A stretch of 64,000 nt of DNA, taken from positions 160,001-224,000 of the forward strand of contig CAVUPH010000014.1 of the NCBI GenBank assembly GCA_963743305.1, given 5' to 3'. The notes under the pieces were generated by a model. That model was not told the DNA's origin and ran no database searches. It was given only the letters and a program-made list of their open reading frames with translations. Within the stretch, counting starts at the first letter, position 1; every line of letters begins with the position of its first letter. This document shows positions 1 to 64,000 of this stretch, one piece after another. The position numbers and the translations under genes were made by a program. The DNA is from an uncultured delta proteobacterium. Its GTDB lineage: Bacteria > Desulfobacterota > RBG-13-43-22.

Positions 1-1114
1 CGGCCCCTTTGATCTTTTCGACCCCACCGGCTTCCGAGTTCAGATAGCCGCCCAGGTACGTAATTTTTCCGCAACCGACTATTTCAGCCGGCGGGAAATT
101 CAGCGGCTTTCCCGGGCGGATCTATTTGGTCTGATAGCGGCCGGGGAGGCCCTGGGGGATGCCGGCCTGGAAAAAGGTTTTGAATCCCCGGATCGGGTAG
201 CGGTGTTTTTGGGGGCCGCCGCCGGGGGGATTTATCCCACGGAGCTCTATCGTCAGGAAGTCTATCAGCGAAAAAAAAGAAGGCATCCGGCTATTCTTTT
301 GTCCTTTCCGTTTTGCACCCTCACCGATCAGATAGGCAACCGCTACGGTGTATCCGGTCCCCGGGCCACTATCGACACGGCCTGCTCTTCAACGATCACC
401 GCCATTGGTTTAGGCTTCGACTGGATCAGGGACGGTTTAGTGGATTTCGTCGTCACCGGGGGGACCGAATCGCTTTCTCAATTGACCTTTTCCGGGTTTA
501 ATACCCTGAAGGCCCTGGATCCCCAGCCTTGCCGGCCCTTTGACCGGCAGCGTCAGGGTCTTTCGCTGGGAGAGGGGGCCGGGATGATGATCCTGGAACC
601 GCTGGAACAGGCCCGGTCCAGGGGTGCGAAAATATATGCCGAGATTCTGGGGTACGGCACTTCGGCCGATGCCCACCACATTACGGCGCCGCATCCCGAA
701 GGCTACGGCGCGGTCTTATCCATGCAGCGGGCCATGCAGCGGGCCGGGATCACTGCGTCGTCCGTGGATTTCATCAGTGCCCACGGCACGGCCACCCCGG
801 CCAATGATCCCATTGAGACCAAGGCCATCAAGGGAGTTTTCGGGGAGCGGGCCTCCAGGATCCCGGTCACCTCGATAAAATCATCGATCGGACACTGCCT
901 GGGATCTGCCGGGGTGTTGGGGGCCGAGTCGGCCATCCTCGCCCTGCTTCACGGGGTCCTGCCCCCCACCTTGCATTTTAAGGAGCGGGACCCGGATTGC
1001 GACCTGGACGTAGTGTTCAACCAAGCCCGAAAAAAGGAGGTGGCTACCGTAATCTGCAACGCCTTTGCCTTCGGGGGCAATAACAGTTCCATTATTTTTT
1101 CCAAACTGAGATGA
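1..1114 (+). CDS. beta-ketoacyl-ACP synthase (FabF-like KS), 5' end outside the window
   Basis: Frame open from position 2; catalytic motifs DTACSS, SAHGTAT, KSSIGH and C-terminal NAFAFGGNN. Confidence 0.9.
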   Translation, partial: GPFDLFDPTGFRVQIAAQVRNFSATDYFSRREIQRLSRADLFGLIAAGEALGDAGLEKGFESPDRVAVFLGAAAGGIYPTELYRQEVYQRKKRRHPAILLSFPFCTLTDQIGNRYGVSGPRATIDTACSSTITAIGLGFDWIRDGLVDFVVTGGTESLSQLTFSGFNTLKALDPQPCRPFDRQRQGLSLGEGAGMMILEPLEQARSRGAKIYAEILGYGTSADAHHITAPHPEGYGAVLSMQRAMQRAGITASSVDFISAHGTATPANDPIETKAIKGVFGERASRIPVTSIKSSIGHCLGSAGVLGAESAILALLHGVLPPTLHFKERDPDCDLDVVFNQARKKEVATVICNAFAFGGNNSSIIFSKLR

Positions 1115-2338
1115 TTGACGGATTCGCCAGCACCGGAATAGTCGTCACCGGTATCGGGATTATCGGTTCCCTGGGGATAGGGCGGGAGACCTTTTGGAAT
1201 AATTTTCTATCCGGCCAATCCGGGATTAAAACCGATCCAGGAATTCCTTCCCCTGGAAACAAAGATTCACTTCGGCGGGGAGGTGGAAGGGTTCCGTCCC
1301 AAGGAGTATCTCTCGCCCCTGGTTTATCGAAAGATGGGCCGGTCTTCCCGGCTGGCCGTAGTGGCCAGCCTGGAGGCCCTGCAGGATGCCGGACTGGAGA
1401 TCAATGACCTCAATAGGGATCGCATCGGGGTCTTTGCCGGCACGGGTTACGGCAATTCCGGGCTGACGGACGAATATTTTGTCAGTTTCATGGAAGGCGG
1501 CCCCCAGGGGGCCAATCCCCTTTTATTTGCCGATACGGTCCCCAATACGGCCGGCAGCCACATCAGCCTCTATCATCGCTTGCGGGGCCCCATCACCACC
1601 TTTTGCCAGAATTTAATCTCCGCCGAACTGGCCTTGATCTATGCCTGCCGGCAGTTGCAGGCCGGATCGGCCGAGGCCATCCTGGTGGTGGGGGTGGATG
1701 AGCTTTCTCCCATCGTTATGCATGCCTTTTCGGTGTTAAAAGGGCTGAATCCCTCCATCAATCCTATTCTGGGAGGGGGGCCGGTTTTAGGAGAAGGGGC
1801 CTGCGTTCTGGTTTTGGAACGCCGGGAGCAGGCCCTCATCCGCCGGGCTCCGATTTACGGGGAGATCTCCGCTCTGGCCCTGAACAGCGGGGTTACCCGG
1901 GCGGGCCACTATGAAGAGGAAGGCCGGGCCATGAAAAAGGTGGTTCAGGAATGCCTGGATAAAGAGGGGACTCGCGGCAGGACGCCGGATCTGATCAGCC
2001 TCTCGGCCGATTTTTCAGGGGAGCTGGATCCCCGCGAATTCCAGGTTCTGCGGGAGATTTTCGGGAACGGCTGGTCCGGGATTGCCCTTTCCCCGTTGAA
2101 ATATTTCGCCGGAGAATATGGCGGGATGGGGGCGCTTCGGTTGGCTATACTCCTTTTAGCTTTCCGGGACCAGATGATCCCCCCCACGGTGAACCCGGAC
2201 CAATTGGAAGCGGGAACCCCCTGGGACCGGCGTTACCTGCCCGCCCGCCCCGGGAAAATCAATCGGGGCCTGCTGACCGGCTTCACCTTCGGAGGCGGGA
2301 ACGCCTGCCTGGCGGTTCAAAAAAGTCCCGGTTTATAG
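1111..2338 (+). CDS. Catalytically inactive ketosynthase / chain-length-factor-like protein (one +1 indel near 1228-1231)
   Basis: VVTGIGIIGSLG start; removing one A in AAAA joins ORFs 1111 and 1283; Cys/His/His positions read NLIS, SLSADFS, KYFAGE; ends FTFGGGN; ATGA overlap with KS. Confidence 0.75.
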
Positions 2339-3676
2339 GAATCCGGCGCCTTCGGCCCGTTCCCGCTCTTTTCGGCCTTCCGTCAAATCCACCCCTTTGA
2401 GGAGCAGGAACCCGATGACAAACAGGATTCCAATGGATAGAATTCCCCAACGCAGGCTCCCGGTGATCTGAATAGTCAGCCCGTAGATCAGGGGCCCGAA
2501 GATAGCCGAAAATTTCCCGATCACTCCAAAAAAACCAAAGAACTCAGCGCTGGCTTTGGGTGGGGTTAATTGCCCCTGCAGGGCCCGCGAGGCCGATTGA
2601 CTTCCGCCCAAAACCAGACCGGCCAGGAATCCCAGGGCCCAGAACTCATTTTTCAGGGACCCGAAGAATCCCAGGAAAAAAGCCCAAACCGTAATGAGCA
2701 TCCAGACCATTAAACTTAGCGTAATCGCCTGTTTATTTCCCCAGGCCTCGGACAGTTTTCCAAATAGCAATGCCCCCCCGAAGGCTGTAGCCTGGATAAA
2801 GAGAAAGAAGAGGATCAGCTCCTGGTCCTTAAAGCCCACGATCTCCGCCCCAAAAATAGAAGCCATGATGATCACGGTTTCCACCCCCTCGTTATAAAAG
2901 AGATAGGCCAGGAGAAAACGTCCCAGTTGCCGAAATTGGCCTACTCGTTTCCCGGTTTCGGAGAGGCGTCGAAAACCGATAGCCAGATAGTTTTGACTTT
3001 GACCGGATGGCAGCGAGTGCCGGGGGGAGGCTTTTTCCCTCACCCAGACCATGGTCGGAAGAGCAAAAAGCAGCCACCAGAGGGCGGCGGAAAGAAAACA
3101 ATCCTGGACGGTAAAATAGCCGCGGGGAAGTCCCAGCAGGAAGGGGAATTGGAGCATAATCAGGTTGATCAGCAACAGCAGTCCGCCGCCCAGGTAGCCT
3201 ACGGCCCAACCCAACCCGGAAACCCAGCCCAATTGTTCCTCCCGGCAGATCTCCGGCAGAAAGGCGTTATAAAAAACATTTCCGGCGGCAAAGCCGATAT
3301 TGGCCAGGATGAAGAAAAAAGCGGCCCTCAGGTAGGTCCCTTCACGGGTAAAGTAGAGCAGTCCGGTGAAGATTACTCCGACCAGCCAAAAAAATACCAA
3401 CATCTTTTTCTTGGCCCGGGAATAGTCGGCTATGGCGCCTAATACCGGGGCCAAAATGGCAGAAATAGCCAAGCTGACCGAGACGGTAAAGGTAAAAAAG
3501 GCCGCCCCATGGAAATGCATCCCTAAAAAATCCACCCCCTGGGCCCCCTGCGCGATTTTCAGGGCGAAGTATTTATTGAAAATCACCGCCAGGATCGTCG
3601 TGGCAAAAGCGGAATTGGCAAAGTCATAAGAAGCCCAACTGTAAATTTCCCGACGGTTATATGCAGGATCAGGCAT
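2333..3676 (-). CDS. MFS transporter, UMF1/Atg22-like family
   Basis: SWASYDFANSAF, LGAIAD, FYNAFLP, QSASR motifs; about 12 hydrophobic segments. Confidence 0.85.
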   Translation of the reverse strand: MPDPAYNRREIYSWASYDFANSAFATTILAVIFNKYFALKIAQGAQGVDFLGMHFHGAAFFTFTVSVSLAISAILAPVLGAIADYSRAKKKMLVFFWLVGVIFTGLLYFTREGTYLRAAFFFILANIGFAAGNVFYNAFLPEICREEQLGWVSGLGWAVGYLGGGLLLLINLIMLQFPFLLGLPRGYFTVQDCFLSAALWWLLFALPTMVWVREKASPRHSLPSGQSQNYLAIGFRRLSETGKRVGQFRQLGRFLLAYLFYNEGVETVIIMASIFGAEIVGFKDQELILFFLFIQATAFGGALLFGKLSEAWGNKQAITLSLMVWMLITVWAFFLGFFGSLKNEFWALGFLAGLVLGGSQSASRALQGQLTPPKASAEFFGFFGVIGKFSAIFGPLIYGLTIQITGSLRWGILSIGILFVIGFLLLKGVDLTEGRKERERAEGAGFL

Positions 3677-3854
3677 CCATGATAACCTCGCAAAAAGTCA
3701 AAATACAACTTTCTGCTCGGCGGGGGAGGGGAAGCCCTCCTCCGCCATTTGAAGTGAATTCAAATGGTCCCACCCCCACCCCAGCCCGGCGCTTATTCGC
3801 GCTCGGCCTGTTGACGACCTTCTTCCGAGTCCGTCCATGATAACCTCGCAAAAA
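3676..3854. repeat. MITE-like palindromic element, family A, copy 1
   Basis: TCCATGATAACCTCGCAAAAA at 3676 and again at 3834; degenerate inverted end GACCTTCTTCCGAGTCCGTC; internal hairpins; same left end as at 16351. Confidence 0.65.
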
Positions 3855-3863
3855 TTCTCCCGG

Positions 3864-5639
3864 TTAGAAGAGGGACAATTGTCGACGGCGAGGGCGGTGC
3901 GGCTTCAAGGTTTCCGGTAGGGAGACGGTTGATTTCAGCATTTCCTCGATATCTCCTAAAAAAGGAGAGGGCGCCTGCCACAGCGTTTGCCCGTACAAGC
4001 GTCTTTTTTTCGCCCAGGTTAAAAAAATATTTTGGGTGGCCCGGGTCAGGCCGACATAAAAAAGGCGCCGTTCTTCCTCCGGGTCACTTTCTCTAAAAAC
4101 GGTCAGGGGCAACAGGTTAGCCTCGCACCCGGAAAGGATGACAAAGGGAAACTCCAATCCCTTGGCGGCGTGGAGGGTCAGGAGTTTAACATTTTCCTGA
4201 TCCGGTTCATAGGAATCCAAACCGGTCTGCAGGGAAAGGATCTCCAGGAAAGATTCCAGACCGCCTTGGAAGGTGGCGGCCAGAAAACGAAGTTTCTTGA
4301 GGCCCTCGGTGGGTTGGTTCGGGTCGGTTCCCGAAGCCCGGCGCTGGGGGACGTTCGGGTCTCGACTCGGAAGGGTAAGGGCTTGCTCAACCGCCTTCAG
4401 CGCTGTTCCTTGAAAGGGAAGCAGGGATTTCAAGCGGGCAAACAACTGCCGAACTTCAGGGCAATCGGACCAATGCCTTTCCTGAACCTTCTTATAGGGA
4501 ACGCCTTTTTCATCAAAGATCCGGCCGATTATTTCCCCCTGGTCATGAAGCCGGTAAAGGACGGCAAAGTCGGCCAGGCTGACCGATTGTTCATCGGTAG
4601 CCGCAGGTCCCGAGGTCAGGAAAGAAAAGCCGCCCAGACGCTGTTCGATCAATTCCGCCAGATAACGGGCTTCTTCCTCGGCCGAAGGCAGCTCCGCTAC
4701 AGGAAGGGTCGGATCTCCGATTTTGGCGGTCTTCATTCGGAAGGGGACGGCCCGTGAAGAGGCGGAGATGACCTGGCTGGAGGCTTTCAGGATGGTTTGA
4801 TTCAGCCGAAAGGTGTCTTCTAAATGAATTTCGGTTAACCGGGGGACTTCCCCCCTCAGTCGATCAAAAAAATCCGCCCTCGCCCCGCGGAAACCGTAAA
4901 TAGCCTGATTCGGGTCACCGATCACCAACCACTCACCCTGGTCGCCGGTCAGCAGGCGGAAGAGGCGATACTGGGCGGTATTAATGTCTTGAAATTCATC
5001 GACTAACACCTGGGGAACCCGGAGTTGCCACTGTTTTCGAAAAACCGGTTGTTCCTGCAGAAGAAAGACCGTTTGCTGAATCAGATCATCAAAATCCCAC
5101 CAGTTTTGATCGGAGAGCCGCTTCTGGTATGTCCGATAAACTGCGGGCCACTCCGGTAAACCGTCCCACTCAGGCAGTTGTTCCGCCTCTTCGGGTGTGC
5201 GGAGTGAGCCTTTGGCTAAAGAAATGCGCCGGGCTAGCTCCTTCAGTTGCTTTGCCGGCAATTTATTCCGGAGACCTCGCCGGGAGCTGCTTAGTACATC
5301 TAAGGCCTCGTTTTCAGACAATAACTTATGGTTGGGAAAAAAGGACTGCCGGAGGAGCCTGTAGCTGAAACCATGAAATGTGGTTATCCAGGGATGGTCG
5401 GCGCCCGAATCCCGGGGAAGGAGTTGCGCCGCCCGAACCCGCATTTCCTCCGCGGCTTGATTAGTAAAGGTAACGGCTAAAATGTTTTTGGGGGAAAGAC
5501 CCTGCTCAAGGACCAAATAGGCCAAGCGATGGGTTAAGGTCCGGGTTTTCCCCGTCCCCGGGCCGGCTAAGACCATTAGAGGGCCTCCGCGGTAGGTCAC
5601 CGCCTGCCATTGTTGGGCTGTTAAGGCCGCCTGGTTCAT
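3864..5639 (-). CDS. UvrD/PcrA-family SF1 DNA helicase (short form)
   Basis: AGPGTGKT, TFTNQAA, VDEFQD, GDPNQAIYGFRGA, TLHAAKGLEF, EERRLFYVGLTRA. Confidence 0.9.
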   Translation of the reverse strand: MNQAALTAQQWQAVTYRGGPLMVLAGPGTGKTRTLTHRLAYLVLEQGLSPKNILAVTFTNQAAEEMRVRAAQLLPRDSGADHPWITTFHGFSYRLLRQSFFPNHKLLSENEALDVLSSSRRGLRNKLPAKQLKELARRISLAKGSLRTPEEAEQLPEWDGLPEWPAVYRTYQKRLSDQNWWDFDDLIQQTVFLLQEQPVFRKQWQLRVPQVLVDEFQDINTAQYRLFRLLTGDQGEWLVIGDPNQAIYGFRGARADFFDRLRGEVPRLTEIHLEDTFRLNQTILKASSQVISASSRAVPFRMKTAKIGDPTLPVAELPSAEEEARYLAELIEQRLGGFSFLTSGPAATDEQSVSLADFAVLYRLHDQGEIIGRIFDEKGVPYKKVQERHWSDCPEVRQLFARLKSLLPFQGTALKAVEQALTLPSRDPNVPQRRASGTDPNQPTEGLKKLRFLAATFQGGLESFLEILSLQTGLDSYEPDQENVKLLTLHAAKGLEFPFVILSGCEANLLPLTVFRESDPEEERRLFYVGLTRATQNIFLTWAKKRRLYGQTLWQAPSPFLGDIEEMLKSTVSLPETLKPHRPRRRQLSLF

Positions 5640-5687
5640 GGTTGGTAGTCAAAAATGGCGGAGGTGATTGTCTCCTTCCGGAGCCTG

Positions 5688-5725
5688 AAAAAAGGGAAAG
5701 GCCCGGAAATATTCCGGGCCTTTCC
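5688..5725 (-). terminator. Intrinsic terminator after the ferredoxin gene
   Basis: GGAAAGGCCCGGAA-N3-TTCCGGGCCTTTCC hairpin with T run on the minus strand. Confidence 0.7.
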
Positions 5726-5747
5726 AAAAAAGCACCGTGAAAAAAGG

Positions 5748-5933
5748 TTAAACTTCTTTTACAGTGATTGCAGCAGTTTCACAAACTTCCACGCAACTTT
5801 CGCAGCCCAAGCATTCATCCATATTAACGGGAACGGCCTTGTTGTCCTGCAATTCGAATACCCCTACCGGACAAGTATCGACGCAATTGGAATCCCCAGT
5901 GCATTTGTCCGTGTCCACGGTTACCTGAAACAT
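5748..5933 (-). CDS. Dicluster (7Fe/8Fe) ferredoxin
   Basis: CTGDSNCVDTCP and CLGCESCVEVC motifs; AGGAGG ribosome-binding site. Confidence 0.9.
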   Translation of the reverse strand: MFQVTVDTDKCTGDSNCVDTCPVGVFELQDNKAVPVNMDECLGCESCVEVCETAAITVKEV

Positions 5934-6191
5934 TGATGTTTCCTCCTTGCTTTTTGGTTGGTTTGTTCACCAAAGAACGGTGTCTTGATTTATAAAGGCC
6001 TTATTCTGGTGGTCAAACGATAAACGGGGAGAGACTAAAACATTTTTCTATAAAGGTCAAATATTTTTTTCCATGAGATAGAATGGCGGGGCAATAAGCG
6101 TTGACCGCCGAAATAATTGTGATAAACTGATCTATAAAAGAAGAATAAATCTTTCATCAATGATTTAAGCAAATTATCAGAGGAGCCGCCG

Positions 6192-6920
6192 ATGTTGAGT
6201 GATCGGGAAGTCCAACGGTACGACCGCCAAATCATGCTTCAGGGGTTTGGGATCGAAGGACAGGAAAAATTAAAAAAAAGCCGCGTGCTGGTAGCCGGCG
6301 TGGGCGGGTTAGGTTCCCCGGCGGCCATCTATTTAGCGGCGGCCGGGATAGGATCATTGCGTCTGGTAGATCGGGATCAAGTGGAACTGAGCAATTTGAA
6401 TCGCCAAATCCTTCATTGGGAAGAGGACTTGGGCCGCTATAAGGTGGAATCCGCCCGGAGGAAGCTATCCGGACTCAACCCGGAAGTGGCGATCGAGATT
6501 GTTCAGGAGGATATCCGGGAAGATAACCTTTCCGACTTGATGGCTGGATGCGACCTGATCGTCGACGGACTGGATAATTTCTCGACCCGCTATCTCATCA
6601 ATCGATTTATCCAGAAAAATGGCCTGCCCTTTATTTATGGGGGCATCCTGGGGATGATGGGCATGGCCACATTCATCTGGCCGGGGCGAACACCCTGTCT
6701 GAAATGCCTCTTCCCCCAAGCCCCTGAACCTAAAAAATTCCCGGTACTGGGCACCACTCCCGGAATCATTGGACTGATTGAAGCCAACGAGGCGATCAAA
6801 TATCTGGTGGGCCTGGGTAAGCTATTGACCGGGAGGCTTTTGGTTTACAATGGCCAGGAGCTGCGTTTTTCCGAGGTGCCGATCGACCGAAACCCGGAGT
6901 GCCCGGCCTGTGCGGCTTAG
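6192..6920 (+). CDS. MoeB/ThiF/HesA-family adenylyltransferase
   Basis: RYDRQI, GVGGLG, SNLNRQ, DGLDN, CLKC and CPAC zinc motifs. Confidence 0.9.
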   Translation: MLSDREVQRYDRQIMLQGFGIEGQEKLKKSRVLVAGVGGLGSPAAIYLAAAGIGSLRLVDRDQVELSNLNRQILHWEEDLGRYKVESARRKLSGLNPEVAIEIVQEDIREDNLSDLMAGCDLIVDGLDNFSTRYLINRFIQKNGLPFIYGGILGMMGMATFIWPGRTPCLKCLFPQAPEPKKFPVLGTTPGIIGLIEANEAIKYLVGLGKLLTGRLLVYNGQELRFSEVPIDRNPECPACAA

Positions 6921-6939
6921 TTTTCCTAAGGGAATACCC

Positions 6940-7626
6940 ATGACCGATCCTATAAAAATAAATCCCCTGTTCAGTGGGTTGGATGAGGAGGGTTTGCTCC
7001 GTATCAAAGAAATTTCCGGCCGCCGGGAGATAAAGAAAGGGGAAAGTCTCTTCAGCCAAGGAGAGGAGGCTCAAGGTTTTTATCTGGTCCTGCAGGGACG
7101 AATAAAAATTTATCGTTTGTCTCCCCAGGGGAAAGAGTATGTCTTGCGGATCGTCGGCCCTGGAGAAACGTTGGCAGAAGCGGCTGTTTTTTCAGGAAAA
7201 ACATATCCAGCCTCAGCCGATTCTCTGGAGGACAGCCGACTTTATTATTTTAGAAAGAGTGACTTCGTTCACCTCATCCGACAGGACCCCCAATTGGCCC
7301 TGAATATGATTTCCGGCCTCTCCCTCCTGCTTCGGAATCTGGCCCAGCAGGTGGAGGACCTTTCCCTGCATGAGGTCTCCTCCCGTCTGGCCCGTTATCT
7401 ACTGGATCAAGCCGATAAAAAGAATATCCCCTTGATTGACGGAGTCCAAATTCCGCTCGAAGTGAAAAAAAATCTGCTGGCCAGCCGATTGGGGACTATT
7501 GGAGAGACCCTTTCCAGGACATTGGCCAAAATGAAACAGCGGGGACTTCTGGAGATCAAAAAAGATGCCGTTATCATTCAGAACCTTGAGCTGCTAAAAG
7601 AGGTTGCCGAGGGGTTCAAATTATAA
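6940..7626 (+). CDS. Crp/Fnr-family regulator (HcpR/Dnr-like)
   Basis: cNMP-type domain LFSQGE...GETLAE; HTH LASRLGTIGETLSR; no N-terminal Cys cluster. Confidence 0.85.
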   Translation: MTDPIKINPLFSGLDEEGLLRIKEISGRREIKKGESLFSQGEEAQGFYLVLQGRIKIYRLSPQGKEYVLRIVGPGETLAEAAVFSGKTYPASADSLEDSRLYYFRKSDFVHLIRQDPQLALNMISGLSLLLRNLAQQVEDLSLHEVSSRLARYLLDQADKKNIPLIDGVQIPLEVKKNLLASRLGTIGETLSRTLAKMKQRGLLEIKKDAVIIQNLELLKEVAEGFKL

Positions 7627-7651
7627 TACAGTTTTTATCAGGAGGTTGATT

Positions 7652-8575
7652 TTGGATTTGATTTTTTTAGGAACGGGATCGGCTTGGGGGGTACCCGAAC
7701 TAGGTTGCCCCTGCCGGATTTGTCAAAAGATGCGGTCCCTCCAGGAAGAACGGACCCGGAGCGCCTTTTTGCTTTCAGGCCGAGAAACCCTGCTCTTGGA
7801 TTGCGGGCCGGATATACGCCGGCAGTTGGCGAACTGGCCCCTAGATCGATTGGATGCCATCCTCATCAGCCATGAACACGCCGACCATTACTTCGGGCTG
7901 GATGAGCTCTTGGCTTTCCGCCGCCGACTCCCCCGGGAGAAATGGCGGCCCATCCCGACTTACGCCACCAAGGCTTCCTGGACCTCCATCAAAAAAACCT
8001 TCGGTTATTTGCTGGACTCGCTGCTGGAACCGAGGATCGCCAACCCGGGAGAACGGTTGGCGGGCCTGGCCACGGAGGTCTATCCCTTTAAAACCTTTCA
8101 TGGCGAATCAGCCCCCGGGTCAGTCGGTTATATCGTCGAAGAAACCGGTTCCGGAAACCATCACAAACTGGTGTACACTTCGGACTTTTTCGATTTGCCG
8201 AAGGAGGAACCCCGAGTAACGGACCCGGACATTTTGATTCTGCAATGCCATTGGCTTAACGAGCCGGTGATCAACCGGCCTCATCAAATGAGCCTGGAGC
8301 GGGGGATTGAATTTGTCAAATTATGGAAACCCCGGAGAGCGGTTTATTTGGTTCATCTTTCGGAGGCCTACCCGATTGACGGCGACCCCGCCAATGACGC
8401 CCTGAAGAAAGTGGCCGCCCGGAAGCCGAAGCGGGACCCGCAAACCGACCTGCCCTATCCCCTTCCGAGCTGTCAGGGGGAATGGCAGGAGGTGGCCGGC
8501 CGGCTTTTCAGCAACGAAGGACTTGACGTCCCGGTCATCGTTCCCCGGGATGGGCTCAAGGTAACCCTCTGGTAA
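7652..8575 (+). CDS. Metallo-beta-lactamase-fold hydrolase (PhnP/YcfL-like)
   Basis: FLGTG...GVP..GCPC..C, LLDCGPD, SHEHADH; GGAGG before TTG start. Confidence 0.8.
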   Translation: MDLIFLGTGSAWGVPELGCPCRICQKMRSLQEERTRSAFLLSGRETLLLDCGPDIRRQLANWPLDRLDAILISHEHADHYFGLDELLAFRRRLPREKWRPIPTYATKASWTSIKKTFGYLLDSLLEPRIANPGERLAGLATEVYPFKTFHGESAPGSVGYIVEETGSGNHHKLVYTSDFFDLPKEEPRVTDPDILILQCHWLNEPVINRPHQMSLERGIEFVKLWKPRRAVYLVHLSEAYPIDGDPANDALKKVAARKPKRDPQTDLPYPLPSCQGEWQEVAGRLFSNEGLDVPVIVPRDGLKVTLW

Positions 8576-8596
8576 ATCGGTTTTGCAGGAGGAATT

Positions 8597-9574
8597 ATGC
8601 TTTTCCCTGATTATCGCCCGCGGCGCTTGCGAAAGAACGAAACTTTTCGCCGCCTGATTCGAGAAACCACCTTGGCGGTGGATAATCTGATTTATCCCCT
8701 GTTCGTAGTCCCGGGCAAAGGAGTGCGGCGCCCGATTGTCTCCATGCCCGGAGTGTTTCAGCTCTCCGTTGATGAGTTGATCAAAGAGGCCCGGGAAATC
8801 CTGGCGGCCCGAATACCGGCCATTATCCTCTTCGGGATCCCCGATAAAAAAGATGATCGGGCTTCCGGAGCCTATGCCGCCGAAGGGATCATTCAGCGGG
8901 CGATTAAAGCCCTTAAAGATAAGGTACCGGATTTATTGGTTATAGGAGATGTCTGTCTCTGCGAGTATATGAGCCATGGCCATTGCGGACTTATCCGCCA
9001 GGGGGAAGTGGATAACGACGCCACCTTGGAACTCCTGGCCCGGACGGCCCTCTCTCAGGTCAAGGCCGGGGCGGATATGGTCGCCCCCAGCGATATGATG
9101 GACGGCCGGGTGGCCGAAATCCGTCAGGCTTTGGATGAGAACGGTTTTGAGCAGATCCCCATCATGGCCTATTCCGCCAAATACGCCTCGGCCTTTTACG
9201 GGCCCTTCCGCGAGGCCGCCGAATCGGCCCCTCAGTTCGGCGACCGAAAATCGTATCAGATGGATCCCCCCAATGTGCGAGAGGCGATCCGGGAGGCCAG
9301 CCTGGATATGGAGGAAGGGGCGGATATCCTGATGGTCAAACCGGCCCTGCCCTACCTGGATGTGATTGCCAAAGTCCGGGAGGAGTTTGACCTGCCGGTG
9401 GCCGCCTATAACGTGAGCGGTGAGTACGCCATGGTCAAGGCCGCCGCCCTCCAGGGGTGGCTGGATGAAGAAAAAGTGATGATGGAAATGCTCATCGCCA
9501 TCCGCCGGGCCGGGGCCGACTTGATCTTGACTTATTTTGCCAAGCAAGCGGCGGCCCTGCTGCAGAACCGCTAA
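8597..9574 (+). CDS. hemB: Porphobilinogen synthase
   Basis: [46 protein letters not shown]. Confidence 0.97.
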
Positions 9575-10678
9575 ATGCATCCGAACGCTGAAACCGCCGC
9601 GGGCGGACCGTCGATTCCTCCGATACGGCTGGTCGCCTGGGAGGTGACCCGGCAGTGCAACCTGTCCTGCCTCCACTGCCGGGCCTCCGCGGTCCTGGGG
9701 CCCTATGCCGACGAACTGACCACGCACGAGGGCCTGAAACTTTTAGACCAAATCCGGGAAGTGGGTCAGCCGGTGATCATCCTCACCGGCGGGGAACCCC
9801 TGCTGCGCCCGGATATATTTGAACTGGCCCGTTACGGCCACGAACTGGGATTGCGCATGGTCATGGCCGTGAACGGGACCCTGCTGGATCCGGCCACGGC
9901 GTTGAAATTAAAAACCGCCGGCATCCAACGAATCAGCGTCAGCCTCGACGGCGCCACGGCCGAAGGCCACGATCACTTCCGCCAGATGCCGGGGGCCTTT
10001 GCCGGGGTCCTTAAAGGAGTCGAGGCCGCCAAAACCGTGGGCCTGGAATTTCAAATCAATACCACCATCACCCGTCTCAATTTGGAGGAGATTCCCCAAA
10101 TCCAGGAGCTGGTCAAACAACTAGGGGCCGTGGCCCACCATATTTTCATGCTGGTTCCCACCGGGCGGGGCCGGTCTTTAACGGAGCAGACCATTTCCGC
10201 GGAGGAATATGAGCAAACATTGACCGGACTGGTTAAGAGAAAGGATGAATTTCCCCTGCCCATTAAAGCCACCTGCGCTCCCCATTATTACCGGATCCTT
10301 CGGGAGCTGGCCCGGCAGGAAGGGCAGGAAATTACCGTAAAAACCCATGGCCTCGATGCCATGACCCGGGGCTGCCTGGGCGGGACCGGTTTTTGTTTCA
10401 TTTCCCATCGGGGGCAGGTCCAGCCTTGCGGCTATTTGGAACTCGAAGCCGGCAACGTCCGCCGGGAAACCTTTAAAACCATCTGGGAAGCCTCGCCGCT
10501 CTTTTCAGCCCTGCGGGACAAATCGCAGTATCAGGGCAAGTGCGGGCAGTGTGAATATTTTCGGGTTTGTGGGGGGTGCCGGGCCCGCGCCTTTGCGGCT
10601 ACTGGAAATTATTTAGGCGAGGAACCCCTCTGCAGCTACCAACCCAAACGCCGGGTGGGCGCCAAGAGCCATTCATGA
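9575..10678 (+). CDS. ahbD: Radical SAM heme b synthase (Fe-coproporphyrin decarboxylase)
   Basis: AWEVTRQCNLSCLHCRA, KATCAPHYYR, GCLGG, SPASM CGQC...CGGCRARA; hemB-ahbD-ahbA context. Confidence 0.85.
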   Translation: MHPNAETAAGGPSIPPIRLVAWEVTRQCNLSCLHCRASAVLGPYADELTTHEGLKLLDQIREVGQPVIILTGGEPLLRPDIFELARYGHELGLRMVMAVNGTLLDPATALKLKTAGIQRISVSLDGATAEGHDHFRQMPGAFAGVLKGVEAAKTVGLEFQINTTITRLNLEEIPQIQELVKQLGAVAHHIFMLVPTGRGRSLTEQTISAEEYEQTLTGLVKRKDEFPLPIKATCAPHYYRILRELARQEGQEITVKTHGLDAMTRGCLGGTGFCFISHRGQVQPCGYLELEAGNVRRETFKTIWEASPLFSALRDKSQYQGKCGQCEYFRVCGGCRARAFAATGNYLGEEPLCSYQPKRRVGAKSHS

Positions 10679-11163
10679 ACCCCACCGACGAGAAAGCTTC
10701 TAAGTCTAAGTATAAGATGGATCGGGTCGATCGGGAGATCTTGAACGAGATCCAATCCCACTTCCCCCTACGGTCCCGCCCTTTCCGGGAAGTGGGGAAG
10801 AAGCTTCGACTTTCCGAAAAAGAAGTCATCTTACGAGTATCCCGATTAAAGAAGGAAGGGATCATCCGCCGTATCGGAGCTAACTTCAATTCCCGCCGTC
10901 TGGGATTTACCAGCACCCTGTGCGCGGCCAAAGTCCCGGAAGACAAGCTTCCCGAATTCATCACCACAGTCAATCGCTACCCGGGCGTAACCCACAACTA
11001 TGAGCGGGACGGGGATTACAACATCTGGTTCACTTTTATCGGCGAATCCATGGAGACCATTGAGCAGGCCTTGGAGGAGATTAAGGCCGGTACGGGAGTT
11101 AATGATTTGATCAGTTTACCGGCCGAGAAAATTTTCAAAATCCGGGTTGATTTTGAAGTGTAG
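10675..11163 (+). CDS. ahbA: Siroheme decarboxylase alpha subunit (AsnC/NirD-like)
   Basis: IQSHFPL, IIRRIG, STLCAAKVP, GVTHNYER, YNIWFT. Confidence 0.85.
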   Translation: MNPTDEKASKSKYKMDRVDREILNEIQSHFPLRSRPFREVGKKLRLSEKEVILRVSRLKKEGIIRRIGANFNSRRLGFTSTLCAAKVPEDKLPEFITTVNRYPGVTHNYERDGDYNIWFTFIGESMETIEQALEEIKAGTGVNDLISLPAEKIFKIRVDFEV

Positions 11164-11190
11164 CCGCTCTGCTCATTGAAGGAGAAAAGA

Positions 11191-11898
11191 ATGGAAAAAA
11201 AAGAACCCCCGGAGGATCGGGTGGAACCCAGGGTGGAAATAGATTCCGACCTGGAGGAATTCGAAGAACAGCGCCGCCCGGATTGGGCGGTCAGACCGGG
11301 CCCGGAAAAGAAGCCCATTACCCGCTGGGTGCTGGGTCCGATCTTGTTGGCCGCCCTGGCGGCCTTGGGTTATGCCTTTTGGCTTATCTGGGGCATGAAG
11401 CCCCTACCCTCGGCCAAGCCTTCCATACCCCCGGAAATAGTGGCTTTAAGAGGAGAGGTCCAAAAATTGAACACGGATTTAGGCGGCCTTATCAAAGATC
11501 TGGGGGATTTGAAGGCGGAGCAAAAGACAACGGCCGGAAAGCTGGCCGGGTTACAGGGCCAATTGGCCAATTTGTCCAGAAAAATGGAAACGGCGCAGGC
11601 CAGAAAGATAGAATCGGCCCCTGCTAAAAAAACAGAATCGGTCCCGGTCAAAAAGGTAGAACCGGCGCAGGCCAGAAAAATAGAGAAAGCGCCAGCCAAA
11701 AAAATAGAGAAAAACCAGGAGAAAAAACCCGTCCGTAAAACTTTTGTCTATAAAATACGCCCCCATGATACCTTGCCTTCCTTGGCCAAAAAATTCGGTG
11801 TGGTGCCCGAAGATATTCTCCGCTGGAACAATTTATCTTCCAAAGAAGGACTGGAAGTCGGCCAGTTGCTGACCATTTATTCAGGCCTGGCCCGATAG
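11191..11898 (+). CDS. Membrane-anchored coiled-coil protein with C-terminal LysM
   Basis: One TM helix, coiled coil, duplicated AQARKIE.APAKK linker, YKIRPHDTL..LAKKF...WNNL...GQLL. Confidence 0.8.
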   Translation: MEKKEPPEDRVEPRVEIDSDLEEFEEQRRPDWAVRPGPEKKPITRWVLGPILLAALAALGYAFWLIWGMKPLPSAKPSIPPEIVALRGEVQKLNTDLGGLIKDLGDLKAEQKTTAGKLAGLQGQLANLSRKMETAQARKIESAPAKKTESVPVKKVEPAQARKIEKAPAKKIEKNQEKKPVRKTFVYKIRPHDTLPSLAKKFGVVPEDILRWNNLSSKEGLEVGQLLTIYSGLAR

Positions 11899-11935
11899 TC
11901 CCGGTTGATCAGATCTGTTGTTGGGTGAATCCCCA

Positions 11936-11983
11936 TTTTAAGTGGGTACCCCCGATATCGGGTCTGGCCGCCCGGTCCGGGAA
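11936..11983 (-). repeat. Dispersed repeat family B (degenerate copy)
   Basis: Reverse complement TTCCCGGACCGGGCGGCCAGACCCGATATCGGGGGTACCCACTTAAAA resembles the copy at 35179. Confidence 0.55.
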
Positions 11984-11992
11984 GAATTTATT

Positions 11993-13198
11993 TTATAAGT
12001 CCCTGAACCCGAACAGCACCTTTTCGTAGGGCTCAAACATCATTTGATAGAGGTCCATAGCATAGCGGTCGGTCATGCCGGAGATATAATCCACAATCAC
12101 CCGCCGAAGGGCTGGGTCGACTCCCGCCTTCGCGATCCGGGCGAATAAGGCCCTCGGCAGCATCTCCGGTCTTTTTTCCAGATGGCGAAAAATACGAGTC
12201 AGGATAAGCCTCCCTTTTTCGTTCATAATGCAGACTTGGGGGCTTTTATAAACGTGTTCAAAAAGAAACCGCTTCAAGGCCTTGAAATCCTCCCAGTCTT
12301 TTTCCGGCGCCGTGACCAGGGGCCCGGCTGTTTTCCAGACCTGTTCCCGGGAATTGATTGCATATTGATCGATACGGGCGAGGGTCCGGGTAATAACCAT
12401 GATATTGGTTTCCTCGATGAGTGTCCGCACCAACAGCCGGGCCTGAATGATGGTCCCCCCTTCTTCGAAACCGTCGTAATTGGTCCGGCATTTCTGAAAC
12501 ACCCGCTGTAACAGGGGGTTATCCAACTCATGAATGGTTTTGATGGACAGGAAGCCGGCGTTCAGGGCGTCCTCCAAATCGTGAGCGCAGTAGGCCAAGG
12601 GATCGGCGATGTTGACCACCTGGGCCTCCAGGCTCGGCTGGCCGCGGCGCTGGAATTCTGACGGGATGCTGGGGTGGTCATAGGTGGTCGCGTGGCGGGC
12701 GATCCCTTCCCGGGTTTCATAGCAGAGGTTCAGCCCCTCGTAAGCCGGATAGCGTTTTTCCAGAAGGTCCACGATCCGCAGGCTCTGGAGGTTATGCTCA
12801 AAGCCCCCCTCCTGCTTCATGATCTCGTTCAGCGTCTCTTCACCGGTATGGCCGAAGGGTGTATGGCCCATGTCATGGGCGTAGGCTATGGCCTCGCACA
12901 AATCTTCGTTAAGCCTTAGCGCGCGGGCCAAGGTCCGGGCATGCTGGGCCACCTCCAGGCTGTGGGTCAAGCGAGTGCGGTAGAAATCCCCCTCGCTGAT
13001 CAGGAAAACCTGGGTCTTGTATTGCAGGTCCTTAAACGCCTTGCTGTATAGAATCCGGTCCCGGTCCCTCTGAAAATTAGTCCGAAATTCATCCGGCTCG
13101 TCCCCATGCAGGGTCCGGCCCAGACTCCGGGCGCTTTTCGAGGCATAGGGCGCCAAGGTCATTTCTTCAATTTCTTCCAACCTTTTCCGAGGGATCAT
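11993..13198 (-). CDS. dgt: dGTP triphosphohydrolase
   Basis: FQRDRDRI, KTQVF, RTRLTHSLEV, HDMGHTPFGH, GFEHN, DYISGMTD. Confidence 0.93.
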   Translation of the reverse strand: MIPRKRLEEIEEMTLAPYASKSARSLGRTLHGDEPDEFRTNFQRDRDRILYSKAFKDLQYKTQVFLISEGDFYRTRLTHSLEVAQHARTLARALRLNEDLCEAIAYAHDMGHTPFGHTGEETLNEIMKQEGGFEHNLQSLRIVDLLEKRYPAYEGLNLCYETREGIARHATTYDHPSIPSEFQRRGQPSLEAQVVNIADPLAYCAHDLEDALNAGFLSIKTIHELDNPLLQRVFQKCRTNYDGFEEGGTIIQARLLVRTLIEETNIMVITRTLARIDQYAINSREQVWKTAGPLVTAPEKDWEDFKALKRFLFEHVYKSPQVCIMNEKGRLILTRIFRHLEKRPEMLPRALFARIAKAGVDPALRRVIVDYISGMTDRYAMDLYQMMFEPYEKVLFGFRDL

Positions 13199-13395
13199 GA
13201 GGACCGCCCTTTCGTTTGTTGCCTGGATACTTGGGCTAATATATTGGAAAAACTTAAATTAATAAACCGGTTCTAACCCGGCCCCCATGTTTCTAAATCT
13301 TCCTGGAGGCAGGGCCAGCCTGGGAAGCGTCAAAAGACTCAAGTTTGGGGCTTGAAATTTAAAGTAACTTAGGCCAGGATTCGAAGTCCGGAGTA

Positions 13396-13469
13396 CCTTT
13401 GGAAAACCCTTTCGCTGAGACCCGACGGACAGTCCAGATCTGGGGGGACCCACCCCAAAGGGCTAAGCG
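13396..13469 (+). repeat. Dispersed repeat family B
   Basis: CCTTTGGAAAACCCTTTC...GAGACC.GACGG...GATCTGGGGGG.ACCCACCC.AAAGGGC.AAGCG closely matches 35179-35255. Confidence 0.8.
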
Positions 13470-13484
13470 GCAAAACGCCTTATA

Positions 13485-13511
13485 TTAGCACTGTCACATG
13501 ATGAGTGCCAA
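13485..13511 (+). promoter_or_regulatory. CIRCE operator (HrcA site)
   Basis: TTAGCACTG-N9-GAGTGCCAA upstream of groES. Confidence 0.9.
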
Positions 13512-13568
13512 TAACCCAATTCTGTTCTGTAGTAAAAAATCAAACTAAGTAGGAAGGAGAGTACCAGT

Positions 13569-13857
13569 ATGAAGATCAGGCCATTGCATGATCGAGTCAT
13601 CGTTCAGCGGATTGCTGAGGAAGAGGTGACCAAGGGTGGAATCATTATTCCGGATACCGCCAAAGAGAAACCCCAAGAGGGTAAAGTGATCGCCGTGGGC
13701 CCCGGGAAAAGTTCTGGACAGCGGAACCAAGGTTGCCATGGACGTCAAGGCAGGGGATAAGGTTCTATTCGGGAAATATTCCGGGACCGAGATCAAGATC
13801 GACGGGGAAGAGTATTTAATGATGCGCGAAGATGATATCTTAGGCGTAGTGGAATAA
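13569..13857 (+). CDS. groES: Co-chaperonin GroES (one extra A near 13707-13710, probably an assembly error)
   Basis: [10 protein letters not shown]...KEKPQEG, then in the shifted frame [16 protein letters not shown]...[10 protein letters not shown]. Confidence 0.92.
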
Positions 13858-13868
13858 GGAGGGATAAC

Positions 13869-15518
13869 ATGTCAGCTAAAGAAATTCGCTATAGTGTCAA
13901 GGCCCGCGAGGCTATGGCCAAGGGCATCGATACCTTGGCCGATGCGGTTAAGGTAACCTTGGGCCCCAAGGGCCGCAATGTGATTTTGGACAAATCTTTC
14001 GGTTCCCCGACGATTACCAAGGATGGCGTTACGGTAGCCAAGGAGATCGAATTAGAGGATAAGTTTGAAAATATGGGGGCCCAGATGGTGAAGGAAGTGG
14101 CCTCCAAAACCAGCGATGTGGCCGGTGACGGGACCACCACCGCGACCCTCTTGGCTCAGTCCATCTATCGCGAGGGTTCCAAGTTAGTGGCGGCCGGCAG
14201 CAATCCCATGGCCATCAAGCGGGGGATTGAAAAGGCTGTGGAACAGGTAATCGAAGAACTGAAAAAGATCAGCAAACCCACCAAAGACCACAAAGAAATC
14301 GCCCAGGTCGGGACCATTTCGGCCAACAACGACTCCACCATCGGCAATATTATTGCCGAGGCCATGGAAAAAGTCGGTAAAGAAGGCGTCATTACCGTAG
14401 AAGAGGCCAAAAGCATGGAAACCACCCTGGAGGTGGTTGAAGGCATGCAGTTCGATCGGGGCTATATCTCCCCGTATTTCGTGACCGACCCGGAAAAAAT
14501 GACCGCCGTTTTAAACGATCCCTACATCCTGATCAACGAGAAAAAGATCAGTAACATGAAAGACCTGCTGCCTCTGTTGGAGCAGATCGCCAAGATGGGC
14601 CGTCCCCTGCTCATCATTGCCGAGGAAGTCGAGGGCGAAGCCCTGGCCACCCTGGTGGTGAATAAACTGCGGGGCACCTTCTCTTGTGCCGCCGTCAAGG
14701 CCCCGGGCTTCGGGGATCGACGGAAGGCCATGCTGGAAGACATCGCCATTCTAACCGGCGGCCAGATGATCTCCGAAGACTTGGGGATCAAGCTGGAAAA
14801 TGTAGCCTTAAAGGATTTGGGAACCGCCAAACGGGTCAGTATCGATAAGGATAATACGACCATCGTCGACGGCGGTGGGGAAAAATCGGCTCTCGAAGGC
14901 CGGGTGAAACAGATCCGGGCCCAGATCGATGAGACCACCTCCGATTATGATCGTGAGAAACTGCAGGAACGTTTGGCCAAGTTGATCGGCGGCGTGGCCG
15001 TTATCAATGTGGGGGCCGCCACCGAAACCGAGATGAAGGAAAAGAAGGCCCGCGTAGAGGACGCTTTAAACGCCACCCGGGCGGCGGTTGAGGAAGGCAT
15101 CGTTCCCGGCGGAGGCGTGGCCTTGCTGCGCAGCATCGCCGGACTGGACAAAATCAAGGCGGAAGGCGAGGAGGCCTTAGGGGTCAACATCATTCGCCGG
15201 GCCTTAGAGGAACCGGTCCGTCAAATCGCCAACAACGCCGGCTTTGAGGGTTCCGTAGTGGTCGAGAAACTGAAGTCCGAAAAGGGCGCCACCGGCTTCA
15301 ACGCCGAAACCGGCGTTTATGAAGACCTGATGAAGGCCGGAGTCATCGACCCGACCAAAGTTACCCGTTTTGCCTTGCAGAATGCGGCTTCCGTAGCCTC
15401 GCTGCTTTTGACCACCGAAGCCATGGTGGCCGAGAAGCCCGCGCCTAAGGAATCCATGCCGGGGATGCCTCCGGGCGGCGGTATGGGTGGTATGGGCGGT
15501 ATGGGCGGTATGTACTAA
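13869..15518 (+). CDS. groEL: Chaperonin GroEL
   Basis: [29 protein letters not shown] tail. Confidence 0.99.
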
Positions 15519-15536
15519 ACCGTACTCAATCCAACA

Positions 15537-15573
15537 AAAACAAAAAGCCCCCGCCTGGGGGCTTTTTGTTTTC
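15537..15573 (+). terminator. Intrinsic terminator of groESL
   Basis: ACAAAAAGCCCCC-GCCT-GGGGGCTTTTTGTTTT. Confidence 0.85.
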
Positions 15574-15609
15574 AAATTCGCTTCTGCTTGATTTCCGGAC
15601 CTAATTCGG

Positions 15610-15638
15610 TTGACTTGCCGTTCTTAATTCATTAGAAT
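15610..15638 (+). promoter_or_regulatory. Putative sigma70 promoter
   Basis: TTGACT-N17-TAGAAT about 40 bp before the SH3 gene. Confidence 0.55.
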
Positions 15639-15679
15639 TCATTCTCCGCTAAACTGCTAACCCGAAAAAGGGAGCCGCC

Positions 15680-16336
15680 ATGATGAAACGCTTATGGTCT
15701 ACCGTACTAGGGTTGATGATTCTATCCGCTTCACCCCTCTGGGCTAAAACCATGTTCATAACCGATCGCATTGAAGTCGGGGTCCGGTCCGGCATCGGGA
15801 TTGAGCAGAAGTTTGTCGCCACGGCCAAGACCGGGGACCGGGTGGAGGTCCTGGAAGGCGATCAAAATTGGACGAAAGTCAAACTGACCAATGGAGTCGT
15901 TGGTTGGGTGGCCACCCGTTTTCTGGTGGACCAGGTCAGAACGACGACTGCCCTGGACCCCAAGATGCAGGAGGAATTCAAGGGGGTAAGAGATCAAAAT
16001 TTGGCCCTGTCGAAAATCCTCGAAGGCTATAAACAGGAACGGGAAAAACTGCTGAAGGAAAATGCGGAGGGGAAGAAAGCCCTGCAGGACCTGCAGCAGG
16101 AAAAGCAGGGCCGGGTGTCCCCGGAACTGAATCAACTGAAGGCCCACAACGATCAACTCGAGAAGCAGATTAATGAGTTAAAGCAGCAGGCCACTGCCAA
16201 CCAGCAAAGTGGGAAAAACCAACGCCTGAACGAACAGATCTGGTGGTTTTTATCCGGTTCAGGCGTGCTCTTTGTCGGGCTTATCCTTGGTTGGCTGGCC
16301 AGCCGGGGGAAAAAGAAAACTGCCAAGTATTACTAA
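15680..16336 (+). CDS. SH3-domain coiled-coil membrane protein (YgiM/TIGR04211-like)
   Basis: Signal peptide, SH3b WTKVK...GWV..RFL, coiled coil, C-terminal TM WWFLSGSGVLFVGLILG. Confidence 0.8.
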   Translation: MMKRLWSTVLGLMILSASPLWAKTMFITDRIEVGVRSGIGIEQKFVATAKTGDRVEVLEGDQNWTKVKLTNGVVGWVATRFLVDQVRTTTALDPKMQEEFKGVRDQNLALSKILEGYKQEREKLLKENAEGKKALQDLQQEKQGRVSPELNQLKAHNDQLEKQINELKQQATANQQSGKNQRLNEQIWWFLSGSGVLFVGLILGWLASRGKKKTAKYY

Positions 16337-16345
16337 TCCCTTTCA

Positions 16346-16521
16346 TGCCTGATAACCTCGCAAAAAGTCTCCAGGGTAGTCATTGCGAGGAGTGAAGCGA
16401 CGAAGCAATCCCCAATAATCAGCTACTTGCCAAGTCGGGGATTAGCTTCCCCCGGATCATGTCCGGGGTCGCGATGACGGTTTTTTCGACTTTTTGCGAA
16501 ACCATCCTGCCTGATAACCTC
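16346..16521. repeat. MITE-like palindromic element, family A, copy 2
   Basis: Inverted ends GATAACCTCGCAAAAAGTC / GACTTTTTGCGAAACCATC; internal GTCATTGCGA...TCGCGATGAC palindrome; TGCCTGATAACCTC repeated at 16346 and 16508. Confidence 0.75.
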
Positions 16522-16532
16522 TGAAATTGTCC

Positions 16533-16562
16533 AAAAGCCTCCGAATCGGGGGCTTTTTTTTG
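16533..16562 (+). terminator. Intrinsic terminator
   Basis: AAAAGCCTCCGAA-TCGGGGGCTTTTTTTT. Confidence 0.75.
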
Positions 16563-16736
16563 GTACTCCGGGGGCTTTCCTCCAGATCTCCCGCCGCTTG
16601 ACCTGAAACGAATTATTCCCAGCCGCGATAACCCTTCAAATCAAAACCCTTTGATTTTTTTATTTTATTTTGTTTTAATGGGCCAACATCTATGTTTTGA
16701 TTTGTTCATTCTTGAATTAATTCTAGGTTGGAATCC

Positions 16737-16823
16737 CCAGAGATGAGGAAACGGTTCGAGGAATTTCTGGATCAACTCACCAAGGGCAAGGAGCCCGACA
16801 AAGTGCGCATTGTCTTGGAGTGA
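16737..16823 (+). pseudogene. C-terminal remnant of a BREX-associated DUF6079/BrxC-type ATPase
   Basis: Translates [28 protein letters not shown], matching my recollection of the DUF6079 C-terminus; not in the ORF track. Confidence 0.65.
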
Positions 16824-16826
16824 ACC

Positions 16827-17874
16827 ATGAAATCATTTGAAACCAATTATCTCGAAAAACATCCCTTGCCGCATTCGCTGTTACGAACTATCCGATTGTT
16901 GGGTGAATATCGCGGAAAGGAATCGCTTTTTAAACAGCAGACACCCCAAGTACTCGAATCCTTGCGCCAGGCGGCCATGATCCAGAGCACCGAATCCTCC
17001 AACCGTATCGAGGGGATCGAAGCCCCGGCCGAAAGAATCAAGAAAATCGTGGAGCAAAAGACCACGCCCAAGAATCGTTCCGAACAGGAGATCGCCGGAT
17101 ATCGTGATGCACTGGCGACGATTCACGCCAACTACCCCAACATGCCCTTTACCCCAGGCCTTGTCCTTCAACTCCACCGCGATCTTTATCAGTTCGTGGC
17201 CCAGCAGGGCGGACGCTGGAAAATGACGGACAATGAGATTTCCGAAACCCGCGCCGACGGCACAAAGGTTACCCGGTTCAGACCGATTCCCGCTCATCAA
17301 ACGCCCGAGGCCATGGATAGGCTCCATACCCTTTTTAAGGAACAATGGGACCGGGAAGAAATCGATCCACTGCTGCTGATCCCTGCCTACGTGCTCGATT
17401 TCCTCTGCATCCATCCATTCACCGATGGTAACGGGAGGATGGCGCGGCTGCTGACTCTGCTTCTCCTCTATCAAGCCGGTTTTGAAGTTGGCCGTTACAT
17501 CAGTTTGGAACATCTGATCGAGAACCAGCGGGAAGGGTACTACGAGGCCCTCTATAAATCTTCTCAGGGGTGGCACGATGGCGAACATTCATTACTGCCC
17601 TGGTGGGAATATTTTCTGGGTGTTATGCTCCAGGGCGCCTACCATGAATTCGAGCGCCGAACCGGTGAACTGACCACCGCTCATGGGGCCAAGCGGGAGA
17701 GGATCATCGATCGTTATATCGCGGTTGTCGGACAAATTTCAGGTGGCAGACATCGAACGGGCCTGTCCGGGCGTCAGCCGCCCGACTATCAATCGCGCCC
17801 TTCGAGATCTTCGCCAGGCGGGTAAAATCACTTGCCTTAAAGGAGGTCGAGACGCCGTTTGGCAGAAAACGTGA
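16827..17874 (+). CDS. Fic-domain protein with C-terminal HTH (frameshift near 17715)
   Basis: HPFTDGNGRMAR active site, SNRIEG inhibitory motif; HTH IERACPGVSRPTINRAL in the shifted frame. Confidence 0.88.
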
Positions 17875-17972
17875 TCAGAACCCCAATAACGTGATCATTT
17901 CTGGCGGTTTGATTATGTTATGGGAATATGATCATGAATATATTAATATGATCAAAACAGGTTAAATGATCA
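17872..17972. repeat. Phased array of TGATCA palindromes
   Basis: TGATCA at 17872, 17892, 17929, 17949, 17967 and TGATTA at 17910. Confidence 0.7.
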
Positions 17973-18071
17973 TGATTTATTATTGTTCTCTTCTGAGAAT
18001 GAGCCGACTTCATCATTGATGGGATGATTCTGGATGCTAAAAGAAGCGAATGCTTATCCCCGGTCCAATGA

Positions 18072-18100
18072 TTGACAGCCATCAAAAGTTGTGGTATTTC
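18072..18100 (+). promoter_or_regulatory. Putative sigma70 promoter
   Basis: TTGACA-N17-TATTTC with an extended -10 TG. Confidence 0.5.
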
Positions 18101-18168
18101 CGGGCTATCCGTTTAATTTCCCATTTATTTTTCCGCCTAACCTTAATTCGGGGAGGATGAATCGAACT

Positions 18169-18207
18169 AAAAGGCCCTGCCTCATAATCAAGGTACAGGG
18201 CCTTTTT
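18169..18207. terminator. Hairpin/terminator-like structure flanked by 12-bp direct repeats
   Basis: AAAAGGCCCTG...CAGGGCCTTTTT; TTAATTCGGGGA at 18143 and 18206. Confidence 0.55.
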
Positions 18208-18467
18208 AATTCGGGGAAACTGGCGGTATAGGCATCCGAGGTTAATAGATTCTGGAAGGCCGACCCTGGATCATAAACCATTATAGAAAAAGGCCGATCT
18301 TGAGATCACAGGTTGTGGTGAGGCAATCCGGGTTTTAATGACTCTGGTGGAACTCCCCCGGGGGAAAATAGGGTTCCTGACCAGATAACCCAAGGATCTG
18401 TATGGATTTGATAACAAGTTAACGAATTCAAGACCGGACCACAGATAGGGATTGAAAGCAACACGGG

Positions 18468-19307
18468 ATGTCTGACGACTTCGATGAGTACATTTTTGAA
18501 GATGAAGAAGAAGTTCTGCGCCCTCGTGATTCGAAGATTGATGAGGTGAAGGATCTTTTGATGGCTAATTATTTTCCCATCGACGGAACAGAAGTTTATT
18601 ATGGCCGGCAACTTGAAATTTTGCTTGAGCGTGATTTTTTTCATTGGATCACGAAGAAGGCACTTAACGAGTTAGTTCTGGAGAGTAAAATCGCGTGAGC
18701 GATCGAGCAGGCTGGTTATCATAAGGCGCATTTTTACTATCCACGCCGGCACCGATACCCTCGGCGTCAGATTAAAGAGATCCTTGATCTAATTGTTGAG
18801 TTTTCGGATCCGACCTTTACACGGGCACTCGGCGGTCATGGAGAGTTATTGGCGGATGCTGGATTTGCGGAGATCGGTTTTCGGATTATTAAGCGGAAAG
18901 TTAAAGAGGTAGATGATAAACGCTGGATCGAAACGAACCACGATCTTGATCGTCTTATTATGCGGGACCGCGTGTTTTACGGAGTTGAGATAAAGAACCA
19001 GCTTGGCTATATTGACCAGACAGAGTTTCAAACGAAGCTCGCTATGTGCCAGTATTTTGGCGTGCGGCCAATGTTCATCGCCCGCATGATGCCCAAAAGC
19101 TATATTTACCAAGTAGTTCAGGCCGGAGGGTTTTCGATGATCATTGGAGAACAGTGTTATCCCCTTTTGGCAGACAAGATGGCAAAGCGAGTACGTGACC
19201 GCCTGCAACTGCCTGTAGTGAGCAAGAGTAAACATGCCGACCCGGTATTGAGCCGTTTTGAGAAATGGCACGAGAAACAAATCAAGAAAGCGGAAGGGGG
19301 ACTTTGA
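18468..19307 (+). CDS. Uncharacterised PD-(D/E)XK-like nuclease, interrupted by an in-frame TGA at 18696
   Basis: ORFs 18468 and 18849 share a frame and the intervening stretch is open; GE.LAD..F...GF, DLD...GVEIKN motifs. Confidence 0.6.
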
Positions 19308-19713
19308 TTTTTGTGAATTACTCTCTACAATTCACACTAACTATATATTATCCTAGCTGATTTCACTTATTTTTTTGATTCCCCCTTGAATACAATATTA
19401 CTAGTCACTATTTGAGGGCATTATGCGGTTTCGGTCGACCCATTTCTTTAAATTCATCAGATTGACCCTATTCGAGGGAACTGGCTGGCCTATATAGCCG
19501 CCTTTGAAGCCGTCTGGGCTTCTATGGCCCGGCCGAACTACCTTGGGAAAAAATAGGGTACATGACCAGAGAACCCAAAGCCCGGTATGAAAATAGAAAC
19601 CACAAGTCAACGAATATAGGATGTCCCGGATTACGGAATCTCCACCCCAGGAGCTCCCGAGAGCTATTGTGGAGTATGTCCAGAAGTTAGATATTTGATC
19701 GGTATATGTAAAA

Positions 19714-20507
19714 ATGAGAAAACCATTGTCTAAGTATAATAATGAGGCTGCTAATTCAACTGGAACGAAGGCTCAAACTCGCACCGTTGGTTCTGAACGA
19801 ATCAGGAACTGGCCCACAAAGGAACGCCCGCGCGAACGACTCCTTGCCGAAGGCCCGGAACGGCTGACGGATGCCGATCTGCTCGCAATCATTCTTCGCG
19901 TCGGATCAGGAACATTCAAGGAAGGTGTTCCCGGGACGAACGCCTACGAGTCTGCCCTCTCGATTCTGAAGGATTTTCGAGGACTTCGCGGGCTCGACCG
20001 CGCCCGCATTCATGACCTGCTGAAGGTGCCCGGCCTTGGGCCTGCGAAAGTCGCTCAGATCAAGGCGGCATTTGAGCTCGGGAAACGCGTGTGCGCCGGG
20101 AAACTCACAGCACCCGCCTTCGAATCCTCTCTGGCCGTTGCCAACCATTTCCGTCCGCGTTTCACCGGCAAGCGTCAGGAGATCGTGATCGCCGTGTTCT
20201 TGAACGGACAGAACCAGCGCCTTGGCGAGAAGGACATCACCGAAGGGACGCCGACCCAAGCCACCGTGTATGTCCGCCGCATTCTGGAAGAAGCCCTCCA
20301 CGAATCGGCCGCGGCGGTCGTCCTGGTCCACAACCACCCCTCGGGCAATCCTGAACCCTCCGCCGGCGACGACGAGACAACGCGCGACCTCTTGCGTGCC
20401 TGCAAACTGGTGGGCTTGGTCCTGCTCGATCACGTGATTGTCGGCGAGATCTGACCATTACAGTTACTGCCGACTCCGGTCGGCTTAAGGAACTTGAGAA
20501 CGAATAG
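19714..20507 (+). CDS. radC: RadC/UPF0758 JAB-domain protein (indels in the last ~15 codons)
   Basis: ERPRERL, HhH GLGPAK, HNHPSGNPEPS..D, LLDHVIVG. Confidence 0.9.
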
Positions 20508-20518
20508 AAGGAGGCCGT

Positions 20519-22793
20519 ATGGCCAAGAAACAACCAGCACCGCAACCCTACGCCAAACCGGATCAGATCCAGATCCGCGGCAACCAGATATTCAGCCCCC
20601 TTCGCCAGAAGTGGGTTGCACTGACGCCCGAGGAACGAGTGCGCCAGGAGTATCTGCGTCGTTCTGATCGAAGAGTATGGGTATTCACCCGGATCAGATT
20701 GACGAGGAGAGTGCCGGTAACAGGCCGCGGTCAGCGCAGATGCCCGCGCCGACTTCCTGATCTGGCGCACACCCGAAGCCAAACAAAGACAGGAACACGC
20801 CTTGATTGTGATTGAATGCAAGGCCGACAACGTGACCATCTCCTTGAAGGACTACGCGCAGGGCGCCAACTATGCGCAGTACGAACATGCGCGGTTCTTT
20901 GTCACCCATAACCACCGCGAGACCAAGTACTGGAAAGTGGATGACACCCGGCGGATGCCGAACTACGATGAGATTGCGAACATTCCCCATGCCGACGCAA
21001 CAGACAAGGACATCAACGAGTTACTGGCACGCCTGAAGGTTTTCAAGGAGGACGAATTCGCGAAGCTGCTCCACGAGTGCCACAACGTCATCCGCAATCG
21101 CGAGAAGCTCGACCCCGCCGCCGCCTTTGACGAAATCGCCAAGATTCTCTTTGTGAAGGTCTATGTCGAACGGGAGCTTCGAGGCCAAACGCTCGCGGAA
21201 GAACCTCTTTACCGTCGAGTATCTTGACGACCAACTTGGCAAGCACCCGCTCAACACGCTCTTTGGACAAACCAAGGAGGCCTACACGGATGACAAGATT
21301 TTTGAGAGCGATGAGGAAATCCGCCTCAAACCCGCCACGGGTCGGGAAATCGTCAAGTTGCTGGAACGCTACAATCTTTCCGATACCAGCGAGGATATCA
21401 AGGGCATTGCCTTCGAGCGCTTTCTCGGCCGCACCTTCCGGGGCGAGATTGGGCAATTCTTCACCCCGCGCACCATCGTCGAGTTCATGATTCGCATGGT
21501 GGAGCCCAAGGAGGGGGACGTGATTTGCGACCCCGCCAGCGGTTCCGGGGGGTTCCTGATCCGTTTCTTCGAGATCGTGCGGCAGCAGATTTTGGCCGAC
21601 GCCGACCGCCAGTACCAGGAATTCAAGACCAAGGTGGAGGCCGACAAGAAGCTCTCGCCGGACAAGAAGGCGACCATGCTCCGGGAGAAGTTTGACGCCA
21701 TCCAGGCAACCCTCGACCACGACAAACCCGGCTCGCGCCTGTGGAAGCTGGCCAATCGCTGCATCTTCGGCACCGACGCCAACGACCGCATGGCCCGCAC
21801 CAGCAAGATGAACATGATCATGCACGGCGACGGCCACGGCGGCGTGCATCACCATGACGGATTCCTGAACGTCAACGGCATCTTCGAAGGCCGCTTCGAC
21901 ATCGTCCTCACCAATCCGCCCTTCGGCGCGAACGTCGAGCCTTCCGACGTGGTGCATGAATCCGATGTGACGGTGAGCCGCGAGGCCGAGAAACGCTATA
22001 CCGAAGAGTACGGCGACCTCTACACGGAAGCCCTGGCCCGCGTTCGCGCCGCCGTGGGCAAGCCCATCGCCAGCCTCTTCGAACTGCCCAAAGGCAACGG
22101 CACCGAAAAGGAACGCGACAAACGGGCCAAGTCGGCCAAGATCAAAACCGAAATCCTTTTCATCGAACGCTGTCTTTCCCTGTTGAAGCCCGGCGGGCGG
22201 CTCGGCATCGTCCTGCCCGAAGGCATCTTCAACAATCCCTCCCTCGCCTACGTGCGCGAGTTCTGCGAAAACCGCGCCTTCATCCGGGCCGTGGTCAGCC
22301 TGCCCCAGGAGACCTTCTTTTCCTCCGGCGCGAGCGTGAAGGCATCGCTGCTTGTTCCTGCAAAAGTTCACCGAGAAGGAGCAGGCCGATTTCGACGCCA
22401 AGCAGGCCGAAGCCAACGCCGAGGTGAAGGCGAAGCATGCCGACGCCATCGCGACGGAGACCGCACGGCTTGAGGCGGCGATAGCGGCAGCCAAGGAAGC
22501 GCGGGATACCGAGAAGCGAAAGACACTGCAAAAGGAATTGGCCGACTATGAGAAGCGGATGGCCGAGACCATCGCCAAAGAAACCCGCGCTTTGCTCAAA
22601 GAGAGATTTCCCTATCCCATCTTTCTCTACGAAGCGGAGAAGGTGGGCATCACCGCCACGGGCGAACAGGACCAGAACGAGCTGGTTCCCAACGACAACC
22701 AGCCGCCGGGCATCACGAAGACGTGCCTGGAGCTTTATCAGGAGTTCCGGCGCAACCCCAAGCCGTTCTTTCTGACGGAGGCAAAGGCGATGA
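20519..22793 (+). CDS. Fused restriction endonuclease (HsdR_N-like) - N6-adenine methyltransferase (Type IIB/IIG-like), several frameshifts
   Basis: TPEERVRQ, ADF...IVIECK nuclease motif, GQFFTPR, DPASGSGGF, NPPF, GIVLPEG spread over ORFs 20519/20802/21163/22352; AAGGAGG RBS. Confidence 0.85.
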
Positions 22794-24193
22794 CGACGGC
22801 CCCCACGACGCTCCCGCGCCTTTGCTGTTTGGTGGAAGGATTTGGACCGTTGGGATTCCATCCAGCTTCTATCTGAGCCAGTCGCTTGGCCGAAGGGTAT
22901 GGGACGCGTGTTCGGAGTCGGTACGCTGGTCACGGCAAGTAAGCGAACGTGTCAAAGCCGAATTCACCGATAAAGAATACAAAATGGCGGGCGTCAGTTG
23001 ATATGGCGAAGGTGTTTTCCACCGCGAAACGGTACGCGGTGATGCTATGAGCGCCAACCAGGTGACATCGCTGATTGCCAAGATCTGATTTACAAGCGAG
23101 GCTGTAGGCATTCGCCTGGAAGGTATCGAATTCGCTGTGACCACCCGAGCTTCGCGGTTACTGTCAGTCTCGAACGAGTTTCAAGCAGTTTATCCCGGAC
23201 GCACTCCTACCAGAATATCTGTCTAAGTTCTGCACTCGTCAAGCGACGATCGTGCTGTAGCGCTGCATCGACAGGTCGTCTGCCGTAAGCCGCAATCGTT
23301 TCAAGGAAGAGGATTTCTCGAATTCGAACATATTCCACTTCCTCCGCTGGCCGAGCAAAAGGCCATCGTCGCACGCTGGCACAAGGCGCAAGACGAAATC
23401 GCCGCCGCCCGTGAACGTGTGGAAAAGCGAAAAGCAGCGATTGATGTCCGGTTCTTCGCCGACTTGGGCTTGCGGTCGCCCGCACAAGGTTCCATGCCCA
23501 AAGCCTTTGCCGTTTGGTGGCAGGATTTTCTCCGTTGGGGGGTCGGTTTCAACTACCTTTACCAGAGCGGTGCCGACCTGACGCGAGGCAAGTATCCAGT
23601 TGTCGACCTGGGCTCGCTCCTCGAACTGGTTCAATACGGAACAAGCGAAAAGGCGAATACGAACAATGACGGCGTGGCCGTAATTCGCATGAACAACATT
23701 CTTGATGGCGAACTCGACCTCGGAAATCTCAAGCATCTAAGACTTTCCAAGAATGAGATGGATAAATTGCTCTTGAAGGATGGCGACATCCTTTTTAACC
23801 GCACGAACAGCAAAGAACTTGTCGGAAAATGTGCCGTGTTTCACGCTCAAGGGGAATACGTCTTCGCTTCCTACCTCATTCGTATTCGAGCGGATTCCTC
23901 CAAAGCTAATCCCGATTTCTTAGCCTATGTCATTAACTCTCCAATCGGTCGGCAACAAATCAACGCGCTCAGTCGGCAGATTATCGGGCAGGCCAACATC
24001 AACAGCGTTGAACTGCGCGGCCTGCAAATCCCGCTCCCACCGCTGAGCTGTGCAAAAGCAAATCATGGAACGTGTGGCGGCGGGCCGCGAAGAAATCGCC
24101 CGCGAGCGAGAAGCCGCTGACCGCCTCGCCCGCGAAATCAACGCCGAAATCGAAGCCCTGATCTTAGGCACGAAGAAGGTGAGTGAGCTATGA
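22790..24193 (+). CDS. hsdS: Restriction-modification specificity subunit (HsdS-like), several frameshifts
   Basis: IPLPPLAEQKAIV and IPLPPL..QK.I repeats, QYGTS, GDILFNRTNSKELVGK, GQANIN; GGAGG RBS and ATGA overlaps. Confidence 0.8.
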
Positions 24194-25746
24194 GCCGTGG
24201 ACGACAGAAAGATCTCATTCGAAGGTCTTCTTGCAGGAGAACGTCCTCGGAACTTTTAAGGTGATACGCGGTTTTGCTGACCTGCGTGATCTCACCGAGG
24301 TTTCTGTAGCAATGCCTTACCAGGGCGGCATGAATGGTCCGGGCACCGGCTATCAGAGACAATTCGATGAGCAGCATGTTGAAGATATTAAAAGGTTTCT
24401 CAGTAAGGGCCGCTACCGATTCTTCCCCGAGATAGTCCTCAGCCTCCGGAGCCAAGGGGCAACTGATCCTGTCGTTTCGTATGCCAAGAAGAGATCGTCA
24501 CCAAATGACAAAACCTACGGGATTTCCGTGGGGCTCAAAGCACTAAGCGAGGATGGCTTCACGAGGATTCACAGGATTGACGGTAACCACCGTCTGGAGG
24601 CAGCTAAGCGCTGTTAAAAGAGCAGAAGGCGTCTGCTTCTTTCAAGGATTTCACCAAAGCCCCATTCTGCTTTGTCGTCTTGGACTCGGATAGGCCGGAG
24701 GATGACGAGTTGGCCGAAGCCATGCTTTTTAACCTGATTAACAGTAAAGCCCTGCCTATCGCTTCGGAGCATAGTCTTTCGGTCTTGATGCGCGATGACG
24801 GTGCCGCCGCCGAACGATTTGTTGAGGACCCTCAAGTTTATCTGGCGCGTTGGATAACGGCAAAGTCAAAGACTGGCCCCATGGTTTCTACACCGCAATG
24901 GGCGACAACCCCTTGTCTCGCTTGCATTCCACGGCAGGCGTGCTGCTTCGCCCAGGTGGGATATCAAAGTCTACCCAGCAGAACATGGAAACCGAAGCAG
25001 GGCGACTTTTCGACCCACTGTATGATCTGGCCGTGAGGTTCCGCGACCACCATGAGAAATTTGTGCATTCTTATGCATTCCTGCCTATCGCAGCCGAGGT
25101 CTATGCCCGCCACTCGAAAGTCGATTCTGCAAAAGGGGCAAATACAGAAGCGGAACGGCTCCGTCGAGCGGAACGCTGGCTTCGAGACTTCGCCCGCTGG
25201 TTTGATAACGTCGGAGGTGCAGACATGCCTTTGCCAGCCGATCCCTCCGTCCTTTGGACCATTTTCAAGCGTGATTTCGACAAACGAGCGGGGAAGGTCT
25301 TCGTTGCTATGTCATTTAGTAACGAACGGGATCTTCAGGATGTAGGAACGGCCATTGATGAGGCGCTTGATCAATTCAACATGGAACATCCAAACACACC
25401 ACTCGCGCCAAGGCGTGCGGATAAACAAAAAGGCGCGAGTTATGAAATTCCGGCCTGGATATTCTCAGAAATTGATCAGAGCCGGTTAATTATTGCAGAC
25501 CTGACCGATGAGAGGCCGAACGTTTACTGTGAAGTAGGCTACGCTAAGTCAAAAGGAATCCCATTTATCCTGACCTTCCATAAACGGACGCCCACCGACA
25601 AACCACCGTGGGAACGGGAATCATCACCGGGCAACAAAGTTCATTTTGACCTAACACCCTATCGTTATATTGCATATGAGACCGCATTCGACCTGAGAGA
25701 TAAGCTAAAACAGGAACTTGACGCTTTTGTTGGGCGAGCATTATAA
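24190..25746 (+). CDS. DGQHR/DndB-like (ParB/Srx-fold) domain fused to a nucleoside 2-deoxyribosyltransferase/TIR-like domain (frameshifted)
   Basis: YQR..., FFPEIVL, IDGNHRL, LFNLINSKA in ORFs 24183/24680; FVAMSF, RAD, IIADLT..RPNVYCEVGYA in ORF 24850. Confidence 0.7.
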
Positions 25747-25793
25747 AGACCTTATTTTGTTGAATCGAAACAAGTTTAAAATCTGGCTTTATT

Positions 25794-27452
25794 ATGAATG
25801 AACGAATACAACAGCTCCAACATTGGATGCAAACGAGAGAAGGGGAGCATCTTGAATTCAAAGAGGCCAAACAACGTTATGATTTTGAAGAGTTGGTAAA
25901 ATATGGAGTCGCTCTGGCCAATGAGGGTGGTGGCCGAATAATTCTAGGGGTGACCGATAAACCGCCTCGTCGAATCGTTGGCACCCGGGCTTTTGAAAAC
26001 CTGGAACGGACCAAAGCCGGTCTTATCGAGCGGTTACATCTACGAATTGATGTCGAAGAAATTATTGATCCCGAAGGGCGGGTTTTGGTCTTTCATATCC
26101 CTTCGAGGCCTATTGGAATGCCTATTCACTATGAGGGGCGATACTTTATGCGGGCCGGAGAAGGATTAGCGGCCATGTTACCGGATATGCTAAAACGGAT
26201 TTTCGACGAAGCCGGTCCGGATTATACGGCCGAGATCTGCCCCAAAGCCGGGATAAATGATTTGGAACCGAGGGCAGTTGATGAATTCCGTCAACGGTGG
26301 ATTTTTAAATCAAAAAATGAAAAATTGCGGTCTCTTCCGGCTGAGCAACTACTAATCGATTCTGAGTTGCTGAACAGGGAGGGTTTGACTTATGCCGCAT
26401 TAATCCTTTTAGGAAGTCGAGAAGCTCTGGGATACTTTTTACCCCAGGGGGAGGTTATCTTCGAGTATCGGTCCAGTGATGCCACTGGACCGGCCCAACA
26501 ACGCCAGGAGTTTCGGCAGGGTTTTTTTTCTTTTTATGACGAATTGTGGAACCTAATCAATCTTAGGAATGATCAGCAACACTTCCAGGATGGCCTTTTT
26601 ATTTGGGACATCCCCACCTTCAACGAAGCGGCTGTCAGGGAAGCCCTCCTCAATGCCGTTAGTCACCGTGATTACCGCATGGCGGGGTCCGTCTTTATAC
26701 GCCAATATCCTCGCCGTCTAGAGATAGTCAGCCCGGGCGGCCTTCCGCCAGGAATTACCCCGGACAATATCCTCTGGGAACAATCACCCCGTAATCGTCG
26801 GATCGCCGAAACGCTCGCCCGATGCGGACTGGTGGAAAGATCCGGTCAGGGAATGAACCGGATTTTCGAAGTCTGCATTCGGGAAAGCAAACCCAGACCG
26901 GATTTCACCCATACAGATGCCTATCATGTCTGGTTGACTCTTCACGGGGAGGTCCAGCATCCGGAATTCCTGCGCTTTCTGGAAAAACTGGGTCAAGAAC
27001 GCCTGGAGTCCTTCACCACTCAAGACCTTCTGGTTATAGACCAGGTATTTCGGGACGAACCCATCCCCGATGGGATTAAAGGAAATCTTTCCAGGCTGGT
27101 CGAAATAGGAATTATTGAAAAGATCAGCCGGGGGCGGGGGACCCGCCACATTTTATCCCGCCAGTTTTATGATTTTATAGGAAAGAGAGGCGCTTATACC
27201 CGAAAAAAAGGCTTGGATCGGGAGACCAACAAAGCCCTTTTGATTAAACATATCCAAGATAGCCGGGCCATCGGTTCCAGAATGGAAGAATTTCGGCAAG
27301 TTTTGCCCAGTCATTCGCGCAATCAGATTCAAGTCCTTCTGCGAGAATTGGTTAAGGATGGACAAATTCATATCCATGGTAAGACCCAGGCAGCCCCGCT
27401 GGTTTCCAGGACCTCTGAAGACGGATTGCAACCATTAGAGGGGAAGGAATAA
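25794..27452 (+). CDS. AlbA_2/Schlafen + HATPase_c_4 (RecG C-terminal-like) + HTH protein
   Basis: EGEHLEFKEA, ALANEGGG.IILGV.D, REALLNAVSHRDY, SPGGLP, PRNRRIAE, ERSGQG. Confidence 0.85.
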   Translation: MNERIQQLQHWMQTREGEHLEFKEAKQRYDFEELVKYGVALANEGGGRIILGVTDKPPRRIVGTRAFENLERTKAGLIERLHLRIDVEEIIDPEGRVLVFHIPSRPIGMPIHYEGRYFMRAGEGLAAMLPDMLKRIFDEAGPDYTAEICPKAGINDLEPRAVDEFRQRWIFKSKNEKLRSLPAEQLLIDSELLNREGLTYAALILLGSREALGYFLPQGEVIFEYRSSDATGPAQQRQEFRQGFFSFYDELWNLINLRNDQQHFQDGLFIWDIPTFNEAAVREALLNAVSHRDYRMAGSVFIRQYPRRLEIVSPGGLPPGITPDNILWEQSPRNRRIAETLARCGLVERSGQGMNRIFEVCIRESKPRPDFTHTDAYHVWLTLHGEVQHPEFLRFLEKLGQERLESFTTQDLLVIDQVFRDEPIPDGIKGNLSRLVEIGIIEKISRGRGTRHILSRQFYDFIGKRGAYTRKKGLDRETNKALLIKHIQDSRAIGSRMEEFRQVLPSHSRNQIQVLLRELVKDGQIHIHGKTQAAPLVSRTSEDGLQPLEGKE

Positions 27453-27598
27453 TCTTTTTTGCGAAGGGCTTGGTTGGTTTTTTTTAACCGATCTAATTTA
27501 TAAGATTATTCGGCTTATTGGGATTGCAACTTTTATTTGGGTTTGGTTGTAATTTAGTAGCAATCATGGTTGCAATCACGGGGTGGCTAGGAATCCTC

Positions 27599-27830
27599 AT
27601 GAAATTTCTCCACACCGCAGACTGGCAGTTGAGCATAAAGGCCGCCCAGGTGGGCGGGGCCGGGGAGTGGGTCCGCGCCGAGGGGATCAAAATAGCGGAG
27701 CGGATCGTCCGACTGGCCCGGGATCAGGCCGTGGATTTTATCCCCCTGGCCGGCGGCACCTTCGAGGACAACGCGGTGGAGCGGGTCTTGATTCAGCAGA
27801 CGGCCGATCTGCTGGGGAACCCCTTGGGGG
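27599..27830 (+). pseudogene. N-terminal fragment of an SbcD/Mre11-type metallophosphoesterase
   Basis: MKFLHTADWQL, AVDFI.LAGG(D)TFE; similarity lost after about 75 aa; GNHD motif absent. Confidence 0.7.
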
Positions 27831-28052
27831 GCTTTTATCCAGCTCTTCTGAGGTTTAAAATGGATCAGAATAGGATCGGGTCATGTCAAGAGAAGTCCGG
27901 GGCGGATTGGAGCGGTGTAGGACCAGATCAAGCAAGCTCTTCTCCGGCGAATTCGACCGGGCGCCAGCCAGTCACTTAGGGGTAACCGAGGAAGATCTTG
28001 ACGGAATAAACAGAATTAGATTTGGTCCAAGATGCCGGAAAGTGATAGAAGA

Positions 28053-28784
28053 ATGGATATTAAAAGAATTGATCTGTTGTTAAAATATATCTTGGCGGCG
28101 GCGGGGCAGGAAGATCCCGGCCACCACGAGGTGGGACCTATTCACCTGATCAAATACGTTTACCTGGCCGATCTGATTTATGCTGAAAAACACGGGGGGG
28201 AAACCTTCACCGGTGCCCCTTGGCGGTTCCACCATTTCGGCCCCTGGTCACCGGAAGTCTATAACCGAATTGAGCCGGTTATAACCGAAGTCCGGGCCCG
28301 GGTGAGAGAGATCCCGTCGTCAAAGGCGAAAGAGGATATAATCCGGTATTCCCTGGTTGATGAGTCCCTGTTCAGCCAACTTGAGCCGGAACTTCCCTTC
28401 GTACTGGCAGTTTTCCTAAAAGGAGTGATTCATAAGTTCGGGGATGACACTACCAGTCTTCTCCATCACGTATACCGCACCTCACCCATGCTGGGAGCCG
28501 CGCCCGGCGAGCCACTTTCCTTCAAAAAAGAAACCTTCGATGAAGGAGACCAACCCAAGGTTGCCGGCCAGGTTTCCGATGTTGTGGAACTCTACCAAAC
28601 CACTTCAACAAAAAAAAGAAAGGCGGATATGAAGGCCCTTAAAGAGCAAATCCAGCTCAAGCTGGCGGAAAAGAGGTTAAAAAAGGAACAAACCATTCCG
28701 TCAAGGCCTCCCCGTTATGATGAAGTCTTTTTTGAAGGGGTGAGATGGTCTGGACAGTCTGGCGGGGGAACCGGTTCAGCATAG
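28053..28784 (+). CDS. Panacea/SocA (DUF4065) domain protein, C-terminus frameshifted or truncated
   Basis: HLIKYVYLAD...TGAPW...HFGPWSPEVY; LLHHVY...PM. Confidence 0.75.
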   Translation: MDIKRIDLLLKYILAAAGQEDPGHHEVGPIHLIKYVYLADLIYAEKHGGETFTGAPWRFHHFGPWSPEVYNRIEPVITEVRARVREIPSSKAKEDIIRYSLVDESLFSQLEPELPFVLAVFLKGVIHKFGDDTTSLLHHVYRTSPMLGAAPGEPLSFKKETFDEGDQPKVAGQVSDVVELYQTTSTKKRKADMKALKEQIQLKLAEKRLKKEQTIPSRPPRYDEVFFEGVRWSGQSGGGTGSA

Positions 28785-29045
28785 GGAAGTAATCCATTCT
28801 CGACAGGTTGCACAGCGAAACTCGGCGGGATGCCAATTATGTGCCTTTTGGGGCATAGGCGTTATGTCATCTAAAGGTAAACCAAAAGTTGCCTGACGCA
28901 AAAAAGTACAATAGTTACAGAAAGATTCCAATGTAACGCCATGTAATGAGTCACCTGATGAAAAGCAATATAAGAGTATCTATTTTTTGATTGAATTGAG
29001 AAAACAAAAAAGGGGCCACTAAAACCTGGGTTCGGGTGAGATTGA

Positions 29046-29078
29046 CTTTAGTTAATCTTTAGATAAACTTTAGATAAA
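29046..29078. repeat. Three tandem 11-bp repeats
   Basis: CTTTAGTTAAT CTTTAGATAAA CTTTAGATAAA. Confidence 0.7.
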
Positions 29079-29148
29079 GATGGAGACGGTCTTTGCGGAT
29101 AACATACTGTAAAATAAGGAAAATTTAATAGGCTAAATTCGTGGCTCT

Positions 29149-29288
29149 ATTACCTGGATCAAGGATAAAAGCCTGGCGACCTCGACAACCTGCCCGATCC
29201 GGACCTGCTGGCCAATGATATCATCGAAAACCTGGAGGCGGCGGTGGAGAGCTTCAAGGAGATCATGGTGGCTATCAATGGGAAATAA
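29149..29288 (+). pseudogene. C-terminal remnant of a Type I HsdM methyltransferase
   Basis: ITWIKDKSL-DLDNLPDPDLLANDIIENLEAAVESFKEI...* with one indel; no upstream body. Confidence 0.7.
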
Positions 29289-29359
29289 GACAGGAATTGG
29301 ATTTGAAGGAAGAAAGAAGCTGGATGGCTTGGCGAAGGAGCCGTTTCGGAGGGTTCGAT

Positions 29360-29653
29360 ATGAAAACCAGGGAAGAAATTCTTAGCATTCTCCAAGAGCG
29401 CAAGCCTGATTTGGTAAAAAAATTCGGCCTGCAAAGATTGGCTCTCTTTGGTTCTTTTGCCCGGGGGGATAATAAAGAAAATAGCGATGTGGATATTCTG
29501 GTAGAAGTTCCTCCAACCATTGGTCTCGGATTTGTGGATTTGGCTGAAGAAATCGAAACGTTTCTGGGAATGCCGGCGGACGTCGTCTCTCGGCGGGCTA
29601 TCAAGCCCAGGCATTGGAATGTAATTCAGGAGGATCTGATCGATGTCGCGTAG
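29360..29653 (+). CDS. Minimal nucleotidyltransferase (MNT) antitoxin
   Basis: LFGSFARGDNKENSDVDILV (GS-X10-DXD). Confidence 0.9.
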   Translation: MKTREEILSILQERKPDLVKKFGLQRLALFGSFARGDNKENSDVDILVEVPPTIGLGFVDLAEEIETFLGMPADVVSRRAIKPRHWNVIQEDLIDVA

Positions 29654-29988
29654 ATCCGTAGACTCTGCTGATCGAGGATCTCTGGGAAGCGGTTGAAAAG
29701 GTTGAGCGGTATACGCGTGGTTTTGATCATGACCGTTTTGTTCAGGATGAAAAAACCATCGACTCCGTGGTCAGAAATTTCGAGATCATCGGGGAGGCTG
29801 CCGGGAAATTGCCGCCGGATTTCAGAGACAGTCACCCGGATATCCCCTGGAAAAAGATTATTGGATTGAGACACCGGATCGTCCACGATTATTTCGACAT
29901 CGACGTTGAAATAATCTGGCAGATCCTAAAAAAAGATATCCCTGCCTTGAAACAGAATCTTCAATTGATTCAGCAGCCAAAGTCATAA
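29643..29988 (+). CDS. HEPN/DUF86 RNase toxin (indel near 29665)
   Basis: RNFEIIGEAA, IPWKKI.GLRHRIVHDY (R-X4-H); overlaps the MNT stop. Confidence 0.85.
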
Positions 29989-30007
29989 ATATAGGTGTTG
30001 GAGTTGC

Positions 30008-31042
30008 ATGGATATGAAAAACTCAAAACCGACCAATGAACAATGGACCGCCCTGTATGAAGCCGCCGCGGCTTTTAAGCAAACCGCCCCCTGGAAATGG
30101 ATGTACGACAGCGAGCTCTTCGGCGTGCAGGACCCGGAAAGCGGGGAGGTGGGTTACTGCTGTGTTCTAGGCAGCCTGGGGGAAGTGCTGGGATTGAATG
30201 TTTATCTGGGGGCTCGGGGATTGAGCAGTTATCTGGAGATGTATGAAGCGGAGCATCCTGAAAAAGATCCTGATATGCCCTATAAACAGGACCTCCTGGT
30301 GGCCCATTTCGATGACCGGTCCTTTATGGAACCCGAGGATTTGAAGCGGGTCAAGGTCCTGGGGTATTCCTTCAAAGGTAAAAAAGCCTGGCCCTGGTTT
30401 CGAAGATACGAACCGGGGTTCTATCCAAGGCAAATTAATGAATCCGAAGTGGTCTTTCTAACGCAGGCCTTGATGCAAGCCATTGAAATGGCCAAACGAT
30501 TGAAAGAGAATCCAGCCATGTTGGAAAAAGCCGGGAACCAAGTCTGTCTGGTCCGGGTTCCGTCGATCCAGGAAGAACAGATAACCTGGGAAGACGTTTG
30601 GCAAGAGATTCCTTTGCTTAAACCGGCGGCCATCCAAGTCCCGCCGGTTGATGAACTACGCCTGAAAAAATTAAAGAAGGAAGTTCGTCGCCTTGGAGGG
30701 GTTTGGGAAGGGGATTATTTTTTCAGTCCGGCGGTAATTCAAGAAGGGGGACGACCCTATTATCCGCAAACCGTCCTCTGGGTTCACCAGGAATCCGGCC
30801 AGATCCTGGCCGGGGAATTTTTCCCTCATCAGGGGTTCGAAAAGGCCTTTCAAGATCATTTTATGACCCTGATCGAGAAACTGGATGCGGTCCCTCAGGA
30901 AATCCAGGTTAAGAGGATCGAGGTGTTACAGTTGCTGCAGCCGGTCATTGACTATTTGAAAATATCCGCAGCATTAAAGAAAAATCTTCCTGGTTTGGAG
31001 GAAGCCCGCCGGGCGATGGAGGAATTTTTAAGACGGAAATAG
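30008..31042 (+). CDS. Conserved hypothetical protein
   Basis: 344-aa ORF with W..LY.AA..FK..APW.WM motif; function not recognised. Confidence 0.75.
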   Translation: MDMKNSKPTNEQWTALYEAAAAFKQTAPWKWMYDSELFGVQDPESGEVGYCCVLGSLGEVLGLNVYLGARGLSSYLEMYEAEHPEKDPDMPYKQDLLVAHFDDRSFMEPEDLKRVKVLGYSFKGKKAWPWFRRYEPGFYPRQINESEVVFLTQALMQAIEMAKRLKENPAMLEKAGNQVCLVRVPSIQEEQITWEDVWQEIPLLKPAAIQVPPVDELRLKKLKKEVRRLGGVWEGDYFFSPAVIQEGGRPYYPQTVLWVHQESGQILAGEFFPHQGFEKAFQDHFMTLIEKLDAVPQEIQVKRIEVLQLLQPVIDYLKISAALKKNLPGLEEARRAMEEFLRRK

Positions 31043-31051
31043 GCCCAAAAT

Positions 31052-31080
31052 AAAAGGGCCTCAATAACCGAGGCCCTTTA
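31052..31080. terminator. Bidirectional terminator between convergent genes
   Basis: AAAAGGGCCTC-AATAACC-GAGGCCCTTT. Confidence 0.7.
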
Positions 31081-31103
31081 CGTTAATTTTCTCCTCTCTT
31101 TTT

Positions 31104-31742
31104 TCAGCGCGGGGTCATTATTTTTGGCAGGATCCTCACGTCAATTTCCCCCTTCAGCAGTTTCTTGAACTCCTCCGCATCCTTATCCGATCCCACAATC
31201 GCCCCATAGTGTATCGGGACGGCGATTTGGGGCTTGATGGCCCGGGCGGCCTCGGCGGCCTGTTTAGCCGTCATGACGTAGGTGCCGGAGACGGGCAGGA
31301 AGGCGATGTCCGTTTTCAAGGTTTTCATTTCCGGCATGAAATCCACGTCGCCCGGGTGATAGATCCGGATCCCTTCGATGGTGACGATGAAACCCAGCCA
31401 GTTGTTTTTTTGGGGGTGAAAATCCTTGTCCGTATTATAGGCCGGGACGGCTTCGATGGTCATCCCTTCCCATTGTTTCACCTCGCCCGGTTTCATGGTC
31501 TCCACTCGGCCGCTCAGTTTTTTAGCGGAGGCCGGCTCGGTGATGATCAGGGTGTCCTTGGTCCGGATCTTGGCCACGTCCTCCGGGGAGCAGTGGTCGA
31601 AATGGTCATGGGTGATCAGGATCAGGTCCGCCGGAGGACCCCCGGCAATCTGGAAGGGGTCGAAATAGATGGTTTTTTTGTTCTGGTAGAGGATGCCGTC
31701 GTGTCCCAGCCAGGAAAGCTTTTTGAAAACTTCCTCAATCAT
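31104..31742 (-). CDS. MBL-fold metallo-hydrolase (UlaG-like)
   Basis: WLGHD, THDHFDH, AVPAYN...HP, PIHYG. Confidence 0.85.
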   Translation of the reverse strand: MIEEVFKKLSWLGHDGILYQNKKTIYFDPFQIAGGPPADLILITHDHFDHCSPEDVAKIRTKDTLIITEPASAKKLSGRVETMKPGEVKQWEGMTIEAVPAYNTDKDFHPQKNNWLGFIVTIEGIRIYHPGDVDFMPEMKTLKTDIAFLPVSGTYVMTAKQAAEAARAIKPQIAVPIHYGAIVGSDKDAEEFKKLLKGEIDVRILPKIMTPR

Positions 31743-31781
31743 AAAATCCTCCTTAAAGGGAAAAGCGGTCAATCGCCCGAT

Positions 31782-31970
31782 TTATTTCGATTCCAGGATA
31801 ATCTTGTGATCTACCAGGGACAATTTTTTTATTTTCGCCGGCAGTACCTTCTGCTCGCCGAAGATATTCACCAGGCGGATATTCCCGTTCTCCTGTTCGA
31901 GGATATCCACGCTTTCCAGGACCAGTTCCTCCTGGCCGTCCCGCAGGATAAAGGCCGATGCTTCACACAT
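31782..31970 (-). CDS. CooT-family nickel-binding protein
   Basis: MCEASA start, IFGEQK, L.DHKIIL. Confidence 0.8.
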   Translation of the reverse strand: MCEASAFILRDGQEELVLESVDILEQENGNIRLVNIFGEQKVLPAKIKKLSLVDHKIILESK

Positions 31971-32379
31971 GTTGCTGAACCTCCTTTAAACGAAGAATTA
32001 TCTTATCCACTAAATGAGGGAGCGGTTCCGATACGAACCCCATGATTTCCACGTTTTCCTGAGAAAGGGGAATGAGCAGTTTCAGGGCCGGGCATTCGGC
32101 CACGGCCTGGGCGATAGCCGGCGATACCTCCCCCATCATGGCTTGAGCCAGGACGATCCCGATGGGGCCCACGATAACGTCCATTTTAGGCGCCGTTTGA
32201 ACGATGGCGTTCTCTCCGGTGGCCCCTTTGTTGGCCCGGGCCTTGATCATCTGGGCCGTGGCAATGGAATTGGTGCCTAAGGCGATGATCTGGATGGATT
32301 CGCCGAATTCCTCGCGCAGCCTTTTGATCACGGCGCTCCCGATCCCGCCGCCTTGTCCGTCCACCACCGCGATTTTCAT
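31963..32379 (-). CDS. DUF3842 family protein
   Basis: VVDGQGGGIG, GTNSIAT..M..A.A..GATGENA. Confidence 0.8.
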   Translation of the reverse strand: MKIAVVDGQGGGIGSAVIKRLREEFGESIQIIALGTNSIATAQMIKARANKGATGENAIVQTAPKMDVIVGPIGIVLAQAMMGEVSPAIAQAVAECPALKLLIPLSQENVEIMGFVSEPLPHLVDKIILRLKEVQQHV

Positions 32380-32545
32380 TGATATCATTCCTTTGTTCCA
32401 GTTGTTTGATTATCTTAACAAAAAATACGCCTGGAAACAAGCTCAAGGATCTATCTTCTTTTCTACCGGGACAGGGGAGGAGACCCGAATCAGTCTCGAA
32501 CGGCCTATGCCCTGGCTGGCGTCAAAAACAGAACCCGACTGATCG

Positions 32546-33568
32546 CTAAAATTCATCGCCAATCTGCAACAACACTTTAACCGCCAGACCGGGGTCAATT
32601 CTTTCCCGGTATACTTCCGGCAATTTTTCCAAGGGGATCAGGTCGGAAACCAGGGGGTGGGCGTCAACCCGGCCTGCGGCCATCCAATCCAGACACTGTA
32701 TATTCTCCGCATGGGTATTGGAGATGGAGGCCGTCAGCTTAACTTCCTTGAAATTGATCAGGTAAGGCTCGGGTAAATCCAGGGGTTTGAACAGTACGCT
32801 GACGATGCAGATCTGCCCGCAATCAGCCGCCAGATGAACGGCGCGACCGATATTGGCCGTTACGCCCGAGCATTCGAATATCTTATCAAACCCGCCTCCG
32901 ACCATAGAGCTGACCTGCAGATTGAGATCCTTTTCCCCGGGATCAAATACCCGGTCGGCCCCGAATCCCAGGGCGATCTCTCTTTTTTCTTTGATCGGTT
33001 CCAAGAGGACCACGGGGTGGTAACCAAGAATTTTCAGGATCCTGACTGCGGACAGGCCGATGGGCCCTCCGCCCATGACCAAGGCGGAACCGGTATCAGA
33101 CCCGGTGCAGTTGATGGCGTGCAAGGCGGAAGCAAAGGTCTCGGCCAAGGCCGCGTTACGGGAATCCACCCCCTCGGGTATGGGAATCAACATCTGAGGG
33201 AAGACCTTGACATATTCAGCAAAACCGCCGGGTAAGTCACCGATGCCCGTGGTTCGACGATGAACCCGGCAGAGGTGCGGTCTACCCCTAAGGCAGTTGG
33301 CGCAGTGGCCACAATAGGTCGGACGGATGCAGACCCTTGTGCCCAAGGGAGGTCCGTCGGCGTCTGCGCCTTTTTCGACCAAGACGGCGCTGATCTCGTG
33401 ACCCAGTATCGTGCCGTCGGGCATGAACCCGCCGGCGACCAAGGAATGATCGGATCCGCAAAATCCGGTATTGACCACTTTGACCAAAACCTCATCTGCC
33501 TTTAGCTGGTAATCGGGAACCTCCTCATAGACCAGCCCGCTGGACGGGCGAAAAACAACGGCCTTCAT
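32546..33568 (-). CDS. Zn-dependent medium-chain alcohol dehydrogenase
   Basis: CGSD, GHE, CGHCANC...C, GGGPIG. Confidence 0.9.
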   Translation of the reverse strand: MKAVVFRPSSGLVYEEVPDYQLKADEVLVKVVNTGFCGSDHSLVAGGFMPDGTILGHEISAVLVEKGADADGPPLGTRVCIRPTYCGHCANCLRGRPHLCRVHRRTTGIGDLPGGFAEYVKVFPQMLIPIPEGVDSRNAALAETFASALHAINCTGSDTGSALVMGGGPIGLSAVRILKILGYHPVVLLEPIKEKREIALGFGADRVFDPGEKDLNLQVSSMVGGGFDKIFECSGVTANIGRAVHLAADCGQICIVSVLFKPLDLPEPYLINFKEVKLTASISNTHAENIQCLDWMAAGRVDAHPLVSDLIPLEKLPEVYRERIDPGLAVKVLLQIGDEF

Positions 33569-33593
33569 CGATTCCTCCTTTATTCCTTCTTTT

Positions 33594-33675
33594 CTTTCGC
33601 CGAGACCAGACGGCCACCGAACTCCGAATTCAGACTAAGCTGCCCTTATTGGGCCCACCCACCCAAACGGACGAA
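33594..33675 (+). repeat. Dispersed repeat family B (variant interior)
   Basis: CTTTCGCCGAGACCAGACGGCCA...ACCCACCCAAACGGACGAA. Confidence 0.65.
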
Positions 33676-33688
33676 CAACCTTCTTTCC

Positions 33689-34988
33689 TTAATCCTCGCA
33701 TTCCAGGATAACCTTTTCTACCCGGTTCAGATCTTTTTCATAAAAGAAGGACCCGGCAAAAAAAAGCAGGGCCGACAACAGAAGAAAAATGGGCAGGATA
33801 GTCATGGCCGCTTTGATGCCGTATACATCAGAAATCGCCCCGATTACGATCGGGGCCAGCGAAGCCCCGAGGAGATTCTGAAAAACGACACAGATGGAGT
33901 AAGAGATAGCCCGAAGTCCGGGGTGGACCACCTCCTGGGTAACGGTGATGGCCGCCGGGGAAAAGGCGCTGGCCACGATGCCCATAAGCAGGAGCATCAG
34001 GTACTGAGCCTTTCCCTCAAGAAAGGAAAAGGCGATAAACAGGATAATGGCATTCAGGGCCGTCGTAACGGCCGGAAAGAGAAGTCGTGAACTCACCCGC
34101 TTCTTAAACCACATATCGGCCAACCATCCTCCCAGGGGGAGGCCGATGATGGCCAGCAGCATGAGCAGACCTGTTTTCATGCCCGCCTGACTGATGGGGA
34201 GACCGTCCACACGGTGAAAATAGGTAGGGAAGCCAGGTGATGATGGCATTGTTGGCAAAGATGCAGCCGACAAACCCGAGATTGGTCAGAATCAGGGAAG
34301 GAACATGGAGGAAGGCGCGAAAGATATCCATCTTGCTCATCTTGACCCGGTTCCGGCCGGTATCACAGGAATCCACCGTCTTGACCAGTTCTACGGTCTT
34401 ATAGTCCTTGACGAAGAAGAAAAGGATGGCCACGAGCGCTCCGGGAAGGGCTACCAGGCCGAAGGCATGCCGCCACCCCCAGGTTTGGGCCACGTAGCCG
34501 CCGATACCAATGCCGACGGCGATACCGAGGGGGATAGAGATATTCCAAAGACCCATCATGCGGGAACGTTTTTCCGGGGGAAACAGACCCGAGAGCATAG
34601 CCGTGCCGGCGGGGGCATAGCCGGCCTCCCCGACACCAATGCCGGAGCGGGCCATCAGCAACTGGGGAAAGCTCTTGGTAAAGGCACAGGCTACCGTGGC
34701 GGCCGTCCAGAGCAGGGCCATGACGCCGATGGTTTTTTTTCGGCTCCAACGGTCCACGAGGATCGAGACGGGAAAGACAAAGGCGACAATGGACCAGTAA
34801 ACGGCTGACACGAGCAGGCCGGACTGGGCGTCCGTCAGTCCATATTCCTTTTTAATGAACGGGAAAAGGGAGGTCACGATCATCCGGTCGACATAATCGA
34901 AAAAATACAGCAAGAACAGCAGGGTGAAGATATAATAGGAACTTCCTTTGGACAGCTTGTATTCCTTGGGTGTAGTCAGGCCATTCAT
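33689..34988 (-). CDS. MFS transporter (spinster-like), one frameshift near 34230
   Basis: DYVDR, DRWSRK, GVGEAGY; ORFs 34104-34988 and 33689-34273 form the two halves. Confidence 0.85.
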
Positions 34989-35125
34989 AAGGGCTCCTTA
35001 TATCATTAAAAGGTTCACTGGGCAAACAGGTCTTAACGCTCAGGTCCGATCGCCGGTCGAACACCTGGTTGGGTGTTGCCCAGAGGTGCTTTAATCCTGA
35101 ACAGGTGATTAGGAGTGCGTCTTTT

Positions 35126-35159
35126 CGTTTAATGCTTTAATGCCCTAAAGCATTAAACG
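35126..35159. promoter_or_regulatory. Perfect inverted repeat, candidate operator of the MFS-ADH operon
   Basis: CGTTTAATGCTTTA-N6-TAAAGCATTAAACG. Confidence 0.55.
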
Positions 35160-35178
35160 TTATATAGCATAAAATCTT

Positions 35179-35255
35179 CCTTTGGAAAACCCTTTCACCG
35201 AGACCAGACGGCCATACCCGATCTGGGGGGGGTACCCACCCAAAAGGGCGAAGCG
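35179..35255 (+). repeat. Dispersed repeat family B
   Basis: Closely matches 13396-13469. Confidence 0.8.
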
Positions 35256-35399
35256 TCTTTAATGTAACCAAGGGGCTAGTCGAAGTGGGTTGATTGGACA
35301 TTGACAAATAAAGGGATTCCAAACAAAATAAAACCCGACAAGTTTACTATTTAAATGGAGGCCTCCCGTCTCTGCCTTAATCGAATGGTCCGGTTCAGT

Positions 35400-36098
35400 A
35401 TGACGACATTAAAAACCACTGCTAAGGAACCGCCGGCACCCGAATTCCTTAAAGAAATTCCGGCCAGTCCGACATTCCTGAACCTTCCGGAAGCCAAGCG
35501 GGATCGAATTATCTTGGCGGCCACCCGGGAATTTTCAGAAAAGGGATACCAGGGAGCTTCCATCAACACCCTGGTGGACGACCTGGGAATCTCCAAGGGA
35601 TCGATATTCCAATATTTTTCTAACAAGAAAGGCCTTTTTCTCTTTATCTTCCAGGCGGCGGTGGCTCAGGTCCGCAAAACGCTGGTAACGGTAAAAGAAG
35701 AAACCGAGGAATTGGAGGTCTTTGAACGAATCAGGAGTTCACTCCTGGCCGGAGTCGATTTCGTTCGTCGGCATCCCCATATCTATAGAATATATTTGAA
35801 ATTACTGTTCGATCGGGACGCCCCTTTCCGCAATGAGCTGCTTCAGGCCGTTCGACTATTTTCCTCCGAATATCTGGGTTCTCTGGTGCGAAAGGGGATG
35901 GACCGGGGGGAGATCCGCCGGGATATCGCCCCGGAACAGGCGGTCTTTATCCTGGACGCGGTGCTGGACCGATACCTGCAAGCCTATATGGTTCCTTATC
36001 TGGACCACAGAGGCAATATCTACCGGGTTGATCAAAAAAAGGTGGAAGAGTGGGCGGTCGGACTGGTTACTATTTTACGAAAAGGCTTGCAAGGATAG
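35400..36098 (+). CDS. TetR/AcrR-family regulator (start uncertain, 35355-35400)
   Basis: TFLNLPEAKR..I..AA..EFSEKGY..ASIN......GISKGSIFQYF..KK. Confidence 0.9.
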   Translation: MTTLKTTAKEPPAPEFLKEIPASPTFLNLPEAKRDRIILAATREFSEKGYQGASINTLVDDLGISKGSIFQYFSNKKGLFLFIFQAAVAQVRKTLVTVKEETEELEVFERIRSSLLAGVDFVRRHPHIYRIYLKLLFDRDAPFRNELLQAVRLFSSEYLGSLVRKGMDRGEIRRDIAPEQAVFILDAVLDRYLQAYMVPYLDHRGNIYRVDQKKVEEWAVGLVTILRKGLQG

Positions 36099-36136
36099 TT
36101 TTTTTTCTTTATAAAATGACCAGGTGGTCATTTTAT
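36087..36136 (+). promoter_or_regulatory. sigma70-type promoter overlapped by a perfect palindromic operator
   Basis: TTGCAA-N17-TATAAA; ATAAAATGACCA-GG-TGGTCATTTTAT at 36111-36136. Confidence 0.7.
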
Positions 36137-36151
36137 TGGAGGTGGTTGAAA

Positions 36152-37240
36152 GTGCTTGAAGTCAGAGATGCGCGGCTAATGCCCATCCGGGAAAAGGTTT
36201 TATCGGGGGGGCGCTTGGAAAAGGAAGATGGTTTGGCCCTCTATCAAAGCCCTGACCTGCTGGGTGTGGGGGCTTTGGCCAACCGGATCCGAGAGAACCG
36301 AAACGGTAACCGGGCCTATTACATCGTCAACCAGCATATTAACTATTCGAATATCTGTCAGAACCGCTGCCGTTTTTGCGCCTTCGGTCGGGACCCGGAG
36401 GATCCGCTGGCTTATCAAATGAGCCTGGAGGATATCGAGGCGAAAGTCCGGGAACGGCTGTCCGACCCGATCAGCGAAATTCACATCGTCGGGGGTATCC
36501 ATCCCACCCTTCCCTTTGCCTACTACCTGGAAATGCTTCAACGGATTAAAAGAATCCGCCCGTCGGTTCACCTGCAGGCCTTCACGGCCGTGGAAATCGC
36601 CCATTTGGCTCACCTGGCCCAAAAATCCATTGAAGACACCTTGTCGGTCTTGATGGAAGCCGGGCTGGGATCCTTGCCGGGGGGCGGGGCGGAGGTCTTC
36701 AGCTCCCGTATCCGGGAAAACCTCTGCGCCAAAAAACTCCCTTCCCGGGATTGGATTTCCGTTTGCCAGACGGCCCACCGTCTAGGGCTCCATACCAATG
36801 CCACCCTGCTCTACGGCCATCTGGAGACCCTGGAAGAGCGGGTGGACCACTTGCTGGCCCTGCGGAAGGCCCAGGATGAGACCGGAGGCTTTCTGACCTT
36901 TATCCCGCTCGCTTTCCATCCCAAGAATACCGAGTTGGCGGAAATGGCCGGTACGACCGGCGTGGATGATCTGAAAAATATCGCCGTGGCTCGCCTGATG
37001 CTGGACAACTTTCCCCACATCAAGTCCTTCTGGATCATGATCGGTCCCAAACTGGCCCAGATTTCCCTGTCCTTTGGAGCCGACGATATAGATGGAACGG
37101 TCATTGAAGAACGGATTACCCATATGGCCGGGGCGGAAACCGCCCAAGCCATGACCCGGGAGGAAATTCTTCACCTGATCCGGGAAGCCGGACGTGAACC
37201 GGTGGAGCGGGATACCTTGTATAATACCGTAGTCCACTAA
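36152..37240 (+). CDS. mqnE: Aminofutalosine synthase (radical SAM, CofH-like)
   Basis: NYSNICQNRCRFCAF, EIHIVGG, AFTAVEI, PGGGAE, FIPLAFHP, HIKSFW, ITHMAG. Confidence 0.88.
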   Translation: MLEVRDARLMPIREKVLSGGRLEKEDGLALYQSPDLLGVGALANRIRENRNGNRAYYIVNQHINYSNICQNRCRFCAFGRDPEDPLAYQMSLEDIEAKVRERLSDPISEIHIVGGIHPTLPFAYYLEMLQRIKRIRPSVHLQAFTAVEIAHLAHLAQKSIEDTLSVLMEAGLGSLPGGGAEVFSSRIRENLCAKKLPSRDWISVCQTAHRLGLHTNATLLYGHLETLEERVDHLLALRKAQDETGGFLTFIPLAFHPKNTELAEMAGTTGVDDLKNIAVARLMLDNFPHIKSFWIMIGPKLAQISLSFGADDIDGTVIEERITHMAGAETAQAMTREEILHLIREAGREPVERDTLYNTVVH

Positions 37241-37262
37241 ACCCGGTTGCAGCTCAAACTCG

Positions 37263-38282
37263 ATGCGCCTCAATTCCCAACAAGCCCTGGACTGGTACCA
37301 ATCGGATCTCCTGACACTCGGGCAAGCCGCCCAGGAGGTTCGCTGGAAGCTCCACCCCGAACCAGTGGTCACTTATGTGGTGGACCGGAACATTAATTAC
37401 ACCAATGTCTGCCTTTCCGGCTGCCGTTTTTGCGCCTTTTATCGGCAGGCGGATTCCCCGGAAGCCTATGTGCTGGACCGGGAGGTCTTGGGCAAAAAAA
37501 TTGAAGAAACATTGGCCCTGGGAGGCACCCAGATACTGCTTCAGGGCGGGATGCACCCTGATCTGCCCTTTTCATTTTATGAGGACTTGCTTCAATGGAT
37601 CAAGGGCCGTTACCCGATCCACATCCACGGATTTTCGCCTCCCGAAATCAATCACCTGGCCCGGATAGCGGGTATGCCCCTGGAAACGGTTTTAATCCGG
37701 CTTAGGGATTCCGGACTTGGCTCCATTCCGGGCGGGGGGGCTGAAATCCTGGTGGACCGGGTCAGAGAACGGGTTTCTCCCCGAAAAGGGACGAGCGCCG
37801 AGTGGCTTCAGGTCATGGAAACAGCCCACCGCATTGGGTTGCGAACTACCGCCACCATGATGTTCGGCCATCTGGAGACCGTCGCAGACCGGATTGAGCA
37901 CCTCTTGGCCGTACGAGAACTGCAGGATCGTACCGGCGGCTTCACCGCTTTCATCCCCTGGACCTTCCAGCCGGGGAATACCGATCTGCGGCGGATTCCG
38001 GCCGGAGGGACGGAGTACTTGCGTATGCTGGCCCTGTCCCGGTTGGTCCTCGACAACATTCCCAACATCCAGGCTTCCTGGGTTACCCAGGGGCCCAAGG
38101 TCGGGCAAATCGCCCTTCTGTTCGGAGCCAACGACCTGGGCAGCACGATGATCGAAGAAAATGTGGTGGCCGCCGCCGGGGTGGCTTACCGCTTATCTAT
38201 TGAAGAGCTGGCCCGCCTGATCACGGCCGCCCGTTTTATCCCCCAACAGCGGGACACCTTTTACCAAAAGGTGGCGACATGA
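37263..38282 (+). CDS. mqnC: Cyclic dehypoxanthine futalosine synthase
   Basis: TYVVDRNINYTNVC..GCRFCAFY, LLQGG, FIPWTFQP, QASWVTQG, MIEENVV. Confidence 0.9.
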   Translation: MRLNSQQALDWYQSDLLTLGQAAQEVRWKLHPEPVVTYVVDRNINYTNVCLSGCRFCAFYRQADSPEAYVLDREVLGKKIEETLALGGTQILLQGGMHPDLPFSFYEDLLQWIKGRYPIHIHGFSPPEINHLARIAGMPLETVLIRLRDSGLGSIPGGGAEILVDRVRERVSPRKGTSAEWLQVMETAHRIGLRTTATMMFGHLETVADRIEHLLAVRELQDRTGGFTAFIPWTFQPGNTDLRRIPAGGTEYLRMLALSRLVLDNIPNIQASWVTQGPKVGQIALLFGANDLGSTMIEENVVAAAGVAYRLSIEELARLITAARFIPQQRDTFYQKVAT

Positions 38283-39145
38283 CCCCCCGGGTGGCGGTTA
38301 TCGCCAGGGTTGGCGCTCATCGGGCTTTTCTGGAGCAAGGCGCCCGAGAGTTAAGTGTTCAGCCCTTGAACACTCCATTCGGGTTAAGCGTTCCGATCCA
38401 TTTTTTGGAGTCGGAGGGCATCCCCTTTGTGGTCTTATCCCGCCATGGGGAGGACCGATATGCTACCGCGGCCCCCTTCGTAAACGACCTGGCCAACATC
38501 TGGGCACTGAAAGAAGCCGGCATCGAAAAAATCCTGTCCTGGTCGGCTCCCGGATCCCTGAATCCGGCAATGGCGCCGGGTTCCCTGGTGGTGGTGGATG
38601 ATCTGCTGGATGAAACCCGTTCCGGACCCCGGTCTTTTTTCGAGGGGAAGGGTATCGGGGTAATCCGGCAGGAGGCCGTGTTCTGTCCGGAAATTCGGGC
38701 GTTGATGATTGAAAAACTGGCGGGGGTCCCGTTCCTTCTTCATTCCCAAGGAGTCTATGTCTCCGTGGAAGGTCCCCGCCTGGAAACCAAGGCGGAGATC
38801 CGCAAGTATCGCCTGCTCGGAGGAGACCTGATCGGCATGAATCTGGCGCCGGAGGCCTTCCTGGCCAAGGAACTGGAAATGTGTTACGGGGCCTTGTGCT
38901 ATCCCGTCAATTTTGCCGAAGGGGTCAAGGTACGACCTTACGTGCGGGGGATCCTATTTGAGGGATTGGCCTTTCCCGAGGAAATGGCGCGGGTCAAAGA
39001 AGTGGAAAAGGCCTTCCCGGAACTGATCCTGCCTTTATTGGGCCCCTTGACGGAAACCCCCCGCGCCTGCCCCTGCCCCGTCGCCATGGAGCGCTACAAA
39101 ATCCGGGGAGACATCGGAGAAGACTTTCACACATGGATCAAATAA
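38279..39145 (+). CDS. MTAP/MTIP-family purine nucleoside phosphorylase-fold protein
   Basis: TPFG, SRHG, ANIWALK, PGSL, EGPRLETKAE, IGMN, PEAFLAKE, VNFAEG. Confidence 0.85.
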   Translation: MTPRVAVIARVGAHRAFLEQGARELSVQPLNTPFGLSVPIHFLESEGIPFVVLSRHGEDRYATAAPFVNDLANIWALKEAGIEKILSWSAPGSLNPAMAPGSLVVVDDLLDETRSGPRSFFEGKGIGVIRQEAVFCPEIRALMIEKLAGVPFLLHSQGVYVSVEGPRLETKAEIRKYRLLGGDLIGMNLAPEAFLAKELEMCYGALCYPVNFAEGVKVRPYVRGILFEGLAFPEEMARVKEVEKAFPELILPLLGPLTETPRACPCPVAMERYKIRGDIGEDFHTWIK

Positions 39146-40335
39146 CGCTCTACCAGGCCCGCTGGATCGTCCCGGTTAGCCTTCCGCCCATTGAACGAGG
39201 GGTCGTCGCGGTCCGAAAAGGCGAGATAACCGCGCTAGGGGGGGAAAAGGAAATTTCCCTGACCTTTCCCGGGGAACGGCGGGACCTGGGCCAAGGAGCG
39301 ATACTTCCCGGATTGATCAATGCGCATACCCATGTGGAACTGTCCCGGCTTAAAGGTCTCATTCCGGAAGGTTTGGGTTTCGTACCCTGGGTGAGGCACC
39401 TGCTGTCTCTCAAAGAAAAAACCAAGGCGGAGAATCCGGACGAGGCCGTGGGACCGGCCTGGGATGAAATCAGCCGTACCGGCACCTGTGCCGCCGGGGA
39501 CTGGATCAGCCTGGAGTGCCTGATCCCGCGAGGGTCTTCATCGAAAGTATTCCGCCGGTTATTCTTTGAAGTGATCGGATTTGACTCCTCGGGGTTGACT
39601 TTGCCGGAGGTCCTCGACGAGGGACCGGCGACGGACCTATTCGGAAGTTTAACCCTGGGGGCCCACGCCCCCCATAGCACCTCGGCCGCTTTGCTCCAGG
39701 CCGCCAAAACCTGGACCCGGCGAAGGGGTCTGCCGCTGGCCATTCATGTGGCTGAAACCAAAGAGGAAACGGAATTCCTGCTCACCGGGAAGGGCGTCTG
39801 GAAGGACTTTTTAATTGAGCGGGGGAAGTGGGTGGAGGACTGGAAGGCCCCCAAGACCACGCCGGTAAAATACCTGGACCGCTTGGGGCTGCTGGATGAA
39901 AATACCCTCGCGGTTCACCTGACCCAGGCGGATCCGAGCGACCTATCCATTCTGCGGGATCGAAGCGTGCGGGTGGTGGTCTGCCCGCGAAGCAACCGGT
40001 TTATTGTCGGGGCACTTCCGGATATTCCGTTCATGGTGCGGACCGGCCTGAAACCGGCCCTAGGCACCGACAGCTTGGCCAGTAATGCCGACCTGGGCCT
40101 CTGGGGAGAGATGGAGACCGTACAACAGGCCTTCCCGGAGATCGACCCTTGGGAGATTATCCGGATGGCCACTATCCACGGAGCCTCGGCCCTGGATCTG
40201 TCCGGGGAACTGGGAGACCTGTCCCCGGGGAAAAAGGCCCGGATGTTTTTTCTTCCTTTGAACGAAGTCACTGAAGAAGAATTACCCTCCGCCATTATCC
40301 ATTCCGGCGGACGGCGCCTGGAATGGCTGCGGTGA
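39133..40335 (+). CDS. Amidohydrolase, probable aminofutalosine deaminase
   Basis: PGLINAHTHVELS, HAPHS, IHVAE..EE, CPRSN, LGTDSLASN; mqn context. Confidence 0.75.
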   Translation: MDQITLYQARWIVPVSLPPIERGVVAVRKGEITALGGEKEISLTFPGERRDLGQGAILPGLINAHTHVELSRLKGLIPEGLGFVPWVRHLLSLKEKTKAENPDEAVGPAWDEISRTGTCAAGDWISLECLIPRGSSSKVFRRLFFEVIGFDSSGLTLPEVLDEGPATDLFGSLTLGAHAPHSTSAALLQAAKTWTRRRGLPLAIHVAETKEETEFLLTGKGVWKDFLIERGKWVEDWKAPKTTPVKYLDRLGLLDENTLAVHLTQADPSDLSILRDRSVRVVVCPRSNRFIVGALPDIPFMVRTGLKPALGTDSLASNADLGLWGEMETVQQAFPEIDPWEIIRMATIHGASALDLSGELGDLSPGKKARMFFLPLNEVTEEELPSAIIHSGGRRLEWLR

Positions 40336-40404
40336 CCGGATAAATCCCTGGTTGGAACCAAATTCCAAAATTGTTGAAAAAGTCGAAACTAACGGAAAGT
40401 AATC

Positions 40405-41853
40405 ATGGCTCATGCTGATTTACAGTCGTTTATATCCAGGCTGGAAAAGGAGGGGGAACTGGTTCGCATCAGGGAACCGCTGGATCCTTATCTGGAAATC
40501 TGCGAGGTAACCGACCGGGTCTGCAAGGCGGGCGGCCCCGCACTCCTTTTCGAAGCGGTGAAGGGGAAAACCGTTCCGGTGCTGACCAATGCCTTCGGTT
40601 CACTAAAACGGATGTGTTTGGCTCTGGAAGTGGAGCGCCTGGATCAAATCGGAGAGGAAATTCACCAGTTGTTGGCGCTCAAACCTCCCCAAGGTTTCAT
40701 GGATAAACTCCGGCTACTCCCTCGGCTCAAACGGCTCCGGGACCTGCTGCCGCGCACGGTGGACCGGGGACCCTGCCAGGAGGTCGTTTTTCAGGAAAAC
40801 CCGGACCTGTCCGCTTTCCCGGTTCTGACCACCTGGCCCCTCGATGGTGGTCCATTCATTACCCTGCCCCTGGTCATCACTCGGGATCCGCAGACCGGGA
40901 AACGCAACGTGGGCATGTACCGCCTCCAGGTATTTGACGCCAGGACCCTGGGGGTCCACTGGCAACTCCATAAAGTGGGGGCCCAGCATTTTCGCGCCGC
41001 CGAAGCCTCGGGGAAGGACCTGCCCGTGGCCGTGGCCCTGGGACCGGACCCGGCCCTGACCTACGCGGCCACCGCCCCGCTGCCGGAAGAGCTGGATGAA
41101 TTCATGTTCGCCGGGTTCTTGCGCCGGGAGCCCGTCAAACTGGTCAAATGTCGCACCATCGATCTGGAGGTGCCGGCCAATGCCCAGATCGTTATTGAAG
41201 GGATCGTCCCGGCCGGGAAGCGGCGACGGGAAGGGCCTTTCGGGGATCACACGGGCTATTATTCCCTGGCGGATGACTATCCACTGATGGAGGTGACCTG
41301 CATCACGCAGCGAAAGAACCCCATTTATCCGGCCACGGTGGTGGGGGTGCCGCCCATGGAAGACGCCTTCCTGGGCAAAGCCACGGAGCGTATCTTCTTG
41401 CCCCTGCTTCGACAGACCCTGCCGGAAATCCGGGATATGCATCTGCCGGCCGCCGGCGCTTTTCATAACTTTGCCCTGGTGTCCATCGAGAAACGCTACC
41501 CCGGCCACGCCAAAAAGGTGATGATGGCCCTCTGGGGGCTGGGACAGATGATGTTTTCCAAATTCATCGTGGTCTTTGACGGGGAGGTGGACGTCCAGGA
41601 CCTGAACCAGGTCCTCTGGCAATGGGGGGCCAATGTGGACCCCCGGCGAGACTCGGTACTGGTAGAAGGCCCGGTGGATGCGCTGGATCACGCCGCACCG
41701 CTGCCGGCTCTGGGCAGCAAAATCGGGTTTGATGCTACAACCAAATGGCCGGAGGAAGGATTCGGCCGGCCCTGGCCGGATAAGATCCGCATGGATCCTC
41801 AGGTGAGCGAACGGATCGACCAACTCTGGTCTAAGCTGGGGCTGCCGCGATGA
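40405..41853 (+). CDS. UbiD-family menaquinone biosynthesis decarboxylase (MqnL-like)
   Basis: GGPALLFE, NVGMYRLQ, EGPFGDHTGYY, PPMED, YPGHA. Confidence 0.9.
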   Translation: MAHADLQSFISRLEKEGELVRIREPLDPYLEICEVTDRVCKAGGPALLFEAVKGKTVPVLTNAFGSLKRMCLALEVERLDQIGEEIHQLLALKPPQGFMDKLRLLPRLKRLRDLLPRTVDRGPCQEVVFQENPDLSAFPVLTTWPLDGGPFITLPLVITRDPQTGKRNVGMYRLQVFDARTLGVHWQLHKVGAQHFRAAEASGKDLPVAVALGPDPALTYAATAPLPEELDEFMFAGFLRREPVKLVKCRTIDLEVPANAQIVIEGIVPAGKRRREGPFGDHTGYYSLADDYPLMEVTCITQRKNPIYPATVVGVPPMEDAFLGKATERIFLPLLRQTLPEIRDMHLPAAGAFHNFALVSIEKRYPGHAKKVMMALWGLGQMMFSKFIVVFDGEVDVQDLNQVLWQWGANVDPRRDSVLVEGPVDALDHAAPLPALGSKIGFDATTKWPEEGFGRPWPDKIRMDPQVSERIDQLWSKLGLPR

Positions 41854-42710
41854 AGCAGCTTGCGACAATTTTTGAACTAGTCAAATTTGAACATACGATT
41901 TTTGCCCTGCCCTTTGCCTATCTGGGGGCCTGGCTGGCGGCTTCCGGTCCGCCCAGCCTGAAGGTGGGGCTGCTGATCCTGGGGGCCATGGTCGGCGCCC
42001 GGACCGCGGCCATGGCCTTCAACCGGATCGCCGATGCCAAAATCGACGCACTCAACCCGCGAACGGCCGGCCGACCGATTCCCTCTGGGCGCCTATCCCC
42101 GGCCGCAGCCTGGTTCGTATGTCTGACCGCGACGGCCGCTTTTTTTCTGGCCAGTTGGACACTAAACCCCCTGGCCTTGGCCCTTTCGCCCTTGGCTCTG
42201 GGGGTGATCCTGGCCTATTCCTACACCAAACGGTTTACGGCGACCTCTCACCTGATACTGGGGCTGGCCTTAGCGATAGCTCCCATCGGGGGTTGGGTGG
42301 CGGTGCGGAATGAACTGGAGCTGCTCCCCTTGGTCTTGGGGGCCGGGGTCTTGTTTTGGGTGGCCGGCTTCGATGTCCTCTATGCCTGCCAGGACGAATC
42401 CTTTGATCGCCGGCACGGGCTGTATTCCCTTCCGGCCCGCAGGGGAGCCGCGGCGGCCTTTCGGGTGGCCGGTTTTTTTCATTTTCTGGCTTTTCTGTTT
42501 TTTGCCCTCACGGGCCGACTGGCCAACCTGGGGGGATTCTATTTTATCGGGTTAACCCTGGTCTTTATCTTTCTCTTTCTGGAACACCTGATTATTTCCC
42601 CCCGAGATCTTTCCAAGCTGCAGACTGCTTTTTTCACCTTGAACGGAGCGGTCAGTCTGGTTCTTTTTTTGGCCACCTGGCTGGAATTTTGGAAGGGACG
42701 TTCGTACTAA
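41850..42710 (+). CDS. UbiA-family polyprenyltransferase (MqnP-like)
   Basis: KFEHTIFALPFAY, AMAFNRIAD..ID..NPRT..R, YSYTKRF, GFDVLYACQD. Confidence 0.9.
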   Translation: MKQLATIFELVKFEHTIFALPFAYLGAWLAASGPPSLKVGLLILGAMVGARTAAMAFNRIADAKIDALNPRTAGRPIPSGRLSPAAAWFVCLTATAAFFLASWTLNPLALALSPLALGVILAYSYTKRFTATSHLILGLALAIAPIGGWVAVRNELELLPLVLGAGVLFWVAGFDVLYACQDESFDRRHGLYSLPARRGAAAAFRVAGFFHFLAFLFFALTGRLANLGGFYFIGLTLVFIFLFLEHLIISPRDLSKLQTAFFTLNGAVSLVLFLATWLEFWKGRSY

Positions 42711-42767
42711 AACCTCTTGCCCCGAGGGGTACCCGCGGAGCCTGAAGAAGATAAAGGAGGAGGTCCG

Positions 42768-43775
42768 ATGAATAAAAAAATTTCTCTCTTGTTAGGGGCC
42801 GCTTTCTGGCTGGTGAGTTTCTGCCCCCAGCCGGTTACGGCCCTGACCACGGTCAAAGTGGGGATGCTCAAAGTCTCCAGCAGCGCTCCTCTTTTTGTGG
42901 GGCTGGAAAAAGGATATTTTCAGGAGGAGGGGATCAGGATCGAGCCGATCTGGTTCAAGTCGGCCCAGCCCATCGCCGTGGCCCTGGCCAGCGGGGATAT
43001 TGATGTCGGGGCCACCGGTCTGACCGCCGGACTTTACAACGCCGCCGCCCAAGGAACCAAGCTGGCGGTCGTGGCGGACAAGGGTCGGGAATGGCCCGGA
43101 TATAAATTGACGGCCCTGGTGGTGGATTCGAACCAGACCAAGGCCGGAATCAAAGATCTCGCCCAACTCAAGGGGAAGCGGATTGGCATCACCCAGCTAG
43201 GCTCCACCTTTCACTATATGCTGGGCAACCTGCTGGAGAAAAGAGGCCTGTCCCTCAAAGACGTCAAAGTCGTTCCCCTGAACAGCCTCAATACGATGCG
43301 GGACGCCGTTTTCAGCCACCAGATCGAGGCCGCCTTCATGGTCCAGCCCCATGTCACCCCGGCGGAAAAAGCGGACCGGGCCGACGTGCTGCTCTGGGTG
43401 GGTGATCACCTGCCTTACCAGTTGGGAGGGATCTTTTATGGAGAGAAACTGATCAAGAACCGCTCCCTGGCCGTCTCCTTTCTCAAGGGCTATATTCGCA
43501 GTTGCCGGTATTATCATGAAAACGGATTGAGCAAGAAAGCGGGGGTGCCGACTCCGGAACTCCTGACCCTGATCGCTCGGTATACGGAAGAGAAACCCGA
43601 GGACGTGGCCGCCGGGCTGCCCTATATCGATCCCAACGGAGAGCTGCTCAGTGGTGACATTCAAAAACAGATTGACTGGTACGCGGCCCATGGCCTGGTG
43701 ATCCGAAGGATGCCTTCCTCCGAAATCATGGACCCTTCGCTTTACCGTGAAGCGCTGAATCAGCTTAAAAAATAA
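42768..43775 (+). CDS. ABC transporter substrate-binding protein (NitT/TauT/SsuA type)
   Basis: Signal peptide, APLFVG.EKGYF..EG, ALASGDIDV, LKGKRIG. Confidence 0.85.
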   Translation: MNKKISLLLGAAFWLVSFCPQPVTALTTVKVGMLKVSSSAPLFVGLEKGYFQEEGIRIEPIWFKSAQPIAVALASGDIDVGATGLTAGLYNAAAQGTKLAVVADKGREWPGYKLTALVVDSNQTKAGIKDLAQLKGKRIGITQLGSTFHYMLGNLLEKRGLSLKDVKVVPLNSLNTMRDAVFSHQIEAAFMVQPHVTPAEKADRADVLLWVGDHLPYQLGGIFYGEKLIKNRSLAVSFLKGYIRSCRYYHENGLSKKAGVPTPELLTLIARYTEEKPEDVAAGLPYIDPNGELLSGDIQKQIDWYAAHGLVIRRMPSSEIMDPSLYREALNQLKK

Positions 43776-44551
43776 TGCCGGTCTTGATCGAACAGCTTAC
43801 CAAAACCTATCTGGACCGGAAGGGGCGGACCCTGCCGGCGCTGGAAGAAGTGGATTTCACCGTCCGGGAGGGGGAATTCCTGACCCTCTTGGGCCCCAGC
43901 GGCAGCGGAAAAACAACACTGCTCAATATCATCGCCGGGTTGCTATCCCCCACTTCCGGCCGGGTGGTCTTCGAGAGAGCGAGTCTCAACGGCCGGCCGC
44001 TGACGGCGGTAGTTTTCCAGGAAGGCGCCCTCTTCCCCTGGCGGACCGTTGCAAAAAACATTCAATTCGGACTGGAAGAAAAGGGCCTGGGAAAAGCACA
44101 GCGCCGATCCCTGGCCGCTGAATTTATCCAATTGACGGGCCTGGCCGGCTTTGAGGATCGTTATCCCCACCAGCTCTCCGGAGGATTAAAACAGCGGGTG
44201 GCCTTGGCTCGGGCCCTGGCCGTGAATCCCTATCTCCTGCTGATGGATGAACCCTTATCGGCCCTGGATGCCCAGACCCGGCTGCTGATGCAGCGGGAAA
44301 TTTCGCAAATTTGGGAAAAGGCCCGGAACAGTGTCTTATACGTCACCCACAATATTCGGGAGGCCGTTTTCCTCAGCGATCGGGTGGCCGTCCTCTCACG
44401 GAGACCGGGACGGATCGTAGACCTGGTCTCCATCGACCTGCCCCGTCCCCGCAGTGAGGATCTAACCCGTGAGCAGCCCTTCCAGCGATACGTGGATCGC
44501 TTATGGTCCCGGATCAAGGACCAAGCCCGCGAGGCCATTGAGGAGGGATGA
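43775..44551 (+). CDS. ABC transporter ATPase (NitT/TauT type)
   Basis: GPSGSGKT, LFPWRTV, YPHQLSGG, LLMDEP, YVTH. Confidence 0.92.
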   Translation: MPVLIEQLTKTYLDRKGRTLPALEEVDFTVREGEFLTLLGPSGSGKTTLLNIIAGLLSPTSGRVVFERASLNGRPLTAVVFQEGALFPWRTVAKNIQFGLEEKGLGKAQRRSLAAEFIQLTGLAGFEDRYPHQLSGGLKQRVALARALAVNPYLLLMDEPLSALDAQTRLLMQREISQIWEKARNSVLYVTHNIREAVFLSDRVAVLSRRPGRIVDLVSIDLPRPRSEDLTREQPFQRYVDRLWSRIKDQAREAIEEG

Positions 44552-45411
44552 TGGCAGAAGAAAAGACCGCCTCTTTCTCAATCCGCCATCGGACGCCCCA
44601 GTCGTCCTATGCGGCGGCCCGAACCGGGACGGTTCGGGACAAGACCGCTTTTATCGATGACCGGCCCCAGCCTTATTTGAGCTGGATCGCTTTTGCGGTC
44701 CTGCTGGGCCTCTGGGAAGCGGCCGGCCGTCTCTCCCTGGTCTCCCCCCTCTTTTTGCCGGCTCCCAGTGATATTCTCATGGAAGCCTGGGGACTGCTGA
44801 TCTCCGGTCAGCTTTTCCGGCACCTGGGGATCAGCTTGTTCCGAATTGGAAGTGGTTTTACGCTAGCCGCCGGACTGGGCGTTCTGTCCGGGATACTGCT
44901 GGGTTCTTCGCGCCTGGCAGAGGCGCTGGGGAATCCGATCCTGGCCGCCCTCTTTCCCATCCCTAAAATCGCCATCCTTCCCTTGCTGATTCTCTGGTTG
45001 GGAATCGGGGAAGCCTCGAAGATTGCGGTAATCGGCCTGGGGGTCTTTTTCCCACTGGCCATCAACGTCTACACGGGGGTTAAGAACGTGGATCCCCTAT
45101 TGATCCGGGTGGCCCTGAGCCTCGGTTCCAGTCGTCTGGGTCTGATCAGAAAGGTGGTCTGGCCCGCCATTCTGCCCATGATCTTTGCCGGTCTGAAGCT
45201 GGGCCTGGGGATCTCGCTCCTATTGGTAGTGGCCGCCGAGATGATCGCCGCCGACGCCGGGATCGGGTATCTCATCCTGACCGCCGCCGATTTGATGCAA
45301 ACCAAGAAACTTATGGTGGGGATCGGGATGCTGTCCGGGCTCGGGATATCGTTTAACTGGCTGCTGGGGAAATTGGAACGGTTGCTGATCCCCTGGAAGG
45401 AGGGTCTTTGA
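44548..45411 (+). CDS. ABC transporter permease (NitT/TauT type)
   Basis: LPAPS, PIPKIAILPL.ILWLGIGE, VVAAEM...GIGY. Confidence 0.9.
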   Translation: MMAEEKTASFSIRHRTPQSSYAAARTGTVRDKTAFIDDRPQPYLSWIAFAVLLGLWEAAGRLSLVSPLFLPAPSDILMEAWGLLISGQLFRHLGISLFRIGSGFTLAAGLGVLSGILLGSSRLAEALGNPILAALFPIPKIAILPLLILWLGIGEASKIAVIGLGVFFPLAINVYTGVKNVDPLLIRVALSLGSSRLGLIRKVVWPAILPMIFAGLKLGLGISLLLVVAAEMIAADAGIGYLILTAADLMQTKKLMVGIGMLSGLGISFNWLLGKLERLLIPWKEGL

Positions 45412-45455
45412 AGTAGGGAAGGGTCTTTTGAACCGCCCGGGAAGAGAAATGAGAC

Positions 45456-47276
45456 TTACAAATCCTTCATAGCGATTTCTCGGATCGTCAGCGGCTGGCC
45501 GGACTCGTCCGTAACGGTGGCCTGTCTTTCATTGAACTGAACCCGCCTAAATTCCGTATGGATGATCAGGGAGGCCTGTTTCCCCCTAATCAGGGTTCCG
45601 GTATGAATAACCTGTTGGACCTTGACCAGGGGCTTCATTTTTTCCTGGTCTTCCTCTTCCTTCATTTTTTTGATCTGCTCGTTAAGCCCCTGAATGACTT
45701 GGTCCTGTTCCTTAATGGCCCGTTGGTGGGCCAGGATGGCTTCGGTAACTTGATCCTGCTGCTCCATCAACTTATTTAACGATTCTTCCGCAGACTTTAT
45801 TTTTAAATCCAGGTTTTGATATTCCCACTCCGCCTGGGCCAGGCGGGCCGATTCGTTTTTTTTCCCCAATTCTTCAATCTGGACTTTCAGGGATTTCTGT
45901 TCCAAGATCCCGCGATCCTGAATCTGAGCCAGATGGGCAATCTGGCCATCATAATTTTTTGTTTCCCGTTTCAACTTTTCAATTTCTTTTCTAAGCACCT
46001 CTTGTTCTTTTTTCCGGTTTTCAATTTCCAGACCGAGTTGTTCGCTCAATTCCTTAGCCTGTGAATCGACCCCGATAATCAAGGTACATGGACGAGAGGC
46101 ATCGGAACCGATAATCGGCGCTTCGATCCCTTTCCGGGCAGAAATGGTGGAGGAGATAATTTTTCCAGATGGAGAGCTCATCGACAAAAGGCCGTTGATC
46201 TCAATATCCCCATGCAGCACCTCATCTCGGACACTGATATCCCCCATGGCCTGAATAGTGGACGCTTCTATATAGCGGGCTTTAATATTTCCCTTGGTCT
46301 TGACCCGGGATCCAATAATGCCTCCCTGAATATCGATATCCCCTTCCATGTCCACTTCGGCCTTATTGATTTCCATAGCCGTCAAACGCCCGCCTTTAAC
46401 CCGAAATCCCTCCTGGATAATCCCGCGGACATTGATATGGCCACTAAACTGGATGTGGCCGGTCTCCAGTCCCACGTCTCCCTCGATTCTCAGTTCCGGA
46501 TAAACTGAGATCTGGCCATCTCTGGTCAGGGCCGCGCGCCCGCCGGTCTTGGCAAGAATCTTGAGTCCATCCTCCGAAAGCTTGGTGTTTTCCCCCGCCA
46601 ACAAGAGGGCATCCCGCGACTGCTCTACCGGGATCAATTGCCCGAAAACGTTTTTTCCGGGTACCTCTTTGACCAAGGGGATTTTTTCGGCCAAAAGGCC
46701 TCCTTCCTTGACTTGCTGGATTTCTCCTTTATCCTTAAAGTCAATCATTCCGCTTTCGCGAACGGTTCCGACCTTATGTCCCTCGGTGTCAAAGTGATAG
46801 ACGATCTTCGCGTCTTCTCCCGACCGGGGGGGGGTTCCTTCGGCAATCAACCAGCCCTCTTCCTTCGGTTCCCGACGAGATAAAAAATCGGAAAGGTCGT
46901 TATCCCCGATCAGTCCGTAAACAATTCCTTTTTGGGAAATATATTCTTTCAAGGCCTCCAGGGTGATGGAATCCGGGGTCGATTCCGGGGGAAATATTCT
47001 GGCGCTCAACTGGCCATCAGCGATCACTATTTTAAACCCCATCGATTCAAGTTCCGGAATGTTCGTTTCCTGGGACTCGGCCTCTTTCGAAGGGCCGGCG
47101 GTTGTTTGTTCTTCTGTCTCCACGGGCGGGGGTCCGGTAGGCGGCCCATCCTCGAAAACAATTTTGAATTTTTGGCCGCATTTTAAGCAAGGGGCCATTT
47201 TATGTAGGGCGGTTTCCGGGACGCGGTATCTGGTCCCGCAGGCAGGGCAAAGGGCGGGTCGTTTCTGAATCTCCAT
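45456..47276 (-). CDS. FapA/DUF342-family protein with N-terminal zinc ribbon
   Basis: CPAC...CLKC; IAEGTPP..GED, DFKDKG.I..V, GDV..ETG.I.F.G, long coiled coil. Confidence 0.8.
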   Translation of the reverse strand: MEIQKRPALCPACGTRYRVPETALHKMAPCLKCGQKFKIVFEDGPPTGPPPVETEEQTTAGPSKEAESQETNIPELESMGFKIVIADGQLSARIFPPESTPDSITLEALKEYISQKGIVYGLIGDNDLSDFLSRREPKEEGWLIAEGTPPRSGEDAKIVYHFDTEGHKVGTVRESGMIDFKDKGEIQQVKEGGLLAEKIPLVKEVPGKNVFGQLIPVEQSRDALLLAGENTKLSEDGLKILAKTGGRAALTRDGQISVYPELRIEGDVGLETGHIQFSGHINVRGIIQEGFRVKGGRLTAMEINKAEVDMEGDIDIQGGIIGSRVKTKGNIKARYIEASTIQAMGDISVRDEVLHGDIEINGLLSMSSPSGKIISSTISARKGIEAPIIGSDASRPCTLIIGVDSQAKELSEQLGLEIENRKKEQEVLRKEIEKLKRETKNYDGQIAHLAQIQDRGILEQKSLKVQIEELGKKNESARLAQAEWEYQNLDLKIKSAEESLNKLMEQQDQVTEAILAHQRAIKEQDQVIQGLNEQIKKMKEEEDQEKMKPLVKVQQVIHTGTLIRGKQASLIIHTEFRRVQFNERQATVTDESGQPLTIREIAMKDL

Positions 47277-47553
47277 AGGGCTCCCAAGAAAGTGTACGGA
47301 TTTTGCAGATTAAATCAAATAGTATTATAACGGAACTTGGTTGCCAAGAAAAAACTTAACCCGTGATCCAGAGGAATCGGCAATTTTTTCCCTCAGGCTT
47401 TGCCGGAAAGGAAATCCAGCAGTCCGCAATTTCAAAGGTATTGTCGAGGGGTACTCTCTTTTTTGTTTGAAGGGAAGGGTGTTTGTTCTAAAAATACGGG
47501 TTTCTATCGAGTTCTCATTAAAAATAGAGGCCAATCTATCATGAGGCTATAAA

Positions 47554-47569
47554 CGGCATCTAAATTGCA
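47554..47569 (+). promoter_or_regulatory. sigma54 -24/-12 promoter
   Basis: CGGCAT-CTAAA-TTGCA. Confidence 0.7.
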
Positions 47570-47603
47570 TTAACAAACTAAAAAAACTAAGGAGCTATGG
47601 CCT

Positions 47604-48086
47604 ATGGATATCCAAAAAATCGGAATTTCTTCGTCCCTGCCCTCAGGGGGGCAGAACCAGGAGATCAAAAAGACATCGGATTTTCAACGGATCCTTCAGG
47701 AGGCCCATCAATCCGTCAGCGCCTCGAAACCAGATCCGAGTCTTCTGCTCAGTCCCCCCACTCAACCCCTGTCCCCGGGATTTGAAATCGGCCCGCTGAA
47801 AGGAGTTATAGAAATTCAACCCGCGGACCAACTGCGAGCCCAAGGAGTTTCGGCGGCCGAAAAGACCCTGGATTTACTGGGGCAATACCAGCAGGCCCTG
47901 TCAGATCCGGCTCAATCGCTCAAGCAAATCAGCCCCCTGGTTGAATCCCTGTCACAAAAAGTTGACCAGTTGCAAAAGTTGACCCAGCAATTCGCCGCTG
48001 GGGATCCTTTGCATAAAATTATCCAGGATGTCGGGGTGGTCTCGGCCTCGGAGATCGCGAAATTTAATCGCGGAGATTATGTCTAA
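47604..48086 (+). CDS. Hypothetical flagellar-region protein
   Basis: AGGAG RBS, sigma54 promoter upstream, C-terminal E.AKFNRGDYV. Confidence 0.7.
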   Translation: MDIQKIGISSSLPSGGQNQEIKKTSDFQRILQEAHQSVSASKPDPSLLLSPPTQPLSPGFEIGPLKGVIEIQPADQLRAQGVSAAEKTLDLLGQYQQALSDPAQSLKQISPLVESLSQKVDQLQKLTQQFAAGDPLHKIIQDVGVVSASEIAKFNRGDYV

Positions 48087-48098
48087 AAGGGAACGTAC

Positions 48099-48707
48099 AT
48101 GACCATTTCCATAGGCTCAACCTTGCCGACCCTGGAAGAACTCCCGGCGGTAGCCACCAGGGGGATTTCCCTAGGCACTCGTCGAAATTCCACTTTTCCT
48201 CAACTTTTGGAGACCAAACTGTCCCAGCCCGTCCCGGCAGGGGAAGGGCCGAAGCAGACGAGTATCGAATATATAGTCCAACCCGGCGACACTTTATGGA
48301 AACTGGGTGTCAAAAAATTTCAGACAGATCCCTACCAAATCGCGCGGGATAACGGAATCAAAAATCCGGACCGAATCTATCCTGGACAAAAACTGACGAT
48401 CCGGAAAGAGGTAAATCCGAACGGTCAGGAGGTGACCGCCAGTTGGTATGGGGCGGACTACCATAATAAACCCACCGCCAGCGGGGAACGATTCGATATG
48501 TATAAGAATACGCTGGCCCATAAGACCTTGCCCCTGGGAACCGAGGTTCGATTGACCAATCCCAAAAATGGTCTGCAGGTCGTGGCCAAAATCAATGACC
48601 GAGGCCCTTTCATTTCCGGAAGGGATGTGGATCTTTCTTACGGGCTGGCTCGGAAACTGGATATGGTTGCCCAAGGTGTGGGAAAACTAAAGATGGAAAT
48701 CTTATGA
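48099..48707 (+). CDS. LysM + RlpA-like (DPBB) lytic transglycosylase
   Basis: YIVQPGDTLW...IYPGQ; ASWYG, TASGE.FD, AHKTLPLGT, INDRGPF, DLSY. Confidence 0.88.
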   Translation: MTISIGSTLPTLEELPAVATRGISLGTRRNSTFPQLLETKLSQPVPAGEGPKQTSIEYIVQPGDTLWKLGVKKFQTDPYQIARDNGIKNPDRIYPGQKLTIRKEVNPNGQEVTASWYGADYHNKPTASGERFDMYKNTLAHKTLPLGTEVRLTNPKNGLQVVAKINDRGPFISGRDVDLSYGLARKLDMVAQGVGKLKMEIL

Positions 48708-49039
48708 CCGGCAGGGGAAAAATCTTCATTGTTTTTATGTCGATGGTCGGCTTGCTGGCCATGGCTTTCAATGTCTTTCCCGGGGGGACGGACCAAACCG
48801 CTGTCTCCCGAGGTGCGCTTCCTCTGGAGCAACCGGCACCGGTCGGACCGGCCGGAAATACTCTGGATAGGCCCTCTTCGGTAGGGGTTCAAGAAGTTTC
48901 CCGCCCCGATGGGGGACACGATGTCATCTATTATTCCGTTACTCCGCCGGAAGAGAAGCAGGCCCGGCGACAGGCAGAAATCCAAAAACGGGAAAAATCC
49001 CTGGAGCTATTGGATCGAGCGGTTATCATCAAACGGTAA
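48704..49039 (+). CDS. Hypothetical membrane-anchored protein
   Basis: ATGA overlap with previous gene; N-terminal hydrophobic segment. Confidence 0.55.
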   Translation: MTGRGKIFIVFMSMVGLLAMAFNVFPGGTDQTAVSRGALPLEQPAPVGPAGNTLDRPSSVGVQEVSRPDGGHDVIYYSVTPPEEKQARRQAEIQKREKSLELLDRAVIIKR

Positions 49040-49401
49040 CAGGGTTTTTGATCTTGTAGTTCAATAGGCTGCTGTTCAAAGGGGATCCGTCACGTTTCTT
49101 AAGAGAAGCTCACATTTTAAAGTCTATCTGTTTTTCCTGCTCGGCTCCCGTCCCTTCCGTCCATTGCTCCCCCTTTTTCCCTAACGAAATAAATTCATTG
49201 ACTAAAAGGCCGGGTTAGGCAAAAATAGAGTACTGAGTAGTGAGTCCAATCCTAGCCAAAAATATTTGAAATGTTTTTGACTGTATTAAAAACCAATTAA
49301 CAAATTTAAAGATAACGTCTTTTTATTTAGATTCTTACGTCCATGGTTAGAGACGAATTCTCAGGACAATGGATGTAATAATCTAATGCCAAGAGGTCCC
49401 A

Positions 49402-50787
49402 TTGAATTCAGGAAAAATCCTGATCATTGACGATACCGCCTATATCCTCGATTTATTATCCGAGTTTTTGGGGGCGAAGGGGTACGAGGTCAAGATTGCC
49501 CAAGACGGTACAACCGGGATTGCCGGGTTGGAAAAGGATTCCTATGATCTGGTTTTAACGGACTTAAAAATGCCGGGATTGGGCGGGATGGACGTTTTGA
49601 ACTATGTCATCAATCACTGCCCGGAGACCCTTTGCATCATTTTGACCGGACATGGGTCCATTAAAAACGCGGTTGCCGCGGTTAAAGCCGGGGCCTACGA
49701 CTATCTGACCAAACCGGTGGATCTGGAAGAAATTCTGATCGCGATTAAGCGGGCGATCGAATTCCGCAACCTAAAAAGGGAAAACGTTCTGCTTCGGAAC
49801 CAGTTAAGGAAGAAGTATAGATTTGATAATATCATCGGCGACAGCGGCCCCATGCAAAAGGTATTTGAAACCATTGAAAAAGTGGCCGACACCGACAGCA
49901 CCATCATGATTTTGGGAGAAAGCGGCACCGGAAAGGAACTCGTGGCCCGAGCGCTTCATTATAACAGCAGCCGGGCCAAGGGCCCCATTGTGCCGGTCAA
50001 TTGCGCGGCTATTCCCTCTGAGTTGTTGGAGAGCGAACTTTTCGGCCATGAGAAGGGGGCTTTCACCAATGCCATCCGGACCCGGATCGGTCGATTTGAA
50101 TTGGCCCATGGGGGCACAATTTTTTTAGACGAAATAGGTGACATGGATCCGGTGCTGCAGAGCAAACTATTACGGGTATTGCAAGACCGGGCCTTTGAAC
50201 GCATTGGAGGTACTCGAACTATTCACGTCGATATCCGCGTGATTACGGCCACGCACCGTAATCTAAGAAAGGCGGTGGAGGACGGTCACTTTCGAGAAGA
50301 CTTGTATTATCGACTCAACGTAATTCCTATTGAGATCCCACCGCTACGGGAGCATAAATCCGATATCCCGCTTTTAGTCCATCATTTTATTGACCAGTTT
50401 AACCAAGGCAAAAAACGAAATATCCAGGGCCTGGAGGAGGAGGCCCTAAAAAGGCTCCAGGATTACGAATGGCCCGGGAATATTCGCGAGTTGGAAAATA
50501 TGATTGAACGGGTCTCGATCCTGACCAATAACGAGGTGATTACTCTTTCGGATCTACCGGAAAGGATCCAAAAAATCCCGCCTCAAGATCAAGCCGTGCC
50601 CCCCGACATTCCGGAAGAGGGGATCTTTCTGGATACCGCTGTCAATGAATTCGAACGAAAATTGATTCTCCAGGCCCTGATCAAGACCGGGTGGGTTAAA
50701 AACAAGGCGGCTCAATTGTTGAACCTCAACCGGACGACCTTGATCGAAAAAATAAAACGCCAAAACCTTCAGGCCCCCCCGACTTAG
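49402..50787 (+). CDS. sigma54-dependent response regulator (FlrA/FleQ-like by position)
   Basis: REC DLVLTD, GESGTGKE, GAFTNA, DLYYRLNV, WPGNIREL, HTH LNRTTLIEK. Confidence 0.9.
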   Translation: MNSGKILIIDDTAYILDLLSEFLGAKGYEVKIAQDGTTGIAGLEKDSYDLVLTDLKMPGLGGMDVLNYVINHCPETLCIILTGHGSIKNAVAAVKAGAYDYLTKPVDLEEILIAIKRAIEFRNLKRENVLLRNQLRKKYRFDNIIGDSGPMQKVFETIEKVADTDSTIMILGESGTGKELVARALHYNSSRAKGPIVPVNCAAIPSELLESELFGHEKGAFTNAIRTRIGRFELAHGGTIFLDEIGDMDPVLQSKLLRVLQDRAFERIGGTRTIHVDIRVITATHRNLRKAVEDGHFREDLYYRLNVIPIEIPPLREHKSDIPLLVHHFIDQFNQGKKRNIQGLEEEALKRLQDYEWPGNIRELENMIERVSILTNNEVITLSDLPERIQKIPPQDQAVPPDIPEEGIFLDTAVNEFERKLILQALIKTGWVKNKAAQLLNLNRTTLIEKIKRQNLQAPPT

Positions 50788-50821
50788 CGCCAGCCTCACT
50801 CCAGGATCTCTGGGCAAGCGA

Positions 50822-50865
50822 GTCAAAAATTTGACACATTGAACGAACACCGTCGATATTTTTAC
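50822..50865. promoter_or_regulatory. Two FleQ-box-like enhancer sites
   Basis: GTCAAAAATTTGAC and GTCGATATTTTTAC about 75-120 bp upstream of a sigma54 promoter. Confidence 0.6.
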
Positions 50866-50939
50866 TTTCGTCAGCCATCCATTTAAATCCCTTCTTTCTA
50901 ACAATTTGATTTCAATCACCATGCTGGACCCGGAGCTAT

Positions 50940-50955
50940 TGGCATACTCCTTGCT
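50940..50955 (+). promoter_or_regulatory. sigma54 -24/-12 promoter
   Basis: TGGCAT-ACTCC-TTGCT. Confidence 0.8.
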
Positions 50956-51021
50956 CAAAGCACACATGGGACCCGGCCGAAAAAGTTGGCCTAGGGGTCC
51001 GGGGAAAGGATTCTGCGGATT

Positions 51022-52824
51022 TTGTTTCGAGCCAGGCCAAGCTATTTATTACGCATCGGTTTGATCTTTGTCGGATTGGCGGGGGTATTCCCGGGTTCGT
51101 TCCTGCGAGCGCAGGATCCGGAGGTGGCCGTGGGGGAGTTATTTCAAATCAAATCGGAGTCCGCGGAAGGAAAGATCCGGGTGATCTTGAAAATCAGGCA
51201 CCCGGTTAAGCATACGGTCTTCTCCCTGACCAATCCGGACCGGATCGTTATTAATTTGACCCCCAGCCTATTAAAATTGAGTCCTATTCCGGAATTGAAA
51301 ACCGGACCTATTCAACGACTGCGCTGTTCCCAATTCAACGAAAAGACGGTTCGCCTGGTTCTGGATCTGAAGCTAAAAGTCCCTTATTCAGTATCCACCC
51401 CGGGGGGTGATCCTTTTCAACTTTGGATCGATCTTGAAGATAACTTGAAAAAAGCCGAGACCCCGGCAGCGGCTCAATTCTCAAACGAATCCGTTTCCCT
51501 TGCCCGGAACAAGGAGGCAGAGGACCGGAAAACCGGGAAAACGGTCGAAAAAAACTCCCCACCGGTGTCCAAGATGAAAGAAGCCATCGCTTCGGTTACT
51601 CCGGAATCCACCCCCAAGGGCAGCCCTCCGGAACCGTTGCTGGAGACCGGGCGCGGCCTCCTGGAGCAAAAAAAATACGCCCAGGGAAGGGAGGCGTTTT
51701 TCCATTATCTGAATGTAGTCCCCTTGGAAAAACTTGATTTGCGGGTTGTGGAAGAAATCGTTCACAGTTATCGTTTGGAGGGAAACGCCCTTCAGGGCGA
51801 AAAGGCCCGCCGTCAAATTCTTCAAGCCTTCTCCCAGGCTCATGGACCCGCCGCCTTTCCGGCTTTAGCACAACTTGCTGATTTTTATATTGAATCAAAG
51901 CAATACCTGCTGGCCATCCAGCTCATCACTCCTTTGGAATCCTTTCCTCAGGAAAAAAATGAAGGGAAAAAAATCTTCCAATCCCAGCTCCAAAGAGCCT
52001 TGATTCCTGTGCTGGAAGGGTTTTTCGCTCAGTCCAACTATACGGAAGTGCTCCGCTCGTATTACCGGCATCGGGAAGCCTTGCCGGATAGTCCGGAACC
52101 CCGGCTCTTCGTTCTATTGGGAAAAAGTTTCAAGGCCCTGGGACTGCCTGACCAGGCCGGCCGCTATTTCCAGGCGGCCTGGCAGCGGGGAAACCAGGAA
52201 CCCCGGGAAATGGTGGTGGATTGGGCGGAAATACTTATCGAAAAAGGCGATCAGGCCTCCGCCGTACCGCTCCTACGAAAGTTGATTGATCACCCGTCCG
52301 TTCCGGAAATTGAAAAACTGCGGGCTTACCTGCTTTTAGGCCGGGGTTGGTACCGGCAAGGTAACTATGTCGAAGGGCTGAAGATCCTGGAGGAGTCCAT
52401 CGCCCGATATCCTTCCACGGAGGCCTATCCTGAGCGCTGGTATCTTTTGGGGTCCCTTTATTATGAAAGCCCGGCATTGAACCTCAAGGCCTATGAGGCC
52501 CTAAGGAAATTTATTGTCCGGAGCCAGGACCCGGCCAAAACCGCCTTGGCTTATGAGCGGATCGGAGACCTCTATTTTAGGGAAAAAAAAGGGGCCGCGG
52601 CCTGGGAGGCTTACCACCAGGCCCAGCAATTAAACCGACGGCCGGCTTCCCCCTTCTTGGCGCAAAAGATAAACCAATGCCGCTTGTTTTTGGAACCGAA
52701 GGGCCAGGGATCAATCCCGGCGAATCCGACCGGCGAAATAGACCCTTTTTGGAAGAAGGTCTATGACTCGAGGGCGAGCCAGCAAGTCCTGGAGAAAAAG
52801 ATCAGCGACTTGAGGCTAAACTGA
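51022..52824 (+). CDS. AMIN-domain + TPR periplasmic protein
   Basis: Signal peptide; FSLTNPDRIVINL...R.SQF...TVRLVLDL; multiple TPR-like helices. Confidence 0.75.
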   Translation: MFRARPSYLLRIGLIFVGLAGVFPGSFLRAQDPEVAVGELFQIKSESAEGKIRVILKIRHPVKHTVFSLTNPDRIVINLTPSLLKLSPIPELKTGPIQRLRCSQFNEKTVRLVLDLKLKVPYSVSTPGGDPFQLWIDLEDNLKKAETPAAAQFSNESVSLARNKEAEDRKTGKTVEKNSPPVSKMKEAIASVTPESTPKGSPPEPLLETGRGLLEQKKYAQGREAFFHYLNVVPLEKLDLRVVEEIVHSYRLEGNALQGEKARRQILQAFSQAHGPAAFPALAQLADFYIESKQYLLAIQLITPLESFPQEKNEGKKIFQSQLQRALIPVLEGFFAQSNYTEVLRSYYRHREALPDSPEPRLFVLLGKSFKALGLPDQAGRYFQAAWQRGNQEPREMVVDWAEILIEKGDQASAVPLLRKLIDHPSVPEIEKLRAYLLLGRGWYRQGNYVEGLKILEESIARYPSTEAYPERWYLLGSLYYESPALNLKAYEALRKFIVRSQDPAKTALAYERIGDLYFREKKGAAAWEAYHQAQQLNRRPASPFLAQKINQCRLFLEPKGQGSIPANPTGEIDPFWKKVYDSRASQQVLEKKISDLRLN

Positions 52825-52827
52825 CCC

Positions 52828-54246
52828 ATGGGCGAAAAGGCATTATTAATTGCGGAAAACGACCCCGAAGCCCGGGAGGTTTTTGTAGAAAGCTGCCCCA
52901 AAAACGGTTTTTGGATCCAATGGGTCAATAGGGGGGAAGAAGCCCTCCGCTGGTTGGACCAAAGACCTTTCGATCTGGTGATTACCGAAATGGAACTGGA
53001 AGATTTAAGCGGCCTACAGCTTTTGGGTCAGGTCAAACAGCGTTTTCCGGAGACGCCGGTCATCGTTATGACCGCCGGGGGAAGCATTCCACAGGCCATC
53101 GAGGCCATCAAGCAAGGGGCCTTGGATTACGTAGTCAAGCCTCTTTCCGGGGTCTGGTTGGAAGAACGAATCGGGCAGCTCGAGCATCAGCGGACAGGGT
53201 CGTTGGGCGAACCCGAGGGCCCCATCAGGGCCGGATCAGTGTCCCGCCCGATTGTCACCCAGAACCGGAAGATGCTGGATCTCCTGGAATTATGCCGCAA
53301 GGTCGCTGCCAGTAAAGCCACTGTGCTGATTCAGGGAGAGAGCGGCACGGGAAAAGAACTGTTTGCCCGCTATCTCCACGAGCGCAGTCCCCGAAATAAG
53401 GAGGCTTTTATTGCCGTCAATTGTGCCTCTCTCCCAGACGGGCTATTGGAAAGCGAATTGTTCGGCCATGAAAAGGGGGCCTTTACCGGGGCCATCCAAA
53501 AAAAATTGGGGAAATTTGAGTTGGCGCAGCGGGGGTCCATTTTATTGGATGAAATCAGTGAAATGAATACTCAATTGCAGGCCAAGCTGCTCCGGGTGCT
53601 GCAGGAAAACGAGTTGGATCGGATCGGCGGACGACATCCGGTTCCTCTGGATATACGGGTCATCGCCACAACCAATCGAAATCTAGAAGAGAGCGTTGAG
53701 AAGGGGGATTTTCGCGCCGACCTGTATTACCGTTTAAATGTCATCCCTTTGCGCATTCCGCCTTTGCGGGAACGCCCGGAGGATATTGAACTGCTGGTCG
53801 CCTATTTTGTGCGAAAATTAGCCAAACTCTATAATCGAGATGTGGTTCGGGTGGCGGACCAGGCTTTGAACTGGATCAGGCAACGGGAGTGGCGGGGAAA
53901 TGTCCGCGAACTGGAAAACCTGTTGGAACGTACCGTGCTTATCTCCTCCGGTCCGACGATTGAAATGAAAGATTTTTGCCTGGAGGACTCCGCGCCCCCG
54001 ACACCGGAGGTCCGGATCGATGGGTCGTCGACTTTCTCCCTCCGGGAAGTAGAAAAAGACCTGATCTTCAAGGCCTTGGATAAGACGGAGGGCAACCGAA
54101 CCCAGGCTGCCAATATTCTGGGTATCAGCGTCCGGACCCTCCGGAACAAACTGCAGGAATATAAGCAGGAGGCGGGGTCCTGGACGGAGGAGGGATTGGT
54201 CCCGATTCACCCCCCGACCATGGTATGGGATTTGCAGAAAGCTTAA
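52828..54246 (+). CDS. sigma54-dependent regulator (FlrC/FlbD-like) with atypical receiver
   Basis: GESGTGKE, GAFTGA, GNVREL, LGISVRTLRNKL; receiver reads DLVITE. Confidence 0.9.
   Translation: MGEKALLIAENDPEAREVFVESCPKNGFWIQWVNRGEEALRWLDQRPFDLVITEMELEDLSGLQLLGQVKQRFPETPVIVMTAGGSIPQAIEAIKQGALDYVVKPLSGVWLEERIGQLEHQRTGSLGEPEGPIRAGSVSRPIVTQNRKMLDLLELCRKVAASKATVLIQGESGTGKELFARYLHERSPRNKEAFIAVNCASLPDGLLESELFGHEKGAFTGAIQKKLGKFELAQRGSILLDEISEMNTQLQAKLLRVLQENELDRIGGRHPVPLDIRVIATTNRNLEESVEKGDFRADLYYRLNVIPLRIPPLRERPEDIELLVAYFVRKLAKLYNRDVVRVADQALNWIRQREWRGNVRELENLLERTVLISSGPTIEMKDFCLEDSAPPTPEVRIDGSSTFSLREVEKDLIFKALDKTEGNRTQAANILGISVRTLRNKLQEYKQEAGSWTEEGLVPIHPPTMVWDLQKA
54221..54236 (+). promoter_or_regulatory. 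sigma54 promoter of the flgB operon
   Basis: TGGTAT-GGGAT-TTGCA, about 30 bp before flgB. Confidence 0.7.
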
Positions 54247-54268
54247 GGATAAAAAGGATGAGGTGCTT

Positions 54269-54682
54269 ATGAATCATTTTTTATCCGGTGCACTGTTTGA
54301 TCGAACCATCCATTTTCTGGAAAAATCTTTAAATCTCCGGGGTGCGCGCCAGGGGATACTGACCAGTAATATTGCCAACGCCGAGACCCCCGGCTATTCG
54401 GCCAAGGATCTCCCTTTCCGGCAAATCATGCGCCAAAAGATGGGAGATCCATCCACCGTCTCGGTGCAAAAAACACATCCCCAACATTTTCCCGACCCGG
54501 GGTCGTCCCCGGAAATGGAGTCCGGTCTGCCCTGGTCGGTCGAAACCGTATCCTCGGGAGTTAATATCGACCAGGAAATGACCAAGCTGGCGGAAAACAA
54601 CCTCCAATACCAATCGGCCGTCCAGGCCCTGAGCAAGAAATTGGAAACCATTAAATACGTCATTTCCAGTGGGGGGCAATAA
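54269..54682 (+). CDS. flgB: Flagellar basal-body rod protein FlgB
   Basis: SNIANAETPGY.AKD, VNIDQEM.KLAEN.LQY. Confidence 0.93.
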   Translation: MNHFLSGALFDRTIHFLEKSLNLRGARQGILTSNIANAETPGYSAKDLPFRQIMRQKMGDPSTVSVQKTHPQHFPDPGSSPEMESGLPWSVETVSSGVNIDQEMTKLAENNLQYQSAVQALSKKLETIKYVISSGGQ

Positions 54683-54687
54683 ATCGA

Positions 54688-55125
54688 ATGGACCTTTTTA
54701 AAGCAATGAACATCAGTGGCACGAGCCTCAATACCCAACGGACGGTGATGAATATTATCTCCACCAATGTCGCCAACGCGCAAACCACCCGAACGGAAGA
54801 GGGCGGTCCCTACCGGAGGAAAATCGCCGTTTTGGGACCGGCGGAGGTGCCCTCCGATTTTTCCCAAATTTTCGCCGGACACGCAGAAAAGGGACAGGAG
54901 GGGGTGGAGGTCAAGGAAATAGTGGCCGACATGAGCGATTTGGCGACCCAGTATGATCCCCAGCATCCGGATGCGGATGAACGGGGCTACGTCACCTTGC
55001 CGAATGTCAATATTTTAGAGGAGATGGTGCAGTTGATGAGCGCCGCTCGAAATTACGAGGCCAGCGTTACAGCCTTTAATTCCGCCAAAAATATGATTCT
55101 TAAGGCCCTAGAAATCGGCCGATAA
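54688..55125 (+). CDS. flgC: Flagellar basal-body rod protein FlgC
   Basis: NVANAQTTRT..GGPYRRK, YDPQHPDAD..GYV.LPNVN. Confidence 0.95.
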   Translation: MDLFKAMNISGTSLNTQRTVMNIISTNVANAQTTRTEEGGPYRRKIAVLGPAEVPSDFSQIFAGHAEKGQEGVEVKEIVADMSDLATQYDPQHPDADERGYVTLPNVNILEEMVQLMSAARNYEASVTAFNSAKNMILKALEIGR

Positions 55126-55148
55126 CTTGAAAAGGAGGAAACCGAATT

Positions 55149-55448
55149 ATGAACGCCATTTACGGTCTGGATCCAACCACTAATCGCCTGTCGGCTGGGG
55201 AACAAGTCGGCCGACGAGAAGTGGCGACGGCGGGTTTTAAGGAATCCCTCGCCCAAACAGTCCGCGAAATCGACGGCCTGCAAAAAGAGGCCGATCAGTC
55301 CATTGAAACCATGGCCGCCGGGGAGCCAAAAGACGTCCATGAAGTGATGATCGCCATGGAGAAGGCGGGGATCTCCCTGCGCTTAATGGTGCAAGTCCGC
55401 AACAAGATTATGAACGCTTACGAAGAAATCATGCGTCTGCAAGTATAG
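55149..55448 (+). CDS. fliE: Hook-basal body protein FliE
   Basis: DVHEVMIAMEKA..SL..MVQVRNK...AYEEIMRLQV. Confidence 0.95.
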   Translation: MNAIYGLDPTTNRLSAGEQVGRREVATAGFKESLAQTVREIDGLQKEADQSIETMAAGEPKDVHEVMIAMEKAGISLRLMVQVRNKIMNAYEEIMRLQV

Positions 55449-55468
55449 GGCGTTGAAGGCACGGGATA

Positions 55469-57145
55469 ATGGCCTCCAAATTGATCGAACAATCTGCTCA
55501 GCTAGTCGGCTCCATATCCAAGGGACGACTGTTTTCCCTGATCGCCATCCTCCTGGTGGCCGGGATAGGGTTCGGATCCCTCATCTTCTGGAATACCCGC
55601 CCGGAGTATCAGGTCCTGTTCAGCAACCTTTCCCCGGAAGACGCCGGCGAGATTGCCAACAAACTCAAGGAAAAGAAAATTCTCTATCAGGTGACGAACA
55701 GCGGGACGGCGGTTCTGATCCCCCGGGAACAGGTGTATGACACCCGACTGTCGCTGGCTTCAGAGGGGCTGCCCAAAGGCGGAGGTGTCGGATTTGAAGT
55801 ATTTGATCGCACCAATTTGGGAACCACCGACTTTGTCCAGAAATTAAATTATCAAAGGGCGTTGTCGGGAGAGTTGGCCAGGACGATCAAGCAATTAAAA
55901 GAAATTGACCAGGCCCGGGTCCATATTGTCACTCCTAAGGATTCACTCTTTGTGGAAGAACAGAGAAAACCGACGGCTTCGGTCCTGGTGAAAACCCGTT
56001 CGGGGATGACTTTGGGGCCCTCTCAGGTGGATGGCATTATCCATTTGGTGGCCAGCGCCGTGGAAGGCTTGGACCCCAACAATGTGACCGTGGTGGATCA
56101 AACCGGTAAAATGCTGACCAAGAAAAACGACGGCTCTCCTGCAGGCCAGTTGACCACCAGCCAGTTGGATTATCAGCGCAACATTGAGGAGGGCCTGAAA
56201 AAGAAAATCCAGGGAATGCTGGAAGGAGTGGTCGGTCCCGATAAAGCCATTGCCCGGGTTTCGGCGGATATGGATTTCCAGCAAGTCAATATCACCGAGG
56301 AACGTTTTGATCCGGCCACGGTTATTCGCAGCGAACAGAAAACGCTGGAAAAATCGTCCAGCACCACGGGTGGCAAGATCGGTGCGGACAAAGAAGGTTT
56401 TGTTTCACTAAAGTTGCCGGCCGAATCCAAGAACCCTGCCCGACCCGGCGCCGCGGCCGGCAGCAAAACCTTTTCCGGGAGCACGGCCGGCGGCAGTGAA
56501 ACGATCTCGGAACGACAAAACGAAACCAAAAATTATGAAATCACCAAGATCAATAAACAGATCCGCGGCCCGGCCGGAATGATCAAAAAAATTTCGACAG
56601 CGGTGATTATTGACGGGACCTACAAGGAAAGTGTGGGCGCCAAAGGGGCCAAGATCCGGCAGTTCGTCCCCAGGCCGCCGGAAGAGATGAAAAACTTTGA
56701 AAACATGGTGAAAAAAGCTATCGGCTTTGACGACAGCCGCGGGGACCAGGTTGAAGTCACTTCCATGCCCTTTGCCTGGTCGGCCCTGGAGGATGGGCCC
56801 CGGTCCGAGACCGGATCGGCCTGGAAGGACTATTTCCAAATGCTGTATAAACCTTTGATCAGCTTGGTTTTGGCCTTGCTGTTTTTCTTTTTGGTGATCA
56901 AACCGATGATGAAAAGAAATCTCTTCAGCGGTTTTCGGACGGAAGAACAGGTGTTATTGGACCAGCTTCGGCCGCGGCCAGCGCTGCCCCCGGGGACGGA
57001 AGGCGGCGCGGTCCCGCAAATTGCCCAGAACGAGGAGGCCGGCCTTCTTAAGGGAATGGACCGGAAACAGATATTTCAGTCCGTGGAGGAAGACCCCACC
57101 AAAGCGGCCGAAATTGTCAAATCCTGGCTGCACGAAAAAGGGTAA
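55469..57145 (+). CDS. fliF: MS-ring protein FliF
   Basis: LFSNLS.EDAG, VGFEVFD, YQRALSGEL, ARVHI, RGDQVEV. Confidence 0.95.
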   Translation: MASKLIEQSAQLVGSISKGRLFSLIAILLVAGIGFGSLIFWNTRPEYQVLFSNLSPEDAGEIANKLKEKKILYQVTNSGTAVLIPREQVYDTRLSLASEGLPKGGGVGFEVFDRTNLGTTDFVQKLNYQRALSGELARTIKQLKEIDQARVHIVTPKDSLFVEEQRKPTASVLVKTRSGMTLGPSQVDGIIHLVASAVEGLDPNNVTVVDQTGKMLTKKNDGSPAGQLTTSQLDYQRNIEEGLKKKIQGMLEGVVGPDKAIARVSADMDFQQVNITEERFDPATVIRSEQKTLEKSSSTTGGKIGADKEGFVSLKLPAESKNPARPGAAAGSKTFSGSTAGGSETISERQNETKNYEITKINKQIRGPAGMIKKISTAVIIDGTYKESVGAKGAKIRQFVPRPPEEMKNFENMVKKAIGFDDSRGDQVEVTSMPFAWSALEDGPRSETGSAWKDYFQMLYKPLISLVLALLFFFLVIKPMMKRNLFSGFRTEEQVLLDQLRPRPALPPGTEGGAVPQIAQNEEAGLLKGMDRKQIFQSVEEDPTKAAEIVKSWLHEKG

Positions 57146-57154
57146 ACGAGAGTC

Positions 57155-58171
57155 ATGACCAACGAAAAATTAACCGGTCCGCAGAAAGCCGCCATGTTCT
57201 TGCTCAGTCTGGGCGAGGAATTAACCACTAATATCATCAAGCAGATGGATGAGGAGGAGATTAAAAAATTGGGCAGCCATATTGCCCAGGTCAACTACAT
57301 CGGTCCTAAAACCATAGAAAGCATTTTCTCTGAATTCAGCAGCCTCTATACCGTGGACCAACCCCTTCTCCTGAGTTCCCAGGGAAGCAATCAGTTCCTG
57401 AAGAACGTGGTGACCCGGGCCATCCCAGGGGAAAAGGGCCAGGAGATCATTGATGAGATCGAGGAGCAAGGCAAGTGGAAATTATTTCAAAAAATAAAGA
57501 AATATGATCCCAAAACCTTAGCCAATTTTATTCGCAATGAACATCCCCAGACCATTGCCATTATTTTATCCCACCTGGAGTCGGGGCAGGCGGCCGCCAT
57601 TTTAAGCGAGCTGCCGATCAACCTTCAAACCGAAGTGGTTTTTCGGGTAGCCGAATTGGAAAATGTGTCCCCGGAAATCGTGGAAGAAATCGATCAGGCG
57701 TTAATGGAAGAAGTAGCGGCGGTCAAAAGCTTTGAGGGGCAGCAGATTGGTGGCGTACGCTCGGTGGCCGAAATGCTGAACCAGATGGACAGTTCCATGG
57801 AGGGTAATATTTTAAAGGGAATCGAAGAATTCCGACAGGGCCTGGCCGATGAAATCCGCCAGTTGATGTTTATCTTTGAAGACCTGATCAATGTGGACGA
57901 TCGAGGCATTATGGCCATCCTGAAGGAAGTCAATAACGAAGAATTAATCCTGGCCATGAAAACGGCGTCGGACGAAATGAAGGATAAGATCTTCAAGAAC
58001 ATGTCCGAACGGGCGGCGCAAATGATGAAGGAGGACCTCGAGGTGATGGGGCCGGTGCGGCTCAAAGACGTGGAAGTGGCTCAACAGTCGATTATCAAAA
58101 TCGCTAAAAAACTGGAAGCCGAAGGCAAAATCGTTCTGGCCGGAAAAGGCAGCGAAGAGGCTTTGGTGTAA
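57155..58171 (+). CDS. fliG: Motor switch protein FliG
   Basis: QKAA, EHPQTIA, MFIFEDL, NMSERA, GPVRLKDVE. Confidence 0.96.
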   Translation: MTNEKLTGPQKAAMFLLSLGEELTTNIIKQMDEEEIKKLGSHIAQVNYIGPKTIESIFSEFSSLYTVDQPLLLSSQGSNQFLKNVVTRAIPGEKGQEIIDEIEEQGKWKLFQKIKKYDPKTLANFIRNEHPQTIAIILSHLESGQAAAILSELPINLQTEVVFRVAELENVSPEIVEEIDQALMEEVAAVKSFEGQQIGGVRSVAEMLNQMDSSMEGNILKGIEEFRQGLADEIRQLMFIFEDLINVDDRGIMAILKEVNNEELILAMKTASDEMKDKIFKNMSERAAQMMKEDLEVMGPVRLKDVEVAQQSIIKIAKKLEAEGKIVLAGKGSEEALV

Positions 58172-58183
58172 GGAGTCGAACCG

Positions 58184-58888
58184 ATGCCCGCCGGGACCTC
58201 CCCAAAAAGTTTTTCCCTCAATCCCTTTCTCCGGAAGGACCCAAATCCGGATTTTCACCTGGGGGCCATCCAACCCCAATCGCCTAAAAGTCAATTTCAG
58301 TTCCATCCCCAGGTGACCCGGTATATGGAGGAGATGCAGGAACAGGTTTATCAGGAACTAAAGGAGAAGGCCTCGCAGATCGAACACGAGGCGTACGAGA
58401 AGGGCTTTGCTCAGGGGGAAAAAGACGGCCAGGAGAGCGGACAAAAGCGCCTGGAAGTGGTCATCAAACGGATCAACGCCCTCTTGACTCAAATTGAAAG
58501 CCAGAAAATAACCCTTTTCGAGCGGTTCGAACGGGACATGGTCGATTTTGCCTTTTGTCTGATCAAAAAGATACTCCAGCGGGAATCGCGATTGACGGCC
58601 GGAGTCATCAAGGACACCTTGTCGACGGCCCTTAAAAAGACCGAGGAAAACCGAAAGGTCATCCTCCACATCAACCCGGTGGATTATAGATATCTTCTGG
58701 CCCATCCGGATCAGATCCCCTGGGTGCTGAATGACCGAGAACGGGTAAGGATTCTGGAGGACGAAGCCATTACCCCCGGGGGCGGGCTCCTGGAAACAGA
58801 ATTAGGGGTCATCGACGCCACCCTCGAAGGCCAGTTTGACCAGATCGTGGAACAGATCCAATGCCGATTGCCACAGGGGGGAAAATGA
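58184..58888 (+). CDS. fliH: Flagellar assembly protein FliH
   Basis: AYEKGFAQGEKDG repeats, INPVD, GG.LLET..G.IDA; between fliG and fliI. Confidence 0.85.
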   Translation: MPAGTSPKSFSLNPFLRKDPNPDFHLGAIQPQSPKSQFQFHPQVTRYMEEMQEQVYQELKEKASQIEHEAYEKGFAQGEKDGQESGQKRLEVVIKRINALLTQIESQKITLFERFERDMVDFAFCLIKKILQRESRLTAGVIKDTLSTALKKTEENRKVILHINPVDYRYLLAHPDQIPWVLNDRERVRILEDEAITPGGGLLETELGVIDATLEGQFDQIVEQIQCRLPQGGK

Positions 58889-60210
58889 GCTTAACCCCTA
58901 CTTCTTGGAAAGCCTTTCAAACCCTGGCCCAGGAAACAGAGACCATCTGCAATTACGGACGCACCACTCAGGTGATTGGATTGGTTATTGAGGGCCAGGG
59001 GCCCCGGGCGGCCGTGGGCGATATTTGCCACATCGAAAAGAATGATAAGAGTCGAAAAATCCCGGCTGAAGTGGTCGGGTTTCGGGACCAAAAGATATTA
59101 CTAATGCCCTTCGGAGCGAGTCAGGGGATTGAACCCGGATGCCGGATTATACCGGCCGGTTTTCCGGCCCTGGCCCAGGTGGGGGAAGGGCTGCTCGGGC
59201 GGGTGATCGACGGCCTGGGGGAACCGCTGGACCAGAAAGGACCGCTCCTCCTGGAAGAAACGCTACCTTTCCAGGTTAAGGCCGTTAATCCGGTATTAAG
59301 AAAAAGAATTTCAGAACCCATCGATGTGGGGCTCAAGGCCATTAATGGGCTGCTGACCTTGGGCCGGGGACAACGCCTGGCCATCATGGCCGGGTCTGGG
59401 GTGGGAAAGAGCACCCTGCTCGGGATGATGGCCCGCCATACTTCGGCGGAGGTTTCCGTGATCGCCCTGATCGGGGAACGGGGGAGGGAAGTCCGGGAAT
59501 TTATCGAGAAAGATTTGGGGGCGGAGGGGCTGAAACGATCAGTGGTCGTGGTGGCTACCTCCGACCAGCCACCCTTGATCCGTATCCGGGGAGCATACCT
59601 GGCAACGGTGATTGCCGAATTTTTTCGGAACCGGAAAAAAAACGTGCTTTTTATGATGGATTCGATCACCCGTTTTGCTATGGCTTCCCGGGAAGTGGGC
59701 CTGGCCGTGGGGGAGCCGCCGACCACCAAAGGCTACACTCCCAGCGTCTATGCCCAACTACCGGGTCTGCTGGAGCGGGTCGGGACGACTCCCGGTCTGG
59801 GGAGCATCACCGGGATCTATACGGTGCTGACAGAAGCCGACGATATCAATGACCCTATCGCCGACGCGGTACGTTCCGTGGCCGATGGACATATCGTGCT
59901 TTCCCGGGATTTGGCCAACCAAAATCATTACCCGGCCATCGATATCCTGGGCAGTATCAGCCGGGTTATGCCCGATGTGGTGGATCGAGACCAGTTAGCG
60001 GCCCGCAACCAACTGATCGCCACTATGGCCGTTTACAAAAAAGCGGAAGACCTGATTAACCTCGGAGCCTATGTGACCGGGAGTAATCCCCAGATTGACC
60101 AAGCCATTAAAAAGATGCCGGAGATCAACGCCTTCCTTCGACAAGGGGTTGAGGAAAAAGTGGATTTTGCCTCTGCCTTGATGCAACTGAAAGCGCTGGC
60201 GAGTCAATAA
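58885..60210 (+). CDS. fliI: Flagellar export ATPase FliI
   Basis: AGSGVGKS, LIGERGREV, MDSITRFA, PPTTKGY, DGHIVL. Confidence 0.95.
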   Translation: MSLTPTSWKAFQTLAQETETICNYGRTTQVIGLVIEGQGPRAAVGDICHIEKNDKSRKIPAEVVGFRDQKILLMPFGASQGIEPGCRIIPAGFPALAQVGEGLLGRVIDGLGEPLDQKGPLLLEETLPFQVKAVNPVLRKRISEPIDVGLKAINGLLTLGRGQRLAIMAGSGVGKSTLLGMMARHTSAEVSVIALIGERGREVREFIEKDLGAEGLKRSVVVVATSDQPPLIRIRGAYLATVIAEFFRNRKKNVLFMMDSITRFAMASREVGLAVGEPPTTKGYTPSVYAQLPGLLERVGTTPGLGSITGIYTVLTEADDINDPIADAVRSVADGHIVLSRDLANQNHYPAIDILGSISRVMPDVVDRDQLAARNQLIATMAVYKKAEDLINLGAYVTGSNPQIDQAIKKMPEINAFLRQGVEEKVDFASALMQLKALASQ

Positions 60211-60213
60211 TCC

Positions 60214-60663
60214 ATGGCTTTTACCTTCCGACTGCAGTCCCTGTACCTTTGGCGAAAGAATTTAGAAGAGTTGTCCCAGCTCCGCTTGGCCGGGTACCTT
60301 CAAGCCCTGGCCGGCCAGGAGGAACGAATGAAGAAACTCCGGGAGGTCCGGAAGGCCTATGATGGGGAATGCCGACAAAAGGCCGGACAGGGGGCAACGG
60401 TCTGCGACCTGATCCTCTATCTGGATTATTCAAATGATAGTTTTCAACAACTGGAGGTCCTGGAACTGGAGCGCCAAAAAAACTTGAAAATTATCGAAAC
60501 GGAACGGCAAAAACTGATGAACTTAACCCGGGAAAGAAAAATTTTGGAGAAGCTCAAGGAACGGCAGTTTATCAAATTTTTATCCGAGCAGGAAAAAAAG
60601 GAACGAAAAGCGTCGGATGACCTGCTGGTGCAACGGCGTCCCGTTTCCAGGAAAGGCATCTAA
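60214..60663 (+). CDS. fliJ: Flagellar export protein FliJ
   Basis: MAFTFRLQ, ERKILEKLKE, E.K..DD; follows fliI. Confidence 0.85.
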   Translation: MAFTFRLQSLYLWRKNLEELSQLRLAGYLQALAGQEERMKKLREVRKAYDGECRQKAGQGATVCDLILYLDYSNDSFQQLEVLELERQKNLKIIETERQKLMNLTRERKILEKLKERQFIKFLSEQEKKERKASDDLLVQRRPVSRKGI

Positions 60664-60667
60664 CCCC

Positions 60668-61267
60668 GTGGGAACAAGGAAAGGGAGCGCCTTTTTTTAT
60701 TACTTGCTGGGCCTGCAGGTTTTTTTGCTGGTCTTATTAATCGCTAAGGTCAGCCTGTCCGGACTTCAATCTTCGGATAGACCGAAAATAAGACCCGACG
60801 CGATTCAGGGGCGGCAAACTGTGCGAATCGAGACGACACCCCAAACACCCGCCGCTGACGCCTGGACCAAGGATCCGGAAATCCTGAAAGCCCTGCAGGA
60901 GAAGTCCCGGGCCCTTGAAAATCAGAAACAACAGGTGGACCAAAAAGAGAAGGATTTGGCCCGGATTCAAATGGAGATCGACGGAAAAATAAATCAGTTA
61001 AATCAGCTACAGGTTCAATTAAAAAAAATAGTGGACCAATCTAAAACGATTCAGGATAAAAAGATTCAGCATCTTTCAGAAATTTTTTGCGCCATGCTAC
61101 CGGATAAAGCGGCCCGAATGATTGAGAAGCTGGACGACAAAACCGTTACCGATGTATTTCAAATCATGCGCAGCAAGGAAGTTGGTGGAATTTTGTCCCA
61201 TCTGGATCCCGCCCGCGCTGCCAGGATCAGTGCTAACTTGAGTCTGTTGACCCCCCGGGCGAATTAA
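60668..61267 (+). CDS. MotE/MgtE_N-like flagellar protein
   Basis: TM helix, coiled coil, IF.AM.PDKAA, M..KEVG.IL..LDP..AA. Confidence 0.75.
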   Translation: MGTRKGSAFFYYLLGLQVFLLVLLIAKVSLSGLQSSDRPKIRPDAIQGRQTVRIETTPQTPAADAWTKDPEILKALQEKSRALENQKQQVDQKEKDLARIQMEIDGKINQLNQLQVQLKKIVDQSKTIQDKKIQHLSEIFCAMLPDKAARMIEKLDDKTVTDVFQIMRSKEVGGILSHLDPARAARISANLSLLTPRAN

Positions 61268-61418
61268 GGAAAAAAATTTCTGCCCTGTCCCGCCTAGCCT
61301 GGAAAAATTTGCCGCTCAGCGCGACCCTCAGGGGCGGCCTTACCTTTCGTTTATTGTAACTTCTCGAAAATACAACTAAAAAAAATGGCCCTGGGCGGGG
61401 CTGGAAGAGTTTTAATGA

Positions 61419-61434
61419 TGGCACGACCATTGCT
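61419..61434 (+). promoter_or_regulatory. sigma54 promoter of the fliK-flgD operon
   Basis: TGGCAC-GACCA-TTGCT. Confidence 0.85.
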
Positions 61435-61452
61435 TTACCTTGTGGTCAAACC

Positions 61453-63318
61453 ATGGAAACACTTGCCCCCAGCCCCTTGACCCGGTTAAATATCGCGGAC
61501 GCTCCCCCGGAGTTTGCTCCGAAAAATCCGCCGGAGCGCTTTGCCCAAGTAATGTCCCGTCAAGAAAAGTCTAGCCGCCCTAAAGAAAATCGGATGGCTT
61601 TAGAGCGGGAGGAGCGGGAGCGAAAATTCCTTTGCCCCGCCAAAAAGAAAGCCAAACAGGAGAGCCCGGACCCGGTAACTGATCCGGAAGTCACGGCCTT
61701 GCTAACACCCCCGACATCGAATACCGTCCTCCCGAGTCCCCCGAGCCCACAACAGGACCTAAAGGACCCGACTTTGTTCCTGAAACCCGAGGGCCTGGCC
61801 CCCAATCCGGCCCTCGCCTCGACGGATCAAATCGGGGCCGGTTCCAGGATCCAGCCCGGGCCGCTGGATATCCTTACTAAAGTCGCCTCCTCGGAGGTTA
61901 AGCCGCAGGATTCGCTTCTGGTAGCGGACCTCGAAGACCAGACTTTTCCCCTTAAAATCATACCCCTGGCCTCTAATTCGGCCATAGCCTCTACGGATCA
62001 AATCGGTCCCGGTGCCCAGAGCCAGCCCGGGCCGGAGGATTTCCTTAGTCCCAGCGAATCCGGACCTGGATCTGCTCCGGCCGCTGTTCAGCCCTTAGGG
62101 ACCTTGAGAGAAAACCCGTTGTTTTCAAAGGATTTTGAAGGTCTGATCCTTTTCCCCACCCCGGAATCTTTAACCATTGAACAAAAGGTTTCTCCGGAGG
62201 CGACGGGGAACGTTACGCGGTCTTCCCAGACAACGACGGAAAACAATCTGTCGTTCTCCCCCCAGGGTCCGGCCATCCCGGAGACTACCTCGGCAGTTGA
62301 TGGTCCGGACCCCTCCCCTTCGTTAATTCTCCAGGAGATCGCGCTGAAAGGCCAGGCTGGCGCGCCCCCTGCCCAAGAGATAAAACCCGAATCTCAGGAA
62401 CCCTCTTTAGTAACCTTCCCCAGGACGGAAAAGGTCGCTACCGCGCCAATAGTGGAGGGCCCGCCGTCCGTGGAGGCGATCCGGGTTGCCTCCAATTCGC
62501 AAACAGTAAAGATTTCCACTACGGACACCTCTCCGCCGACTTCGAAAGAGATCCTTTCTAGCAGGGAAATCTCCTCCTTGGCAAAGGCGGAAGGAGCACC
62601 TGCCCCCGAGAGGACCTCCCCGAGATTAGCCGGCCTGGGTCCGGAACCTTCTTCCCTTCACCAGGCCCCGCTGGAAAAAGTGGAACCGGGGATCACCCTC
62701 CGGATTCCTGGTGAAAATCTGGCCGCTTCCGGGGATCAGGAGACGAATAATCCTTCCCGGATCCAGAACGACACCCACCACGGAAGTATAACCGAGTTCC
62801 TCAACCAACCCAGAATCGAAGGGATCTCGGCCGATCGTCCCATTGAGGGGCCACCGAAAGCGTCTCCGGAATGGACCAAAGAGGCCCTCTCTGTTTATCA
62901 GCAGTATAGCAAAGGGCTTCTCCGGACTCTCCAGCAGGGTGGAGAACGTATTCAAATGACCCTCGATCCGCCTCAATTGGGCAACATTTTACTGGAAATT
63001 AACCGTGACCGAAACTTCGTTACCGCCCATTTGTGGACCGACAATCCCCACACCAAGGAACTGTTGGACTTCAGCCGGGGGCAACTTCAAAAGACGCTGG
63101 AATCGGACGGCTTCAAACTCGACCGGTTCGAAGTCCTGGTGCAGCCGGACTTAAAGTCCTTTCAGGAGGGGCGCTGGTTCGGGGGCGGGCAACCGGCCTG
63201 GGAAAACAACCGGCAAGAAGGGAGCCGCGCCTCGCCGGCCGCGCTGATCCCCACTTCTCCGGGGACGGTACCTCTCCGTTTCAGCCAGGGCAATCAATAC
63301 GTGGACACTTGGGTCTAA
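61453..63318 (+). CDS. fliK: Hook-length control protein FliK
   Basis: Long Pro/Ser-rich region; C-terminal MTLDPPQLGNI...L...L..DG; precedes flgD. Confidence 0.85.
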   Translation: METLAPSPLTRLNIADAPPEFAPKNPPERFAQVMSRQEKSSRPKENRMALEREERERKFLCPAKKKAKQESPDPVTDPEVTALLTPPTSNTVLPSPPSPQQDLKDPTLFLKPEGLAPNPALASTDQIGAGSRIQPGPLDILTKVASSEVKPQDSLLVADLEDQTFPLKIIPLASNSAIASTDQIGPGAQSQPGPEDFLSPSESGPGSAPAAVQPLGTLRENPLFSKDFEGLILFPTPESLTIEQKVSPEATGNVTRSSQTTTENNLSFSPQGPAIPETTSAVDGPDPSPSLILQEIALKGQAGAPPAQEIKPESQEPSLVTFPRTEKVATAPIVEGPPSVEAIRVASNSQTVKISTTDTSPPTSKEILSSREISSLAKAEGAPAPERTSPRLAGLGPEPSSLHQAPLEKVEPGITLRIPGENLAASGDQETNNPSRIQNDTHHGSITEFLNQPRIEGISADRPIEGPPKASPEWTKEALSVYQQYSKGLLRTLQQGGERIQMTLDPPQLGNILLEINRDRNFVTAHLWTDNPHTKELLDFSRGQLQKTLESDGFKLDRFEVLVQPDLKSFQEGRWFGGGQPAWENNRQEGSRASPAALIPTSPGTVPLRFSQGNQYVDTWV

Positions 63319-63340
63319 TTCAAAAAAAGAGGAAAAGGAA

Positions 63341-64000
63341 ATGACAACCAGCGCGATAAACGCAGCCACGACGACCGGCACTTCAACCAATACGACCTCA
63401 AAAAATAATACGTTGAATCAGGCGGACTTCCTGAATATTTTTGTCACCCAGTTGAAGTATCAAGACCCCTTACAGCCATTGGATAACTCCCAGATGGCCT
63501 CTCAAATGGCCCAGTTCAGTATGGTCCAATCACTGAACAGCATGACCGAATCCATGAAGAATATGGAAAGCTCCCAGGCGGCGGTCAACAACCTGCAGGC
63601 CGCTTCCCTGGTGGGCAAGAAGGTGGAGGTCAAAGGGAGCACCCTGTCCCTCAGCCAAGGGACCGCCTCGGAAGGAAGCTACCAACTGGATAAACCGGGA
63701 AAGGTGACCATCAAGATTATGGATGATAAGGGGGGTTTGGTTCGGGTCATCGAATCCGGGGTCACGGATACCGAAAAACAAAAATTCGTCTGGGATGGCA
63801 AAAACCAGCAAGGGGCCACTTTGCCCGATGGGCAGTACAGTTTTCAAGTCTCGGCCGTCGATGCGCAGGGCACGGCCATCGGGGTCAACTCGACCATGGT
63901 AGGTAAGGTGGACGGCGTATCCCTCGATCAGGGAAAGGCCTACCTCCAGATAGGGTCCAATCAAGTTCTTTTATCGGAAATCATAGCCATTTTGGCTTAA
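63341..64000 (+). CDS. flgD: Hook capping protein FlgD
   Basis: DFL.IFVTQLKYQDPLQP, QMAQFS, WDGKN..G.TLPDG.Y. Confidence 0.95.
   Translation: MTTSAINAATTTGTSTNTTSKNNTLNQADFLNIFVTQLKYQDPLQPLDNSQMASQMAQFSMVQSLNSMTESMKNMESSQAAVNNLQAASLVGKKVEVKGSTLSLSQGTASEGSYQLDKPGKVTIKIMDDKGGLVRVIESGVTDTEKQKFVWDGKNQQGATLPDGQYSFQVSAVDAQGTAIGVNSTMVGKVDGVSLDQGKAYLQIGSNQVLLSEIIAILA

Follow-up and report, generated by a model that had tools for sequence, protein, structure and literature searches.

A conserved gene joining a ParB/DndB-like domain to a nucleotide N-glycosidase-like domain, a candidate accessory effector behind a nuclease-methyltransferase and specificity pair

Domains of the DGQHR type are recognized by a QR pair, a D-G-Q-H-R pentapeptide and an FxxxN motif (PMC4619093). 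A role in regulating dnd expression has been ascribed to DndB (PMC4507180), which has also been called a "potential negative regulator of restriction" (PMC3632139), and DGQHR/COG1479 genes are reported as passengers of type I restriction-modification (R-M) loci (PMC3632139). GmrSD/DUF262-type enzymes are likewise reported to be frequent in R-M loci (PMC4619093, PMC3632139). In the retron Ec86 (Eco1), an effector resembling nucleoside deoxyribosyltransferases (NDTs) takes part in anti-phage defence and is described as inactive until triggered (bioRxiv 10.1101/2023.08.16.553469), and an NDT domain has been predicted to act on DNA in the manner of a ricin-type toxin (PMC3710099). Among systems related to the partner genes considered here, BsaXI has the composition (RM)2S (PMC11997821), and MADS comprises eight genes in one operon, ATPase-nuclease modules among them (PMC13662399).

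We analysed a 64,000-nucleotide stretch of an uncultured delta proteobacterium, referred to below as the window. In it a gene, X, whose product appears to combine a DGQHR/DndB-type domain with an NDT-type domain, follows a nuclease-methyltransferase gene (M) and a specificity gene (S).

The fusion gene as it stands in the window

X runs from 24190 to 25746 on the forward strand, as delimited by full-length homology to intact 518-aa proteins. The window copy aligns end to end with such proteins (~518 aa) at 87–92% identity and is interrupted by four 1-nt indels. With one intact homolog of 518 aa (P0001) as tblastn query, residues 14–140 fall at 24231–24611 in frame 3 (92% identity), residues 141–230 at 24611–24880 in frame 2 (87%) and residues 225–518 at 24862–25743 in frame 1 (90%); residues 1–7 lie in frame 1 after the ATG at 24190, and residues 8–13 in frame 2. 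Reading X as one protein takes four 1-nt corrections, two for insertions (near 24211 and 24232) and two for deletions (near 24612 and 24862), and meets zero in-frame stops. The initial annotation had joined three open reading frame pieces, after indel correction, into one protein of roughly 520 aa. The single protein stands (109 of the 120 listed homologs measure 490–530 aa), whereas the joining proves to need four corrections, not two, and to involve two tiny N-terminal pieces besides the three large ones. The motifs that it quoted are all found in the window (GYQRQF, FFPEIVL, RIDGNHRL, MLFNLINSK, VFVAMSF, RRAD and IADLTDERPNVYCEVGYA), and the start of X does overlap the end of the S frame in an ATGA at 24190–24193 (ATG at 24190, TGA at 24191–24193).

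The two genes upstream are also disrupted. M, located on the forward strand at approximately 20500 to 22876, is split over at least four frames by at least three breaks. S, at approximately 22786 to 24193 on the same strand, has at least four breaks, one of which lies at 24048; its first TRD is badly fragmented, and a stop interrupts the frame near 23224. As written, the cassette is non-functional, whether through recent pseudogenization or through errors concentrated in this part of the assembly; because the window copy is broken, the function of X in the source organism is not readable.

We give even chances to an intact cassette in the organism, with breaks that arose as errors of assembly or consensus in an island that varies between strains. 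Every break seen, of about 12 over 20400–25800, is a 1-nt indel, mostly an insertion, and related contigs have one base fewer at 20467, 20507, 20659, 21182, 22352 and 24048. The freedom of X from in-frame stops points the same way, as does a divergence by codon position like that of intact pairs (p(pos1+2) 0.06–0.075 vs p(pos3) 0.24–0.31). Several M/S relatives of ~90–95% identity co-occur in metagenome runs, by which a consensus can be confused. A true pseudogene is the alternative, and is favoured by the long intact open reading frames found elsewhere in the window and genome (one of them an hsdR of 1017 aa), by the position of the breaks outside homopolymers, by the one in-frame stop in S and by the frequency of truncated or deleted cassettes in other genomes. 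No sequencing run with this exact sequence was found, the best containing 15% of the words, and in the four metagenome runs compared, M/S relatives were covered while X had at most trace depth. Programmed frameshifting was rejected, as the breaks are spread across three genes and no homolog has them. In a scan of open reading frame coverage across the genome, the cassette lay at the 39th percentile and was not singled out.

Domains of the fusion protein

Profile matches and invariant residues place a DGQHR/DndB-type ParB-fold domain at residues ~14–225 (24231 to 24870, forward strand), and the frame break near 24612 falls inside it. Residues Q55, R56, D130-G-N-H-R134, F180 and N184 are invariant in all 54 locus proteins and present in the window copy, where the QR pair lies at about 24354–24359 (computed from the tblastn alignment, and approximate), the pentapeptide at 24579–24593 and FxxxN within MLFNLINSK. 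Every X member has N for the pentapeptide's Q (DGNHR). These motifs and the profiles together bear out the DGQHR/ParB-type N-terminal domain of the initial annotation.

Intact homologs match TIGR03187 (DGQHR) at 1e-9 to 1e-7, and the close relatives reach 32–38 bits against a curated cut-off of 58.85. For Pfam DndB (PF14072), the window pieces match at 2.8e-4, below the gathering score, and close relatives score 16–23 bits against a cut-off of 29.1, while divergent members of the fusion family exceed it (P0219 at 47.5, P0178 at 42.2, P0149 at 36.3 and P0152 at 31.6 bits); 40 of 57 aligned members match at E≤0.01. Scores against DpdB (NF041060) and DGQHR_dnd_1 are 12–20 bits (cut-off 300) and 12–17 bits (cut-off 450), and the DpdB matches of this domain, though weak, recur (1.4e-5 to 1e-6 in PADLOC, 3e-4 in NCBIfam). 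A profile search of the X alignment against PDB sequences returned no ParB or DndB-type chain, and whole-model fold searches were filled by the C-terminal domain. The ParB fold is thus a sequence-profile assignment, to which weak but consistent matches point.

A region predicted to be all-helical follows (residues ~226–365; 24865 to 25284, forward strand), delimited by the secondary structure of the predicted model and by conservation. Within it F334 is nearly invariant and W337 invariant, and it was assigned to no protein family.

The C-terminal domain (residues 366–518; 25285 to 25743, forward strand) resembles N-glycosidases of the NDT/DNPH1/MilB fold in fold matches, alignment and conservation. 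An AlphaFold model of X (pLDDT 83) suggests the flavodoxin-like NDT fold for this domain, and the top fold matches of the model include MilB and DNPH1, in entries titled for MilB with hmCMP and DNPH1 with hmdUMP. The putative nucleophile, Glu448 (codon 25531–25533), is matched in the alignment by the Glu in "AFEVG" of Trypanosoma brucei NDT (2a0k), which we take to be the nucleophile of that enzyme. E448 is invariant in 57 of 57 aligned members and in 54 of 54 locus proteins, as are N444 and G450 in the latter set. The initial annotation's NDT/Rcl-type C-terminus, with the Glu of its E.GYA motif at the NDT nucleophile position, is therefore upheld, and the fold matches agree. Profile support is again spread around the thresholds: the window pieces match Pfam Nuc_deoxyrib_tr at 1.1e-3, below the gathering score; four close relatives reach 17–24 bits against a PF05014 gathering score of 28.8; 43 of 57 aligned members match the family at E≤0.01; and the search of the X alignment against PDB sequences gave two weak NDT matches (E 0.07 and 0.7).

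The first strand of DNPH1 carries a glycine-rich phosphate loop and that of NDTs a GPFF-type motif. In X this strand reads VFIAMSF, unlike either, and for this reason the substrate is not readable from sequence. The same NDT-like domain occurs elsewhere fused to TIR_2, P-loop kinase, REC, HEAT and SLOG domains. X also matches the C-terminal part (positions ~250–370) of PDLC00733, a PADLOC model named "Effector" and described as "TIR", at 1e-6 to 3e-10.

Partner genes, linkage and distribution

M belongs to a family of proteins ~750 aa long that are predicted to join an HSDR_N_2 PD-(D/E)xK nuclease to an N6-adenine methyltransferase; both HSDR_N_2 and N6_Mtase/Eco57I were found in seven of seven M proteins checked. 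Of 62 M proteins compared, 61 retain each residue of the nuclease motif D...ExK (D103, E124, K126), and 61 or 62 retain each residue of the methyltransferase NPPF. RM.BsaXI is the best PDB sequence match of M (1.6e-28). The best NCBIfam match is MAD2, at 293–301 bits against a cut-off of 720 and over positions ~3–577 of 654, and MAD5 scores 59 bits against 400, while PADLOC assigns M to its "MTase_I" model. S matches the Methylase_S family and has two TRDs. A canonical HsdR lies within three genes in one of 69 loci (L040), and helicase-type genes were found by tblastn in five of 80 loci and not in the window. Judged by gene content, the M-S-X locus does not qualify as classical type I, for a canonical HsdR is almost never linked to the pair. 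Its predicted composition is instead that of type IIB, with a PD-(D/E)xK nuclease and gamma-type N6A methyltransferase in one polypeptide and a separate S. More generally, pairs of an HSDR_N_2-methyltransferase and S that PADLOC labels "MTase_I" mostly had no linked HsdR in the loci examined.

X is tied closely to this pair. Genes of the M/S clusters occur within the four same-strand genes upstream of X in 67 of 69 loci, and in the remaining two X stands at a contig start; in 38 of the 69 it overlaps the preceding gene by four nucleotides (−4, ATGA-type). The initial annotation's coupling to an R-M operon is hence near-universal, with the qualification that the partner is a nuclease-methyltransferase fusion and S without HsdR, not a classical type I system. 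In all 67 informative loci, which span many phyla, full-length X stood with M-S, whereas M-S also occurs without X; the genetic dependence is thus strictly one-way, of X on the pair. The phylum offers nine informative regions with M, of which two have a complete X, three a remnant and four none. Since pairs without X exist, X is dispensable for restriction-modification itself, which fits a regulator as much as an effector. Pairwise distances of X and M correlate over 54 loci (r=0.68, Mantel p=0.001), a relation confounded by shared host phylogeny.

Other genes are inserted between S and X in a few loci (Hypoth_Ymh in four, HsdR in one, a zeta-like kinase in one). Neighbours of defence type include Mrr-like PDC-S02, McrBC, GmrSD (beside the cassette in three loci), AbiG, TIR, SMODS, NACHT and ABC-3C genes. 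No dnd or dpd genes occur within three genes on either side in the annotated loci, and their annotated neighbours include no OLD-type ATPase/Toprim and no second ATPase-nuclease module. In the window, an intact RadC-like JAB gene (19714 to 20454, forward strand) precedes the cassette, and close relatives also have one at position −3. No tRNA genes were found between 11000 and 36000, and promoter and terminator scans over 19400–26200 were near chance. Two genes that occupy the position of X in loci lacking it, of 448 aa (L108) and 417 aa (L107), showed no similarity to X by hhalign.

We found 163 homologs of X at E≤1e-3, and in contigs representing one genome per species (GTDB representatives), 534 of 599 pattern-matching stretches encode an X relative, again in many phyla. 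Carriers in culture include Asticcacaulis sp. YBE204 (L027), Novosphingobium mangrovi (L038) and Cnuella takakiae (L055). The collection of homologs that the initial annotation had proposed thus yielded intact single proteins of ~520 aa linked to R-M genes. Its remark that the architecture was not recognised as a named system also agrees with our searches: seven fusion-family members compared with PADLOC-DB 2.0.0 matched only the generic "Effector/TIR" model and, weakly, DpdB, with no system-specific match, and the literature searched held no paper combining DndB and deoxyribosyltransferase. Phage records gave no match, and plasmid records gave one, which looks like a deletion product. X is a widespread, unstudied fusion of a ParB/DndB-like domain and a nucleotide-glycosidase domain and, because it constantly stands behind an unusual R-M gene pair, probably an uncharacterised add-on to that system of phage defence. 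Strictly conserved, phylogenetically broad (534 loci) and absent from the catalogues and literature searched, the cassette is a candidate undescribed defence module, in which a ParB-like/N-glycosidase fusion is genetically tied to one kind of nuclease-methyltransferase and S pair.

Candidate role and described systems

We tentatively favour, at somewhat less than even confidence, the reading that M-S-X is a conserved cassette of three genes, broken in the window, and that the third gene encodes a nucleotide N-glycosidase which serves as an accessory effector, depends on the R-M pair and is gated by NTP or DNA. M and S would on their own make a complete restriction-modification enzyme, type IIB-like and (RM)2S in composition, and X would act only together with it. 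ParB, DndB and DpdB relatives bind NTP and/or DNA and dimerise, and the ParB-like domain of X may do the same. Dimerisation would bring two NDT domains together, as active sites of the NDT family are built across a dimer. The paired domains might then cleave the N-glycosidic bonds of nucleotides, be it dNMP/dNTP, phage-type modified nucleotides or NAD, and so starve or abort an infection that the nuclease alone fails to stop. The proposals of the initial annotation, a nucleotide-sensing switch over a nucleotide- or NAD-cleaving effector and a PrrC-like guard of the R-M complex, are likewise tentative. If X is such an effector, it would represent a new backup or extension of R-M enzymes that works by removal of nucleotides or bases and not by cutting DNA, and NDT-like effectors, known from retrons and from the PADLOC "Effector" model, would gain a third setting.

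Some of the same features would suit a DndB-like regulator that sits at or near the cassette DNA and tunes expression or the balance of restriction and methylation, its NDT-like domain serving as a nucleotide sensor. The N-terminal domain is of DndB/DGQHR type, published roles of DndB are the control of dnd expression and a potential negative regulation of restriction (PMC4507180, PMC3632139), and X is translationally coupled at the end of an operon whose M-S pair can do without it. Control of the DndB type would then reach beyond phosphorothioation to systems based on methylation. We nevertheless consider it unlikely, in that the nucleophile-position Glu and the surrounding N-V-x-x-E-x-G are invariant in 54 of 54 proteins and persist in very distant members, which argues for catalysis by the C-terminal domain; the same domain is joined to effector-type partners elsewhere, and a Pfam scan of four close homologs (E≤1) detected no HTH and no other DNA-binding family. 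X could also be a mere passenger of the R-M operon, serving abortive infection or a type IV-like function by itself and with no physical or functional link to M-S, a possibility we rate lower than that of a regulator. Unrelated genes do occupy the same place in some loci (the Hypoth_Ymh, HsdR and zeta-like kinase insertions above), and DGQHR/COG1479 genes set a precedent in type I loci (PMC3632139). A free rider, however, would be expected beside varied R-M types, whereas full-length X kept to one M-S type in all informative loci; the four-nucleotide overlaps and the correlated distances of X and M also speak against it.

Between these two in probability, and likewise improbable, is an action of X on DNA itself. 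An NTP-gated, ParB-like domain would load onto DNA that RM-S marks as unmethylated, or onto phage DNA whose bases are modified, and there the NDT domain would remove or exchange bases, either as a restriction glycosylase or as a one-protein counterpart of the base-exchanging pair DpdA/DpdB. The weak but repeated DpdB matches are in keeping with this, as are MilB (hmCMP) and DNPH1 (hmdUMP) among the top fold matches, the published prediction of ricin-like NDT action on DNA (PMC3710099) and the frequent presence, as direct neighbours, of type IV enzymes that target modified DNA (Mrr-like, McrBC, GmrSD). The similarity to MilB and DNPH1, however, reflects a shared fold and not substrate specificity, and a second DNA-damaging activity is not required where M already has an intact nuclease motif. 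Moreover, we know of no NDT-family member that acts on polymeric DNA. The fuller version, in which X serves a methylation-guided system as its DNA-directed effector and an NTP-gated, ParB-like clamp delivers the N-glycosidase either to DNA recognised by RM-S as foreign or to hypermodified phage DNA, for excision or exchange of bases, seems to us the least probable of all. Were the DNA-directed reading true, X would be the first NDT-family enzyme on polymeric DNA, and a restriction-glycosylase or DpdAB-like base-swap arm on a type IIB-like enzyme.

With the DGQHR/DndB family (TIGR03187, PF14072) X shares the QR, DG(N)HR and FxxxN motifs and HMM matches. It differs from DndB and DpdB proper in equivalog scores far below the cut-offs and in loci without dnd or dpd genes (three genes either side, annotated loci), and X has at its C-terminus an NDT-like domain that is not part of the 338-position DndB model of Pfam, which X matches over positions ~38–122. 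To NDT, DNPH1 (Rcl) and MilB it is linked by the IADLT...N-V-Y-x-E-x-G-Y-A strand-loop-helix, aligned to the NDT nucleophile region, yet sequence identity is ~15%, the first strand is VFIAMSF and the domain is fused behind a ParB-like and helical module of 365 aa. An NDT-like catalytic domain is common to X and, as that effector has been described, to retron Ec86 (Eco1), and PDLC00733 shares the C-terminal NDT-like part. Their partner is a reverse transcriptase with msDNA or a cyclase, whereas that of X is an R-M pair and its regulatory domain is of ParB/DGQHR type. GmrSD/DUF262-type proteins, as described, also place a ParB-fold DGQ(Q/H)R domain N-terminal to a catalytic effector domain (PMC4619093, PMC3632139), which in their case is an HNH nuclease and in X an N-glycosidase-fold domain; Pfam scans of X family members gave no GmrSD_N match. 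MAD2 and MAD5 of MADS are related to the partner genes, but scores are far below the cut-offs and the ATPase-nuclease modules were unseen among annotated neighbours. Among the type IIB enzymes BcgI and BsaXI, the pairing of a nuclease-methyltransferase fusion with a separate, two-TRD S, as in M-S, has been reported for BsaXI. To our knowledge no third gene has been described for either of them, whereas the M-S cassette has X.

Architecture and family of the fusion gene

The gene X, a DGQHR/DndB-like and NDT-like fusion at 24190-25746 (+), is not represented by a single open reading frame in the window. The ORF list gives one piece of 144 aa (24183-24617, +) and another of 298 aa (24850-25746, +); the interval between them is open in a third frame. 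A tblastn search with P0001, the best intact homolog (518 aa; its residue numbers are used throughout), recovered three collinear stretches in three frames of the + strand, covering residues 14-140 (24231-24611), 141-230 (24611-24880) and 225-518 (24862-25743); residues 1-13 start with the ATG at 24190 and occupy two more short frame segments. Judged from these alignments, the window copy is a full-length homolog broken by four single-base indels, with one base inserted near each of 24211 and 24232 and one deleted near each of 24612 and 24862; no internal stop appears when the frames are followed. The initial annotation had also joined the pieces into one protein whose start overlaps the stop of S, the upstream specificity subunit gene. 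Both points hold, the ATG of X overlapping the TGA of the last S frame as ATGA at 24190-24193, but the damage was understated: X carries four indels, and S and the preceding gene M are broken too.

A word-based search with the first X piece, limited to longer proteins, returned 163 homologs at E<=1e-3, the best of them 84-91% identical to that piece. Among the matches listed, 109 of 120 measured 490-530 aa, and 17 bore the JGI name "nucleoside 2-deoxyribosyltransferase", the others being "hypothetical protein" or nameless. The C-terminal piece gave 1155 matches at E<=1e-3 (13 at E<=1e-30) among 1.84 billion cluster representatives. Intact homologs match Pfam DndB (residues ~52-148) and Nuc_deoxyrib_tr (~381-467), both under the gathering score, and the NCBIfam DGQHR domain TIGR03187 (1e-9 to 1e-7) under its cut-off, with mere traces of DpdB and DGQHR_dnd_1. 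At E<=0.01, DndB was found in 40 and Nuc_deoxyrib_tr in 43 of the 57 aligned family members, and four divergent members passed the Pfam DndB cut-off.

X combines two domains, and catalytic-type residues are conserved in both. Thirteen positions are invariant in the 57-sequence alignment (D130, G131, N132, H133, F180, N184, K186, W337, F371, N444, V445, E448 and G450), as are Q55, R56, DGNHR, F180, N184, N444, E448 and G450 in 54 locus-translated proteins. DGQHR domains are characterized by a QR pair, DGQHR and FxxxN, according to PMC4619093; the invariant residues of X cover all three motifs, with N replacing the Q of DGQHR. These motifs, and the scores of divergent members, place X in the DGQHR domain family at the sequence level, as had been proposed for its N-terminal half. 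An AlphaFold2 model of P0001 (mean pLDDT 83.4, with the 57-sequence alignment as input) predicts an N-terminal domain of mixed alpha/beta type, a middle region (~190-365) made up of helices alone and a Rossmann-like C-terminal domain (366-518). In Foldseek searches against the PDB, the last matched MilB, DNPH1/Rcl and NDTs (E about 4e-4, target TM 0.6-0.75). A profile search of PDB sequences aligned E448 with the Glu of "AFEVG" in T. brucei NDT, which we take to be the nucleophile. The predicted fold and nucleophile position thus assign the C domain to the NDT superfamily, and "NDT/DNPH1-like" is therefore a better label than the "TIR-like" of the initial annotation, a more distant likeness.

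The NDT-like domain is a modular unit. A further 105 matches of the C-terminal-piece search included seven proteins that join it to DndB-type domains and three that join it to guanylate-kinase-like P-loop domains; SLOG, HEAT-repeat, TIR_2 and receiver domains were other fusion partners. The PADLOC model PDLC00733, which bears the name "Effector" and the description "TIR", is also matched by this domain, at positions ~250-370. Four loci (L014, L066, L067 and L107) keep X only as its DGQHR N-terminal ~200 residues (~1-205/226). A further 150-300 residues, without a tblastn match to X, follow in the open frames of L066 and L067 and may represent either a different C-terminal module or decay.

Linkage to a nuclease-methyltransferase/specificity pair

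Scanning one genome per species in GTDB gave 599 pattern matches, 534 of which encoded an X relative. The best 80 loci were retained, and 69 were analysed once 10 that matched only in part and one lacking an intact ORF had been removed. A single BLAST cluster lies directly upstream of X on the same strand in 67 of the 69 loci; in the two exceptions X starts within 430 nt of the contig start. Cluster members of both 590-850 aa and 380-590 aa occur in 52/69 loci, and the start of X lies 4 nt inside the preceding gene in 38/69. The smaller protein, S, is Methylase_S. The larger, M, carries HSDR_N_2 and N6_Mtase/Eco57I in all seven representatives; in an alignment of 62 M proteins, D103, E124 and K126 of the D...ExK motif were each kept in 61 and the NPPF residues in 61 or 62. 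M is therefore a nuclease-methyltransferase fusion retaining both active sites. A canonical HsdR occurs within three genes of X in one locus only (L040), and three helicase-type queries had matches in 5/80 loci and none in the window. X takes an obligatory place behind a nuclease-methyltransferase/S pair without HsdR, in a defence-island setting. The proposed coupling to restriction-modification holds, but the initial annotation mislabelled the partner system.

The dependence is one-way, as the M-S pair occurs without X, which is dispensable for it. An M homolog (E<=1e-40) was present in 13 of 401 genomes of the phylum; in nine informative M regions X was complete in two, absent in four and an N-terminal remnant in three (residues 1-205, 1-36 and 1-26). 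Full-length X was found in two genomes besides the window's among 61 relatives and was absent from three other same-genus genomes searched. This patchy distribution fits a mobile accessory gene. X and M pairwise distances correlate (r=0.68, Mantel p=0.001, 54 loci), which fits joint inheritance, with shared host phylogeny contributing. No X was found in 50,697 phage records. One plasmid record carries it (L113, Leisingera thetidis NZ_CP109788.1): the C-terminal part of a CDS annotated "N-6 DNA methylase" (328057-330300) corresponds to X residues 127-513, the apparent outcome of a deletion that took out S and joined M to X.

Frame damage in the window copy

Alignment to the proteins of L001, the closest locus, places M at ~20500 to 22876 (+, in four frames) and S at ~22786 to 24193 (+). 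Contigs of ~90%-identical relatives, from four public metagenome runs, have one base fewer at 20467, 20507, 20659, 21182, 22352 and 24048, coinciding with frame changes in the window. In S, all three frames carry parts of the first target-recognition domain (22786-23230), and there is an in-frame stop near 23224. Roughly a dozen breaks fall within 5.3 kb. RadC upstream of M (19714-20454, +; also before M in close relatives), the Schlafen/AlbA_2-HATPase_c_4 gene downstream of X (25794-27452, +), and most window genes are intact, as is an hsdR located in another part of the genome (open frame of 1017 aa); the damage is therefore local.

The breaks may be an assembly artefact. They are solely 1-nt indels, mostly insertions; X has no stop; several close relatives were found together in metagenomes; and codon-position divergence between the window X and intact relatives (p 0.06-0.075 at positions 1+2, 0.24-0.31 at position 3) is indistinguishable from that of intact-intact pairs. 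The three genes may instead be pseudogenes, as indels lie outside homopolymers, S has an in-frame stop, and cassettes with truncations or internal deletions are frequent in other genomes. The run search found no sequencing run with exactly this sequence. The family-level finding merits experimental work, for which the window copy is unsuited.

Defence setting, proposed function and known systems

Neighbours of X are typical of defence islands. Mrr-like genes occur in nine loci. In seven (L002, L022, L023, L027, L029, L073 and L078) a ~300-350-aa Mrr_cat protein lies directly downstream of X on the same strand, suggesting a four-gene cassette variant; the two scanned, from L002 and L022, match PADLOC candidate PDC-S02 (about 1e-134). 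McrBC is present in two loci and GmrSD near X in three, and further neighbours include AbiG, TIR_2, SMODS, DUF4062-NACHT and ABC-3C genes. A ~250-aa Hypoth_Ymh gene, Ymh being listed as a HEPN family (HEPN paper), lies between S and X in L025, L050, L060 and L065; the L025 copy weakly matches PADLOC PD-Lambda-3_B. In the X-less M-S locus L108, the place immediately after S is taken by a 448-aa ORF (6339-7685, -) that has neither a Pfam family nor any similarity to X.

In the window, upstream of RadC where GC content is lower (0.46-0.50), there is an intact Fic-domain gene (16827-17825, +; PADLOC SoFic 1.4e-36), which probably belongs to the same defence/mobile island. The Schlafen/AlbA_2 gene directly behind X encodes 552 aa and weakly matches PADLOC Argonaute-associated PNTD models; a similar gene is at +2 in L061. 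A 153-aa ORF of no family (27518-27979, +) and a SocA/Panacea antitoxin-like gene (28032-28784, +; Pfam 3.6e-5, slightly under cut-off) may form a toxin-antitoxin pair. A DUF7309-DUF6930 protein (30008-31042, +; 1e-58 and 6e-31) lies on the far side of the island.

The reading we favour, at a little short of even confidence, is that X is an R-M-dependent accessory effector acting as an N-glycosidase on nucleotides or NAD. By analogy with BsaXI, an (RM)2S enzyme (PMC11997821), the M-S pair would be a type IIB-like (RM)2S enzyme with X as its accessory effector. The ParB-like domain of X would sense NTP and/or DNA, and its dimerisation would assemble the NDT-type active site; in NDT-family enzymes this site spans two subunits of a dimer, as set out in the account of retron Ec86, whose NDT-like effector depletes adenine derivatives (bioRxiv 10.1101/2023.08.16.553469). 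Once assembled, X would split nucleotides or NAD at the N-glycosidic bond. A 2013 study predicted that NDT domains joined to Abi N-terminal domains are toxins (PMC3710099). It is unlikely that X is a DndB-like regulator, slightly less probable that it acts on DNA as a glycosylase or base-exchange enzyme in the manner of DpdA/DpdB, and least probable that it is an independent passenger gene. The initial annotation was right in substance in its observation and plausible in its interpretation of function.

No system-specific PADLOC 2.0 model matches X, in keeping with the initial annotation, which did not recognise the architecture as a named system. We found no description of a DGQHR-NDT fusion in the article texts searched; supplementary tables of comparative-genomics papers (e.g., PMC3632139) may list such neighbourhoods. 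The nearest named relatives of M are the PADLOC "MTase_I" model PDLC03018 (3.5e-226), RM.BsaXI (1.6e-28) and MAD2 of the methylation-associated defence system (MADS), for which M scores 293-301 bits over most of the model against a cut-off of 720. X is neither DndB nor DpdB, and the cassette is not MADS and differs from a classical type I system in being without HsdR; X is best described as an R-M-linked fusion of a ParB-like domain to a putative effector domain of NDT type.

Follow-up and report, generated by a model that had tools for sequence, protein, structure and literature searches.

An MTAP-like protein encoded beside MqnC in bacteria without MqnB: a candidate futalosine-cleaving enzyme

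The window, by which we mean the whole stretch of 64,000 nucleotides that was analysed, contains a menaquinone operon of the futalosine type. This route is usually treated as the series MqnA-E-(deaminase)-B-C-D. The operon and the genes that follow it are:

35355..36098, + strand: TetR-family regulator, first gene of the operon (PF00440, 5.3e-13)
36050..37240, + strand: mqnE, aminofutalosine synthase, radical SAM (TIGR03700, 504.1 bits, cut-off 434.55)
37263..38282, + strand: mqnC, cyclic dehypoxanthinyl futalosine synthase, radical SAM (TIGR03699, 503.7, cut-off 428.1)
38279..39145, + strand: MTAP-like gene of an mqn-linked subfamily, probably "MqnZ" (PF01048, 1.9e-29, residues 51-213); candidate futalosine nucleoside-cleaving enzyme
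39133..40335, + strand: amidohydrolase, probable aminofutalosine deaminase (PF01979, 1.8e-27)
40405..41853, + strand: UbiD-family menaquinone-pathway decarboxylase, MqnL type (TIGR03701, 654.8, cut-off 495.9)
41850..42710, + strand: UbiA-family prenyltransferase, MqnP type (PF01040, 9.8e-55)
42717..45411, + strand: ABC importer after the operon (binding protein 42717-43775, ATPase 43775-44551, permease 44548-45411)

The TIGR03700 match begins at residue 46 of MqnE, so that the true start of this gene may lie downstream of 36050. For the amidohydrolase, the best curated models are TRZ/ATZ hydrolase and NF006269 ("aminofutalosine deaminase family", 125 bits for a cut-off of 320), both under cut-off, and a resemblance to 5'-deoxyadenosine/MTA deaminases is also seen (NF005557, 86 bits). 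Its best match among solved structures is 2imr (DR_0824, 102 bits), with which the motifs NAHTH, HVAE and GTDS align, and it scores 61 bits against 7lkj, named "Aminofutalosine deaminase". DR_0824 was reportedly found by Goble et al. in 2013 to deaminate aminofutalosine. The UbiA-family protein reaches 250-290 bits with the MqnP models, under their cut-offs, and 299.6 with TIGR01475 (cut-off 180.8). An ABC importer following ubiA was seen at locus L005 only: loci L006 and L018 have none at that position, and L007 has just an ABC ATPase match further downstream of ubiA. The binding protein at 42717-43775, of the SsuA/NMT1 type, was considered as a disguised MqnA or MqnD and discarded, given its signal-peptide-like N-terminal segment and its ABC ATPase and permease partners.

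The MTAP-like open reading frame starts with ATG, codes for 288 residues and overlaps both of its neighbours: it shares ATGA (4 nt) with the end of mqnC, and the ATG of the amidohydrolase, at 39133, lies 13 nt ahead of the stop of the MTAP-like frame. It is a genuine gene: 1214 of the scored candidates are homologous to it at E<=1e-3, and its AlphaFold2 model is of high confidence (pLDDT 95.8, pTM 0.93). A Foldseek search with this model gave as best matches the MTAPs 1v4n, 1k27, 6dz0 and 1cb0 (TMq 0.77-0.80, E about 1e-24), and the P. aeruginosa MTI phosphorylase 3ozb is also among the top ones, so that the predicted structure is of the trimeric-PNP (NP-I)/MTAP fold. The protein nevertheless scores below every MTAP/MTIP equivalog cut-off: 168 bits for 274.85 with TIGR01694, 135.6 for 382 with NF006334, 125.7 for 306 with NF005876, and 132.9 for 223 with the MTIP model NF006599, whose characteristic Asn it does possess. 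The MqnB model TIGR03664 does not match it at E<=1. Both overlaps and the MTAP fold had been put forward in the initial annotation of this DNA, as had three active-site motifs, and all of these hold.

The motifs in question are VAVIARVGAH, LIGMNLAPE and YPVNFAEG. In MTAP (hMTAP numbering), phosphate is bound by a Thr in the GG(S/T)G loop, an Arg-His pair, the Thr/Ala after strand 5 and the Thr of GMT. The window protein has kept Arg55-His56 and Ser89-Ala90, while its loop reads ARVG and GMT has become GMN. In an alignment of 81 family sequences, SRHG(E/Q), which includes the phosphate-site Arg-His, is present in all 81; the Thr of G(M/Q)T is found in 75, leaving GMN in only 6, and a canonical GGSG-type loop is found in 15. 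ARVG in place of the N-terminal GGxG loop is typical of the Desulfobaccales-type members. Judging from this alignment, ARVG and GMN are sub-clade traits and weak ground for hydrolysis, and the earlier suggestion that the enzyme is perhaps hydrolytic thus loses its footing. The ancestral chemistry of the family would rather be phosphorolysis. For the window protein itself the matter is less certain, because two Thr phosphate ligands have been lost, and we lean only slightly towards phosphorolysis in its case.

On the purine side, the adenine-specificity Asp-x-Asp segment (TDYD) is replaced by VNFA, and an Asn stands at the position of hMTAP Asp220 in 81/81 family sequences. The same Asn is seen in the MTIP-type paralogue of the window's own genome, which reads VNWAAG. 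Compared with MTIP and MTAP, the family has an extra segment inserted after VNFAEG; it also has a specific C-terminal segment, CxC...RY..RGD..DW..W, that the genome's MTIP-type paralogue does not have.

The family was matched in 207 species of the genome collection, and its members belong to Desulfobacterota, Nitrospinota, Acidobacteriota, Planctomycetota, Aquificota, Armatimonadota and Bacillota, the last including Clostridia. Sources label them MTAP or "MTAP family purine nucleoside phosphorylase". Among 80 fetched loci, mqnC lies directly upstream of the family gene in 60, many of the other 20 being Nitrospinota-type or contigs that start at the gene. In 9 of the 60, MqnC and the MTAP-like protein form a single stop-free reading frame, one of which codes for 706 aa with Radical_SAM, CofH_C and PNP_UDP_1 domains. 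The Desulfobaccales-type gene order is TetR-mqnE-mqnC-X-amidohydrolase-(mqnA)-ubiD-(ubiX)-ubiA, where X is the MTAP-like gene, the TetR homologue being found upstream of mqnE in most loci of this type. The arrangement mqnC-X(-amidohydrolase) also occurs in Acidobacteriota, Planctomycetota and Nitrospirota. The tie to the futalosine operon, first drawn from the window, is therefore found in most fetched loci, other phyla included. Nitrospinota carry the gene outside any mqn cluster. More distant members (41-43% identity), from Clostridia-like contigs of metagenomes, have an ECF transporter and an MtnA-like gene as neighbours, and no mqn genes were seen around a Clostridia-type member in its metagenome loci.

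In search of a hidden conserved gene acting as MqnD substitute, 234 unassigned ORFs from the operons and their surroundings were clustered, and none emerged; the groups obtained were limited to Liv-type permeases, one OMP-like and one flavodoxin-like protein (the latter in 3 loci) and Lgt. A specialised MqnC lineage was also considered, and found no support. In a quick IQ-TREE tree of 78 rows, the MqnCs of genomes carrying the family are spread over several clades, with at least 7 label changes; as they do not form one clade, they give no sign of a co-adapted MqnC.

The assembly from which the window comes (G000) is 90.1% complete. No MqnB or MTAN gene lies within the window's operon, as initially annotated, and a search of the whole assembly, at that completeness, likewise gave no match to MqnB (TIGR03664, E<=1) or to MTAN (TIGR01704, E<=0.1). 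MenD and MenB were not found above cut-off in this genome either, and the window operon is the only menaquinone route found there. Other possible purine-nucleoside cleavers are encoded, namely the MTIP-type enzyme (L002; 229.8 bits with NF006599, above the cut-off of 223), a PNP and an AMP-nucleosidase/HpnG-like protein, as is a separate deaminase. The presence of these other cleavers, the occurrence of family members outside mqn clusters and the 90% completeness of the genome were counted against a role on futalosine.

We then asked with which other pathway genes the family occurs. Among 301 genomes of the same phylum as the window, 151 of them MqnC-positive, the family was found in 24, and MqnC in all 24. 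MqnB (E<=1e-20) was present in 0/24 of these genomes versus 103/127 MqnC-positive genomes without the family, and two or more genes of the MqnA/MqnD family (PF02621) in 0/24 versus 116/127. MTAN did not exceed its cut-off in any of 23 family genomes of this sample. In a second set of 50 further genomes carrying the family, none had MqnB above cut-off, 46 had a single PF02621 gene, and 4, all Nitrospinota-type, had MTAN above cut-off. In genome G008 the second PF02621 copy is interrupted. The remaining PF02621 copy that was tested is MqnA-like, with 138 bits to the chorismate dehydratase 7ahr versus 27.5 to the MqnD 2czl. The window's own clade is without MqnA, in addition to MqnB and MqnD. Among 121 Acidobacteriota genomes, 14 have the family, and a single PF02621 gene is found in 11 of these 14 versus 4 of 85 without it. 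The remaining three (G353, G372 and G462) have two PF02621 genes, and two of them show sub-cut-off MqnB-like matches. MqnB is rare in this phylum anyway (above cut-off in just 7/121 genomes), and the tightest association of the family there is with the loss of MqnD. In the genomes searched, the family is thus always found with MqnC, not with MqnB, and almost never with MqnD.

The initial annotation saw in the gene a candidate replacement of MqnB. Gene context and phyletic pattern speak for it, family and MqnB never being found together in the two sets; however, MqnD is missing too, and in the window's clade also MqnA. Since MqnD is absent as well, with few exceptions, the family marks a variant route rather than the simple exchange of one enzyme for another. 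Lying in the menaquinone operon of bacteria without two standard enzymes, the gene probably serves to remove the purine from futalosine. We accordingly favour, with moderate confidence, the reading that the MTAP-like protein is a pathway-dedicated enzyme of the MTAP/PNP fold, cleaving the N-ribosidic bond of futalosine in place of MqnB, and that it probably does so by phosphorolysis. Further points against this reading are the published assignment to the MqnD step, the closer tie to MqnD loss in Acidobacteriota, the three genomes of that phylum with two PF02621 genes, the two lost Thr ligands of the window protein and the scatter of the MqnCs over several clades. The fold, the coupling and fusion of genes, the phyletic pattern, and the conserved 6-oxopurine-type Asn and Arg-His phosphate pair are the observed basis; from them we infer the substrate, the ancestral phosphorolysis and the way in which the MqnD step is covered. 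Aminofutalosine would be made by MqnE and converted to futalosine, an inosine-type compound, by the downstream amidohydrolase; hypoxanthine would then be released by the MTAP-like enzyme, and the sugar-linked product cyclised by MqnC, whose gene is translationally coupled to the MTAP-like gene, and fused to it in some species. Deamination followed by removal of hypoxanthine, the order proposed at the outset, fits the nearest solved relatives of the amidohydrolase, which are of the aminofutalosine-deaminase type, and the Asn found in 81/81 sequences.

A bolder version, which we hold to be doubtful, is that this single enzyme of the MTAP fold diverts the central part of the futalosine route through 1-phosphate intermediates to DHAP, making MqnB and MqnD both dispensable. 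Futalosine, or futalosine already cyclised by MqnC, would be phosphorolysed to 1-phosphates; an aldose-ketose isomerisation would follow, by an MtnA-like enzyme or by the family-specific C-terminal segment; and a retro-aldol reaction driven by aromatisation would give 1,4-dihydroxy-6-naphthoate and DHAP, where the standard route gives an unphosphorylated C3 fragment. The window's genome has an MtnA-like PF01008 gene, which is uninformative, as such a gene is present in 80/80 genomes tested, 23 with the family and 57 without. A literal DHAP-shunt route was discarded: a search of the window's genome for a class II aldolase (PF00596) gave none, and the MtnA-like gene, present in every genome tested, does not discriminate. 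Were the re-routing true, it would mirror the DHAP shunt on the side of biosynthesis, and would extend over the phyla and groups named above for the family.

The gene has a precedent in print. Ravcheev & Thiele 2016 (Front Microbiol 7:128, PMC4746308) named a PF01048 gene mqnZ, co-localised with mqnC/mqnE (or mqnEAC) and present only in pathway genomes without mqnD, and their main text, in which the term mqnB occurs 0 times, proposes it as the replacement of MqnD. If the protein supplied the 1,4-dihydroxy-6-naphthoate synthase step only, the purine would be left to a housekeeping enzyme such as the MTIP-type phosphorylase or PNP. Such a role is favoured by the loss of the second PF02621 gene alongside the family, seen in each of the two phylum samples and again among the 50 further genomes, by the MqnA-like character of the remaining copy tested (7ahr over 2czl), and by the above-cut-off MTIP-type paralogue in the genome. 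The substrate of MqnD, however, carries no purine, yet 81/81 sequences keep the Asn that recognises the purine and the Arg-His pair of a nucleoside phosphorylase. Moreover, we know of no precedent for ring opening and retro-aldol cleavage by an enzyme of the PNP fold, and the absence of MqnB from 24/24 and 50/50 family genomes is left unexplained, so that we find a role restricted to the MqnD step unlikely.

The gene and the amidohydrolase might instead clean up the 5'-deoxyadenosine made by MqnC, through deamination to 5'-deoxyinosine and phosphorolysis of the latter. The MTAP/MTIP-like fold with its 6-oxopurine-type Asn, the deoxyadenosine/MTA deaminase resemblance of the amidohydrolase, the coupling or fusion to a radical-SAM enzyme, the MtnA-like gene near distant relatives and the lack of MTAN (Nitrospinota-type exceptions, 4/50, aside) would all suit such a pair. 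Yet a separate deaminase, a PNP and an MTIP are already in the genome; the MqnB and MqnD steps would be without a candidate in genomes for which no menaquinone route other than the operon was found; and the avoidance of MqnB and, few exceptions aside, of MqnD would not be accounted for, which makes this quite improbable. Least of all do we believe in an ordinary MTI/6-oxopurine nucleoside phosphorylase paralogue merely travelling with the operon: the names used by the sources and the relatives outside mqn clusters agree with it, but the sub-cut-off scores on all MTAP/MTIP equivalogs, the C-terminal segment missing from the genome's MTIP-type paralogue, the MqnC fusion in 9/60 loci and the confinement to MqnC-positive genomes (24/24) in the phylum sample speak against it.

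Should the family indeed remove the purine, as we favour, it would close a pathway hole hidden by quorum-based annotation, as many lineages appear to be without MqnB and MqnD and with the family (207 species; 24 of the 151 MqnC-positive genomes; 14 of 121 Acidobacteriota). The sole assignment in print, that of MqnZ as MqnD put forward in the main text of PMC4746308, would then need correction. A phosphorolytic route would moreover bring novel intermediates into the pathway and a novel role for the MTAP scaffold.

With MqnZ as described in the text of PMC4746308, where MHY_27640 is among the genes named, the window family shares the PF01048 domain, the mqnC/mqnE context and the mqnD-less pattern, the few exceptions being 3/14 Acidobacteriota with two PF02621 genes and the interrupted second copy of G008. 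The two are probably the same, to judge from domain, context and pattern; the Bacillota/Clostridia members of the family that were seen bear MAG-level names or none. The context and the mqnD-less pattern of the candidate that the initial annotation had singled out were therefore already in print, but for the MqnD step. Unlike in that proposal, as worded in the main text, MqnB and MTAN are also absent here and the site is of the purine-nucleoside-cleaving type. Our literature search found no biochemical data on any family member or mqnZ, and nothing under "futalosine phosphorylase".

MTIP (3ozb, NF006599) and MTAP/MtnP (TIGR01694; 1cb0, 1k27) have in common with the family the fold, the Arg-His pair, GPRLET and G(M/Q)T, and MTIP also the Asn of VN(F/Y)AEG. 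The family differs from both in its scores under cut-offs, the ARVG loop (Desulfobaccales type), the insert after VNFAEG, the CxC/DW..W C-terminus and the operon context. In Campylobacter and Helicobacter it is MTAN/Pfs that hydrolyses aminofutalosine. MqnB (TIGR03664) and MTAN/Pfs are, like the family, of the PNP_UDP_1 superfamily, and the step proposed is the same, removal of the purine before MqnC. The family nonetheless forms a separate branch on an MTAP-type phosphorylase scaffold, whereas MTAN-like hydrolases have no phosphate site.

Finally, in the DHAP shunt and in methionine salvage, MTAP/MtnP is followed by the MtnA isomerase and an aldolase. The likeness is one of analogy only (compare passages in PMC6302742): phosphorolysis of a 5'-substituted nucleoside, aldose-ketose isomerisation, then aldol cleavage to DHAP. 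This sequence formally matches MqnD chemistry, and may serve as a model for the handling of a 1-phosphate product.

The MTAP-fold gene at 38279-39145 (+), called X here, encodes 288 aa and lies in an operon of the futalosine (menaquinone) pathway, together with the following features.

Upstream of the operon genes: TetR regulator (domain search)
Upstream of mqnC: MqnE (TIGR03700, 504 bits, cut-off 434.6)
Adjoining X upstream: MqnC (TIGR03699, 503.7 bits, cut-off 428.1)
38279-39145 (+): X
ATG at 39133, adjoining X downstream: amidohydrolase (curated-model search)
Same operon: UbiD-type menaquinone decarboxylase (TIGR03701, 654.8 bits, cut-off 495.9)
Same operon: UbiA-type prenyltransferase (curated-model search)
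42717-45411, downstream: ABC importer (domain search)

The X start codon lies on the mqnC stop (ATGA), and the amidohydrolase ATG lies 13 nt ahead of the X stop, confirming both overlaps described in the initial annotation; its motifs IARVGAH, IGMNL and YPVNFAEG are present too. The ABC module consists of an SsuA/NMT1-type binding protein (N-terminus signal-peptide-like), an ATPase and a permease, and it follows ubiA after 6 nt, its starts overlapping. Such a module follows ubiA otherwise only in L005, the locus of the closest relative; L007, from the same clade, has just an ABC ATPase match farther downstream, and a Liv-type system lies downstream of other Desulfobaccales operons. Two overlapping ORFs of 194 and 294 aa at 33689-34988 (-), the longer matching only positions 1-227 of the 347 of MFS_1, possibly represent one MFS transporter gene, split or frameshifted.

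X matches PF01048 (1.9e-29, residues 51-213) and scores below all MTAP, MTIP and PNP equivalog cut-offs (best TIGR01694, 168 bits against 274.85). An AlphaFold2 model built from a 90-sequence alignment (pLDDT 95.8, pTM 0.93) best matched MTAPs (TMq 0.77-0.80), and also methylthioinosine phosphorylase of P. aeruginosa (3ozb). The fold label is thus right, with scores short of membership of MTAP or MTIP proper. The best solved relative of the neighbouring amidohydrolase is D. radiodurans DR_0824 (2imr, 102 bits; NAHTH, HVAE and GTDS aligned), reportedly an aminofutalosine deaminase (Goble et al. 2013); the match to 7lkj, "Aminofutalosine deaminase", reached 61 bits. A deaminase is the best reading of this gene, as initially proposed, although its NCBIfam score (125) lies under the cut-off of 320.

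Among the candidates scored, 1214 homologues of X reached E<=1e-3. The 120 closest were at least 57% identical, with source names including Desulfobacca, Desulfobaccales, "Deltaproteobacteria" and Tectomicrobia. Relatives occurred in 207 species (one genome scanned per species), from which 80 loci were kept for synteny. In 60 of these mqnC lies directly upstream of X; many of the other 20 are of Nitrospinota type, where X sits amid unrelated genes, or contigs starting at X. Desulfobaccales-type loci read TetR-mqnE-mqnC-X-amidohydrolase-mqnA-ubiD-ubiX-ubiA, and mqnC-X, with or without the amidohydrolase, recurs in Acidobacteriota, Planctomycetota and Nitrospirota. In 9 of the 60 loci MqnC and X share a single stop-free frame, one such ORF of 706 aa carrying Radical_SAM, CofH_C and PNP_UDP_1; in the same-phylum sample, three congeneric genomes have a similar long frame. 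No further conserved unassigned ORF was found in X-bearing operons. At L005 the MqnC match (9081-9998) is shorter, only 61% identical where other operon genes reach 83-98%, and on a long branch, which may reflect a frameshift or assembly error there.

We quantified co-occurrence in 301 genomes drawn evenly from the same phylum, calling the family by profile A2 (E<=1e-60) and MqnC at E<=1e-120 (151 genomes positive). The family was found in 24 genomes belonging to seven families.

Gene content of MqnC-positive genomes with and without the X family (PF02621, MqnA/MqnD family).
Gene; with family; without family
MqnC; 24/24; 127/127
MqnB (E<=1e-20); 0/24; 103/127
Two or more PF02621 genes; 0/24; 116/127
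One PF02621 gene; 20/24; 10/127
No PF02621 gene; 4/24; 1/127

These genomes are related and not independent, so the counts describe a pattern and cannot serve as a statistical test. MTAN was above cut-off in 0 of 23 family-bearing genomes (one weak match, 44.7 bits). In the taxonomic family of the window, genomes have the operon either whole or not at all: apart from the window's own genome, MqnC and X occur together in two of nine relatives, and seven have neither. Three MqnC- and MqnB-positive genomes of one family (G109, G146, G271), lacking X, each have a single PF02621 match, and the open frames around it are long (517-541 aa); these MqnA/MqnD genes are possibly fused or atypical.

Among 50 further genomes reached via the fetched loci, MqnB was above cut-off in none (best 59 bits), and MTAN in four, all of Nitrospinota type. 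PF02621 was single in 46 and absent in three; G008 has a second, TGA-interrupted copy. The one single copy compared (locus L053) is MqnA-like: its score is 138 bits with chorismate dehydratase 7ahr but 27.5 with MqnD 2czl. In Acidobacteriota, where MqnB is rare (above cut-off in 7/121), the family occurs in 14 of 121 genomes, 11 with one PF02621 gene and three with two (G353, G372, G462; MqnB matches sub-cut-off in G353 and G372). The 85 PF02621-positive genomes without the family had one (4), two (79) or three (2) copies; leaving out the unpublished G373 and G398, with two each, 79/83 have at least two.

The assembly of the window's genome (4.9 Mb, 90.1% complete) shows neither MqnB (TIGR03664, E<=1) nor MTAN (TIGR01704, E<=0.1). 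MqnA and MqnD were likewise not found, either by PF02621 (E<=0.01) or with a Desulfobaccales MqnA as query. UbiX is encoded away from the operon, and MenD and MenB did not exceed cut-offs, making the operon the sole menaquinone route found. PF01048 has four matches, X included, the others being:

PunA-type PNP, beside an MTA/SAH-deaminase-like gene
MTIP-type enzyme (NF006599, 229.8 against cut-off 223; motif VNWAAG)
C6:117673-121248 (locus L003), ORF 1405-2364 (-): AMP-nucleosidase/HpnG-like protein (PNP_UDP_1)

The last matches AMP nucleosidase (61.9 bits) and hopanoid-associated HpnG (39.2 bits) weakly, and is possibly another nucleosidase.

X was then aligned to human MTAP, and motifs were counted in 81 sequences (the window protein and 80 relatives).

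Active-site positions of human MTAP and X.
Arg60-His61; Arg55-His56
Thr93-Ala94; Ser89-Ala90
Thr18 (GGTG loop); Val11, beside Arg10
Thr197; Asn188
Asp220/Asp222; Asn211/Ala213

SRHG(E/Q) and Asn211 were found in 81/81, and the Thr of G(M/Q)T in 75/81; GMN was confined to the six sequences of the window's clade. At the N-terminal loop, about 61 sequences are ARVG-like, 15 (of Nitrospinota, Planctomycetota and Nitrospirota types) have a GGSG-type loop, and a few from Acidobacteriota read GRTG. The features that had suggested hydrolysis, ARVG and GMN, are thus derived sub-clade traits, and that suggestion is not borne out: the family overall looks like a 6-oxopurine nucleoside phosphorylase. In relatives at about 30-40% identity, RHG, GMT and position 211 (D, A, G or H possible) vary, so branches may differ in chemistry.

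On the most economical reading, X would remove hypoxanthine from futalosine: its conserved site is of purine type, a deaminase gene adjoins, the gene is coupled or fused to that of MqnC, and MqnB and MTAN are absent. Futalosine cleavage is its likely role, probably by phosphorolysis. The proposed replacement of MqnB agrees with the absence of MqnB from family-bearing genomes, but MqnD is missing as well; X marks an MqnB/MqnD-less variant of the pathway. With no other conserved candidate in the operons, the MqnD step would be performed by a gene elsewhere, or the route differs. An attractive candidate is that phosphorolysis would yield a 1-phosphate, which MqnC would cyclise; an MtnA-type isomerase would open the ring, and a retro-aldol step would free DHAP and naphthoate. 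MtnA-like genes are universal in the phylum (80/80 genomes), a search of the window's genome for a class II aldolase found none, and the MqnCs of family-bearing genomes form no separate lineage, so the phyletic pattern is all that speaks for this route.

Several observations cut against a simple story. The PNP, MTIP-type and AMP-nucleosidase/HpnG-like enzymes might also cleave futalosine, and G353, G372 and G462 break the MqnD pattern. MqnA absence in the window's clade is accounted for by none of the readings: five genomes (G000, the window's own, G001, G002, G249, G308) yielded no PF02621 gene, loci L005, L006, L007 and L018 have no mqnA between amidohydrolase and ubiD (39133-41853 in the window), and this is also the only clade where GMN replaces G(M/Q)T. 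Finally, Clostridia-like contigs carry relatives of 41-43% identity whose neighbours are an ECF transporter and an MtnA-like gene instead of mqn genes. On metagenome contig L102 (2132-7873), an ECF-type transporter made up of two ATPases and CbiQ precedes a member 43% identical to X; an IF-2B/MtnA-like gene lies 4 kb upstream of that member, and mqn genes are missing within 7 kb of it. Such members may form a salvage-type branch.

The family is uncharacterised yet was noticed before. In Ravcheev and Thiele 2016 (PMC4746308), a PF01048 gene, mqnZ (MHY_27640), co-localised with mqnC/mqnE or mqnEAC in Selenomonadales, Pelotomaculum, Syntrophomonas, Syntrophothermus and Thermosinus, only where mqnD is absent, and was proposed to replace MqnD, sequence analysis adding no support. 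Openly accessible main texts yielded no experimental follow-up of mqnZ and no "futalosine phosphorylase"; mqnZ is absent from the main text of PMC5738691, and MqnB, MqnD and MqnZ from that of a 2026 quinone-pathway survey. A review (PMC6302742) remarks that MTI resembles futalosine, and suggests a possible role in the futalosine pathway for a promiscuous MtiP. Since the X family has Bacillota/Clostridia members, it is probably the mqnZ family. From the MTIP-type paralogue of the same genome, the X family differs by Glu214 (AEG) with an insert after it, and by a C-terminal CxC...RY..RGD..DW..W segment.
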